From NCBI GenBank assembly GCA_965656375.1, contig CBFHKH010000001.1, positions 79,432 through 130,690 on the forward strand: a DNA stretch of 51,259 bases, read 5' to 3'. Under the pieces are notes generated by a model. That model searched no databases. It worked only from the letters and a program-made list of their open reading frames with translations, and had not been told where the DNA came from. This stretch comes from Minisyncoccia bacterium (GTDB lineage Bacteria > Patescibacteriota > Minisyncoccia > Phycocordibacterales > UBA9973). Each line of letters opens with the position of its first letter. The stretch's first letter is position 1. Shown in pieces: positions 1-51,259 of the stretch. Made by a program: the position numbers and the translations under genes.

Positions 1-342
1 ATCAGCACCGATATTGAGAGTATTCGCAATAAAAAGAAGTAGCGCGCAAAAGATAAGAGCTTTTTTTGAAAACGATCTTTTTATGTTTGATCCGAGTCCT
101 TGACCTGTGACGAGAGCAATGCGACCGCACATCTCTTGGATTATTCCCATGAGTGGTAGTGTCCATGCTGCAAGCCAGAGTAAACTCGTACCGTATTGCG
201 CTCCAGTTTGTGAGTAGGTTGCTATACCTGAAGGATCATCATCAGCTGCACCTGTAATAAGCCCAGGACCTAATTGCTTGAGTAGGCTTTTCTCCTTAAT
301 TTCTTTCTTCGATTTTTCAGACGAGTCCATGGTATGAATCAT
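1..342 (-). CDS. Nramp-family divalent metal transporter, N-terminal part (runs off the window start; start at 342 or 330)
   Basis: Not in the ORF track. Manual minus-strand translation gives ...LGPGLITGAADDDPSGIATYSQTGAQYG...QEMCGRIALVTGQGL..., the Nramp/MntH-like TM1 motif. Confidence 0.85.
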   Translation of the reverse strand, partial: MIHTMDSSEKSKKEIKEKSLLKQLGPGLITGAADDDPSGIATYSQTGAQYGTSLLWLAAWTLPLMGIIQEMCGRIALVTGQGLGSNIKRSFSKKALIFCALLLFIANTLNIGAD

Positions 343-398
343 ATACTATTTTACCGGAATTTGATACAATTTATAGAGTATCGCTCATATATTCTAAG

Positions 399-1874
399 AT
401 GGCACTCAACAAACCGAACAAAATTCAAATAATCAAATACGCTCCACCGCCACCAGATTTGCCGACTCTCGGTCAGTCTGATCCGTCCGAGGTCTCATTT
501 ATCGGGCGTACAAACTACGTGGCGTCTCTCGAAGAGAAGAAATTCGTCTTTGGTATTAAGCGTGTCGACCGCAGGCGCCATCTCTATATCATCGGTAAAT
601 CTGGGGTGGGTAAATCAAAGCTTCAGGAACTCATGGTTCGTCAAGATATCGCACATGGACAAGGTCTTTGCGTTATCGATCCACACGGCGAATTCATCGA
701 CGACATTCTCGGATTTATCCCTGAGGATCGAATTGAAGATGTGTGTATCATTGACCCAGGTGATGTGGATTTTCCGTCATCATTCAATCCACTTGCCAAC
801 GTCGACCCGACATTCAAACACCAACTAACACAAGGTCTCATCGAAGTGCTCCGTAAACAATTCGGTGCAAACTGGACACCGCGTCTTGAACACGTCTTTC
901 GTTTTACAACACTCGCACTTCTCGACTATCCGCATGCGACAATGCGCGGAATGATCTCGATGCTTACTGACCGTAACTATCGTCAGAAAGTAGTGGAGTA
1001 TATCGAGGACGACATGGTGAAGCGCTTCTGGGCAATTGAATTCGCGGACTGGTCTGAAAAGTTCGATACTGATGCGATCATCCCGCTCGTTAACAAGCTT
1101 GGTCAATTCCTTTCTGATCCGATGCTTCGCAATATCTTCGGACAAAAGCAAAACAAGATCGATATTGAAAAATTGATGAATGATCAAAAAATTCTCCTCA
1201 TTAATCTCTCAAAAGGAAAGATCGGAGAAGAGAACTCTTCCTTCTTCGGAGCGATGTTCCTAACCAAGATTAAGCAAGCAGGTATGGCACGTGCGAAAAT
1301 GGAAGCAAAGGACCGTCATGATTTCTATCTCTATGTGGACGAGTTCCAAAACATCGTGACTGATACATTTGAAAACATTCTTTCTGAAGCTCGTAAATAC
1401 GGTCTCAACCTAACTGTTGCGCATCAATACGTTGGACAACTGTTGCCGAAGGTTCAGCAAGCTGTGCTCGGTAACGTAGGATCAATCATTTCATTCCGTG
1501 TGGGAGGTGACGATGCAGTTAAGCTCAAGCCAGAATTTGCACCGATCTTTGATGTGAAAGACATGATCAACTTGGGAGTCGGGGAATTTTATATAAAGAT
1601 GACAATCGATGGGGAATCATACGATCCATTCTCTGCAGAAACCCTTCGCGTACTTCCTCCGACACACCCTTCGTATCGTGATCGCGTGATCGAGTCTTCA
1701 CGCAACAAATACGCGATCCCAGCAGGCGAAGCACAGCGTCTCATTGCCGAAGAAGAATCGACGATCATCCGCTCTGCCCAAGAAAAAGCAGCAATTACTG
1801 GAGGCAAGAATTCCGCATACGGTGATGCTGCCAAACCCGCAGTCGAAGAGAAAGCAAGCGAGCCACTCATATAA
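399..1874 (+). CDS. VirD4/TraG/TrwB-like (HerA/FtsK superfamily) P-loop ATPase, CPR-type
   Basis: Walker A GKSGVGKS, DPHGE, Walker B LYVDEFQN, and EARKYGLNLTVAHQ. Confidence 0.85.
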   Translation: MALNKPNKIQIIKYAPPPPDLPTLGQSDPSEVSFIGRTNYVASLEEKKFVFGIKRVDRRRHLYIIGKSGVGKSKLQELMVRQDIAHGQGLCVIDPHGEFIDDILGFIPEDRIEDVCIIDPGDVDFPSSFNPLANVDPTFKHQLTQGLIEVLRKQFGANWTPRLEHVFRFTTLALLDYPHATMRGMISMLTDRNYRQKVVEYIEDDMVKRFWAIEFADWSEKFDTDAIIPLVNKLGQFLSDPMLRNIFGQKQNKIDIEKLMNDQKILLINLSKGKIGEENSSFFGAMFLTKIKQAGMARAKMEAKDRHDFYLYVDEFQNIVTDTFENILSEARKYGLNLTVAHQYVGQLLPKVQQAVLGNVGSIISFRVGGDDAVKLKPEFAPIFDVKDMINLGVGEFYIKMTIDGESYDPFSAETLRVLPPTHPSYRDRVIESSRNKYAIPAGEAQRLIAEEESTIIRSAQEKAAITGGKNSAYGDAAKPAVEEKASEPLI

Positions 1875-1886
1875 CTGTAACCATAT

Positions 1887-3542
1887 ATGCAAAATAAAAT
1901 ATGTACATACTGCAATACTTCTTTTGAAATCTTCGATAGAGAACTCGGTATGTACGAGAAAGTCGGTATTGTCGTACCGGATATATGCACGGAATGCCAT
2001 TGGAAGCAGCATATGGCGTTTTGGCCATTTGGCAAATTTCGACCTGGTCTTTCTGATCTTACTGGAGAAAAGTTCATAACTATCTTACCGGAACATCCTC
2101 GATACCCAATTTATACGTCGAAAGAGTGGTGGAGCGATGCGTGGGATGCGATGTCGTATGGTATGGATTACGATGAGACACGACCATTCTTTGATCAACT
2201 CAAAGAACTTCAAGAAAAAGTCCCTCGTCCTCATCAACAAGGAGGCTCTCAAAATACTGATTGTGATTGGTGTGATGATGTTTGGAATTCTAAAAATTGT
2301 TACTTATCTCGCTCTATCTCAAAAGCTGAAAATCTATTGTACGGATATAGATCTGTTGAAGTAAAAGATTCAATTGATGTTTCTCATGTATTTACTCTCG
2401 ACCAGTGTTATGACTGCGGATATTGCTTCAACTCGTATGATCTTTCTTTTTCAAGAAATTGTCGCGATTGTCTCAATAGCGCATTTCTCTTTGATTGTCG
2501 GAACTGTTCACATTGCTTTATGTGCTGGAATCTACGTGGCAAATCATACTGCATCGAGAATGTGCAATACACGAAAGAAGAATATGAAGAGAAGATGAAA
2601 TCAGTAAATCTCGGATCGCACAAAGAGCTCGAGTCCTACAAAGCACGCTACCTAGAGATCCTTAAGAATGAAGTAATACATAGAGAAAATTTCAATATAA
2701 AGACGTATGATTCAGTCGGAACGTATATGACTAATTGTAATAATTGTACAAATGTTTTCTGCTGGGAAGATTCAGAGAACTGTGTTAACTGTTTGCGTGG
2801 ACTCAAATCGAAAGATAATATTGATCTGACAGGATGTTGGGATGTGGAACTCTCTGGAAATAATAGTTGCTGTACGTCAGCATATCAACTCAAGTATTCT
2901 ATCTGGTGCGATGGCATTCGGTATTCAGAGTATTGTGATCTATGTCTTGAGGTTGATTATTGCTTTGGGTGTGTCGGTCTGCGTAAGAAAAAATACTGCA
3001 TTCTTAATAAACAATATACAAAGGAGGAATATGAAATTTTGAAAGCAAAGATAATTGCTGATATGAAAGCGCGTGGTGAATACGGCAAGTTTCCACCATA
3101 TTCGTTTGGCCTTTGTCCGTATAATTTTTCAACTGCAGTAATTTATTTCCCTGAAGTTACGAAAGAGTACGTAGAAGAGAAAGGAGGGTATTGGGAAGAG
3201 AATACTGGTGCGCATGTAGAAGGCATGCAGACAGCTGAACTTCCTGATTCTATTTCTGATGTAGATGATTCCCTGACAAAACAAGCACTCATATGTCCAG
3301 TGACAGGCTGGCGATACAATATCTCCGATGCAGAACTTGCGTTCTTGCGACACAAAAATATCGCTCTCCCTCGAGTGCACTTTGATGTACGAACCAAGGA
3401 GCGTTTGCGTCCGATGAGTCAGACCAAGAGTGAGCCGTATACCTGCACATATTGTAAAAAGGATATCGTCGCATATTATCCACGAGATTGGGAGTATGAA
3501 CGCATCGCATGCGTGGATTGCTATCAGCAGAATATAAACTAG
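1887..3542 (+). CDS. Cys-rich zinc-ribbon/repeat protein, paralog 1
   Basis: N-terminal CxxC...CxxC, central CxxCxxC runs, two copies of C(F)xCxxLxxKxYCIxNxxYxKEEY, C-terminal CxxCYQ. Confidence 0.85.
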   Translation: MQNKICTYCNTSFEIFDRELGMYEKVGIVVPDICTECHWKQHMAFWPFGKFRPGLSDLTGEKFITILPEHPRYPIYTSKEWWSDAWDAMSYGMDYDETRPFFDQLKELQEKVPRPHQQGGSQNTDCDWCDDVWNSKNCYLSRSISKAENLLYGYRSVEVKDSIDVSHVFTLDQCYDCGYCFNSYDLSFSRNCRDCLNSAFLFDCRNCSHCFMCWNLRGKSYCIENVQYTKEEYEEKMKSVNLGSHKELESYKARYLEILKNEVIHRENFNIKTYDSVGTYMTNCNNCTNVFCWEDSENCVNCLRGLKSKDNIDLTGCWDVELSGNNSCCTSAYQLKYSIWCDGIRYSEYCDLCLEVDYCFGCVGLRKKKYCILNKQYTKEEYEILKAKIIADMKARGEYGKFPPYSFGLCPYNFSTAVIYFPEVTKEYVEEKGGYWEENTGAHVEGMQTAELPDSISDVDDSLTKQALICPVTGWRYNISDAELAFLRHKNIALPRVHFDVRTKERLRPMSQTKSEPYTCTYCKKDIVAYYPRDWEYERIACVDCYQQNIN

Positions 3543-3543
3543 T

Positions 3544-3975
3544 ATGAATCCTAAAACTGTTATCATCTTTGGAGTATTTGACGGAATCCACGATGGACAC
3601 CGAGCTTTCATTCATGAAGCAAAACGGCATGGCGAGCAATTAGTAGCCATTGTCGCTCGTGATAGCGTAGTCGAGAAGATGAAAGGTAAACTTCCTGTAC
3701 ATTCTGAAGCGGATCGAATCAAAGCGCTCGTTAACGAGGCAGAAATCGATCTCGTGTACTTGGGTGATCAGGAAGAGGGAACCTACAAAACTCTCAAAGA
3801 ATTGAATCCACAAGTCGTTTTCCTTGGCTATGACCAACAAGCCCTTTTTGATAGTATTAGTATGGCAATGAAAGATGGGCTTTTACCTCATATGGAGACT
3901 CTCTATGGGAAAGCGTATGAGCCTGAACTATACCATTCATCAATCATAAATAAATCCAATGAATCCCGAGACTAA
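3544..3975 (+). CDS. Cytidylyltransferase-like (HxGH) nucleotidyltransferase, RibL/TagD-like
   Basis: FGVFDGIHDGH motif, followed by VARD and LGYDQ segments typical of the family. Confidence 0.75.
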   Translation: MNPKTVIIFGVFDGIHDGHRAFIHEAKRHGEQLVAIVARDSVVEKMKGKLPVHSEADRIKALVNEAEIDLVYLGDQEEGTYKTLKELNPQVVFLGYDQQALFDSISMAMKDGLLPHMETLYGKAYEPELYHSSIINKSNESRD

Positions 3976-5701
3976 ACAATGTCAGAATTGTAAGAAAGAC
4001 TTCGTTATTCAAATCGAAGATTTTTCATTCTACGAGAAGATGAAGGTGCCTCCACCAACATTCTGCCCTGATTGTCGATTAAAGCGACGACTCTATCATT
4101 ACAATAAACGTGCTCTCTACAAGCGGACTTGTGGTTTATGCGAGAAAGAAACTTTCACAATGTATCATCCTGAAGAACCAATTACAGTGTACTGCAATAA
4201 ATGTTGGTGGAATGATAGCTGGGACCCGTTGTCGTATGCTCGTGAAGTAGATTTTTCTCGACCAGCATTTCTACAAATGAAGGAAATGCTTGAGGCGGTA
4301 CCATGGATGGCTCTAGGGGTAGAAGAACCAACAATGGTTAATAGTCCATATTGTAATGGAGCAGGGCGTTTAAAGAATGCATATCTCGTTTTTTATGCAG
4401 ACCTTGTTGAGGATTCATACTATAGTGATACAGTAACTTTCCTTAAGAATTGTTTTGATTGTTACATGACGCATGAAAGCGAGCATTGCTATGAATGCGT
4501 AAATGTTCGGAAATGTTACCGAGCGTTTTATTCTATAGATTGTGAGGATTCATATGATATTTATTTTTCTAAGAATTTAGTAGGTTGTTCAAATTGTTTC
4601 GGATGTACCAATCTACGAAAGAAGCAATATTGTATCTACAATGAACAATATTCAAAAGAAGAATATGAAGAAAAGATTGGCGAACTTCTAAGCTCAGCAT
4701 GGGGTGATATAGAAACAACAATCAAGAAAACTCAGAGTGATTCATACCAGTATCCGCAAAAATATATGCATGGAAAGCAGAATGTTGATGTGACGGGGGA
4801 TTATACAGTCCATTCAAAAAACTCAAAAACTATTTATCAATCTGATGGAGTTGAAGATTCGAAATACTGTTTCCTCTGTTATCTTGGCCCGGTAAAGGAT
4901 TGCTATGACTATTCATTCTATGGCGAGAATGCGATCGAAGTTTATGAGACGATAAAAAGCGGTACGAATCTCAACCATGTGTTTTTCTCAAATGGCTGTT
5001 TCCCTGAGGGCCGTTCACTTGAGTATTGTCATTATTGTGTTGGATCACATGATCTTTTTGGATGTATTGGCCTTCGTAATAAGGAGTACTGTATTTTCAA
5101 TAAACAGTATTCAAAAGAGGAGTATTTCCAATTGCGCGAAAAGCTTATACAGCATATGAACGATATGCCGTACACAACTTCTCGTGGGCTTGTATATAGA
5201 TATGGAGAATTCTTCCCAACAGAATTTTCTCCATTTACGTATAACGAGTCAATAGTCCAAGAAGTCTTTCCTCTTAATAAAGAAGAAGTAGTAGTAGAAG
5301 GGTACCGCTTCCGTGAAAAAGAACAAAAAGAATATAAAATTACAATACGAAATGGAGAAATCCCCAAAGATAGTGCAGTCGTCGATGATTCCATCTTAAA
5401 TGAGATTATTGAATGTTCAAATGTTTCTGATTCTTGTACGAAAGCTTTTAAGATTCTTCCTGAGGAGCTTCAATTCTACAAAAAAATGAAGTTACCGTTG
5501 CCTACGCATTGTCCAAATTGTCGCCATGAGCTCCGCTTGAAACAAAGAAATCCGATGAAACTCTGGTCTCGGTCATGTATGTGCGATAAAGCGAATCATG
5601 AACATGCGGGGAATTGTGAAGTGAAGTTTGAAACTTCATATTCACCTGATCGACCAGATATAGTTTACTGCGAGAAGTGCTATCAACAGGAAATGATTTA
5701 A
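3959..5701 (+). CDS. Cys-rich zinc-ribbon/repeat protein, paralog 2
   Basis: MNPETKQCQNC...PPPTFCPDCR, two LRxKxYCIxNxQYSKEEY motifs, ends CEKCYQQEMI. Confidence 0.85.
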   Translation: MNPETKQCQNCKKDFVIQIEDFSFYEKMKVPPPTFCPDCRLKRRLYHYNKRALYKRTCGLCEKETFTMYHPEEPITVYCNKCWWNDSWDPLSYAREVDFSRPAFLQMKEMLEAVPWMALGVEEPTMVNSPYCNGAGRLKNAYLVFYADLVEDSYYSDTVTFLKNCFDCYMTHESEHCYECVNVRKCYRAFYSIDCEDSYDIYFSKNLVGCSNCFGCTNLRKKQYCIYNEQYSKEEYEEKIGELLSSAWGDIETTIKKTQSDSYQYPQKYMHGKQNVDVTGDYTVHSKNSKTIYQSDGVEDSKYCFLCYLGPVKDCYDYSFYGENAIEVYETIKSGTNLNHVFFSNGCFPEGRSLEYCHYCVGSHDLFGCIGLRNKEYCIFNKQYSKEEYFQLREKLIQHMNDMPYTTSRGLVYRYGEFFPTEFSPFTYNESIVQEVFPLNKEEVVVEGYRFREKEQKEYKITIRNGEIPKDSAVVDDSILNEIIECSNVSDSCTKAFKILPEELQFYKKMKLPLPTHCPNCRHELRLKQRNPMKLWSRSCMCDKANHEHAGNCEVKFETSYSPDRPDIVYCEKCYQQEMI

Positions 5702-5703
5702 AT

Positions 5704-7422
5704 ATGGAAACCCGAAATTGCCAAAACTGCAAAAAGAGCTTCACGATTGAACCGGACGATTTTGGATTTTATGAAAAAGTAAAAGTTCCTCCACCAACCT
5801 TTTGTCCTACATGCAGAAATCAACGCAGATTATCATGGCGTAATGATACATCTTTGTATAATCGTACATGCGAACTTTGCAACAAGTCAGTTGTGACTTT
5901 GTATTCAGCTGAATCAGGAGTAAAAATTTACTGTAATAAATGCTGGTGGAGTGATACATGGGATCCTATGGAGTATGGTCAAAAATATGATTTCTCAAGA
6001 CCATTCTTCGAACAATTTAAAGAGTTTATATTAAAAGTTCCTCATTTAGCACTTGTGAATGACAATGGTACAGGAAGCGTGAATTCAGAGTATACGCAGG
6101 ATTTTTCTTTTGCAAAGAATTGCTACATGGTATTCGTCGCATGGAAAGTTGAAAACATTATGTATAGTTATTACCTTATCGCCGGTAAAGACATTATGGA
6201 TTCTCTCAATGTAATGTCCAATTCGCAATGGCTCTATGAATGTATCCAACCTGAAGAGTGTTATCGAGTGAAGAATTCACAATTTGCTGTTTCATGTCTC
6301 GATTCGCAATTCCTCTATGATTGTAGAAATTGCTCGAATTGTTTTATGTGTTCAGGATTACGGAATCAGAAATATTGCTTCAAGAACAAGCAATATTCAA
6401 AAGAGGAATATGAGGAAATCGTAACTAGTTACAAACTCGACACATGGAGTGGGGTAGAGAGAGCTCAAAAAGAATTTGATGAATTTATCCTCGATACTCC
6501 ACGACGATTTGCGCACTTGGTACACTCATACAATTGTACTGGTGATCTACTCAGGAATGGTAAAAATTCAAAATTTTGCTTTAATGTTCAAAATCCGGAA
6601 AATTGTAAATGGATAGACAATGCCGATACGATCACAGATAGTTATGATATGGCGACATGCGGCGAGGCAAGCGAGTGCTATGATGGCATAACCTGTGATC
6701 ACTCAAATCAAAATATCTTCGGCTACTATTCATGGAAGAATCAAAATGTAGCATATACTCACCACTGTCATTCTTCTAAATACCTTTTTGGATGCGTGGG
6801 GCTAAGAAATAAAAGTCACTGTATCTTTAACATGCAGTACTCAAAGGAAGAATATGAAAAGATTCGAGCTGATATAGAGAAACAAATGAATGATATGCCA
6901 TATAGAGATAAAAATGGTTTAGAGTATAGATATGGGGAATTTTACCCAAGCGAACTATCTCATTTTGGTTATAATGAGACTATTGCTAACGAACGAGTAC
7001 CGTTGACTGAAGAAGAGATCAAAGGACACGGTTTTAAATGGCAAGAAAATGTTCAGCGAACAAAGGGCAAAGAAACTATCAAACCTGAGAATATTCCAGA
7101 CTCAATTCATGATATATCTGATTCTATTGCCCATGAGATTCTCTGCTGCACTGACTGTAATCGAAATTATAAAATAGTGCCAGAAGAGCTTAATTTTTAT
7201 AAAACGATGGTAATACCGATTCCGCGGCGATGTTTCTATTGCAGGCACGAAGCGAGAATAAAAAGGCGAAATCCATTCAAGCTATGGCATCGCTCATGTG
7301 ATTGTGACAATGCAATTCATACCCATGAAGGGAAATGTCCGATCGAATTTGAGACTACCTATTCTCCCGACCGAAAAGAGAAAGTGTTTTGCGAGACCTG
7401 TTATCAGCAAGAAATGAATTAA
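5704..7422 (+). CDS. Cys-rich zinc-ribbon/repeat protein, paralog 3 (start moved to ATG 5704)
   Basis: METRNCQNC matches the start of paralog 4. This ATG removes the overlap with the upstream gene. Confidence 0.85.
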   Translation: METRNCQNCKKSFTIEPDDFGFYEKVKVPPPTFCPTCRNQRRLSWRNDTSLYNRTCELCNKSVVTLYSAESGVKIYCNKCWWSDTWDPMEYGQKYDFSRPFFEQFKEFILKVPHLALVNDNGTGSVNSEYTQDFSFAKNCYMVFVAWKVENIMYSYYLIAGKDIMDSLNVMSNSQWLYECIQPEECYRVKNSQFAVSCLDSQFLYDCRNCSNCFMCSGLRNQKYCFKNKQYSKEEYEEIVTSYKLDTWSGVERAQKEFDEFILDTPRRFAHLVHSYNCTGDLLRNGKNSKFCFNVQNPENCKWIDNADTITDSYDMATCGEASECYDGITCDHSNQNIFGYYSWKNQNVAYTHHCHSSKYLFGCVGLRNKSHCIFNMQYSKEEYEKIRADIEKQMNDMPYRDKNGLEYRYGEFYPSELSHFGYNETIANERVPLTEEEIKGHGFKWQENVQRTKGKETIKPENIPDSIHDISDSIAHEILCCTDCNRNYKIVPEELNFYKTMVIPIPRRCFYCRHEARIKRRNPFKLWHRSCDCDNAIHTHEGKCPIEFETTYSPDRKEKVFCETCYQQEMN

Positions 7423-7423
7423 T

Positions 7424-9115
7424 ATGGAAACTAGAAATTGCCAAAACTGTAAACAAGATTTTAGTATAGACGTTGATGATCTTTTATTCTACGAAAAGAT
7501 AAAAGTTCCACCACCGACATTTTGCCATATTTGCAGAATGCAAAGAAGGTTTATGTTTCGTAATGAACGCACACTGTATAAGAGGAATTGCGATCTATGT
7601 AAGAATCCGACAGTCTCGATCTTTTCTCCAGATACTCACTTTAAAGTGTACTGTAGTAAGTGTTGGTGGGGTGAAGGTTGGAATAGTGGAGACTATTACC
7701 TTGAATATGATTCAAACAAGAATTTCTTTGAACAGATCAAAGAATTACAACTAAAGACTCCTTTTATGGACAAAGTCGTAGGTTATACAACCCTTGTAAA
7801 TAGTGACTATATAAATCATGCGGCTGAATGCAAGAATTGCTATCTGATCTTTACTGCGGACTATTGTGAAAATGTATACTTTGGAACGACGCTTCTGTCT
7901 GTGAAAGACTCGGCTGATCTCATTATGGGCCATAGTGCAGAGCTTTTGTATGGAACGATTGGAGGAAGTGGAAGTTCACGTTGTTTCTTTACCAAAAATT
8001 GTAGCAGTTGTGTAGATGTCTGGTATTCAAAAAACTGTACTGGATGTACGGATTGTTTTGGATGTGTGAATCTACGTAACAAGAGCCACTATATCTATAA
8101 CGAGCCATACTCGAAAGAAGAATATGATAAAAAGATACAAGAAATGAAACTTGATACATATTCAAGTCATCTCCAGATCAGGGAAGACATCTATGATTTC
8201 TGGAAAAAATTTCCTGTCAGGTATGTTCATGGCCGCATGAACAGTAATACCAGTGGCGAGTATGTAGTTTCTTCAAAAAATGCCAAGAATTGCTATCAAG
8301 TTGCAAACTCAGAGGATGTCGCGTATTGCCAATTCATAACCATGCCGCCATTTAAGGATTCTTATGATATAACCGAGTGGGGGAATAAAACAGAATTATG
8401 TATCGAGGGAATTACGATCGGTGAGGGCGCATCTGGTATAAAATATTCAAATGCAGTATGGAACAATACCGAAAATGTAGAATACTCAATGTATCTGATT
8501 AATTGTAAGGATTGCTTCGGATGTGTGAATCTACGAAAGAAGCAATATTGTATTTTAAACAAGCAATATACGAAAGAAGAGTACATTGCGCTACGAGCGA
8601 AGATTATCAAAGATCTAGAAGAGAATCCGTATATTGATACAAAGGGAAGAATATTTAAATACGGAGAATTCTTTCCCTATGATCTGTCGCCATTTGCGTA
8701 TAATGAATCATTTGCGAATCAGTATTTTCCACTGGCAAAAGAAGAGATTGAATCAAAAGGGTTTAACTATATTGAACCGAAAAAGCCTGATTATCGAGCT
8801 ACTATTAAACTCTCAGATATTCCAGATAGTATACAGGATGTTGATGATGATTTTACAAAAGAAATACTCGAATGTTCGTGTGGCAAGTATTACAGAATAA
8901 TAGCTGGTGAATTACAACTACTCAAACGGTTTGGAATTCCAATTCCTCGTGAATGTCCTGATTGCAGACATGCATTTAGATTAGGCCTTTTAAACTCTCT
9001 ATATCTGTATGATCGACAGTGTGATAAATGTGGAAAAGAGGTCAAAAGCTCCTTTGCCTCGAACCGATCAGAAATTGTCTATTGCGAATCGTGTTATCAA
9101 AATGAAGTAAACTAG
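7424..9115 (+). CDS. Cys-rich zinc-ribbon/repeat protein, paralog 4
   Basis: Same architecture as the other paralogs; ends CDKC-x17-CESCYQNEVN. Confidence 0.85.
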   Translation: METRNCQNCKQDFSIDVDDLLFYEKIKVPPPTFCHICRMQRRFMFRNERTLYKRNCDLCKNPTVSIFSPDTHFKVYCSKCWWGEGWNSGDYYLEYDSNKNFFEQIKELQLKTPFMDKVVGYTTLVNSDYINHAAECKNCYLIFTADYCENVYFGTTLLSVKDSADLIMGHSAELLYGTIGGSGSSRCFFTKNCSSCVDVWYSKNCTGCTDCFGCVNLRNKSHYIYNEPYSKEEYDKKIQEMKLDTYSSHLQIREDIYDFWKKFPVRYVHGRMNSNTSGEYVVSSKNAKNCYQVANSEDVAYCQFITMPPFKDSYDITEWGNKTELCIEGITIGEGASGIKYSNAVWNNTENVEYSMYLINCKDCFGCVNLRKKQYCILNKQYTKEEYIALRAKIIKDLEENPYIDTKGRIFKYGEFFPYDLSPFAYNESFANQYFPLAKEEIESKGFNYIEPKKPDYRATIKLSDIPDSIQDVDDDFTKEILECSCGKYYRIIAGELQLLKRFGIPIPRECPDCRHAFRLGLLNSLYLYDRQCDKCGKEVKSSFASNRSEIVYCESCYQNEVN

Positions 9116-9119
9116 TCTT

Positions 9120-9701
9120 CTATAGATTAAATAGATATTTTTTCTTTATTCCAACAATGATGAGGAGATTGTTGGTGAGTAAGTAAAGAGGGAATGCAAC
9201 ATTCAAAAATGAGAAATCTTGAATGATTAAAAAGGTAATCACTGAATTAAAACTTCCAAATAAATATGGTCCTGTATTTTCTGTCTCACTGTGTCTCCAT
9301 GCTTTGATGAATGTAGGTAACCCTGCGAATAAATCAGCAAGAATTGCAAAGAGTAAGGAAATAACTCCATCTTTTGTCGTTACCCAAATAACAATGGTAA
9401 CAGCAGAGAGAACTCCGCATCCAATATCAAATATTGTTATTTTCCAAAAAGAATGTTTACTGAAAAATGAAGCAATAACCACAAGGAGCGGTCCAAATCC
9501 AGCTAGAAATGTAGACACGAGTAGAGGTATTGCGATTCCTGATTGATAGGCGATATAAACTCCAACAAAAGGAGCTATTGTCCAAAATATCCAAGAAACT
9601 ATATTTGGCCGAGTTTTCCCTTGAAATGTATCTTTGATATACAAAAATATTCCAATAAGGCCAAGGGGAATTGTAAAATAGGCAAAGTATTCAGGTATCA
9701 T
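9120..9701 (-). CDS. Multi-pass membrane protein (PQ-loop-like)
   Basis: Several hydrophobic segments and YIKDTFQGKTRPNIVSW. An extended -10 (TGcTATAAT) lies 9 nt upstream of the ATG. Confidence 0.6.
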   Translation of the reverse strand: MIPEYFAYFTIPLGLIGIFLYIKDTFQGKTRPNIVSWIFWTIAPFVGVYIAYQSGIAIPLLVSTFLAGFGPLLVVIASFFSKHSFWKITIFDIGCGVLSAVTIVIWVTTKDGVISLLFAILADLFAGLPTFIKAWRHSETENTGPYLFGSFNSVITFLIIQDFSFLNVAFPLYLLTNNLLIIVGIKKKYLFNL

Positions 9702-9722
9702 AGCGAGTAAATTATAGCATTT

Positions 9723-9763
9723 AAAATAAAAACAACCTCGTACATATAGAGTACGAGGTGTTT
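9723..9763 (-). terminator. Intrinsic terminator of the 9762..10028 gene
   Basis: ACCTCGTAC (9735-9743) / GTACGAGGT (9751-9759) inverted repeat, followed by a U-rich tract on the minus strand. Confidence 0.6.
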
Positions 9764-10028
9764 ATCTGTAGCTAAGATACAAAATAATCGTCGTAAGGGT
9801 GAATGAGGAAGCAATACTTAAAAATACAAACTGTTTCTTGTCTTTGTTAACTTTTCCATTGATGGCAAAGGTTACCTGTACAAGTAGATAAATAAGTAAT
9901 GTCCAAAAACTCAATCCACTTACATTTTTATGGATAACGATTTTGTATATTTGAGGGAACATTGTAAATATGTTCAGAGTACACACTACAGAAAATACAA
10001 CTGGCCAGATCCGTTTTAGTATTTCCAT
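9762..10028 (-). CDS. SemiSWEET/PQ-loop small membrane protein
   Basis: 88 aa with three hydrophobic segments and the motif FPQIYKIVIHKNVSGLS. Confidence 0.7.
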   Translation of the reverse strand: MEILKRIWPVVFSVVCTLNIFTMFPQIYKIVIHKNVSGLSFWTLLIYLLVQVTFAINGKVNKDKKQFVFLSIASSFTLTTIILYLSYR

Positions 10029-10116
10029 TAGAACGTATTTTTAGTTAAGTTAATTATACATTTAATATAATATATTGTCAATGATGAGTTATTCTACAAA
10101 AATGTATAATTTATGT

Positions 10117-11787
10117 ATGAATCCAGAGTCCAAATCCTGTCAAAAATGCCGCTCAAATTTTAGCATTACATCGGACGATATTTCATACTATGAGAAAATT
10201 GGAGTAAATCACCCAAATTTATGTCCCGAGTGTCGTGCACAACTCCGATTAAGTTTTAGAAACGAACGAGCTTTTTACAAGCGCGTATGTGATAAATGTA
10301 AAAAAGATGTTGTTTCTATGTATTCACCAAGCAAGCCGTATATAGTATGGTGTACAGATTGTTGGAATGCTGATGACTGGGGAGGAGAAGATCATGGTCG
10401 TGACTATGATTTGAACCAACCATTCATGGAGCAATTTGAAGAATTATGGCGCATTGTCCCAAAGATTGGACTCATGCATGTACGAAGTATCAATTCAGAA
10501 TATCTAAATATATGCGCAGATAATAAAAATTGTTACATGATCGTAGAGAGTTCGAATAACGAGGATTGCATGTATTCCTATTGGATACAACTTTCCAAAG
10601 ATCTCGTTGATTGCTCTTTTACGAACAAAGTGGAAAATTCATACGAGAGCGATGATTGCCATGATTCGTATGGTCTTAGATATTCCAAAGGATGTCATTC
10701 GTGTACAGATAGCTATTTCTTGCTTGATTGTCGAGGATGTACTGATTGTATTGGTTGTGTAAATCTGAGAAACAAGAGTCACTATATTTTTAATCAATCA
10801 TACACAAAAGAAGAATACGAACGTATAAAAAAAGAGCTCATGCTCAATACATATAGAGGAGTAGAGTCGGTACGGGAGAAATTTAAGGAGTTTGTAAAAG
10901 ATATTCCTCATAAATATGCTGAAGCAGTTCAAGCTGTTAATTCTACAGGATCATATCTCGTAAATGTTAAGAATGTAAAAAATTGCTTCCACACTTATGA
11001 GGCGGAAGATTGTGCGTACTGTGTGCACGCATGGCGTACATCAAACGACAATATGGATTGCGATACAGTCGGGCGCGTGTCTACGAACAATTATGAATGC
11101 ATTAACACAGGACAAGAAGCCTCAAATAATAAAACAGGAGCATTGTATTGGGGAACGTCGTACGCTGAATATTCATACCACTGTCTCGGCTCACAGAATC
11201 TTTTTGGTTGCATTGGTATGAGGCAGAAGAAATACTGCATATTGAATAAGCAATACGAGAAAGACGAATATGAAATTTTAAAAGGAAAGATCATAACGCA
11301 AATGAAAGAAGAAGGAACGTACGGGAATTTCTTCCCAGCATCTCTTTCGTGCTTCGGATACAATGAATCTTGCGTTATGGAGCAGTTTCCGCTTTCAAAA
11401 GAGGAAGCGCTCGCTCAAGGATTCAAATGGGAAGATACCCCTCGAGGAACATATGAAAAAGAGACAATATCACTTGAAGCTATGCCGGATGCAATCGGTG
11501 ATGTCGATTTTGACGTAACAAAAGAAATCTTTGTTTGTAGTAGCTGCACAAAGAATTACAAAATTATCCAGAATGAATTCCTTTTCTATAAAAAGCTTGG
11601 TATTCCGCTTCCACGACTCTGCCCTGATTGTAGGCACCAAAGGCGATTTACTGCTCGTGGTCCCAACAAGCTATGGCATAGGAAATGCATGAATGGTGAT
11701 TGTGGGAATGAATTTGAGACAAACTATGCCCCTGATCGATCAGAGATTATATATTGTGAAAGTTGCTACCAACAAGTGGTACTTTAG
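10117..11787 (+). CDS. Cys-rich zinc-ribbon/repeat protein, paralog 5 (start moved to ATG 10117)
   Basis: MNPESKSCQKC parallels MNPETKQCQNC of paralog 2. TATAAT at 10105-10110 sits 6 nt upstream. Confidence 0.85.
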   Translation: MNPESKSCQKCRSNFSITSDDISYYEKIGVNHPNLCPECRAQLRLSFRNERAFYKRVCDKCKKDVVSMYSPSKPYIVWCTDCWNADDWGGEDHGRDYDLNQPFMEQFEELWRIVPKIGLMHVRSINSEYLNICADNKNCYMIVESSNNEDCMYSYWIQLSKDLVDCSFTNKVENSYESDDCHDSYGLRYSKGCHSCTDSYFLLDCRGCTDCIGCVNLRNKSHYIFNQSYTKEEYERIKKELMLNTYRGVESVREKFKEFVKDIPHKYAEAVQAVNSTGSYLVNVKNVKNCFHTYEAEDCAYCVHAWRTSNDNMDCDTVGRVSTNNYECINTGQEASNNKTGALYWGTSYAEYSYHCLGSQNLFGCIGMRQKKYCILNKQYEKDEYEILKGKIITQMKEEGTYGNFFPASLSCFGYNESCVMEQFPLSKEEALAQGFKWEDTPRGTYEKETISLEAMPDAIGDVDFDVTKEIFVCSSCTKNYKIIQNEFLFYKKLGIPLPRLCPDCRHQRRFTARGPNKLWHRKCMNGDCGNEFETNYAPDRSEIIYCESCYQQVVL

Positions 11788-11806
11788 GGTATAATACAGG
11801 TAATCT

Positions 11807-14107
11807 ATGAACAACGAGATTCCCCACAATAGAGACGTGACGTACTTCGGGCGGACTAATTTTCGCAGTACTAACAATGCGTTTGGTATCAAGCGTAGAG
11901 ATCGACGCCAGCATATGTACGTGCTCGGAAAATCAGGTACTGGTAAGTCTGTACTTCTCTCAAATCTCATTGTTCAAAATATAAACAACGGCGAAGGTGT
12001 CTGTGTGGTTGACCCGCACGGCGAGCTTGTCGAAGAAATCCTCCACCTCATTCCTGATCACAGAGCTAAAGATGTGATTTATTTCAATCCGGCTGATATT
12101 GACTACAATGTCGGATTTAATGTTATTGCGCTTGATGATCCAAAGTACAAGCACTTGGTGGCATCTGGTCTCATGGGAATATTCACCAAGATTTGGGCAA
12201 ATGCATGGAGTTCTCGTATGGAGTACATCCTAAACAATGCGATCCTCGCGCTTCTCGATACTCCGGGGACGACGCTCCTCGGTATTCCGCGTCTACTCGT
12301 CGACAAGGATTATCGTCAGATGATCATCGGTAACTTGAAGGACCCAGTGGTCAAAGCATTTTGGGTGCACGAATATGAACAATGGCGTGAACAATTCCGT
12401 AACGAAGCGATTGCTCCGATCCAAAACAAAGTCGGTCAATTCCTCTCGACTGCTATCATTCGTAACGTTGTCGGTCAATCAAAATCAACCATCGATATTT
12501 TCAAGATCATGAACGAAGGTAAGATCTTCCTCGTGAACGTTTCAAAGGGGCGCGTGGGTGAAGACAACTCTGCGTTGCTTGGAGGTATGATCATTACCAA
12601 GATCCAGCTTGCAGCCATGGAGCGTGTTCGTATTCCTGAAGATGAGCGTAAGGATTTTTATCTCTACGTCGACGAATTCCAAAACTTCGCGACTGATTCA
12701 TTTGCAAACATTCTCTCTGAAGCTCGTAAATATCGTTTGAACCTCATCATTGCCCACCAATACACGGCTCAGCTTTCAAATGAAAATGGTACTGCTGTTC
12801 GTGATGCGGTATTCGGTAACGTTGGTACGATGGTTATATTCCGCGTGGGTGCTGATGATGCAGAATTTATCGAAAAGGAATTCGAACCCGAATTCACTGC
12901 GCAGGATTTGGTGAATTTGCCGAACTACCACATCTATCTAAAGCTTATGATCGACGGAGTCACCAGCCGTCCATTCTCTGCAAGTACACTTCCTCCGATG
13001 AAGGTAGATCCATCAGCGGGAGTAAAGGAAAAGATTATCGAACTATCACGCTCGATCTATGCGCGTCCACGCGAAGAAGTTGAAGCAGAAATCTCAAGGT
13101 GGAGCGGTACACTTCAGACAGTTGAAGGCGAGGCGAAATATAAAGCTGATTGTTCGAATTGCGGTAAATCAACTATGGTCCCATTCGAACCAAAAGAGGG
13201 CAGACCGATATATTGTAAGGACTGCATGTTCAAGATAAAGTCAGGCGAGCTCAAGCCACAGACTGGATTCGTAGCATCAAGATCTGCTCGCCAAGAGGAG
13301 AAGAATTCAACTGCACCTCTTTCTGCCCTCGGAATTGAGTTCCCAAGCGCAGCGACTGATACTCCTCCGCAAACTCCGAGAGCGTTCGAATCACGACCGC
13401 AACAGCGATCTTTTCCACCGAGAAATCCAGGAGTACAATCTCAAGCTCCAAATGGAAATCAACCACCACGTGCGCCAGGACAGTCGCAGAATACGAGTGG
13501 GTACAAACCGATAGAACGCAGACATTCTGGACCATCGCCACTCTTGAAGGGGTTGCTTGAAAAAATTGGGATAGATGATAAAAAATCAGAGAAGAACGCA
13601 GATGTTGTAGAAGTTGTAAAAACCCCTACACCTCCTCCAGTTTCACTCTCTACGCTCAAGAAGCCTGATACGACTACTATTCACAATCTCCCCCCTACAC
13701 CGACGCCGACAAAGGAAGCATCAGAAGAGAAGAAAGCATCACTCAAAGATCTACTTGCGAAAGTAACTCCACAACAGCTAAAAGTAGAGGAAAAGAAAGA
13801 AGTACCTGTTATTCCTACACCGACACTGCACAAGGAAGAGTCAAAACCACAGATAGTAAAAGAACCTGAAACTGCGAAAGTTCCTGTAGCTCCTATCCCT
13901 GTGACACCTGTTGTCCCTCATGTAATGAAACCAGTGGTAGAGGAACCAAAAGTTGAGCAAAAGGCAGAGGTAAAACCCGAAATAAAGGTAGAACCAAAAC
14001 CTGAGCCAAAAAAGGAAGAACCCGTACACGCACAGACTGATCAATGGCAGAAAAAGAAACCACAGAAAGAAGTACCTGAAGATGTCTTAAGAAAAGTCCT
14101 CGAATAG
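11807..14107 (+). CDS. VirD4/TraG-like P-loop ATPase with a CxxC-x17-CxxC zinc ribbon and a low-complexity P/K/E tail
   Basis: GKSGTGKS, DPHGE, LYVDEFQNF, EARKY, then CSNC-x17-CKDC and a Pro/Lys/Glu-rich C-terminus. Confidence 0.85.
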   Translation: MNNEIPHNRDVTYFGRTNFRSTNNAFGIKRRDRRQHMYVLGKSGTGKSVLLSNLIVQNINNGEGVCVVDPHGELVEEILHLIPDHRAKDVIYFNPADIDYNVGFNVIALDDPKYKHLVASGLMGIFTKIWANAWSSRMEYILNNAILALLDTPGTTLLGIPRLLVDKDYRQMIIGNLKDPVVKAFWVHEYEQWREQFRNEAIAPIQNKVGQFLSTAIIRNVVGQSKSTIDIFKIMNEGKIFLVNVSKGRVGEDNSALLGGMIITKIQLAAMERVRIPEDERKDFYLYVDEFQNFATDSFANILSEARKYRLNLIIAHQYTAQLSNENGTAVRDAVFGNVGTMVIFRVGADDAEFIEKEFEPEFTAQDLVNLPNYHIYLKLMIDGVTSRPFSASTLPPMKVDPSAGVKEKIIELSRSIYARPREEVEAEISRWSGTLQTVEGEAKYKADCSNCGKSTMVPFEPKEGRPIYCKDCMFKIKSGELKPQTGFVASRSARQEEKNSTAPLSALGIEFPSAATDTPPQTPRAFESRPQQRSFPPRNPGVQSQAPNGNQPPRAPGQSQNTSGYKPIERRHSGPSPLLKGLLEKIGIDDKKSEKNADVVEVVKTPTPPPVSLSTLKKPDTTTIHNLPPTPTPTKEASEEKKASLKDLLAKVTPQQLKVEEKKEVPVIPTPTLHKEESKPQIVKEPETAKVPVAPIPVTPVVPHVMKPVVEEPKVEQKAEVKPEIKVEPKPEPKKEEPVHAQTDQWQKKKPQKEVPEDVLRKVLE

Positions 14108-14146
14108 TTTATGAAGAATTTATCTTCGTTATCCTAAGATAAATTC

Positions 14147-15562
14147 ATGATGATAAAAAGAATACTATATTTTTGTGCCACTTTTATTATGGTGTTTACC
14201 GGGTGGACGCATTTTGCGATGGCGGGGTTTGAAATTACAGAGATCATGTATGATCTCGAAGGGACTGATACAAACCGTGAGTGGATAGAGGTAAAAAATA
14301 CAGGTACGGATGCAGCTGATCTTTCGAAGTGGTTTTTCTTTTCAGACAATACAAAGCACACACTTGCTGCGCAAGGTTCCGCTTCTGTGCCACCAGGTGG
14401 ATATGCAATCATAGCCCAAAGTGCTTCACATTTCAGAACTGATTGGCCAAATTTTGCTGGGCTACTCTTTGATAGCAGTTGGACTGGCTTTAGTAACGAA
14501 GAAGGAGAAACAATTGGACTCAAAGATACAAATCTAGCCTTAGTGAGTTCAGTGACATTTACAAACACCCTTGGAGCTTCTGGTGATGGGAATTCTTTAC
14601 AAAAATTGAATAGCTCTTGGGTGGCAGGAATGCCTACGCCAGGTGCAGATAATCAAGGTGGAAGCGAAGTTGGCGATGAAAATAATGAAACTGCAACTTC
14701 TGGTGGAACTACTACAAAGAAAAAGAAAGAAATTGAAATTCCAAAGATTATAACGGACATTATTATTAAAAACCAAACTGTCTTTGCAAAAATTCCGCTC
14801 GAAATCGACTCAGTCACACGAGGTTACGAAGGGGAGACTCTTCGCATGGGGCGTTTTGCCTGGAACTTTGGTGATGGAACGATAAAAACAGAGGCAGAAC
14901 ATAATCTATTTGAGCATGTGTATGAATATCCTGGTGAGTATGTCGTTACGTTGTCGTATTACCGAGCATGGACCGGCAACATAATTGAAGCGACTGATCG
15001 GATCACCGTTAAAGTTATTCCACTCGGGATTGCTATCTCTGCTATTGGTACTGATATTGATCCATATGTCGAGATTGAGAATACCTCTACATTTGAAGTT
15101 GATTTTTCTCGATGGATACTTCAAGGAATTGCGAATTCATTTACTGTACCTGAAGGTACCATTATTTTGCCAAATCAAAAACTGAGATTCTCTGGCAAGG
15201 CAACTGGTCTCTCCATTCTAGATGTAAAATCTATTCTTTTAGAAAATACTGACAAACAAGTTGTTGCCTCATATCGTTCTACGTATAACCCGACTTCTAG
15301 CGGTAGCTCTCTCTTTAAGGGAGGACCTACATCTTTAAATGTAAAAAAAGCAGAGGCAGCTTCGACTATTGACCTTAATGTTCTAGGGGCAAGTGCATCT
15401 GGTAGTCAGAGAGAAGATATTAATGGACCACTTCTTGCATGGGGAGGAGTTACGGGTGTGATAATTTTGGGTCTTGTAAGTGTAGTTTTAATGCGTCGCA
15501 AGAATGCAAACGATAAGGCGGAGAAAGGAATACACGAAAGCGACATAACGATAGTTGAATAA
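14147..15562 (+). CDS. Surface protein: signal peptide, lamin-tail domain, PKD domain, C-terminal TM anchor
   Basis: FEITEIMYD...EWIEVKN (LTD-like), WNFGDG...HVYEYPGEYVVTL (PKD), and a hydrophobic C-terminal helix followed by RRK. Confidence 0.75.
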   Translation: MMIKRILYFCATFIMVFTGWTHFAMAGFEITEIMYDLEGTDTNREWIEVKNTGTDAADLSKWFFFSDNTKHTLAAQGSASVPPGGYAIIAQSASHFRTDWPNFAGLLFDSSWTGFSNEEGETIGLKDTNLALVSSVTFTNTLGASGDGNSLQKLNSSWVAGMPTPGADNQGGSEVGDENNETATSGGTTTKKKKEIEIPKIITDIIIKNQTVFAKIPLEIDSVTRGYEGETLRMGRFAWNFGDGTIKTEAEHNLFEHVYEYPGEYVVTLSYYRAWTGNIIEATDRITVKVIPLGIAISAIGTDIDPYVEIENTSTFEVDFSRWILQGIANSFTVPEGTIILPNQKLRFSGKATGLSILDVKSILLENTDKQVVASYRSTYNPTSSGSSLFKGGPTSLNVKKAEAASTIDLNVLGASASGSQREDINGPLLAWGGVTGVIILGLVSVVLMRRKNANDKAEKGIHESDITIVE

Positions 15563-15606
15563 TTGATAGATAGGCGGGCCGAAGTATTTTTTGGTATACT
15601 TGGTGA

Positions 15607-16392
15607 ATGCATAAAAACACTCCAAAAAGAAAGCCAGAAGATACTTCATGGAACAAGGTAGCGTCGTGGTATGACGAGCTTCTGACTACTGACGCTGATA
15701 GTTATCAGTCGAAAGTTATTACTCCAAATCTACTGCGTATTCTCGATATACAAAAAGGCGAAGAAATATATGATCTTGCATGTGGGCAAGGGTATTTTGC
15801 GAATTTGTTTGCGAAAAGCGGTGCGCATGTCGTGGCATCTGATCTTTCAAAGAGACTTGTAGAGACTGCGACTAAGAATTCTCCAAAAAGTATTCGATTC
15901 CATGTAACGCACGCACACAAAGCTCCATTCCTCAAAAATAGTTCGATTGATACTGTTGTCATCGTGCTTGCTATCCAAAATATTGAAAATGTATCTGAGG
16001 TATTAGCAGAATGCGCTCGTGTTTTAAAAAAGAATGGTCGCATTGTTCTTGTGCTTAACCATCCTTCTTTCCGCGTACCACAGGGAAGCGACTGGTATTT
16101 TGCAAATGACACTCAGTACCGCATTGTCGGAAAGTATTTATCTGAATCAAAAGTTTCGATTGATATGACTCCTGGAGAGAAGAATCCAAAGAAAAAGATA
16201 AAGACAATCTCATTCCACCGATCACTCCAGTATTATATGAAGCTGTTCTCAAAGAATGGTTTTGCTATCACACGTCTCGAAGAGTGGATATCACACAAGA
16301 AAAGCCAAAATGGTCCTCGCCAAAAAGCTGAAGATATTGCTCGCAAAGAGATTCCGCTATTTATGTGTATTGAGATCAAGAAACTTTCCTAA
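15607..16392 (+). CDS. Class I SAM-dependent methyltransferase
   Basis: Motif I YDLACGQG, plus VASDLS and IVLVLNHP. Confidence 0.85.
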   Translation: MHKNTPKRKPEDTSWNKVASWYDELLTTDADSYQSKVITPNLLRILDIQKGEEIYDLACGQGYFANLFAKSGAHVVASDLSKRLVETATKNSPKSIRFHVTHAHKAPFLKNSSIDTVVIVLAIQNIENVSEVLAECARVLKKNGRIVLVLNHPSFRVPQGSDWYFANDTQYRIVGKYLSESKVSIDMTPGEKNPKKKIKTISFHRSLQYYMKLFSKNGFAITRLEEWISHKKSQNGPRQKAEDIARKEIPLFMCIEIKKLS

Positions 16393-16437
16393 AATAGTTC
16401 TTCTTGAAAGATTCACTAGCATGCAAGAAAATTACAT

Positions 16438-16538
16438 AAAATAGCTTCTTTTGCAGGACACGCGTAAAATCCTGCTGGATTTTCTGCTCCGCTCGGCTCC
16501 AGTCGAGCCTGCGCGAGTTCCTGCGCAAGAACTATTTT
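16438..16538. repeat. GC-rich nested inverted-repeat element (REP/MITE/ncRNA-like)
   Basis: Outer imperfect IR AAAATAGCTTCTTTTGCAGGA / TCCTGCGCAAGAACTATTTT enclosing the hairpins AAAATCC-TGCT-GGATTTT and GCTCGGCT-CC-AGTCGAGC. Confidence 0.6.
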
Positions 16539-16717
16539 TACTCATTTTCTTTATTTGCTCTCTCAAGTGAAATTAAAATAATCCTTGAAAAAAGTCTTTC
16601 GCAGGAGCTTAGGAAATAAAGTATGTACTCAGACTATTATTTCCTTGAGCGACGAGAAGAGCAAATTCCAAGCACGGAATTATGTGTGCTTTTTGAAAGG
16701 AGTTATTTTAATGCAAC

Positions 16718-17296
16718 TTACTGAATCTTTTCTAGCGCTTTTGGGATTTTATTAAAATCTTTTATGAGGGTTTCGCGCATGCCGCCGTTGTAGAGCGCTG
16801 CAGCTGGATGGTAGAGAGGAAGGAACGCTTGTTTCTTATCGAGTTCTGGAATATTTTTGATCAAGAGTTTACCATGGATATCTCCGATTTTTTCCGTAGG
16901 GAAGAATCGCCCCATGGAGTGTCGTCCGAGGAAGACGATGAGCTTCGGCTGTATTATTTTGAGTTCACTTATAAGCCATTCATTACATGCTGCTTTTTCT
17001 TCGGGTAACGGATCCCGATTGTTTGGCGGACGATATTTAACGATGTTAGTTATATAGATATCTTCGCGTTTCATTTTTATATTCTCAAGCATCTCTGCTA
17101 AGAATTTTCCACCCGCACCTATAAATGGTTTACCTTGCAGGTCTTCATTTTTCCCAGGTGCCTCACCAATAAAAACAATATCAGTATTTGCATTTCCATC
17201 ACCAAAGACGGCCTGTGTTGCAGTTTTTTTCAATTCACACATACAGTGTTCCTGCCAGTACGCATTCAATTCATCAAGCTGTTGTCGCTTTGTCAT
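16718..17296 (-). CDS. Uracil-DNA glycosylase, family 4-like
   Basis: FIGEAPG, GKPFIG, TNIVKYRPP.NRDP and YHPAA motifs. Confidence 0.9.
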   Translation of the reverse strand: MTKRQQLDELNAYWQEHCMCELKKTATQAVFGDGNANTDIVFIGEAPGKNEDLQGKPFIGAGGKFLAEMLENIKMKREDIYITNIVKYRPPNNRDPLPEEKAACNEWLISELKIIQPKLIVFLGRHSMGRFFPTEKIGDIHGKLLIKNIPELDKKQAFLPLYHPAAALYNGGMRETLIKDFNKIPKALEKIQ

Positions 17297-18807
17297 TATT
17301 TCAATATTGTAATCTCTGCACCGATAGAGTTCAAGCGCATTGCTACATCTTCGTAGCCACGGCTGATCATGTATACGTTACGCAATATTGATGTGCCTTC
17401 AGCGGCAAGCATAGAGATAAGGATCACCATAGAAGGACGAAGTGCCGGTGGGCAGACGACTTGGGCAGCTTTGAGCGGTGTTCCGCCAGTTACATAGATG
17501 CGGTGCGGATCAGCAAGAGTGACACTTGCTCCTAATCTATTGAGTTCAGTTGCGTATATTGCACGGTTCTCGTAGAACCAATCGTGGATGAGGGTCGTAC
17601 CAGTAGCGCGTACTGCGATAGGGACGAAGAAGGGAAGATTGTCTATATTTATACCTGGATAGGTATTTGCATGGATCTTGTCGTGAAGGGCTTTGAATGT
17701 ACTTGGCAATATTTCTATATCGACGAGTTTTGTCTTTTCGTTTTTGGATACGTACTTGTTAAGTATTTTATATTTAAGGCCCATTTTCTTGAGCTTGTAG
17801 AGTTCGAGTGTGAGGAAGTCTATCGGGCAGCGATTGATAGTGAGCGTGGAGTCAGTCGCGATCGCAGCTGATATAAACATCATCGATTCGATCGGATCTT
17901 CACTATTGTGATACTCGACATCCATATTGATATCTTTCACACCTTCGACGACAAGTGTACCAGTTCCAATGCCATCAATCTTCACACCAAGCTTTTGGAG
18001 GAAGAAGCAGATTTCCTGAACCATGTAGTTACCACTTGCACATTCGATCGTAGTTGCCCCTTCGATCTTTGCTGCAGCCATGAGTATATTTTCGCATGCA
18101 GTATCACCAGCTTCATACATGACGATGTCAGCAGATTTGAGTGTATTTACAGTTATATCATAGGTAGTATTTGTAGTTTTTACTTTAACTCCGATCTCAT
18201 CGAGCGCATATCGATGTGCAGAAATAGTGCGCTTACCTAGGTTGCATCCTTGTGCGTGGGGAATTGAGAATGAAGGCAACAAGTGCACGAGTGGGCCCAT
18301 GAGCATGATGATAGATCGCGTTCTGATCGCTGATTGAACGTTCAAGTTTTCTAGCTTGAGCTTCTTTGGTGGAACTACTTCTACACAATTCTGACTTGTC
18401 CATGTGATTTTGACACCAATGCTCTCGAGGATCTCTATGACTCGATATACTTCCTCGATTCGCGCGATGCCATGAAGTGTTGTTTTTCCTTTGTTGAGGA
18501 GTGTTGCGCAGAGAAGCCCCACAGATCCATTCTTTGAATAGCTTGTCGTTATAGATCCATGTAGCTTTTTACCTCCGACGATTTGAAAATCAATAGAGTC
18601 ATTGATAGCTACTATTTGGTGATCAAGAACGGTGCTGATTTTTGAGAGGAGTTCAGTCGTAAAATTTTGTTCACCCTTTTCCATGCGGGCGACAGCGCTC
18701 TGAGAAGTACCAAGCTCTTTGGCAAAGGCTCCTTGGGTAAGCTTCCTACGCTCACGAAGTTCCTTGATAAAAAAGCCTATTTTCTGCTGATCTGATTGTT
18801 TTTTCAT
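17296..18807 (-). CDS. murA: UDP-N-acetylglucosamine 1-carboxyvinyltransferase with an N-terminal XRE helix-turn-helix
   Basis: N-terminal LRERRKLTQGAFAKELGTSQSAVARME (XRE HTH), then an EPT fold with SKN, GCNLGKR (catalytic Cys loop) and DPH. Confidence 0.9.
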   Translation of the reverse strand: MKKQSDQQKIGFFIKELRERRKLTQGAFAKELGTSQSAVARMEKGEQNFTTELLSKISTVLDHQIVAINDSIDFQIVGGKKLHGSITTSYSKNGSVGLLCATLLNKGKTTLHGIARIEEVYRVIEILESIGVKITWTSQNCVEVVPPKKLKLENLNVQSAIRTRSIIMLMGPLVHLLPSFSIPHAQGCNLGKRTISAHRYALDEIGVKVKTTNTTYDITVNTLKSADIVMYEAGDTACENILMAAAKIEGATTIECASGNYMVQEICFFLQKLGVKIDGIGTGTLVVEGVKDINMDVEYHNSEDPIESMMFISAAIATDSTLTINRCPIDFLTLELYKLKKMGLKYKILNKYVSKNEKTKLVDIEILPSTFKALHDKIHANTYPGINIDNLPFFVPIAVRATGTTLIHDWFYENRAIYATELNRLGASVTLADPHRIYVTGGTPLKAAQVVCPPALRPSMVILISMLAAEGTSILRNVYMISRGYEDVAMRLNSIGAEITILK

Positions 18808-18817
18808 AGATTTGAAG

Positions 18818-18841
18818 ATTATATATCATATGTGATATAAT
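18818..18841. promoter_or_regulatory. Back-to-back -10 elements for murA and murB overlapping the palindrome TATATCA-N4-TGATATA
   Basis: TATAAT on the minus strand at 18818-18823, TGaTATAAT on the plus strand at 18833-18841, palindrome at 18822-18839. Confidence 0.65.
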
Positions 18842-18847
18842 GGCAAT

Positions 18848-19870
18848 ATGTTAGAAATACGGGAGAATGTGGAGATAAAAGACTACTCAACACTGAAAGT
18901 TGGGGGGCAATTTCGCTATTTTATAGAACTTACAGATAAAAATATGCTCAGAGATGTATATACATTTGCACAAGAAAAAAATCTTCCTGTATTTGTGCTT
19001 GGTGGTGGATCGAATCTTGTTTTTCCAGATGGAGTACTAGAGCGAGTAGTTCTCAAGATCAATCTTCTGGGTTTTGAAGTGATAGATGAGACAACTTCAA
19101 TTACCAGTATAAAAATTGCTGCAGGTGAGAATTGGGACTCAGTGGTAGAACGCACAGTGGCGATGGATCTCTCGGGTATTGAAGCTATGTCTGCAATCCC
19201 GGGTACCACAGGAGCAACTCCTGTTCAGAATGTGGGTGCGTATGGACAAGAAATTAAAGATACTCTTACTGAGGTCGAAGTATTTGATACAAAAGATATG
19301 AGTTTTAAAGTTCTATCGAACGCTGATTGTAAATTTAGATATCGAGATAGTATCTTTAAAAGCGATGCAAAAGGCAGATATATCGTTACATCTGTTACAC
19401 TCGCGCTTTCAAAAGAAAAACCTTCTCTACCGAATTATCCTGGAGTCAAAAAGTATTTTTCTGAGAAAAATATAGATGACCCAACGCTTCTCCAAATTCG
19501 TGAAGCGATTATTGATATCCGAAAGAACAAACTGCCTGATCCGAAAGTGATTCCAAGTGTCGGGTCGTTCTTCAAGAATACAATTGTACTTCAAACTGTT
19601 GCCAATAGTTTGAAGGATGAATATCCTAACATGACAGTATTTCCAGTTAATGACAAAGAGACAAAAGTACCATCTGGATTCCTGATTGAAACTGCGGGAC
19701 TCAAGGGCAAGAGTTTTGGAACCATTTCCTCGTATACTCATAATGCGATGGTTCTCGTGAATAATGGAGGGGCTACTCGCTCTGATGTTGAACAGGTACG
19801 AGATGAGATTATAAAAGTTATATCTGATAAATTCGGCATTACCCTCGAAACAGAACCCGAGTTTGTATAA
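18848..19870 (+). CDS. murB: UDP-N-acetylmuramate dehydrogenase
   Basis: LGGGSNL, IPGTTGATPVQNVGAYG, FRYRDSIFK, GSFFKN, LETEP. Confidence 0.95.
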   Translation: MLEIRENVEIKDYSTLKVGGQFRYFIELTDKNMLRDVYTFAQEKNLPVFVLGGGSNLVFPDGVLERVVLKINLLGFEVIDETTSITSIKIAAGENWDSVVERTVAMDLSGIEAMSAIPGTTGATPVQNVGAYGQEIKDTLTEVEVFDTKDMSFKVLSNADCKFRYRDSIFKSDAKGRYIVTSVTLALSKEKPSLPNYPGVKKYFSEKNIDDPTLLQIREAIIDIRKNKLPDPKVIPSVGSFFKNTIVLQTVANSLKDEYPNMTVFPVNDKETKVPSGFLIETAGLKGKSFGTISSYTHNAMVLVNNGGATRSDVEQVRDEIIKVISDKFGITLETEPEFV

Positions 19871-19871
19871 A

Positions 19872-20438
19872 TTACTCTTTCCAAAGATTTAGATCTTTCT
19901 TGAGCTTATCAACGTTCTTTGAGATTCTTATTACATGCTTTGTGTAGCCTTTATGGAAGACTTTTCGTATTTGAGGTTCATATCCTAATCTTTGTAAACT
20001 TTTAAAGTAATCAAAGGCAAGTTTTTCAATGATTGTTGTGAAGTTAATCATTGAATATCCTCTATCTTTATAAATCGATCCATCAGTTTGAATCAATCCT
20101 CGTAGACATTCTTTGAGATATATTCTATTTTCTAATATCCAGATAGGGATTGAAATATTCTGATTTGCCTTAGACCCTTCTTTTGCTTTCCACTCTAAAA
20201 TATTTTCAAGTTCATTTGAATAAACTGAGATATCAATACAACCATCTTTCCTTATAACTTCTGCAATTTTATTTTTTGGAAAAAGAATTCTTAATGACTC
20301 TTTGATACATTCTTTAAGTTTCGGGTATTTATTATCACATGTAACACGGAGTCGAACTGCGCGTCCATTAGGATTTGATAGATTTCCATCTCCAATTGCT
20401 ATACCTGTTATGTATGCTAAAAGTTTTTTATTTTTCAA
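19872..20438 (-). CDS. Free-standing two-motif LAGLIDADG homing-endonuclease-like protein
   Basis: LAYITGIAIGDG and CLRGLIQTDGS motifs. The track start (20480) lies inside the tRNA, so the TTG at 20438 is more plausible. Confidence 0.75.
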   Translation of the reverse strand: MKNKKLLAYITGIAIGDGNLSNPNGRAVRLRVTCDNKYPKLKECIKESLRILFPKNKIAEVIRKDGCIDISVYSNELENILEWKAKEGSKANQNISIPIWILENRIYLKECLRGLIQTDGSIYKDRGYSMINFTTIIEKLAFDYFKSLQRLGYEPQIRKVFHKGYTKHVIRISKNVDKLKKDLNLWKE

Positions 20439-20439
20439 G

Positions 20440-20521
20440 TGCCGGAGGGGAGACTTGAACTCCCAAGCCTTGCGGCGCACGATTTTGAGTCGTGTACGTA
20501 TACCAATTCCGTCACTCCGGC
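20440..20521 (-). tRNA. trnL: tRNA-Leu (CAA)
   Basis: GCCGGAG/CTCCGGC acceptor stem, CACGA-CTCAAAA-TCGTG anticodon arm, long variable arm, TTCAAGT T-loop; CCA not encoded. Confidence 0.95.
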
Positions 20522-20575
20522 ATTCACTCGGCTAGTATACCAAAATATACATAAAATGCTAGAATAGTCTTTATA

Positions 20576-21709
20576 ATGAAAAGCTTGCCCTTCTCCTATA
20601 TTGAACTCTCAAAAAATAACTTGATACATAATATCAAGCAGTTTAGACGTATTGTAAAACGAGGGACGAAGATCGCAGCGGTAGTGAAGGCAAATGCATA
20701 TGGTCATGGTGATGTAGAGGTAGTAAAGATCCTCAGTCCATTTGTGGATTATTTCCAGATCAATAGTGTAGAAGAACTAGAGAAAGTACGATCTCATACT
20801 CGGAAGCCCATACTCACCCTCGGATACGTAGGGAAGAATGATATTGCTCATGCTATCAAGCTTGGTTGTATTCTTACGGTATTTGATCTACACCATGCAC
20901 TTTTAATAAATACAGTTTCTGAGAAATTAAAAATAAAACAAAAGGTTCATATATCTATTGATGCGCATTTAGGGCGTGAGGGAGTATTGCCATACCAAAT
21001 TCCACTATTTATACAGGAGATCAAGAAGATGAAGAATCTATCTGTTGATGGTGTGTATGCACACTTTGCCAATATCGAGGATACTACAGATTTCACCTAT
21101 GCATCAAAGCAAATTAAAGCATATGAAGAAGCGGTTCAATTATTCAAAGAAAGCGGTTACAAGAATATCAAGACTCATATTTCTGCAACATCAGGAGTTC
21201 TCGCATATGAAAAATGGAAAGGTCTTCATTCGATTGTTCGAGTCGGTGTTGGTATCTATGGTATGTGGCCGAGCGATGAATTAAGAATGATATGGAAGAA
21301 AAAGATCGAACTGAAACCTGTCATGCGATATGTTACCCATGTCGCAGAAATTAAAACTCTTCCAGTCGGTGAATCTATTGGATATGGCACTTCGTATACA
21401 ACTCGAAAGGATGTGACGATTGCTGTCATTCCGCAAGGGTACTCAAATGGTATAAGCAGACTCTCATCAAATAATGGCGCTGTGCTCATTGGGGGGAAAC
21501 GTGCTCCGATCCTTGGTAGAGTTGCTATGAATATGTTTGTTGTTGATGTGACGGGAATCAAGGGAGTAAAGCCAGAAAATGAAGTAGTGGTACTCGGAAC
21601 CCAAAAAGGGGAGACTATCACCGCGGAGGCAATAGCCAAGGAAACACAGACTATAAACTATGAAATAACTACCCGAATGAGCGCATTATTGCCGAGAATT
21701 ATCAGATAG
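20576..21709 (+). CDS. alr: Alanine racemase
   Basis: AVVKANAYGHG PLP-lysine motif, IGYG, GRVAMN, INYEI. Confidence 0.95.
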   Translation: MKSLPFSYIELSKNNLIHNIKQFRRIVKRGTKIAAVVKANAYGHGDVEVVKILSPFVDYFQINSVEELEKVRSHTRKPILTLGYVGKNDIAHAIKLGCILTVFDLHHALLINTVSEKLKIKQKVHISIDAHLGREGVLPYQIPLFIQEIKKMKNLSVDGVYAHFANIEDTTDFTYASKQIKAYEEAVQLFKESGYKNIKTHISATSGVLAYEKWKGLHSIVRVGVGIYGMWPSDELRMIWKKKIELKPVMRYVTHVAEIKTLPVGESIGYGTSYTTRKDVTIAVIPQGYSNGISRLSSNNGAVLIGGKRAPILGRVAMNMFVVDVTGIKGVKPENEVVVLGTQKGETITAEAIAKETQTINYEITTRMSALLPRIIR

Positions 21710-21747
21710 TTGCATAAATAAGGCTTTTATAGTATCCTATACCCACT

Positions 21748-21912
21748 ATGTCACAAGACCGACTTTTGCGATTAAAATGCAGCGTTTGTAAGAACGCCAA
21801 TTACTATACCAGCAAGAACAAGAAACTCGTCACTAAAAAGCTCGAGATGAAGAAATTTTGCAAGAAGTGTGGAAAAAATGTGAAGCACAAAGAAGCAAAG
21901 ATAACTGGATAA
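21748..21912 (+). CDS. rpmG: 50S ribosomal protein L33 (zinc-binding type)
   Basis: Missed by the ORF track (54 aa). Manual translation: [54 protein letters not shown]. Confidence 0.92.
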
Positions 21913-21915
21913 GAT

Positions 21916-21945
21916 AAAAAATACCCTGTAAACAGGGTATTTTTT
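21916..21945 (+). terminator. Intrinsic terminator after rpmG
   Basis: AAAAAATACCCTG-TAAA-CAGGGTATTTTTT hairpin with a T-tract. Confidence 0.85.
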
Positions 21946-21983
21946 ATTGAAAATAAAGCAAAAACGTGTATACTACCTGATAC

Positions 21984-22054
21984 GGGCGATTAGTATAGTG
22001 GTAGTACAACGGTCTCCAAAACCGTTGGCGAGGGTTCGATTCCTTCATCGCCCG
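21984..22054 (+). tRNA. trnW: tRNA-Trp (CCA)
   Basis: GGGCGAT/ATCGCCC acceptor stem, ACGGT-CTCCAAA-ACCGT anticodon arm, GGTTCGATTCC T-arm, discriminator G. Confidence 0.95.
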
Positions 22055-22190
22055 CAAAGATCCGCAAGGACAGATCAACATCTGTCCGAGTGGATTATCT
22101 TTGTGTGGCGATGGAGGAATCGAAAGCCGGACCGCGACGGCGGGAGGCGGGGTCGAACAAATTTTCAGCAGAAAATTATGCGTGACCGAA
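22055..22190. repeat. Structured tRNA-trailing element containing an inverted copy of the tRNA 3' end
   Basis: 22107-22124 is the reverse complement of tRNA 22035-22052 at 17/18 nt. Inner hairpin GGACAGAT-CAAC-ATCTGTCC; a second hairpin at about 22151-22187. Confidence 0.7.
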
Positions 22191-22290
22191 AGCGTACTCG
22201 CGGTTCCTCTTTGAATCAAACAAGTACCTATTCCTGTAAGGGAAGATTACCCTTCATTATCCACAATATAGATATGTTATAATCCTAGAT

Positions 22291-22908
22291 ATGAAAGGAC
22301 CAGAATTTAAAAAAGAAGTTACTAGCAATTTTGAAAGTAAAGATGTAAAACCATTCGTCTCTTCTTTTTCTCGATCAGAAGTACATAACGTTTCAGCATT
22401 TGAACAAGGTAAAACCGCTATTCTATTGCCTAAAGAATTTTATGAAGCAACTGTAGCAATGTGCCAAACAGAAAAGGAGACGCGAGGTGTATTTCTCGTC
22501 CCTAAACAAGGCGAAGCTACTTCAAAAGGCCGCCTCGGTATAGAAGGCATGCTTTCTATTGGGTATGGCTCTTCTACATCAGTGTATCCAGATGAAGCAA
22601 AGCTACGTGCAATAAACAAACTTCTCCAAGAATATGGCAATGAAGTTTTCGCTATTGATTTTCACAGTCATACAGTAGCGACTGGAGAAGCATGGAGAAA
22701 TAAGTTCTCAGGACAAGACGAGCAGTCAATTGCGAATGGCGTCAATCGTTATCCTGGATATATGCACGTATTATTTACTCCGACAAATATATTAACCTTT
22801 GGAAAAGCAAAGCCTAAATTTGCTGTTATTGATTTTACTGGAAGCAATATTTTAGATAAACAAGCAAAATGGATGCAAAAGTTTGATCAATATCTCAGAG
22901 AAGGATAG
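22291..22908 (+). CDS. JAB/MPN-like metalloprotease-domain protein
   Basis: E(TRGVFL)...FHSH-x11-SGQD resembles the JAMM motif. TGtTATAAT lies 7 nt upstream of the ATG. Confidence 0.55.
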   Translation: MKGPEFKKEVTSNFESKDVKPFVSSFSRSEVHNVSAFEQGKTAILLPKEFYEATVAMCQTEKETRGVFLVPKQGEATSKGRLGIEGMLSIGYGSSTSVYPDEAKLRAINKLLQEYGNEVFAIDFHSHTVATGEAWRNKFSGQDEQSIANGVNRYPGYMHVLFTPTNILTFGKAKPKFAVIDFTGSNILDKQAKWMQKFDQYLREG

Positions 22909-23181
22909 CTAAAAGTATGATGGCTGTCTGCGAAATGAAACACTACTCCAAAAAGGAAATAGTAAAATAGAAATTCTCTGGGATATTGCCCTTTATCTTT
23001 TATAAAAAGAAGGAAAATCTCCAGAAATAAATCCTTCTCACCATCGTCTACATAATTAAGGGAGGCTTGCAATAAGCTTTTCCAAAATATCGGCATGTAT
23101 ATGCCTAGTGTTCTTTTCTCTAACTTAAAATCTAGAAAAGGTCGCATTATCAATTAACTATCAGTTTTGATAAATAAATAT

Positions 23182-23679
23182 ATGAAACTAAAATTTTTGA
23201 GTTTGATAGCAATTTTATCACTTACCTTTGGAATAAGCTTTGCAACTACTGCAAATGCAGCAGTAACACCAACATTCCCAACAGGATGTTCATCTGCTCT
23301 CGGATACAGTACATATACGGGTAAGCCCTGCAATGGAACTTCTGTTGCAATCAATGGAGTAATGCCAGGTTGTCTAAATGGACTCGGATTTAGTATTACC
23401 ACTGGCAAGCCATGCAGTGGAAATGCGAATGTCATATTCTTTGTTCCAGGATGTACATCTGCAATGGGCTACAGCACAAATAGTGGACTCCCATGTAACG
23501 GTTCATATCCTGCCACAATGAGTCATCCTCTCGGTTGTATGAGTGGAATCGGATACAGTCTTGTAAACGGTGTTCCATGCAGTGGAAGTAATTTCGTAAT
23601 TACGTTTCCAATTGGATGCAGCGATTTGAATGGATTTAGCACAACTACAGGGAAACAATGCCAGCTAGAAGTACGATAA
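23182..23679 (+). CDS. Secreted protein made of five Cys-paired repeats
   Basis: Signal peptide (MKLKFLSLIAILSLTFGISFATTANA) followed by five P(x)GC-x4-G(Y/F)S-x3-G-x2-C units. Confidence 0.8.
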   Translation: MKLKFLSLIAILSLTFGISFATTANAAVTPTFPTGCSSALGYSTYTGKPCNGTSVAINGVMPGCLNGLGFSITTGKPCSGNANVIFFVPGCTSAMGYSTNSGLPCNGSYPATMSHPLGCMSGIGYSLVNGVPCSGSNFVITFPIGCSDLNGFSTTTGKQCQLEVR

Positions 23680-23729
23680 ATACAAAATAAAAAGATCGCT
23701 TATAAGCGATCTTTTTATTTTGTATTTAT
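23676..23729. terminator. Perfect 54-bp palindrome, probable bidirectional terminator
   Basis: ATAAATACAAAATAAAAAGATCGCTTATAAGCGATCTTTTTATTTTGTATTTAT between two convergent genes. Confidence 0.8.
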
Positions 23730-24614
23730 AAACTTTTGAACTTCTTTAAGTGCTTTTTTCTTCTCACCTGTCTTACGTGGATCAACCCATAGAGTCTGTA
23801 TATCTTTTTTAAACCAGATCTTCTGACGCTTGGCATAGTGCCAGATTTCGATATTTAATCTCTCTATCATTTCTTGTTTGGTTAGTTTTCCTCGCAGATA
23901 GAGCGCGCCATAGCGATATTCAAGGCCAAGCGCATCCATGCGCTTCCAGGAGATGCCTTCTGTATGCAGTTTCTTTATTTCTCGAAGCATTCCTTTTTTA
24001 ATACGTGCGAGTAATCGAGCTTGAATCCTTTCTTTTAAAATTTCATCTGGAAGTGTGAGTCCTATCGTAAGTACTTTGTATTGTTCGCTTGATTTTATTT
24101 CTGGAACTTTGCCAAGCGCTTGAGCGATTTCAATTGCACGAATAAGACGAACTTTGTTATTGATATCGATATTTTTACTTCGATGTGGATCGAGCTTCAC
24201 TAAACGTTTTAGCAACGCGTGTTCGCTTAGGGTAGATAATTCTTTACGCAATGCAACATTTGGTTTAACGGTAGGGAATTCTATACCGTGTATAACTGCA
24301 TCAATATAAAATCCTGTACCACCGCATATAATGGGCGTATGATTCCTCTCGATAATCTTTCTGATTTCCTTATCAGCTTTTTTCTTGAAGTCACTCACGG
24401 AAAATACTTTTTTCGGATGTGCGATATCAAGCATATAGTGGGGAATGCCCCCCATTTCCTTCTTTGTTATCTTCCCGGTGCCGAGATTCATACCTCTATA
24501 CACTTGGCGGGAATCAGCAGATATAATCTCACTTTTGATCGCACGAGCGATCTCCACTGCAAAATCACTCTTGCCTGTGGCAGTTTGTCCAAGTACTACG
24601 ATGATTTTAGGCAT
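23715..24614 (-). CDS. miaA: tRNA dimethylallyltransferase (start moved to ATG 24614)
   Basis: GQTATGKS, IISADSRQVY, GGTGFY, YAKRQ; an extended -10 lies upstream of the MPKII start. Confidence 0.93.
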   Translation of the reverse strand: MPKIIVVLGQTATGKSDFAVEIARAIKSEIISADSRQVYRGMNLGTGKITKKEMGGIPHYMLDIAHPKKVFSVSDFKKKADKEIRKIIERNHTPIICGGTGFYIDAVIHGIEFPTVKPNVALRKELSTLSEHALLKRLVKLDPHRSKNIDINNKVRLIRAIEIAQALGKVPEIKSSEQYKVLTIGLTLPDEILKERIQARLLARIKKGMLREIKKLHTEGISWKRMDALGLEYRYGALYLRGKLTKQEMIERLNIEIWHYAKRQKIWFKKDIQTLWVDPRKTGEKKKALKEVQKFINTK

Positions 24615-24660
24615 ATTTTTCACCCTCGCATAATAGCATTTTTTGTGATATAAAAAAGAC

Positions 24661-24963
24661 ATGTCATTCAAATCATTCATCATGAAAACAGCCCTCCGGG
24701 CAAAAGGTGTTTCTAAAGAACAGGCTGAAAAAATCAGTCAAGAGCTTACTGAACATCCTGAAATAGCTGAAAGTCTCAAAGCCCTTGATTCCAATAAAGA
24801 AGTCAAAGCTCTTTTTGAGAAGATTACAAAAGAAATCGAAGAGAAGAAGAAAGGCGGTCTTGATGAGCAATACGCTACTGTTCTCGTTATGGGTAAATAT
24901 AAATCTGAAGTTATGAAATATCGCGATGATCTTGCTCCGCTTTTGAACCTAATGCAAAAGTAA
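24661..24963 (+). CDS. Small helical hypothetical protein
   Basis: 100-aa ORF divergent from miaA with protein-like composition; overlaps the 3' end of zwf by 53 nt. Confidence 0.55.
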   Translation: MSFKSFIMKTALRAKGVSKEQAEKISQELTEHPEIAESLKALDSNKEVKALFEKITKEIEEKKKGGLDEQYATVLVMGKYKSEVMKYRDDLAPLLNLMQK

Positions 24964-26239
24964 TAGCCTCGTCTTTCGTTACTCCTTCAGTGTAGATAAA
25001 CAAATCTTCATTTGAAAGTTTCCATGATTCCTGAATAGGGGAAAGTATTCGCCATGATGCTAAGACTTCTTCTGTCGAGATAAACAAGTCTTGATTAGAA
25101 TTTTGTGCATGTATAAAAACTTTTTCGTACCCTTCGCTCGGGATTTCTACTCCAGAACTGATATCTGTGTTACTACTGTTCTCTGCCCAGTGAGGGGGAA
25201 CGAGACCACTGCTCGGATAGATTTTGAAGACAAGTTCACTCTTTCCCTTACTATCTCTTTTCTTGTATATAATTTTTATTTCAGTCTTCTTTGTATCGAG
25301 TTTCTTGCCTGTAGTAAGGACTATTGGGACTCCAGTCCACCGTTCATCTGTAGATTCTAAAGTAAACGATACAAATGTTTCGATTGTACTATGTGGATTA
25401 TCCACTTCTTGTCTATATGATTTGTATTGTCCGCGATATACAGGATTTTCCTCTTGGACAGAAAGTGATGCAAGTATGCGGGCTTTCCTTTCATGAAGGT
25501 TTCTTTTTTGGCCACTTTCCATAAGTGTAAGAGCAGTAAGTTGTAAAAGGTGACTCTGTACAAAATCAAGCAATACACCAGTCTTTTCGTAGAACGCGAC
25601 TCGCCCTTCAATCCCGATTTCTTCGCTCGCTAGAATTTCAATACGTTCGATATACTCATTGTTCCATCGTTCTTTTAGAATGGAATCGTGTTCACGAAAA
25701 GAAATAAAATTCTGTACCAATGTCTTACCAAGGTAGTGATCGATAATGTATATCTGCTCTTTTGTGAGATATGTATTAATTTTTTGTAATACGATTTGCG
25801 CAGATTTGAGATCTACTCCAATTGGTTTCTCTAATAAGATCTTAGTACTTTTTTCTTTTAACAAACCAGATGTGCCAAGCATTTCTAGAATTGCAACAGA
25901 AGCCTGCGGAGGTACTGGTAAGTAAAATAATTGATCGGGTATCCTCCTCCTATCCGCCCCTAATTCTTTTAATTTATGGCTGAGGCGTGCGTACTCATCC
26001 GCTTTATCTACATCCATCTGGAATATTTCAAGATGTTCGTCAAAAATAGCCTTGTCCTTTACATTCGAAAAAAGTGCATCAGTATCAACTTCCTTTTTTC
26101 GAGTAATCCCCAGGATAAGAACATCTTTGAATGAATTATTTTCTTGGATGAGTTTCGAGAGCGCTGGTAGAACTTTTCGAGTAGAAAGATCACCAGTAAT
26201 GCCAAATACAATCAAAATTGAGGATATATTTTTTCTCAT
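24911..26239 (-). CDS. zwf: Glucose-6-phosphate 1-dehydrogenase
   Basis: FGITGDLS, IDHYLGK, QSHLLQL, W.GVPI...GK, EGYE. Confidence 0.9.
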   Translation of the reverse strand: MRKNISSILIVFGITGDLSTRKVLPALSKLIQENNSFKDVLILGITRKKEVDTDALFSNVKDKAIFDEHLEIFQMDVDKADEYARLSHKLKELGADRRRIPDQLFYLPVPPQASVAILEMLGTSGLLKEKSTKILLEKPIGVDLKSAQIVLQKINTYLTKEQIYIIDHYLGKTLVQNFISFREHDSILKERWNNEYIERIEILASEEIGIEGRVAFYEKTGVLLDFVQSHLLQLTALTLMESGQKRNLHERKARILASLSVQEENPVYRGQYKSYRQEVDNPHSTIETFVSFTLESTDERWTGVPIVLTTGKKLDTKKTEIKIIYKKRDSKGKSELVFKIYPSSGLVPPHWAENSSNTDISSGVEIPSEGYEKVFIHAQNSNQDLFISTEEVLASWRILSPIQESWKLSNEDLFIYTEGVTKDEAITFALGSKAEQDHRDIS

Positions 26240-27141
26240 TAATTATTTAGTTTGTGTCCACCAAATGCATTTCGCATCGCTGCCAATAATTTTGTAGCAA
26301 AGTTACTAGTGCCTTTTTGCGAACGTAGACGTACATCAAATGCACTTGAAATGCTTGGCGTTTCGATATTGTATTCTCTTGCTACTTCGAGTGCCCAGCG
26401 CGCTTCGCCTGATTCTGCAACAGTACCGTCGACACCTTCGAGTGTTGGATTTTCTTTGAGTACATCTCGAGAAAGTTCATTCAACCATGAAGTTATGACA
26501 CTGTGGTGCTGCCATACATCACCAGCATTTCCGAGATTTAGATCTTGATAGGGTCCTTCATGGAGCATGCGATATCCTTCAGCCAGACTCTCCATCATGC
26601 CGTACTCAATTGCATTATGTACCATTTTTACATAATGACCGGCTCCATGGTCTCCGAAATACTGATATGCGCCCGTAGGAGAGGCAAGTGTTTGTAATAC
26701 TCCTTCTATAGAAATATATTCCTCTTTTGGACCGCCCACCATCATTGCAAAACCATTCTGATACCCCCAGATTCCACCACTTGTTCCTACATCCATATAT
26801 TGAGACCATTTTGCTTGAACTTTCTTTGCCCGCTCTTTCGTAAGGCGGAAATCTGAATTACCCCCATCAATGATAAGGCTTCCTTTTGGTACAAGCTCAA
26901 GCCACATATCGAGTTCAACATCTACGCTCTCTGACGGAAGCATGAGCCAAAGCACGACACGGTCACTCAGAAATGAAGCAATGACTTCTTCTTTAGAGTA
27001 TGCACCAATCATACCAAGTGCTTTCATCTCATCGATCAAATTGCTACTTCGATTAAAGGCAACAACTGTGTGTTTACCTTCATGCAGTTTCTTTGCTATT
27101 TGTGAACCCATTTTACCTAGACCAATAATTGCGATTTTCAT
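26239..27141 (-). CDS. gnd: 6-phosphogluconate dehydrogenase, short type
   Basis: IGLGKMG, IDGGNS, DVGTSGG, GHYVKMVHNAIEYG, RNAFGGH. Confidence 0.92.
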   Translation of the reverse strand: MKIAIIGLGKMGSQIAKKLHEGKHTVVAFNRSSNLIDEMKALGMIGAYSKEEVIASFLSDRVVLWLMLPSESVDVELDMWLELVPKGSLIIDGGNSDFRLTKERAKKVQAKWSQYMDVGTSGGIWGYQNGFAMMVGGPKEEYISIEGVLQTLASPTGAYQYFGDHGAGHYVKMVHNAIEYGMMESLAEGYRMLHEGPYQDLNLGNAGDVWQHHSVITSWLNELSRDVLKENPTLEGVDGTVAESGEARWALEVAREYNIETPSISSAFDVRLRSQKGTSNFATKLLAAMRNAFGGHKLNN

Positions 27142-27144
27142 ATA

Positions 27145-27804
27145 TTAATCATTAAAAATAATAAATTCTCCCGCATGTTTCAATGCTTGTGCTGGTTGAA
27201 CTCGGATAGGATGTTCATCTTCTAACTCTTTGAGAGTTTGCTTCTTGTTTTCTCCAACTGCATATACTACAACTTCATCTAATTTTGAGATAAGAGCTGG
27301 CGTGACCGTTACTCTCAAATATGCCCCTCCTTGATAGCTAGAAATAAAATCTAAACTTTCAGCTGCTGGACTTTCTGGAAGTATGCCCGCGGTGTGTCCA
27401 TCAGGACCGATACCAAACAAGCCAATTTTGTAGTCAGAATTTTCTATACATTTTTGCATGAATTCCTCACACTGCGCGACTGTGTTTTCGATAGTCTCAC
27501 CAGTCAGGAAAGGGTAGATATTCGCATTACCCAGAATAAGACCTGATTGGCGTAATTGTTCCCAGCTTGAATCGGTATGGCCACTCTCCCCATACCGCTC
27601 ATCAGTTAAGGTTATGGTGAGATTCGCAAGATCCATTCCTTCTAAAGCTTTCATTACGAGAACGGCAACTTTGATCGCTGAGCCGCCTGGAATTAAAAAA
27701 AGAACCTTCTTTTTATCAGAGAGTTTTTGTTTTAAAACTTCTGCAATATAGTCTGTTGCAGCTTGTGCGGGGTTTCCACTTGTGCGAAATTGAGCATTGG
27801 TCAT
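27145..27804 (-). CDS. pgl: 6-phosphogluconolactonase
   Basis: PGGS, LTDER, GIGPDGHTAGI, GENK; in an operon with gnd and zwf. Confidence 0.85.
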   Translation of the reverse strand: MTNAQFRTSGNPAQAATDYIAEVLKQKLSDKKKVLFLIPGGSAIKVAVLVMKALEGMDLANLTITLTDERYGESGHTDSSWEQLRQSGLILGNANIYPFLTGETIENTVAQCEEFMQKCIENSDYKIGLFGIGPDGHTAGILPESPAAESLDFISSYQGGAYLRVTVTPALISKLDEVVVYAVGENKKQTLKELEDEHPIRVQPAQALKHAGEFIIFND

Positions 27805-28065
27805 ATAAACGTATTCTAGCATATTCGTACTAATTCCATTATTTGAAAATATCGCTCTTTCTGGTATATTCTATCCATGTCACTCTCTATTGGAATGGAG
27901 TGAACACAATTCCGAATCCAGAAGGCGATGAAAATAAAAATGCAGCCGTTATTCCCTTTGAATTTGCGATAGAAATCCCTGAGACTGGGAAAAAGCAAGA
28001 TCAAATTAATAAAGTAACCAGCTGCGCTGCTTAAGCTAAAAATGAAATTGTGATATAGTTAAAGG

Positions 28066-28563
28066 GTGAAACTCCCGGGAGAAAATAATTATGCACTTAT
28101 TGATGGCGCAAACCTTCATAGAGGCTTACAAGCCCTTGGGTGGGATCTTGATTATAAGAAGTTCAGGGTTTGGCTGACTGACAAATTCTCTATTACACGT
28201 GCGTATATTTTCCTTGGGAATATTCCTAAATATAGCAAACTCTATGCTCACTTACAGGAATGTGGCTATACTCTTATTTTTAAAGAAGTGGTATATGATG
28301 GAAGCGGAAAAGCCAAAGGGAACTGTGATGCTGACCTGGTATTAAAAACAGTGCAGGAGTATTATGAAGGAGGTTATGATAAGGCCCTTATTATTTCAAG
28401 CGACGGAGATTATACCTCACTGGTAAATTTCTTGATAACAAAAGGTAAATTAAAAGCGATCCTTTCTCCGGCTAAAGAAAGTAAGTGTTCAGTATTACTG
28501 AAACGTACGGGAGCTAAAATATCATACATTAATGATCAACGATCTCATATTGAACTAAAATAA
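28066..28563 (+). CDS. NYN (LabA/DUF88, PIN-like) ribonuclease-domain protein
   Basis: ALIDGANL, KGNCDADLV and ISSDGDY acidic motifs. Confidence 0.85.
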   Translation: MKLPGENNYALIDGANLHRGLQALGWDLDYKKFRVWLTDKFSITRAYIFLGNIPKYSKLYAHLQECGYTLIFKEVVYDGSGKAKGNCDADLVLKTVQEYYEGGYDKALIISSDGDYTSLVNFLITKGKLKAILSPAKESKCSVLLKRTGAKISYINDQRSHIELK

Positions 28564-28613
28564 AAAAGCCCCCGATGGAGACAGAACTCCATAAGGGTCT
28601 TTTTCGTGGTTAT
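28560..28613 (-). ncRNA. Candidate ~50-nt small RNA convergent on the NYN gene
   Basis: Predicted from the promoter at 28620-28648. Folds as AAAAAGACCC / ATGGAG-N6-CTCCAT / GGGGCTTTTT and ends in a U-tract. Confidence 0.45.
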
Positions 28614-28619
28614 GTGCAC

Positions 28620-28648
28620 ATTATAACCATACCAGGATTTTTTTGCAA
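28620..28648 (-). promoter_or_regulatory. Sigma70-type promoter TTGCAA-N17-TATAAT
   Basis: TTGCAA at 28643-28648, exactly 17 nt spacer, TATAAT at 28625-28620 on the minus strand. Confidence 0.65.
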
Positions 28649-28734
28649 GTATTTGATTGGATAAAGACATTTTGCTAATCCTGCAAATTCCCCTCCCTTA
28701 CACCACATCATACAGATGGCTACAATGTAGCTAT

Positions 28735-30039
28735 ATGAGCGATATAACCTACATCGGCACTACCAACTGGCGTAACCAGAACAAACGTTTTGGTATCATC
28801 GACAAAGACAGGTTTGGGCACATCTATGTAATCGGTAAGACAGGTGTTGGCAAATCAACCCTGTTGTTAAATATGGCTGTTGCAGATATAAAAAACGGGA
28901 AAGGGCTTTGTATCATTGACCCCCACGGTGATATAGCGGAAGCTTTACTTGATCATATACCAGCTGAGAGGATAGAGGATGTAATATATTTCAACCCTAA
29001 AGATACCCGGTACCCCATAGGCTTCAATCCGCTGAAAGCAGTCCACCCAAATTACCATCACCTGGTGGCTTCAGGGCTTGTTTCAACATTCAAAAAGATA
29101 TGGGCTGATTCCTGGGGTCCGAGGCTTGAATACATTCTGCGCTTTGCTGTACTCACATTGCTTGAATACCCCAACGCCACTCTTCTTGATATCCAACCCT
29201 TGCTTACAGATACATACTTCAGGAACAAGGTGATGGCCTATGTAACAAATCCCCATACACAATCTTTCTGGACACATGAGTTTGATAAATACAGCCCCCA
29301 GTTCAAATCAGAAGCGATAACACCAATCCTTAACAAGACAGGTGTATTTCTGACAAGCATTCCACTGCGAAATACAGTCGGACAGACAACCAATAGTTTC
29401 AGGATGCAGCAGGTACTTGATGAGGGAAAAATATTAATCGTCAACCTTTCAAAAGGAGAACTAGGAGAAGATGCATCTTCCATATTAGGCAGTGTCCTGG
29501 TTACGTCTATCCAGTTGGCTGCTTTGTTCCGTTCAACCCAACAGGAACATGAACGCAAACCTTTTTATCTCTACGTAGATGAAATGCACTCTTTCATCTC
29601 CCTGTCATTTGCCGATATTTTGTCTGAAGCACGTAAATACAAGCTCTCCTTGTTTCTTACCCACCAGTATATTGAACAAATAGATGAAAGGATCAGGGCT
29701 GCTATATTTGGCAATGTGGGCACGCTCATATCATTCCGGGTTGGTGCAGAAGATGCAGCACACCTGGCCAAAGAATTCCAGCCTGAATTTGCGGAAGCTG
29801 ATTTTGTAATCCTTCCCAAATATCACATGTACCTAAAGCTGATGATTGAAGGGGCTAGTTCAAGACCCTTCAGTGCAACGACCCTGCCGCCTCAGGAAAC
29901 TTCAGGTAAAGTGAGGGATGCGGTAATAGCATGTTCACGCAGAAACCATGCGAGAAAACGGGAAGCTGTTGAGAAAAGTATTTTAAGCAAGTACCCCAAA
30001 TCAAAAGAAGCAAATAACAGAAAGGGGTTGTTTGATTAA
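28735..30039 (+). CDS. VirD4/TraG-like P-loop ATPase (start moved to ATG 28735)
   Basis: GKTGVGKS, DPHGD, LYVDEMHSF, EARKY; collinear with the 11807 ATPase domain. Confidence 0.85.
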   Translation: MSDITYIGTTNWRNQNKRFGIIDKDRFGHIYVIGKTGVGKSTLLLNMAVADIKNGKGLCIIDPHGDIAEALLDHIPAERIEDVIYFNPKDTRYPIGFNPLKAVHPNYHHLVASGLVSTFKKIWADSWGPRLEYILRFAVLTLLEYPNATLLDIQPLLTDTYFRNKVMAYVTNPHTQSFWTHEFDKYSPQFKSEAITPILNKTGVFLTSIPLRNTVGQTTNSFRMQQVLDEGKILIVNLSKGELGEDASSILGSVLVTSIQLAALFRSTQQEHERKPFYLYVDEMHSFISLSFADILSEARKYKLSLFLTHQYIEQIDERIRAAIFGNVGTLISFRVGAEDAAHLAKEFQPEFAEADFVILPKYHMYLKLMIEGASSRPFSATTLPPQETSGKVRDAVIACSRRNHARKREAVEKSILSKYPKSKEANNRKGLFD

Positions 30040-30163
30040 ACAGGTATCGAGATAACATAAAAGACCATTTGGGAAGATTAAAAGTTACCACTTTGTGGTA
30101 TTGTAAATGGCTATCTATATAACTATTTTGTAATTCATTTTCTCTCACAAAAAACCTTATGTT

Positions 30164-30775
30164 ATGACCACCTTCCAGCTTATACCGGAAATGTTCCCAA
30201 TGATATTTCTACTGTCCTTTGGCTCAGAGGAGTTTTCAATTTTTCTTGCTTTGCTTGTAATAGGCCTCATAGCGTATATCGTTATAAAAGCAACTAACCG
30301 GTCAATACGGGTAGTACATGCTCATTGGCATCATATGTTTGATACCAGGCCATTTGCCCCCAAAGAGTTCTATGAATACCTGAAGAATGATATACAAGAA
30401 AAAGGAATTGAAGGCATTTCATTCAGGGGAATAGTACACTCTGAACGGGGGCTTCTCTCTGCCAATCGTGCATATCTGCGAATACTGTATCGGGAATATA
30501 TGATTGATGTATGTGCCGCTCCTTTTGCCAAGGAAGCTTTCTTTGTTTCCTGGTGGCTTGGTGATGCCGGGATTACCTTTCGTGATTTTCTGATATGCAT
30601 ACCAGCTATCGGCAGATTATTCAGCCGGAGAGAAAAGACCTTTTATGAACAGGACACCGAGATCATGTTCAAAGAAATTATTGCAGGCTGTGTCAGAGAT
30701 GCGATTGAAAAGCTCACCGAAGAAAAAGGAAAGCGATTAACAATGGCAGATTGGAGAGGTTCCGATATTAAATAA
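30164..30775 (+). CDS. Hypothetical protein with an N-terminal TM segment
   Basis: 203-aa ORF in the same orientation between two ATPase genes; hydrophobic IFLALLVIGLIAYIVI. Confidence 0.7.
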   Translation: MTTFQLIPEMFPMIFLLSFGSEEFSIFLALLVIGLIAYIVIKATNRSIRVVHAHWHHMFDTRPFAPKEFYEYLKNDIQEKGIEGISFRGIVHSERGLLSANRAYLRILYREYMIDVCAAPFAKEAFFVSWWLGDAGITFRDFLICIPAIGRLFSRREKTFYEQDTEIMFKEIIAGCVRDAIEKLTEEKGKRLTMADWRGSDIK

Positions 30776-30783
30776 AGTAATCC

Positions 30784-33700
30784 ATGATGTCTCTTTCACA
30801 TGCTGAATACTACACGTATCAATACTATACGTGGGAATACCGGGGACGGGGTTGGTTTGTGGCAGAGCAGCCGGTATGTCTGGAACCTCCCTATATTCCT
30901 TTTTTCAGGCATGGATATACTCCTCAACATGTTGATGATGGCAAGCGACATACACTTGTAAGCAGGTTCATCGAGTACATTAAGGGCAAGAAACAGGAAC
31001 AACCTGGTGAACAAAAGGTATTAGATTATGAAGAACTGGAGCCTTTTGGTGTTGAAAAGGAAACTGGTTTAAAGGCGGTACAGGTAAAACTACCTAGAGA
31101 AAGGAAAATAACTCCAGAGAAGATGAAAGCATTGCTTGTGATGCTTTCGCAATCAGGTACAACCATTTCATTTGAAATAATCGGCACCGCAAAAGAGATT
31201 GTTCTACAATTTGTGTGCAGCGCTGCAGATATCACTATTACAAAAACATACCTGGAGGCATACTTCCCTGAGTATACACATATATCCAGTGATGAACTAC
31301 TTGAAAATATCATAGTTGAGAATAAGCAAACAGCCGTTATTGATTTTGGGTTGCAACAGGAGTTTGTCAGACCAATTCAAGTGGTAAAGAATTTTACTAT
31401 TGATCCGCTGACTGGACTATTTGGAATACTTGATCAACTTCATGGTGATGAACAGGCGGGAATACAAATACTTTTTCAGGGAACAGTAAACCACTGGAGT
31501 GAAAGCATTGTTCGCAGTGTTACGATGTCTGATGGTAGCTCATTCTTTAATGACGATCCCAATGCGCCAAAGGTTGCACTGGAGAAGATACAAAGCACAC
31601 TATTTGGTGTTACTATCCGGGCCTTCACACATGCAGATACACAAGCAGATTCATTCGGGATAGTGCAAAAGCTGAGTTATGCAATTATGAATGCTTCGGT
31701 AAGCACAATCAATCAATTAATACCGCTCTCATCCGAAGACTATGATTTTGAAACAAGGGTACGTGATATCTGTCTGCGTGAATCACACCGCTTGGGTATG
31801 CTGTTGAATGCAGATGAACTTACAACCCTGCTTCACTTCCCATCCGAGAGTATCAGCTCCAAAAAATTATTCGCTTCCATGCGAAAGACCAAGGAGGTAC
31901 CAGGCATAGCCAAAGGAAAGGCGTTTGTACTGGGAGAAAATTATCACAACGGTATAACAGGCAAAGTAACGTTTGGTATTGAGGACAGATTAAAGCATAC
32001 CCATATCATCGGAGCAACCGGCACGGGCAAATCAACCCTCATTGCAAACCTAATCACCCAGGATATTGAACAGGGTCATGGTATTGTACTCTTTGATCCA
32101 CACGGGGACCTGGTAGATGATGTTATTGCATCAATACCCGAGAAACGGATACAAGATGTGGTGCTGGTTGATCCGTCAGATACAGCATATTCAGTAGGGT
32201 TAAATATCCTTGAGGCCCATAGTGATGTCGAGAAGGAAGTACTTTCATCAGACCTGGTTGCTGCATTCAGGAAATATTCCACTTCCTGGGGCGACCAGAT
32301 GAATGCCGTTTTTGGTAATGCGATACTTGCAGTACTTGAAAATACAGAAGGAGGAACACTCAATGACATCCGGAGGTTCTTGATTGAAAAAGACTTCAGG
32401 CAAAAGTATCTTAAGAATGTAACCGACCCTTCGGTGATATATTACTGGCAGAAAGAGTATCCACTGATTAAAACAAATTCTATTGGCCCAATACTTACCA
32501 GGCTAAATACATTCCTGCGACCCCGTGCCATTCGCAATATGGTCATTCAGCATAAAGGGCTTGATTTTGAAACCCTGCTCAATACGAAAAAGATTGTTTT
32601 GCTTAAACTCTCACAGGGATTGATTGGTACTGAAAACAGTTTTTTGTTGGGTTCGTTAGTGCTTTCCAAAATTCACCAGGCCATATTCAGACGACAGCAA
32701 CAGGCCATTCGCAACCCGATCTTTCTGTACCTCGATGAGTTTCAGAACTTCATTACCCCATCTATCAAGGAAATGCTAAGTGGCATCAGGAAGTATAATG
32801 TCGGACTTACTTTATCCCACCAGGATTTACAGCAACTGCAACGGGAAGATGGAGAATTGTTAAACAGTGTCCTCGGCAACATCAATACCAGGATTGTGTT
32901 TCGAGTAGGTGAACCTGATGCAAAAAAACTTCAGGATGGCTTTACGGGCTTTGACTTTACAGATCTCCAGAATTTAAGCAGGGGAGAAGCTGTCATACGC
33001 ATAGAACAGCCACAGTATGATTGTTCGCTGGATACATTTGCGCTCAGGGAAGTATCAGGTGAACAGCGGAAGAGCAATATAGAATCCGTAACCGCCTTTT
33101 CACGGAAAGAGTATGCAAGTCCGAGGGAAGAAGTTGAAAAAATGCTTTTTGAAACCCTTGATCTTGAAATTCAACCAACAGAGAAGAATGATACCCCACT
33201 GCATGAAGTAAAAGAAAAGAAGCAAAAGGATGAGAAGCTTGTACCAGTTGTAACTGACACAGATAAGCCTGTAGCAACAGAGAAAAAATCTGAACCAACA
33301 AAAGAGGTAAAGGAAGGAAAAGACATAACCACTCACCGCTATTTGCAGACATTGGTAAAGAAGATGGCAGAATCAAGGGGGTATATCGCAGTTCTTGAAA
33401 CACAGGTGCCGGATGGTAGCGGGTTGGTAGATGTGTTACTTACCAAGGAGAACAAAACTACAGCCATTGAAATATGCAGCACTACTGATGCAGACTGGGA
33501 GATGCATAACATACAAAAGTGTATTGATGCAGGCTATGATACCATCATATCTCTCTGTGGTGATATAAAGCAGCTTGAGAAGATCAAAAAGAAATGTCTC
33601 GAATATATTCCTGCAATTACCGGAAAGGAAGTCTATTTCTTTACTCCTGATACACTTTTTGCATTTTTAGATACAGAAACCAAAGCAACAGTTCCCCCAG

Positions 33701-33831
33701 AACAGGTTATTAAAGGCTATCGGGTGAATGTAACCTATGATGCAGTTTCCCTTGAAGATATGCAGCGCAAACGGGCCTCTGTAGCACAAGTGGTGATGAA
33801 TTCGCTCAGAAAAAGAAAGAAGGGAAGTTAA
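30784..33831 (+). CDS. Large VirD4/TraD-like ATPase with an N-terminal extension and a C-terminal PD-(D/E)xK-like domain
   Basis: GATGTGKS, DPHGD, LYLDEFQNF, RKYNVGLTLSHQ; C-terminal HRYLQ...VDVLL...AIEIC. Confidence 0.8.
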   Translation: MMSLSHAEYYTYQYYTWEYRGRGWFVAEQPVCLEPPYIPFFRHGYTPQHVDDGKRHTLVSRFIEYIKGKKQEQPGEQKVLDYEELEPFGVEKETGLKAVQVKLPRERKITPEKMKALLVMLSQSGTTISFEIIGTAKEIVLQFVCSAADITITKTYLEAYFPEYTHISSDELLENIIVENKQTAVIDFGLQQEFVRPIQVVKNFTIDPLTGLFGILDQLHGDEQAGIQILFQGTVNHWSESIVRSVTMSDGSSFFNDDPNAPKVALEKIQSTLFGVTIRAFTHADTQADSFGIVQKLSYAIMNASVSTINQLIPLSSEDYDFETRVRDICLRESHRLGMLLNADELTTLLHFPSESISSKKLFASMRKTKEVPGIAKGKAFVLGENYHNGITGKVTFGIEDRLKHTHIIGATGTGKSTLIANLITQDIEQGHGIVLFDPHGDLVDDVIASIPEKRIQDVVLVDPSDTAYSVGLNILEAHSDVEKEVLSSDLVAAFRKYSTSWGDQMNAVFGNAILAVLENTEGGTLNDIRRFLIEKDFRQKYLKNVTDPSVIYYWQKEYPLIKTNSIGPILTRLNTFLRPRAIRNMVIQHKGLDFETLLNTKKIVLLKLSQGLIGTENSFLLGSLVLSKIHQAIFRRQQQAIRNPIFLYLDEFQNFITPSIKEMLSGIRKYNVGLTLSHQDLQQLQREDGELLNSVLGNINTRIVFRVGEPDAKKLQDGFTGFDFTDLQNLSRGEAVIRIEQPQYDCSLDTFALREVSGEQRKSNIESVTAFSRKEYASPREEVEKMLFETLDLEIQPTEKNDTPLHEVKEKKQKDEKLVPVVTDTDKPVATEKKSEPTKEVKEGKDITTHRYLQTLVKKMAESRGYIAVLETQVPDGSGLVDVLLTKENKTTAIEICSTTDADWEMHNIQKCIDAGYDTIISLCGDIKQLEKIKKKCLEYIPAITGKEVYFFTPDTLFAFLDTETKATVPPEQVIKGYRVNVTYDAVSLEDMQRKRASVAQVVMNSLRKRKKGS

Positions 33832-33867
33832 TCTCAATGAAGGAATCTCAATGTGGAAAGCAAAACC

Positions 33868-34086
33868 TTATTCAAAATCAAATAAATCCTTCACAGACAC
33901 CTTTAGTTCAAGCGCAATCAAAAAAAGCGTTTTAGCAGTAGGATTTCCATGCCCCTTTTCCAAGTAGTTCATCCACTGCCTGTCCTTATCAATCCGTAGT
34001 GCCAGCTCTGTTTGACTCAATCCTGATTTTTTACGGACAGCAGCGATATGTTTTCCGAGCTTTTTCTGAAAGGTATCAATACTCAT
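33868..34086 (-). CDS. XRE-family helix-turn-helix regulator
   Basis: GLSQTELALRIDKDRQWMNYLEKGHGNPT. Confidence 0.9.
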   Translation of the reverse strand: MSIDTFQKKLGKHIAAVRKKSGLSQTELALRIDKDRQWMNYLEKGHGNPTAKTLFLIALELKVSVKDLFDFE

Positions 34087-34124
34087 GCTATGGCTTAATA
34101 GGCCACAAGGTTGAGTATTTCAAA

Positions 34125-34160
34125 AAAAATATTGTAAAGATATATCTTTACAATATTTTT
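34125..34160. promoter_or_regulatory. Perfect 36-bp palindrome, probable operator
   Basis: AAAAATATTGTAAAGATATATCTTTACAATATTTTT between the divergent XRE and lipoprotein genes. Confidence 0.7.
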
Positions 34161-34165
34161 ACCCT

Positions 34166-34173
34166 TACATTTG
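34166..34173 (+). promoter_or_regulatory. Bacteroidota-type -7 promoter element TAnnTTTG
   Basis: TACATTTG upstream of the lipoprotein gene. Confidence 0.55.
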
Positions 34174-34245
34174 ACTCCCAGTAATGTTTTCATGTAGTTG
34201 AGCTGGTGGTTCTCAATCATATTTAATCACTCAAAACTATCTTTT

Positions 34246-35025
34246 ATGCGAAACAATTTTCTTTACCTGATTATTCTCACCGTATTCCTAGTATCCTGTG
34301 GAAGTTCACGCAATACGACTACTTCTGAACCTCCACTTATGCGTATCCCTGCCAAGTTTGATTTCAGTCCACCGTTTCGGGGAGTGGCAGGCTCAACCGG
34401 TATCACGATTGCCATAGTAAAGCCAACCTATGTAGGCAAGAATGCCGAGTACTATGTACCACCCTTCAATGAAATGGCTGCCAGTATGGGCAATGACTTT
34501 GAAGAACTCTTAACCGCCAAAGGCTTTACTATGAGGGGACCTTTTGGCTCACGGGATGAAATGGTGTATAACGACAAGATAAACTCAAGCTTTATCCTTG
34601 AGATCGGCATCGAACTTACCCCGCAATATAACCGGAAGTATGCCACTAGCACCAAAACAAACTGGGGCTCTATTCTTGACAAAAATGCTCCGGCAACTAT
34701 ATCAACACAGAGGATGAGTGGGGAAATAACCATTGCGGGGAATCTGGTCATCAATGCTAAATCCTCTCAGTACGGAGAACTGATATGGAAGAAGAACATT
34801 TCCCTTGAAGCCACTTCATTCACCTATGCAGGATCTCTCACCTGGGACGGTGTGCCAACGATGGCTGAAGAACTGAAGAAGGATAACCAGGTGTATAATA
34901 CACTTTCTTCTGAACTAGAGAAGTTCTATCAAAAAGCCTTAAGCCTTGCCTGGCAGCAGATTGACCCTGCTGAAATGAAGTCTGTGGCAGAACAGGCAAA
35001 GAAAGCAGACAAGAAAGGAAATTGA
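34246..35025 (+). CDS. Lipoprotein of unknown function (start moved to ATG 34246)
   Basis: MRNNFLYLIILTVFLVSC lipobox. Confidence 0.75.
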   Translation: MRNNFLYLIILTVFLVSCGSSRNTTTSEPPLMRIPAKFDFSPPFRGVAGSTGITIAIVKPTYVGKNAEYYVPPFNEMAASMGNDFEELLTAKGFTMRGPFGSRDEMVYNDKINSSFILEIGIELTPQYNRKYATSTKTNWGSILDKNAPATISTQRMSGEITIAGNLVINAKSSQYGELIWKKNISLEATSFTYAGSLTWDGVPTMAEELKKDNQVYNTLSSELEKFYQKALSLAWQQIDPAEMKSVAEQAKKADKKGN

Positions 35026-35034
35026 TATCACAAG

Positions 35035-35072
35035 AATGCTAACCGGTATGTAGAACTGGTTAGTATTCTTTT
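35035..35072 (+). terminator. Probable intrinsic terminator
   Basis: AATGCTAACCGGT...ACTGGTTAGTATT stem (with G-U pairs) followed by CTTTT. Confidence 0.5.
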
Positions 35073-35368
35073 GACTCAAATATTTCTTGAGCAGAAAGTT
35101 AATGACCAGTAGTATAATGAAGGCGAAACCGGTAGAAAAAATTCTACTCCTACATAAATAAGCAAAAAAATTTTGCTGAGTTCAAATTTTAATTATACGT
35201 TTATGTAACAAAAGAAAACTAACCTTCATTACCCGTTTGTTTTTAATCCAATCTCCCTTGTAAAAGCAGTTTCAAGCAAGCATAAGAAAAATGTATCTAT
35301 CTGTTGTGTAGTGTACCTACTGCAATAGAGGTCTATTTAATTAAATTGTTTAAAACAAACCAGCCCCT

Positions 35369-36817
35369 ATGAGTCGTACCCGACTCTTCATAACAACCCT
35401 GATCATGCTTGCTGCGCAATGCTGCACAGCACAGACTGACAGCGTATTAAAAAGCCTGGAGAACCTCCAGAAAGTCCCCGTTAAATATTTAGATGCTGTT
35501 GAGAACAAGATAGATAAATACAGCAACCGCATAACCGGCAAAACCGAAAAAACACTTGCCAAGTTGAGCAAGTGGGAGAATAAAATCAAAAGCATTTTAG
35601 ACCAGGTTAGTCCTGAAACTTCCGACAAACTATTTGGCAATAATGCCACCACTTTTACCAGTCTGCTTAAAAAACTGCAGGAGGGTAAAGCTATTGCAGA
35701 AGGGTACAAAACAAAATACAACGAGTACCGCGATAAACTAACAACCAGTGTAAAATACCTGGAAGATCAGAAAGACAAGCTGGATAAAAAGTTTGTGCAA
35801 CCCATCAGCAATACCAAAAAGAAACTGGAGGAACTGGAAAAGGATGTAAACAATACCGAAGCAGTGGAAGCTTTTATCAAAGAACGAAAAAAGCAACTGG
35901 TTGATGAAGCTTTCAAGTATTTGGGAAAAAGCAAGTACCTGACTAAGATAGACAAGGAGGCTTACTATTATGTGGAAACACTGCGTAACTACAAAGAGTT
36001 GTTCAACGACAAAAAGAAAGCTGAAGAGCTGGCGCTGAAACTGCTGAATAAAATCCCGGCTTTTACTGAGTTTGCCCAAAAGAACAGTATGCTGGCGCAG
36101 TTATTCGGCTCGCCATCGGGTGGGGGTAATATGGCAAACCTGGCCGGGCTGCAAACCCGTGCAGGTGTCAATGCTTTGATACAGAACCGGCTGGCAGCGG
36201 GTGGCCCCAGCGCCCGGGAAGCTTTCAGCCAGAACATGCAGCAGGCACAAGCCGAACTTACCCAATTAAAAGACAAGATCATGAAAGTCGGTGGCAGCAG
36301 CAGCGAAGCCAATATACCCAGCTTTAAACCCAACGAACAGAGATCAAAAACCTTTTTACAGCGGCTTGAGTTTGGCAGCAATTTTCAGTTTGCCAAAAAC
36401 AACAGCCTGGTGCCCACCACTGCTGACATTGCACTGAGTGTTGGGTACAAACTGAATGATAAATCAATCATTGGTATTGGTGCCAGTTATAAAATGGGAC
36501 TGGGCAGCATACAGCGCATCAGCATCAGCCACCAGGGCATCGGGCTCAGAAGTTTTATAGACTGGAAACTGAAGAAACAGTTTTTTGTAACCGGCGGGTT
36601 TGAGATGAATTACAATGCCCGGTTCAAAAATATAGATCAGCTGCAGAATTATAGCGACTGGCAGCAAAGCGGGTTAGTGGGACTGACCAAGAAATTAAAC
36701 ATCAAAACAAAATTCTTTAAAGGCACCAGTGTACAGTTATTGTACGATATGCTGTACCGGCAACACAACCCGGTTAGTCAGCCGGTGCTGTTTAGGATGG
36801 GTTATAGTTTTAAATAA
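35369..36817 (+). CDS. Exported protein: coiled-coil N-terminal half, probable outer-membrane beta-barrel-like C-terminal part
   Basis: Signal peptide ending CTA|Q, long K/E/L helical region, amphipathic beta-strand pattern, ends LFRMGYSFK. Confidence 0.6.
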   Translation: MSRTRLFITTLIMLAAQCCTAQTDSVLKSLENLQKVPVKYLDAVENKIDKYSNRITGKTEKTLAKLSKWENKIKSILDQVSPETSDKLFGNNATTFTSLLKKLQEGKAIAEGYKTKYNEYRDKLTTSVKYLEDQKDKLDKKFVQPISNTKKKLEELEKDVNNTEAVEAFIKERKKQLVDEAFKYLGKSKYLTKIDKEAYYYVETLRNYKELFNDKKKAEELALKLLNKIPAFTEFAQKNSMLAQLFGSPSGGGNMANLAGLQTRAGVNALIQNRLAAGGPSAREAFSQNMQQAQAELTQLKDKIMKVGGSSSEANIPSFKPNEQRSKTFLQRLEFGSNFQFAKNNSLVPTTADIALSVGYKLNDKSIIGIGASYKMGLGSIQRISISHQGIGLRSFIDWKLKKQFFVTGGFEMNYNARFKNIDQLQNYSDWQQSGLVGLTKKLNIKTKFFKGTSVQLLYDMLYRQHNPVSQPVLFRMGYSFK

Positions 36818-36836
36818 GTAATTCAATAATAATCTT

Positions 36837-39800
36837 ATGGTAAAAATGTTGTTTAGAAAATGTGTAGTTCTTGCAGTTTTTATTGCTGCAACATCGAAGT
36901 TACATGCACAGGCACAGGAAAATAATCCAATCAGTAAGATCACGATTGCGTCCCCAACGGCTGCATCACTTGGAAAATATGCTGATATACCTGTCAATTA
37001 TCATACTGGCATCCCCAAAGTTGATATACCTATTTATACAGTCTCTGCGGGACCATTATCATTGCCAATAAGCCTGAGTTATCATGCAGGGGGACTTAAA
37101 GTCCAAGAACCTGCAAGCTGGGTTGGAGCTGGCTGGGCATTGAATGCGGGAGGCGTGATAACCAGGAGCGTTATGGGCTCTCCTGATGAAAAGGGTACAA
37201 ATAACGGCGGGATCGAATTTAACGGTCATTTTAGCGATTATGGATATAATAATTATATCTGGAATCCGACATTGGGAGGGGGTAATTTCACAGGTGGTGA
37301 AGATTGGAAATTTGTTGCAGAAGGAAGACTGGATGGAGAGCCGGATCTTTTCTTTTTTAATTTTGGAGAATATAGCGGTAAATTTTATTTCCGGGACGAC
37401 AGGACGCCTGTTATCGTACCCGAGGCCGATTTTAAAATTGAACCTTATTATAATCCGCAGGGCAATATAAAAAGCATTCAAAGTTTTATAATAACCACTC
37501 CTGATGGGGTTAAATACTATTTTGGACAAACACCAGGTTTAACAGGTGTGGTGCCCATAGAAATTACCAATCCGGCAACACCCAACAATGGCGTTTCATC
37601 AGCTAATGTATATTCTAGCTGGTACTTAAATAAAATTACCACCGCTGATGAGCAGTTTTCTATTACACTCACCTATGCCACGGAAGACTACGGGTATCAT
37701 ACAGTTTCAATGTTCCCTATTGATGGTTCAGAACCGGCAGGAGGATACCCCACTTTTGGCGCAGCTCATGGGTATGACCTGGTAAAAAATATGGTTCATG
37801 GGGTAAGACTTAGCCAAATATCATTTCCTAACGGAACTGTTATTTTTTCAACCGATGGTATGTCTGCAAGATCAGATCTTAGTGATACAAATCCCTATTA
37901 TAATGCAGATGGATTAAATCAAAACGCAAAACCACTTGGAGCAATTGTGATCACGGATGGTACAAATCCTGTAAAGAAGTTTAATTTTTCATACGGATAT
38001 TTTGAAGATAATACAACACCCATACCACAGGATATAGCCAATTTTGCTCCTAATTTATTCACTGATAAAAAGCGATTGAGGCTTGACCAGGTCCAGGAAA
38101 TATCCGGTGATAATTCATTAAACAAACCACCCTATAGTTTTACTTATTTTAGTGAGCAGGTTCCCCGTCGGTTGAGTTTTAGCATCGATCATTGGGGTTT
38201 TAATAACGGGGTCACTAATAATACAGGATTAATACCCTCCTACCTTGAAACTACATTTAGCCATACAACCTCTCACCCCGGTGCCGACAGGGACTCTTAC
38301 TGGCCGGCAATGAGAGCAGGAAGTTTGCAGCAAATAAATTATCCTACCGGGGGATTCTCTCTTTTTGAGTTCGAAGCTAATACTGTTTATAATACCAACA
38401 CATCTAATGTTAATGTGCCATTGAGTAATCTAACTGTACATCTTTATGGCCAGAATACGTATACAAACAGCTCCGTATTTACAAGCAATGGGGCTTTTAT
38501 GAATCTTTCTGTAAACAACGGCACCAATTATCCTGCAGTATTTACCATCACAGATAACACTAATACCATTATTCATACCCAGAGTGTTCCGGAATATCAG
38601 AATTTCAGTGGTACCGTACCAATGTATCCGCAGGGAACTTATACTGCTAGGCTTACAATAAATAACAACTCTACAGGTGGTGCCCAATCTTCATTATCGC
38701 AATGGCAAACTGTTACAACAATCAATGACGTAATTGTTGGTGGCAACAGAATAAAAAAAATAACACATAATGACGGAGTTACAACAAATAACATGATCAC
38801 TAATTATGATTACAATGCTGATAATAATCATTCAAGCGCTATTTTATTCAGCAGGCCCGCTTATGTAGGTATTTTAAGAAATGATTTTATCAGGGATGTT
38901 GGCCTCCTGGATCCTTACTACGGTTACCAACCCACTTATGGAACTTATGGTTGTGCATATTGCAACTTGGATGGGGTGTGTTATTTCAAGTCGACTAACA
39001 GCATACGCCCGATGGCAACAACACAAGGTAATCCTTTAGGCTATTCACAGGTAAAAGTGTCACAAACAGGCAATGGCTATAGTATTTATAAATACTACGG
39101 TCCTACAAATGTTCAACCCTGGCAGGTTAATAACGGCGATATAGCTGTACGTACTGTAAACAGGCAAAATTGTGATAATAATTCTCAAAGTTATCCCTTT
39201 GCCCCATTGCCATATGATTTTCTGCGTGGCGAATTAAAGTATGAAGCACGCTTTAATGAGGCCAGTCAAATGCTTCAGGAAAAAATATATACGCCGGTTT
39301 ATGTAAACAATCCCATAAAGACACCGGGGCTGATTGCAACATCTACCGGAGCAGGTACTATCTTATCTACCAAATATGAATTAACCACAGCCCGTAAAAC
39401 ACAATCACAAGTAATTGAAACAAATTATGACCCGGCAACCAATACATCTTTAACAACAACCAGTACCTCGTACTTTGAAAGTCCGTTTCATAATAATGCT
39501 ACCCGAACTTCTGCTACAAACTCGAAAAATGAAGTATTGGAAACAAAGATGAAGTATGCTTTTGACTTCAGGATATCAAACTGTGAAAGTATTAGTGATG
39601 GATATGCACAATACAATACCGATTGTGCCACATGCCTTGCCAATAAAAATGCAGCCACTACAGCTTGTGGCAGTAATAATATTTGCCGAACCAATGCATA
39701 TCTCACTTATATGCATTGCCTGAACACTGCTAGGTCAAACTGGGTTGCTTACAGGCGTACAAATTTTACCGATCCGGTAAATACTTTTAAAACAAATCAT

Positions 39801-41006
39801 GATAATGCGAAAACAGGAGCAGATGCTGAATTAAAACCCATTTTGCAGCTCCAGGATGATTATTCAAACAACGCAATTGAAACTTCGAAATGGAAAAACG
39901 GCAATTTACTTGGCTCTACCTTCAGCAGGTTTGATTACAGTTCAAATCCGGCTGGTAAAGTATATATAAATAAGGTACAGACAATTAACCTGGGTGCTGC
40001 TTCTTCCACTTTCACTATTTCAAATACTAATGGAAGCAATAATGGTTTAATTAAAGACAACCGTTACCAAGATGAATCTTTTGCTAAATTCTACAATGGT
40101 AACCTGGCTGAGCTAACCTCCAGGGATGGCATAACCACTGCCTACATTTGGGGCTATAACAATACCTTGCCGATTGTAAAATCAATTGGAGTAAGCCATA
40201 GTACTTTATTATCAGCTTATAACGCAGTTGGAGGCAATCTTTCTCAACTTCGAAGCCAGCCTTCTATAAGCGGCGCCCAGTTAAATACGTATGTGTATAC
40301 ACCAATAACCGGAATGACTGCTGAAACAGATGTGAATGGAAAGAGTATGACCTATGAATATGATGCATTGCAAAGATTGCTACTGATCAGGGACTTTAAT
40401 AATAATATCATTAAGCAGTATGAGTACAAATACCAGGTTATGCCTCCGTCCGGCGCAGCTCAATGGATTGCCACCGGAGCCACCCGCTGTAAACCATGCC
40501 CGCAAAACAACAATTACATCAGCAATATTTTGCAGCAGGAGGAAAAGGATAACAATCCTCAAAGTGCCAGCTATAATACGCTACGCTGGACAGATATTGG
40601 TATTAGCAATGTTTGTGTATCAGTTGCAGATTGGCAAAATTCTTCTTTGGCTATACGTTGCCGGGTGTCGGATATTTCCGGCCAAAATACAGGCGAACAG
40701 GAACAGCAACAAATAGATATGAACCCATGCAGCAGTACCTACGGTCAGACAAGGTGGGTTGTGGTAGGTATTAATTACAGCATTTGCCCGCTTCCTGCAG
40801 GTTGCAGCAGCACAAACTGCACCGGGGTAGATAAAAAGTGTATTAACAATAATTGTGAAACAGGATCCAAAGTATATACAGGATCATACTTTGACAAAAA
40901 GACCGGGCAGTGGATGTGTATTTATCATTACCACTGGAGCGATGGAAGCAATAGTGTCGATTATTACGAACCTTCAACCGGGCAATGTATGTCAGGCGGA
41001 CTCTAA
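36837..41006 (+). CDS. Exported YD/RHS-repeat protein with an SpvB/TcB-like N-terminus and a Cys-rich C-terminal extension
   Basis: Signal peptide ending LHA|Q; TGIPKVDIPIY...LSLSYH...WVGAGWAL; YD-like repeats such as YEYDALQRL; no DPxG core motif seen. Confidence 0.8.
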   Translation: MVKMLFRKCVVLAVFIAATSKLHAQAQENNPISKITIASPTAASLGKYADIPVNYHTGIPKVDIPIYTVSAGPLSLPISLSYHAGGLKVQEPASWVGAGWALNAGGVITRSVMGSPDEKGTNNGGIEFNGHFSDYGYNNYIWNPTLGGGNFTGGEDWKFVAEGRLDGEPDLFFFNFGEYSGKFYFRDDRTPVIVPEADFKIEPYYNPQGNIKSIQSFIITTPDGVKYYFGQTPGLTGVVPIEITNPATPNNGVSSANVYSSWYLNKITTADEQFSITLTYATEDYGYHTVSMFPIDGSEPAGGYPTFGAAHGYDLVKNMVHGVRLSQISFPNGTVIFSTDGMSARSDLSDTNPYYNADGLNQNAKPLGAIVITDGTNPVKKFNFSYGYFEDNTTPIPQDIANFAPNLFTDKKRLRLDQVQEISGDNSLNKPPYSFTYFSEQVPRRLSFSIDHWGFNNGVTNNTGLIPSYLETTFSHTTSHPGADRDSYWPAMRAGSLQQINYPTGGFSLFEFEANTVYNTNTSNVNVPLSNLTVHLYGQNTYTNSSVFTSNGAFMNLSVNNGTNYPAVFTITDNTNTIIHTQSVPEYQNFSGTVPMYPQGTYTARLTINNNSTGGAQSSLSQWQTVTTINDVIVGGNRIKKITHNDGVTTNNMITNYDYNADNNHSSAILFSRPAYVGILRNDFIRDVGLLDPYYGYQPTYGTYGCAYCNLDGVCYFKSTNSIRPMATTQGNPLGYSQVKVSQTGNGYSIYKYYGPTNVQPWQVNNGDIAVRTVNRQNCDNNSQSYPFAPLPYDFLRGELKYEARFNEASQMLQEKIYTPVYVNNPIKTPGLIATSTGAGTILSTKYELTTARKTQSQVIETNYDPATNTSLTTTSTSYFESPFHNNATRTSATNSKNEVLETKMKYAFDFRISNCESISDGYAQYNTDCATCLANKNAATTACGSNNICRTNAYLTYMHCLNTARSNWVAYRRTNFTDPVNTFKTNHDNAKTGADAELKPILQLQDDYSNNAIETSKWKNGNLLGSTFSRFDYSSNPAGKVYINKVQTINLGAASSTFTISNTNGSNNGLIKDNRYQDESFAKFYNGNLAELTSRDGITTAYIWGYNNTLPIVKSIGVSHSTLLSAYNAVGGNLSQLRSQPSISGAQLNTYVYTPITGMTAETDVNGKSMTYEYDALQRLLLIRDFNNNIIKQYEYKYQVMPPSGAAQWIATGATRCKPCPQNNNYISNILQQEEKDNNPQSASYNTLRWTDIGISNVCVSVADWQNSSLAIRCRVSDISGQNTGEQEQQQIDMNPCSSTYGQTRWVVVGINYSICPLPAGCSSTNCTGVDKKCINNNCETGSKVYTGSYFDKKTGQWMCIYHYHWSDGSNSVDYYEPSTGQCMSGGL

Positions 41007-41017
41007 AAATATTAACA

Positions 41018-41545
41018 ATGAAATTATTAGCAACCTTATTATTGATTACGGGAGGTTTCCTTCCTTCCAGTATTTATACAAAGCAATTTACCAACCTGGA
41101 GGGCACCAATATAAGCCTGGCGCAATATCAGGGTAAAAGAATTTTACTGGTAAATGTTGCCTCGCAAAGCGAATATGCCGCTGAGCAGTTGCCGCAACTG
41201 GAACAATTGTACCAGCAACATAAAGACAGCCTAGTGGTAATCGCATTCTCGTCAAATGACTTTGGTAATGAACCACGCACTGATGCAGAGATTAAATTGT
41301 TGATGCAGTACAGTTATGATGTTCATTTTCCGGTATCAGTAAAGTGTACAGTTAATGACGGCGTTGCAAACACCCATCCTGTTTATGTCTGGCTTCAAAA
41401 TCAAAATGAGAATGGGAGCCTGGGGGTGAAAGTGCAAAAGGATTTTCAAAAATATGTAATAGATAAGGATGGAACACTGATCGGCGTTTTTGGAGCTAAG
41501 ACAAAGCCAATGGACAGTGCGATCATTAAAACCATCACACAATAA
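41018..41545 (+). CDS. Glutathione-peroxidase-like (thioredoxin-fold) exported protein lacking the peroxidatic Cys
   Basis: YQGKRILLVNVASQSEY, AFSSNDFG.EP, HPVYVWL and FQKYVIDKDG align by eye with GPx motifs. Confidence 0.8.
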   Translation: MKLLATLLLITGGFLPSSIYTKQFTNLEGTNISLAQYQGKRILLVNVASQSEYAAEQLPQLEQLYQQHKDSLVVIAFSSNDFGNEPRTDAEIKLLMQYSYDVHFPVSVKCTVNDGVANTHPVYVWLQNQNENGSLGVKVQKDFQKYVIDKDGTLIGVFGAKTKPMDSAIIKTITQ

Positions 41546-41572
41546 TATTCATACCTACTAATTGTAATAAAT

Positions 41573-44500
41573 ATGGCTTCGAGAAAACTCTATACCCTGC
41601 TGCTTCTATCCATGGTATTTGGCTCTTATGCAATGGCTCAAACACCAGCGCCATACCAGCCCAATGTTAAAATAAATTATATCAGGGAATGGTCTCCCAC
41701 AGCACCTATAACAGATGCCACACAGGTGCCAATACGTGTAGTTGAAGAGGTAAAAACTTCAACAGCCTACGTTGACGGCTTGGGAAGGCCCTTACAGAGT
41801 ATCAGTAAACAGGCCTCGCCGTTAAAAAAAGATTTAGTGAGTGCGGTTGTATATGATGAATTGGGAAGAGAAACATATAAGCACCTCCCTTTTGTTTCTT
41901 CCAACACAACCGGAGGTTCTGAAATTACTGATAATGGTTCTTTTAAATTGAATCCTTTTCAGCAGCAACAGATATTTATGACAGCGCAGTATGGCAGCCA
42001 AGGTGAAACCTATTTTTATAGCCAGACCGATTATGAAGCGTCACCTTTAAACAGACCAGTAAAGAGTTTTGCGCCGGGTAACAGCTGGGTGGGCAGCAGG
42101 GGAACCGGAAATGAAAAATCTGTGCAGCAGCAATATAGCTTTAATAGTGTGAATGATGAGGTAAAGGTATTTACTATTTCTGCTGCACAAGGGAGCTTTC
42201 CAACCAGCAATTCGGATTATGGTCCGGGTCAATTGTTTAAGAATACGGCAATAGATGAACGTGGTAATAAGGTGGTGGAATTTAAAGACAAAGAAGGTAA
42301 GATAATATTAAAAAAAGTTCAGGCAGCAAATTCTGTAGCAGACGGACATGACGGTTGGCTTTGTACCTACTATATTTATGATGAGTTTGGACAGCTTCGC
42401 TTTGTATTGCCTCCAAAAGCTACAGAGGCATATATTAATAATGCATCCATTAGCAGTCTAGCAGATGAACTCTGCTACAGGTATGAATACGATGTCCGTC
42501 ACAGAATGATTATCAAAAAGTTGCCCGGTTCAGCAGAGATTTGGCTGGTATATGATTCCAGGGACAGGCTGGTGATGATGCAGGATGGTAATTTACGAAG
42601 CAGTAGTAAATGGGTTGTTACGGTATATGATATATTGAACAGACCGATACAAACTGGATTATTAACAGATGCTAATACAACATTTGCCACACACCAGAAT
42701 AATGCAGCTGGGTCAGCCAATTACCCACCAACAAGCGGATTTGAACTGTTGGGCGAAAATTATTACGATGATTATAGCTGGGTGGCTGCAAGCGGTACAT
42801 CGCTAACTGCAACAGTTGATGCAGCCAATTTTAACAACAACGATTATTTTATCACCAGTTATAATGCAGCACCGGCTTATGCATTGCCACTTGCAGCAAA
42901 TTATAATATTAAAGGGTTACCAACGGGAATCAAATTAAAAGTATTGGGTACAACAAATCAGTTTATTTACTCTGTTTTGTTTTATGATGAGAAAGGAAGA
43001 GCTATACAATCACAAGTAATCAATATAAGCGGGGGCAAAGATATTACCACTACGCAATATGATTTTAGCGGTAAGCCTTTGAGAAGTTTGATTCAACATA
43101 ATAAGGGTGGTAACAATCCTCAAAGCCATACGATAATAACGAAATTGGAATACGACCATTTGGGTAGAATTACTTATGTACGTAAAAAAATTACATCGGT
43201 AGTAAATAATCAGAATATAACCACACCGGAAAGAACTCTTATACAGAATAATTATGATGAATTGGGTCAGCTTAAAGCAAAAAAAATTGGTAACAAACCA
43301 GGCAGCGTTGAAGAGCTGGAAGCTCTTAATTATGATTATAATATACATGGCTGGCTGCTGGGTGTTAACAGGAATTATATAAATGCGGCATCAGCAGATG
43401 GAAACTATTTTGGTTTTGAATTAGGTTATGATAAACAGGCTGCTGCAGTAACTGGCACTAATTATACTAACCCCCAATTTAACGGTAATATCAGCGGCAG
43501 TACCTGGAAAAGCAAGGGGGATAATGAAAGGCGTAAATACGATTTTACTTATGATAATGTGAACCGGCTTTTACGGGCGGATTTCTCGCAGTACACAGGA
43601 GGCAGTTTTAATACCAGTGCTGGTGTGGATTTTACGCTTATAATGGGTATTAACGGCCAGGATTATACCAGTGCCTACGATGCCAACGGAAACATAAAAA
43701 AAATGCAACAGTGGGGGCTGAAAATAAATGCCAGTGCACAGATTGATGATCTTGATTACAGCTATTACGACAATAGTAATAAACTTAAAAATGTACGGGA
43801 TGCGCTGAATGATGCAACAAGCAAACTGGGCGATTTTAAAACCTCCGGATTTCACCCGCAGAATTCATCAAAAGCAGCGGCTACGACACAAACACTAAGG
43901 GATGCCATAACTGACTATACTTATGACGCCAACGGAAATTTAAAAAGGGATTACAACAAGGATATTGGTGATGCTGGTACCGATGGTATGCTGTATAATT
44001 TTTTAAATCTGCCCTCTGTAATTACTGTAAAAAAAGATGCAACGGTAAATAATAACAAAGGTACAATCACTTATACCTATGATGCCAGCGGGGCAAAACT
44101 CAAAAAGGAAACACAGGAATTAAACAGTACTGTAGCATATAATGGAACAAACTATATCAGTAATATTATAACGGTTACCACTTATATTGCCGGGTTTGTT
44201 TACCAATCCAAAAATTACAGCAATACAGCCTTGGCTTCATTAAATGAGGATGAAATATTACAGTTTACCGGGCAGGAAGAAGGAAGGATACGGTTTATAC
44301 CTGCAACCGGCAACAAGCCTGCAGATTTTGCCTACGATTATTTTATAAAGGACCACCTGGGTAATACACGCATGGTGCTTACAGACGAAATGCAGCAGGA
44401 TATTTACCCTGCAGCCTCTCTAGAACCGGCATTGGTGAATACTGAAAGTGCATTCTATACCATTGACCAAGGTCGCATTGAATCAAAGACAGCCATTATA

Positions 44501-46093
44501 GGGATGAATAATATCAATTATCCCAATAATAATGGTATACTTAATAATAATCCAGACTGTGGTAGCGGCACTTTGTGTACTACCGATAACAGCACCAAAC
44601 TATACCGCCTTAAAAGCAATGAGGTTCAAACCGGTTTGGGAATTACCTTAAAAGTAATGGCTGGCGACAGGCTGGATGTGTTTGGAAAAAGCTTTTATAA
44701 CCAGAACAATCCTGGAAGTGGATATAGTAATACTTTACCGATACTTGACCTGCTGGCAGGATTTTTAAACAGTTCCGGGGGTATTGTATCTCAAAGCAAG
44801 GGAGCAGTAACACCCGCACAGATAAATACAACACAGGGTACACAGGGCATCAATAGTATGACGCTTCAGCAAACCAATCAGCATAGTAATTATCCCCTTA
44901 GACCACTTGCTTTCATTAACGTAATATTCTTTGACGAACAGCTAAAAGCGGTTGATTATAAAGTTAGTATGGTGGGCGATAACGGTGTTTTGAAAGATCA
45001 TTATACAGAGTTGCAAAATCTAACAGTTCCAAAGAATGGATTTGTGTATATTTACTGTAGTAATGAAACTCAGGTAAATGTGTTCTTTGACAATATTCAG
45101 GTTGTACATACAAGAGGGCCTATTCTTGAAGAAACACATTATTATCCATTCGGTTTGATAATGACTGGAATAAGTACCACTGCAAGTAATAAACTGGAAA
45201 ATAAAAATAAATTTAATAGGGGCACAGAATTAAATACTGATTTTTCACTTAATATATATGAAACGGATTTTAGAAATTATGATGCACAAATAGGGAAATT
45301 TTTCCAAATAGATCCACTTGCAGATGCCATTGATTTTCAAAGCCCATATTCTTTTGCGGATAACAACCCAGTATCATTAAATGACCCATTAGGACTTGAG
45401 GCTGAGGAGGCAGATTCCGATAAGGGTAAAAAGGGAAAGAAGCAATCTAAGGAATCTTCTTCCAATCAACACACTCCCAAAAAAGTAGTAGTGCCTGGCA
45501 AAACTGTTGCCAGAGTTACACCGGTTTCGCCAACACCGGTGCCTCTTCCTCCTGTGCCCCCACCTAGCGTAACACCTACACCGGTTGAGCCACCAATTCC
45601 AACTCCAACTACACCACCAATTCCTGAGGTGAATCCGCTGCCAGAACCGACACCTGTTCCAGCTCCTCTTTTACTCCCTGCTGTATTTACTGCGATTCTC
45701 GTCGGGATACCAATTTCTACTGGAACCGAAATTACTCCACAAGAAAAAGAAAAATTTTGGTGGGATAAAACGAGATATGATCCTTATCCGGGACATGGAA
45801 ATAAAAAAGAAAATCGGAATAATCATATTGTTTATTGTTTTACTTTTACTCCGATTGATGGATTGACGCCTGTACTAAAATATGGTATTTCTGATGAATT
45901 TAGGTATAGCTTAGATAGACCTGAAAGACAATTATATGGCCTACAATTGAAATATGGATGGAGCGTTAAATTAACAATTTTGATGCGTGCGCCTAATAGA
46001 GAGTTAGCTCTGTTATATGAACAGCAGCTCGTAATTAATCATCAATTAGCTTGGAAAGGAGCGAATCCTAGAGCACAGTTTAGGCCATTTTAG
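41573..46093 (+). CDS. Exported RHS repeat-associated-core polymorphic toxin (DUF6443-like N-terminus)
   Basis: Signal peptide ending AMA|Q, YVDGLGRPLQ, YFIKDHLGNTR, ETHYYPFG, RNYDAQIGKFFQIDP, NNPVSLNDPLG, then a variable tip. Confidence 0.9.
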   Translation: MASRKLYTLLLLSMVFGSYAMAQTPAPYQPNVKINYIREWSPTAPITDATQVPIRVVEEVKTSTAYVDGLGRPLQSISKQASPLKKDLVSAVVYDELGRETYKHLPFVSSNTTGGSEITDNGSFKLNPFQQQQIFMTAQYGSQGETYFYSQTDYEASPLNRPVKSFAPGNSWVGSRGTGNEKSVQQQYSFNSVNDEVKVFTISAAQGSFPTSNSDYGPGQLFKNTAIDERGNKVVEFKDKEGKIILKKVQAANSVADGHDGWLCTYYIYDEFGQLRFVLPPKATEAYINNASISSLADELCYRYEYDVRHRMIIKKLPGSAEIWLVYDSRDRLVMMQDGNLRSSSKWVVTVYDILNRPIQTGLLTDANTTFATHQNNAAGSANYPPTSGFELLGENYYDDYSWVAASGTSLTATVDAANFNNNDYFITSYNAAPAYALPLAANYNIKGLPTGIKLKVLGTTNQFIYSVLFYDEKGRAIQSQVINISGGKDITTTQYDFSGKPLRSLIQHNKGGNNPQSHTIITKLEYDHLGRITYVRKKITSVVNNQNITTPERTLIQNNYDELGQLKAKKIGNKPGSVEELEALNYDYNIHGWLLGVNRNYINAASADGNYFGFELGYDKQAAAVTGTNYTNPQFNGNISGSTWKSKGDNERRKYDFTYDNVNRLLRADFSQYTGGSFNTSAGVDFTLIMGINGQDYTSAYDANGNIKKMQQWGLKINASAQIDDLDYSYYDNSNKLKNVRDALNDATSKLGDFKTSGFHPQNSSKAAATTQTLRDAITDYTYDANGNLKRDYNKDIGDAGTDGMLYNFLNLPSVITVKKDATVNNNKGTITYTYDASGAKLKKETQELNSTVAYNGTNYISNIITVTTYIAGFVYQSKNYSNTALASLNEDEILQFTGQEEGRIRFIPATGNKPADFAYDYFIKDHLGNTRMVLTDEMQQDIYPAASLEPALVNTESAFYTIDQGRIESKTAIIGMNNINYPNNNGILNNNPDCGSGTLCTTDNSTKLYRLKSNEVQTGLGITLKVMAGDRLDVFGKSFYNQNNPGSGYSNTLPILDLLAGFLNSSGGIVSQSKGAVTPAQINTTQGTQGINSMTLQQTNQHSNYPLRPLAFINVIFFDEQLKAVDYKVSMVGDNGVLKDHYTELQNLTVPKNGFVYIYCSNETQVNVFFDNIQVVHTRGPILEETHYYPFGLIMTGISTTASNKLENKNKFNRGTELNTDFSLNIYETDFRNYDAQIGKFFQIDPLADAIDFQSPYSFADNNPVSLNDPLGLEAEEADSDKGKKGKKQSKESSSNQHTPKKVVVPGKTVARVTPVSPTPVPLPPVPPPSVTPTPVEPPIPTPTTPPIPEVNPLPEPTPVPAPLLLPAVFTAILVGIPISTGTEITPQEKEKFWWDKTRYDPYPGHGNKKENRNNHIVYCFTFTPIDGLTPVLKYGISDEFRYSLDRPERQLYGLQLKYGWSVKLTILMRAPNRELALLYEQQLVINHQLAWKGANPRAQFRPF

Positions 46094-46110
46094 AATTTTA
46101 ATTCAATAAT

Positions 46111-46944
46111 ATGAAAACACAGCTCAAATTAAATTCAGTAGTTCCTCATGGAGTCGGTAGTAGTTCAGAATCAGGAGCTATTGATTTTATATATAGTTAT
46201 CTTCTTTCCGCTTACCAGCAAGATTCTTATAGATTCATTTCAATTAACCAAATTGGTAGTGAGTTGAATGAATTTGTATTAGAAGAAAATGGAAAGCATG
46301 TTCATGTAAATATTCGCTACCCAGTATATGAAGATTTTGAAAACAAATCTGATTTTGAAAAAAACCTAATAAGACTTGAGATTATTCATTCTGCATTATT
46401 AAGAATAGCAAATGAATATAGTAAATTGAATGTCCAAAGACTAATTGAAATAAAGGAAAATATACTACTTAACAAATTCTCTTTTGATATAGAATATAAA
46501 ACACATATAAACATTAAAAAACCTAATCTTATTGCTAAAATTGTAGTCAATCCAGAAATAAATAAATTTAATTTTTTTTGTGTTATTGAAGATAAAGGAA
46601 AAGTATTGTGTAAAATCAAAATTTACTCTGGGTTAACAAACATGTATTATTTCAGAGATTTTTTCTCTATTGTGAAATGGAATTCAGATGACGAAATAAT
46701 AATTACAGGCAAAGCAAAAGAAGTAAAGATTTCTATTTTAATAAATAACTGTGAAATAAATTTTACTAACTTAACTAGGTATGAAAAACCACCGTATTTT
46801 GAGATGATGAAATCAGATGTTTCTGCAAAAGAAAGAGGGACCGCATATAATAATTGGTTGAACTCACAACCTTCAGAAATTTCAAGAGTAATTAAAGAAA
46901 ATAATGATACTTCATTCTACCCAGATTCAGCTTCCGAATCTTGA
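46111..46944 (+). CDS. Putative cognate immunity protein
   Basis: Starts 17 nt after the toxin stop and is AT-rich like the toxin tip; no recognisable family. Confidence 0.65.
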   Translation: MKTQLKLNSVVPHGVGSSSESGAIDFIYSYLLSAYQQDSYRFISINQIGSELNEFVLEENGKHVHVNIRYPVYEDFENKSDFEKNLIRLEIIHSALLRIANEYSKLNVQRLIEIKENILLNKFSFDIEYKTHINIKKPNLIAKIVVNPEINKFNFFCVIEDKGKVLCKIKIYSGLTNMYYFRDFFSIVKWNSDDEIIITGKAKEVKISILINNCEINFTNLTRYEKPPYFEMMKSDVSAKERGTAYNNWLNSQPSEISRVIKENNDTSFYPDSASES

Positions 46945-47089
46945 GGACTACCGTAGTTGTTTTTTGCCCCCGTAGTGTGTGTCACGAATGAAAAGAGTGG
47001 ATATTTCTTCCGCTGTGGGTGTTCGCTAATTCGTAAACGCCCCCGCCTTGTCTCTGACAAGTGGGCAGCACGCAAGCCCACTGCTAATT

Positions 47090-47158
47090 ATGATTACCGA
47101 CCAGAACAAGCAGATACAAAATATTGAGTACAATTATTTAAACCTACCAGCAGTGATA
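47090..47158 (+). pseudogene. Orphan RHS fragment
   Basis: Encodes ITDQNKQIQNIEYNYLNLPAVI, matching DYNK...YNFLNLPSVI in the upstream RHS gene. Confidence 0.55.
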
Positions 47159-47892
47159 AGGTCTCTCAAAGAACCATTTCGACAAAGACACCCGCCAAAA
47201 CAAAAGAACAATTGCGATTACCTTTTTGAAGCCCTTTGATTGCATCGCAATACTTCTTTTGCCCTTCGGGTTGCTTCGCAATTTTGTCACATTCTTTGTA
47301 GCTCAATGTTCCTTTGTTCAGGAAACTCCTGTGTCTGAAAAGCAACTACACCCTCACTCTTTTACCCATACTTCGCTCTGGCTTGGTTTCGTGTAGCTAG
47401 GCTATTGTATTTCAGTACGGCAATAGCTACCCAAACCATAATACTATTCCTCAGCTATTTGCACGTATTTCATACAATGCTTTCCATACACTTCACCATG
47501 CCCCGCTTGTATGGAAGTTCCGGTATAGTCCCTTTTCATCCACCCGTTTCCAATAATTTGGCGAGCCGGCGGCCACTGTCTGCGTTTGGTGCTGCCGTCA
47601 CAAGGCTACCCCTATACCTTTGTATGCTCTATGGCAGCACCGCACTGTGTATTCAGATTCCTTACAGTCATACCCCTAAATACGCCATCCAGTGGCGCTC
47701 GCAGACCCATCCAATCGTACCTCATTCCTGTGTCTTTGCTGGCTCGCCCCGGAGCTACGGTGTTGAAAGCTTTCAACACGGCTCTGGCTTCTTTTGGCTG
47801 AGGGCTCCTTTACCGGAAAATATTAACAGAGAAAAAAATGACAGGAAGATTAACAAAAATATTTATATATTGTGTGTGTTAAAACCGAAATG

Positions 47893-48126
47893 CTATTTTG
47901 CCTTTTTAAATAGAGAGATTGCACTGATGATGCACCAAATAGAATTTATGGCGACAAACGGATAAGCCTTTAACAATACACCACTAATTACCAAAAAGAG
48001 AGCACCAAACAAATTTAATATTTTATAGATTTTTGAATTATTTGAAACATAATCTAGAGTCATGAGAAAATAAAGAGCTAATAAAATAAACGCTCCAACC
48101 CAACCTATAATATTTGCTAGTGACAT
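47893..48126 (-). CDS. Small membrane protein, CBU_0592-like
   Basis: IGWVGAFILLALYFL...YKILNLFGALFL...AYPFVAINSIW pattern, about three TM segments. Confidence 0.65.
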   Translation of the reverse strand: MSLANIIGWVGAFILLALYFLMTLDYVSNNSKIYKILNLFGALFLVISGVLLKAYPFVAINSIWCIISAISLFKKAK

Positions 48127-48140
48127 AAATTAATTCTAGT

Positions 48141-50084
48141 ATGAATTGCCCAAAACTGCAAGAAAATATCAGGTTAAATATAGACAACCTAATTGTAAGT
48201 TTAAAGAACCATCAATTGGATGATGGTGGTTTTAGGGGGTATCACCTGTTTGATAAAAAAAGCGGTATCTGGTCAACCTGCGAAATAGTTCATGTTCTTT
48301 CAAAAGTACAACCAAGCTTGGTAGAAAAAGAATGGCTACAAAATGCAGCTAAATATGTCGCCTTAAATCAAAATAAAGATGGCGGTTGGGGTTTTAGAGT
48401 AAAGGGTAAATCAATTATTGATGTTACGGCTTGGGCATGCCTTGCATTGAGCCATTTCAATTACCATGAAGAACTATTGAAAGGGGTGTCTTTTTTGCTA
48501 AATACCAAGGTTAATTTAACCGAAGAAGATAAAGGTGGCTGGGGTCTAACTAATTATGAACCAGACAGAATATACTCTACATGGATTGCTGCAAACTGCT
48601 TAACAAAATTGTCAAGTCAATTAAAAAATTTATTCGATAGCAAGCAGCTTGATGATATTTATACTGTTATCCGAGAATCACAAAAATGGTTAGTCAGTTC
48701 AAAGAATGCAGATGGCGGCTGGGGTTCTTTGGGAGATGAAACTTCAACATTAACAAGTACAGCAATAACCCTCATAAGTATTTTCAGCAATGGCGAGGAT
48801 CCGGCAAATTATCGTGAATCTTTTTCTTTTATTAAAGAACGGGCTTTAGACAATCTGTGGGAATTAGAGCGTGAAATTGTTATCACACAAGAAGGGTATG
48901 AATTAACACAGGAATGGTTTACCTCTGTTTACTGTTTTAGGGCTTATATATTTTTTGCAGAGTTAGGGATTTGTTCACTTCAGGAACTGCACTCCACATA
49001 TCTTTCATTGGTAAAGTTAATTCAAAATGGAAAAGTGAAGCCGACAAATGAAGGTTCTTTAGATTTAATCTGGACAATTCCATTTATGATTGAGGCATTA
49101 GATAAATTCCATCACTTTACGATTATAAAAAGAAAAGAGTATGACGATTTTCTATATCAGAAAGATATAGAGGAAAAAAAGCAAAAGAAAAATGAAATGG
49201 AAGGGTATTTAAAAAATCTTTTTCCATTCCCTATCAGCCAGGTTTATTTTTCATTTAGCCATGAGCTTGATCACCACAGGAGGTTTCAATATTTAGTACA
49301 ACTCTATGAAGTGATAATTAAATTTACTGCTATAGTATCATTATCATCAATAATTGCAGCCAATGAGAAAATACCTCAACTGGAAGCACTTGTTAAGAAC
49401 CGCCTTAAAAAACCATCTTTGGGTGACTGGGTAACCATTATTGATATGCTTTTCAATTTTTCCACTAAAGTCTTCAATATTACTTATCCTTGGGAGAAAG
49501 AAGAACTATTAAAACGGCAGGCAGGCTTTATAGATAATGAAAGCCCAAGACTTAATTTAAACCAGGTGTTGTCAGAAATTGTATCACTAAGAAATAACTG
49601 GACAGGGCATGGCGCAGTACGGTCAGTGTATGAATATAAAATGGAAATTGATAAACAGGTTCCTATCCTTTTTTCGCTATTAAACCGATTGATGTTTTTG
49701 GCAAAGTGTAATTCATTCTTGATACTTGCCTCTGAGTATAATGAGTTTGGTGACGGAGATTTGTACAAAATTAGGGTATTCAATGGCCTTGATATACTTG
49801 ATAATGATCTTGAAGTTCAAAAAAGACTATCTGAGGGGCATAAAGACCAATTGATAAGGTACGTTTACTTTCACAATATGGAGAGCAATACAATCATCAA
49901 TTTATACCCATTTCTTTCCTATATGGTATGCCCTAATTGCAAAAAAGAAAGATTTTTCTTTTTCAATGGAATAAAAACAAGCGATAAGTCAACCTATTTA
50001 TCATTTGAATGCGGTCATACAATTGAATATGACAATATGAATCATTTTGAAAAAAGGTTTTCGGCGATTGGTATTCAATTTTAA
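48141..50084 (+). CDS. Prenyltransferase/squalene-cyclase-like (QW-repeat) domain fused to a C-terminal HEPN-like domain
   Basis: QLDDGGF, QNKDGGWG, KGGWG and NADGGWG repeats; C-terminal FPFPI...KPSLGDW...LRNNWTGHG. Confidence 0.65.
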   Translation: MNCPKLQENIRLNIDNLIVSLKNHQLDDGGFRGYHLFDKKSGIWSTCEIVHVLSKVQPSLVEKEWLQNAAKYVALNQNKDGGWGFRVKGKSIIDVTAWACLALSHFNYHEELLKGVSFLLNTKVNLTEEDKGGWGLTNYEPDRIYSTWIAANCLTKLSSQLKNLFDSKQLDDIYTVIRESQKWLVSSKNADGGWGSLGDETSTLTSTAITLISIFSNGEDPANYRESFSFIKERALDNLWELEREIVITQEGYELTQEWFTSVYCFRAYIFFAELGICSLQELHSTYLSLVKLIQNGKVKPTNEGSLDLIWTIPFMIEALDKFHHFTIIKRKEYDDFLYQKDIEEKKQKKNEMEGYLKNLFPFPISQVYFSFSHELDHHRRFQYLVQLYEVIIKFTAIVSLSSIIAANEKIPQLEALVKNRLKKPSLGDWVTIIDMLFNFSTKVFNITYPWEKEELLKRQAGFIDNESPRLNLNQVLSEIVSLRNNWTGHGAVRSVYEYKMEIDKQVPILFSLLNRLMFLAKCNSFLILASEYNEFGDGDLYKIRVFNGLDILDNDLEVQKRLSEGHKDQLIRYVYFHNMESNTIINLYPFLSYMVCPNCKKERFFFFNGIKTSDKSTYLSFECGHTIEYDNMNHFEKRFSAIGIQF

Positions 50085-50103
50085 AAACTAGAGTGTTTTT
50101 TAC

Positions 50104-50640
50104 TTATTTATTTCTATTTTGCTTAAGTTGCCAAACAACAAAAGCAACTAGTATTGCAACAATAAGAACTATTAAAAATAAACCACCAGATTTTTTTAGG
50201 CTTTTTCTATCGAATGCTTCTCCTAATAGATATAGTAAAACCCCACTGATAGCAATGCCTCTACCAATCGCAACAACTTGTTTACTTTTATCCTCACCAT
50301 TTAATACCCAATTTTTGAAATGTTCACAGTTATTAAAAACGATATTGTAAGCCTTTTCTCCAATTCTGTTCACCCCTCGTCTGGTGGCAAATAACCTTTG
50401 CTGATAATTGCCAGAAAATCTTTCAATATTAGTTACCTGATACTTTTTTACAAACTCGGTAAGTCTTTCATTGCTCAATATCTGTACTCCATCCATAATG
50501 TTTGCAATAAATTTGGGCATTCCATTTTCGTATCCAAGATAAACTGCATAATGTTTCGGAAATCCTGCTTGCGGACAAACAAGTTCTACAGCATCTGCAG
50601 GTTTCAAATTATTTGATGAAATAAATTGTGTTAATGTCAT
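50104..50640 (-). CDS. LRAT-like (permuted NlpC/P60) acyltransferase/peptidase with a C-terminal membrane anchor
   Basis: KHYAVYLG and YNIVFNNCEHF motifs; start moved to the MTLTQF ATG. Confidence 0.8.
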   Translation of the reverse strand: MTLTQFISSNNLKPADAVELVCPQAGFPKHYAVYLGYENGMPKFIANIMDGVQILSNERLTEFVKKYQVTNIERFSGNYQQRLFATRRGVNRIGEKAYNIVFNNCEHFKNWVLNGEDKSKQVVAIGRGIAISGVLLYLLGEAFDRKSLKKSGGLFLIVLIVAILVAFVVWQLKQNRNK

Positions 50641-50647
50641 AATCGTC

Positions 50648-50935
50648 TTATTTTCCAGCTTGATAAAATACAAACAAAGCCAGTGACAACAATACGCCAC
50701 TTGAATTGTCTGTTTCTTTTTTTGAGTTTAATAATTTAGTTGCAGTAACCATACCGCTATGTACAATAAATTCTGCAGTATCATCATCCATGCTTTTGGC
50801 ATTGAAGAAATTTTTGAAGCCATGTGCCGTTCTAAGACTAACAGTCCGGCCAGACGTATCACCAAAGAATTTATTTAGCCCTTTTGACACGTCTGTAAAA
50901 ACACCATAGTTTGTTTTTGTTCCTATTTTTTTCAT
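50648..50935 (-). CDS. Small hypothetical protein upstream of the LRAT-like gene
   Basis: 95 aa, 7 nt from the next gene, hydrophobic C-terminus, preceded by TAnnTTTG. Confidence 0.65.
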   Translation of the reverse strand: MKKIGTKTNYGVFTDVSKGLNKFFGDTSGRTVSLRTAHGFKNFFNAKSMDDDTAEFIVHSGMVTATKLLNSKKETDNSSGVLLSLALFVFYQAGK

Positions 50936-50939
50936 ACTT

Positions 50940-50947
50940 CAAAGGTA
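50940..50947 (-). promoter_or_regulatory. Bacteroidota-type -7 promoter element TAnnTTTG
   Basis: TACCTTTG on the minus strand, 4 nt upstream of ATG 50935. Confidence 0.55.
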
Positions 50948-50990
50948 AATCGAGGTATAAAGAAAAGTATGCGACTTTTGTTGCAAAATT

Positions 50991-51257
50991 TCACTTCTTG
51001 CTTTTTCTCGCTAATCTCGACAATGTATTTCTGTTAACTCCAATATATGAGCATAAATGCCGGACTTGTATTTTATTAGCAATCTCGGGATGATCTCTAT
51101 AGAACTGAGTAAAACGCTCCTCAGCATTCATTGCTTGCAATTGATGAATTCTTTGCAATGCCAAAATATAACTTTGCTCGGCTAATTGCCTTCCTATCTT
51201 ATTCATTTCAGGCACTACGTTGTAAAGATGGTTAAGGGCTGCTTTGGTGATAACGAC
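50991..51257 (-). CDS. Crp/Fnr-family regulator, C-terminal part (runs off the window end)
   Basis: Frame open to the window edge; AEERF...HPEI...LCSYIGVNRNTLSR HTH typical of Bacteroidota Crp/Fnr proteins. Confidence 0.8.
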   Translation of the reverse strand, partial: VVITKAALNHLYNVVPEMNKIGRQLAEQSYILALQRIHQLQAMNAEERFTQFYRDHPEIANKIQVRHLCSYIGVNRNTLSRLARKSKK

Positions 51258-51259
51258 AA

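Follow-up and report, generated by a model that had tools for sequence, protein, structure and literature searches.

A redox-dead glutathione peroxidase homologue as an optional accessory of a predicted Sec-dependent Rhs toxin cassette

Organization of the locus

The window, i.e. the whole stretch of 51,259 nucleotides analysed here, carries a run of four genes on the forward strand, followed directly by a small open reading frame (ORF). The run is headed by a gene (35369–36817, + strand) for a 482-aa protein with a signal peptide, in which a helical/coiled-coil region of about 280 aa (approximately residues 25–306) precedes a C-terminal eight-stranded β-barrel (residues 333–481). Its AF2 model (pLDDT 74, based on a 39-sequence alignment) gave the transmembrane barrels of OmpA, OprF and OmpX as best Foldseek matches, and the gene is conserved in 58 metagenome loci, where it again comes first in the cassette. 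Judging from the modelled barrel, the protein is probably an outer-membrane anchor or pore partner.

The second gene (36837–41006, + strand) encodes an exported YD-repeat protein of 1389 aa, which has a signal peptide and matches the Pfam family RHS_repeat (E 0.001). Its N-terminus appears SpvB-like by eye, although the Pfam support for this is marginal (E 0.014 in two of six homologues, and no match for the window protein itself). The C-terminal approximately 210 aa are rich in Cys (12 residues). The motif of this module, C.NG.CETG.K followed by W...Y.Y.WSDGS and a further Cys, is common to distant cassettes (40374–41003 in the window, 9400–9987 in L082, and also L120), and the module is recognized by Pfam as DUF5977 in some relatives, though not in the YD protein of the window. 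The 1389-aa protein was also considered as a paralogue of the 1506-aa protein encoded further downstream, but this was rejected, as BLASTP gave stray YD-type matches only.

The third gene (41018–41545, + strand), which is the main subject of this work, encodes a 175-aa protein with the fold of a glutathione peroxidase (GPx), predicted to be Sec-exported and redox-dead. A gap of 11 nt separates its ORF from the stop codon of the upstream 1389-aa gene, and 27 nt lie between its end and the first codon of the 1506-aa gene, all three being on the same strand. The initial annotation had reported this tight spacing correctly, but had described both neighbours as RHS genes, which does not hold for the 1389-aa YD-repeat protein, since it has no Rhs core.

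The fourth gene (41573–46093, + strand) encodes the Rhs toxin itself, a protein of 1506 aa comprising a signal peptide, DUF6443 (Pfam, E 4.9e-43), RHS repeats, an Rhs-associated core (TIGR03696, residues 1190–1275, E 2.8e-10, 40.5 bits compared to a cut-off of 32.5) and a variable C-terminus from approximately residue 1280. The combination of RHS repeats, Rhs core and variable C-terminus is that of a polymorphic toxin. Alignments to every homologue end at residues 1274–1304, so that the toxic tips vary from one cassette to another whereas the GPx-like protein stays conserved. The tip in the window gave a weak match to Tox-URI2, below the cut-off (E 0.012). Directly downstream of the toxin gene lies an ORF of 277 aa (46111–46944, + strand), which is a candidate for the immunity gene by position only; it gave no family match in Pfam or NCBIfam and is not conserved in related loci.

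Searches of PDB sequences with the 1389-aa, 1506-aa and 482-aa proteins, both direct and with profiles, yielded no usable match, the profile of the 1389-aa protein retrieving only Tre23, an Rhs protein, as a weak match. A scan for sigma-70 promoters and terminators was uninformative, as it returned fewer promoter-like sites than shuffled sequences did and as Bacteroidota promoters differ from the sigma-70 type. All four cassette products are predicted from their signal peptides to be exported by Sec, and the cassette resembles an Rhs/YD toxin that depends on Sec and has a small outer-membrane partner of its own.

A GPx fold devoid of redox residues

The 175-aa protein matched the Pfam family GSHPx (PF00255) over profile positions 1–108 of 108, with an E-value of 6.5e-21 and a score of 74 bits compared to a cut-off of 27, which places it in the GPx family by homology. 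Sequences of solved GPx structures were likewise found to match it in sequence searches. The AF2 model, built from an alignment of 43 relatives, reached a pLDDT of 91.5, and its best matches in a Foldseek search of the PDB were plant GPx5, human GPX4 and GPX7, with a TM score of approximately 0.8 (2p5q, 2obi and 2p31). Against two NCBIfam equivalog models of glutathione peroxidase, on the other hand, it scored far below the cut-offs (NF007900, 79.2 compared to 270 bits; TIGR02540, 67.2 compared to 207.3 bits).

In GPx enzymes, a Cys or selenocysteine (Sec, U) attacks the peroxide, and this residue is activated by Gln, Trp and Asn. The peroxidatic residue of the NxAS-x-C/U-G motif is absent from the protein studied here, in which the corresponding stretch reads NVASQSE, with Ser51 (codon AGC, 41168–41170) followed by Glu52. 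Asp81 stands where the catalytic Gln is expected, in the motif FSSNDF, and Lys141 and Asp142 form a KDF motif in place of WNF. The resolving Cys has also been lost, with Met96 occupying a site that is an invariant Cys in canonical relatives. Taken together, S51, D81, M96, K141 and D142 replace C, Q/N, C, W and N, respectively, while the sole Cys of the protein, Cys110, lies at a position without conservation. The initial annotation had proposed a catalytically dead GPx homologue on the basis of the Ser codon, the FSSNDF and KDF motifs and the off-site Cys; all of these were present as described, and the loss extends to all five redox determinants. The protein is most likely unable to act as a thiol peroxidase, as its sequence indicates, while the fold has been kept.

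The N-terminus, MKLLATLLLITGGFLPSS, is hydrophobic, was modelled with low pLDDT and leads directly into the first GPx strand (SIYT). This hydrophobic and poorly modelled stretch comprises the first 17 residues, and the nearest Cys-bearing relatives possess the same type of N-terminus. Sequence and model together fit a Sec signal peptide, in agreement with the signal-like N-terminus noted at the outset, and would place the mature protein in the periplasm.

Origin and extent of the redox-dead clade

A word-indexed search retrieved 115 relatives, of which the closest 78 (37–74% identity) all lacked the Cys, while the next group, consisting of Segetibacter sequences and others, carried the canonical NTASKCG and WNF motifs. 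Residues were compared between 84 Cys-less and 94 canonical sequences. In the canonical set C51, G52, C96, W141 and N142 were invariant. In the Cys-less set, Ser51 was present in 92% and Asp142 in 93% of the sequences, positions 52, 96 and 141 were variable, and Gln38 and Gln63 had become newly fixed relative to canonical GPx. In a maximum-likelihood tree, the Cys-less sequences formed one side of a single branch (SH-aLRT 100), corresponding to a single state change. Highly diverged GPx-like proteins found at the same place in other cassettes (described below) also fell on the Cys-less side (support 99), and one recruitment therefore explains all GPx-like proteins at this position.

When 1.84 billion representatives were searched exhaustively with a profile, 108 of the best 148 new representatives (clustered at 50% identity) lacked the Cys, from which the redox-dead clade is estimated to contain at least 108 clusters at that level of identity. 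Position 51 across the representatives was mostly Ser, with Gly, Asp, Ala, Thr, Asn, His, Ile and Leu also occurring. At 4 of 44 highly conserved positions the window copy deviates from the consensus, which is within the spread of the family (median 2, 75th percentile 4). As far as can be judged from these alignments, the loss of the Cys is old, conserved and under selection for something besides peroxidase chemistry, since it is a clade-wide trait of single origin and the window copy lies within the normal range. Simple decay of one allele, with a Cys loss unique to this copy, was considered in the initial annotation as the outcome that would overturn it; the clade-wide loss and the normal-range conservation of the window copy rule this out.

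A second group of Cys-less GPx proteins was represented by a pair of sequences (P0219 and P0258) that keep the Trp, group near the canonical sequences and stand alone, outside any Rhs context. The Cys has therefore been lost at least twice, and its loss is not exclusive to Rhs cassettes. Loci of this type (L148, 8001–8537; L149, 8001–8543) encode AIWD and IQWD at the key positions, and in one of the two the Cys-less GPx gene lies beside genes for a di-haem cytochrome c peroxidase and a cytochrome c.

Linkage of the clade to the Rhs cassette

In species-representative genomes, GPx genes were found at 80 loci. Seven of these were Cys-less, all from Chitinophagaceae (L001–L005, L012 and L018; L001 is from the culturable Ferruginibacter sp. 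SUN106), and six of the seven, the exception being L012, share the four-gene run of the window, with proteins of approximately 480 aa, 1200–1400 aa, a GPx-like protein and a DUF6443-RHS protein of approximately 1450–1550 aa. In L012, the GPx-like gene is accompanied by the Rhs gene only, and there is no YD gene. Divergent members of the clade were found in the same cassette (L081–L085, L150 and L151), and a variant gene order was seen in L144 and L145, where the GPx-like gene follows the barrel gene and precedes the large YD gene. A short contig (L146) held the GPx-like gene and the large upstream protein only. All relatives of the cassette belong to Chitinophagaceae.

Overall, cassette genes adjoined the clade member in 26 of 26 loci examined, compared to none of the 73 Cys-bearing GPx loci in the species-representative genomes. 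The expectation voiced earlier, that RHS-adjacent GPx homologues lack the Cys and stand-alone ones keep it, is thus largely borne out, the stand-alone P0219/P0258 pair being the one exception. Both the redox-dead GPx family and its strict linkage to a toxin cassette appear to be undescribed in the literature searched.

A variable slot between the YD and Rhs genes

Metagenome contigs were scanned with a profile of the 482-aa protein, so that the sample was not chosen on the presence of GPx, and 27 cassettes with a visible junction between the YD and Rhs genes were obtained. A close Cys-less GPx-like protein occupied the junction in five of these (L086, L087, L090, L108 and L116), and another five contained a strongly diverged GPx-like protein, termed slot-B, with approximately 27% identity and the old active site erased (L088, L089, L091, L092 and L137). 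Six cassettes carried an unrelated helical protein of 111–136 aa with a signal peptide at this place (L101, L105, L126, L129, L132 and L139), and one carried another ORF, of 143 aa (L119). In the last ten, the slot was empty and the two large genes lay 7–84 nt apart (L098, L106, L107, L114, L120, L123, L125, L127, L135 and L140). The slot was thus filled by a GPx-like protein in 10/27 cassettes, by a helical protein in 6/27, by the other ORF in 1/27 and by nothing in 10/27, which makes it a variable slot of which the GPx-like gene is one optional occupant.

The helical slot proteins (L101, 6320–6655; L105, 15827–16165; L126, 7503–7835; L129, 5729–6127; L132, 5850–6242; L139, 4451–4786) display an LTxxQ-like motif by eye, e.g. 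LSLTEQQKDSI, for which the Pfam family LTXXQ gave a non-significant E-value of 0.059 in one of the six. A PDB profile search with these proteins returned nothing relevant. On the basis of the motif, they may be Spy/CpxP-like.

Two of the slot-B cassettes (L088 and L089) are located on a single 4.26-Mb contig of chromosome size, Ga0307515_10000001. Their 482-aa proteins are 65–68% identical to that of the window, compared to 26–33% for the YD proteins and 27% for the slot proteins. A further contig of the same sample (Ga0307515_10000010, L087) encodes a slot protein of the close type, with 61% identity. In these three loci, the cassette parts appear to recombine as modules.

Association with a Cys-rich tail

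Slot occupancy was compared with the number of Cys residues among the C-terminal 250 aa of the YD protein. This tail contained 7–16 Cys in cassettes with a GPx-like protein (n = 20), 6–14 in those with a helical protein (n = 6) and 0–8 in those with an empty slot (n = 10), with a Mann–Whitney p-value of 2e-5, uncorrected for shared descent. Expressed as a threshold, at least seven tail Cys were present in 25 of 26 cassettes with an occupied slot compared to 2 of 10 with an empty one (Fisher p 1.3e-5, likewise uncorrected for phylogeny). At least four of the YD proteins from empty-slot cassettes (L106, L123, L125 and L127) end right after the last YD repeat, and the exception in the other direction was L120, which combines a Cys-rich tail with an empty slot.

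The Cys-rich C-terminal module of the YD protein is most likely the client of the GPx-like protein, with the Rhs toxin as an alternative. The YD gene is missing from the L012 locus, however, which speaks against the Cys-rich tail being the sole client. A mirror-tree analysis of the close-type cassettes, in which the divergence of the GPx-like protein was correlated with that of each partner, gave Spearman coefficients of 0.74 for the Rhs shell, 0.68 for the barrel protein and approximately 0.37 for the YD protein, and singled out no cassette protein as the partner.

Host and genomic surroundings

The alanine racemase encoded at 20576–21706 has its best named relatives in Patescibacteria/Paceibacterota (67–78% identity), and the housekeeping genes in the left half of the window (alanine racemase, MurB and G6PD) look Patescibacterial. 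This gene and the cassette region (35369–46944) lie on the same 840,184-bp contig, and the cassette genes are intact. From these affinities, the cassette appears to lie in Chitinophagaceae-type DNA on a Patescibacterial-looking contig. Patescibacteria, or candidate-phyla-radiation (CPR) bacteria, are generally held to lack an outer membrane, and a barrel-dependent cassette may therefore not function in this host. A toxin cassette that depends on an outer-membrane barrel is odd in a CPR genome.

In several unrelated contigs, a TrwB/VirD4/HerA-like ATPase of approximately 430–460 aa is encoded a few kb ahead of the cassette (28657–30039 and 30784–33831 in the window; L005, L086, L100, L117, L123, L141 and L150), often together with a homologue of the 275-aa protein encoded at 34198–35025. 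This recurrence would fit a cassette carried by a conjugative-type element or, alternatively, an ATPase that is itself part of the system. Downstream of the cassette, the gene at 48141–50084 encodes a protein of 647 aa with N-terminal α-toroid repeats of the squalene-hopene-cyclase/prenyltransferase type (Pfam, E 5.9e-11), its C-terminal half being unassigned.

Proposed role of the GPx-like protein

Taking these results together, the GPx-like protein is probably a periplasmic, non-catalytic binding accessory of the Rhs cassette, serving as a chaperone, an adaptor or a subunit; we hold this reading with some reserve. It is favoured because the protein is dispensable in many cassettes, can be replaced by an unrelated exported protein and is independent of the type of toxin, and because many residues are tolerated at the position of the old nucleophile, including Gly and His in standard cassettes. 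The initial annotation had suggested a thioredoxin-fold pseudoenzyme repurposed as a chaperone, adaptor or plug. The pseudoenzyme part of this proposal is upheld, and an optional, replaceable, tip-independent and Cys-tail-linked gene is consistent with each of the three roles alike.

In the scenario we envisage, the ancestor would have been a periplasmic two-Cys GPx of Chitinophagaceae-type Bacteroidota, which would have been recruited a single time into a Sec-dependent Rhs/YD toxin cassette and would thereafter have lost both the peroxidatic and the resolving Cys, the Gly following the former, the Trp and the Asn. The cassette comprises five parts, namely the barrel/coiled-coil protein, the YD protein with its Cys-rich tail, the accessory slot, the DUF6443-Rhs protein with its exchangeable tip and the immunity candidate. 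Within it, the GPx-like protein would help to fold, hold or assemble the large exported proteins in the periplasm.

Alternatively, the protein could be no transient chaperone but a stoichiometric structural subunit that leaves the cell with the exported complex, in which it would serve as a cap or plug or would link the YD protein, the Rhs cocoon and the barrel protein to one another. Such a role would agree with the tight linkage to the cassette, within which the gene order can shuffle (L144), and with the divergence of the protein tracking the Rhs shell and the barrel better than the YD protein in close-type cassettes, though these correlations are not independent of shared descent. About a third of the cassettes do without any slot gene, however, and others carry an unrelated protein instead, which would be unusual for a core part, and we therefore regard a structural subunit as rather unlikely.

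Somewhat less probable still is that the protein has become an enzyme or a ligand-binding protein with new chemistry at the old site, where Ser/Asp/Asp could, for instance, accommodate a metal or a lipid, or act on a substrate linked to toxin maturation. The high conservation of Ser51 and Asp142 in the close subfamily, the new fixation of Gln38 and Gln63 and the retention of both fold and pocket would be expected of such a protein. Against this, position 51 also accepts eight other residues in the clade, with the Gly51 and His51 forms residing in normal cassettes, neither a His nor any other general base is conserved, the slot-B relatives have erased the whole site yet hold the slot, and an unrelated helical protein can fill it. 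Ser51 was also considered specifically as a catalytic nucleophile and was rejected, in view of the Gly, His and other variants in normal cassettes and of the slot-B proteins, in which the former active site is not conserved.

A functionless passenger, i.e. a decaying GPx between two large genes, or an immunity-type protein might be suspected from the loss of all catalytic residues and from the adjoining toxin gene, but either is very improbable. The ORFs are intact in well over 100 clusters down to approximately 27% identity, the fold is predicted with high confidence and synteny persists despite module shuffling. An immunity function was rejected because the gene stays conserved while the toxin tips differ; the gene also precedes that of the toxin, which is followed by separate variable ORFs.

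Returning to the non-catalytic accessory, a broader picture can be sketched, which we offer as speculation that may well prove wrong. The slot could be a docking place for system-specific periplasmic chaperones, and the dead GPx a new class of secretion-dedicated pseudoenzymes, whose former thiol-substrate groove would keep hold of the Cys-rich module of the YD protein, which probably binds a receptor, until it is exported. The cassette could then represent an undescribed route for Bacteroidota Rhs toxins, consisting of Sec plus a small barrel, and could have been brought into the Patescibacterial genome by a mobile element.

To our knowledge, bacterial pseudoenzymes derived from peroxidases have rarely been documented. 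The clade described here offers a clean natural case, as it combines a single recruitment with complete redox loss, spans more than 100 clusters and is strictly tied to one toxin cassette. It provides a handle on how the surface of a redox enzyme can turn into one for binding, as well as on the poorly understood folding and export of Sec-exported Rhs/YD toxins of Bacteroidota. The database label 'glutathione peroxidase' is almost certainly wrong for the proteins of this clade, and the annotation is corrected accordingly.

Comparison with known systems

The nearest enzymatic counterparts are the two-Cys, thioredoxin-dependent GPx proteins of PF00255, and among these the signal-peptide-bearing GPx of Segetibacter and other Chitinophagaceae (P0079–P0086) are closest, with 36–38% identity, while BtuE of E. 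coli is more distant. The two groups have in common the fold, the length, the signal peptide and the motifs SIY, GK.LLVN.A, F.E, LxxxY, F.K and G. In contrast to these enzymes, the GPx-like protein possesses neither the peroxidatic Cys and its Gly nor the resolving Cys, the Trp and the Asn, and its gene is part of a toxin cassette instead of standing alone.

Among RHS polymorphic toxins, a TcdB/TcaC-like export class has been defined by a signal peptide and an SpvB domain (Zhang et al. 2012, PMC3482391). The cassette resembles this class in its large signal-peptide-bearing YD/RHS proteins encoded in tandem and in its Rhs core with an exchangeable tip. It differs in its marginal similarity to SpvB and in having, in place of a TcA-sized partner, a small barrel/coiled-coil protein and an accessory slot; neither an ORF of TcA size nor a Pfam match to TcA was found among the cassette genes. 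The survey in PMC3482391 contains no occurrence of a thioredoxin or peroxidase accessory. Literature searches for GPx-fold or thioredoxin-fold accessories of Rhs toxins found none, and those for DUF6443 and for GPx pseudoenzymes returned nothing relevant.

Type VI Rhs toxins are served by effector-associated chaperones and adaptors, namely EagR/DUF1795, DUF4123 and DUF2169. These are likewise encoded by a small gene beside rhs that is conserved with the delivery part and independent of the tip. Their folds are unrelated to that of GPx, however, no type VI genes accompany the cassette, and the GPx-like protein is predicted to be exported by Sec and would thus act outside the cytoplasm. The likeness lies in the proposed mode of working only.

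Finally, GPx7 and GPx8 hand oxidising equivalents to protein disulfide isomerase, and together with redox-inactive thioredoxin-fold binders they illustrate how the fold can be used for protein contact in an oxidising export compartment, a setting to which the association with a Cys-rich client would correspond here. The structures 2p31, 3cyn and 3kij were among the fold matches of the GPx-like model. While GPx7 and GPx8 are enzymes that have retained the peroxidatic Cys, the redox-dead clade has none, and any role in the handling of disulfides would therefore be exerted through binding only.
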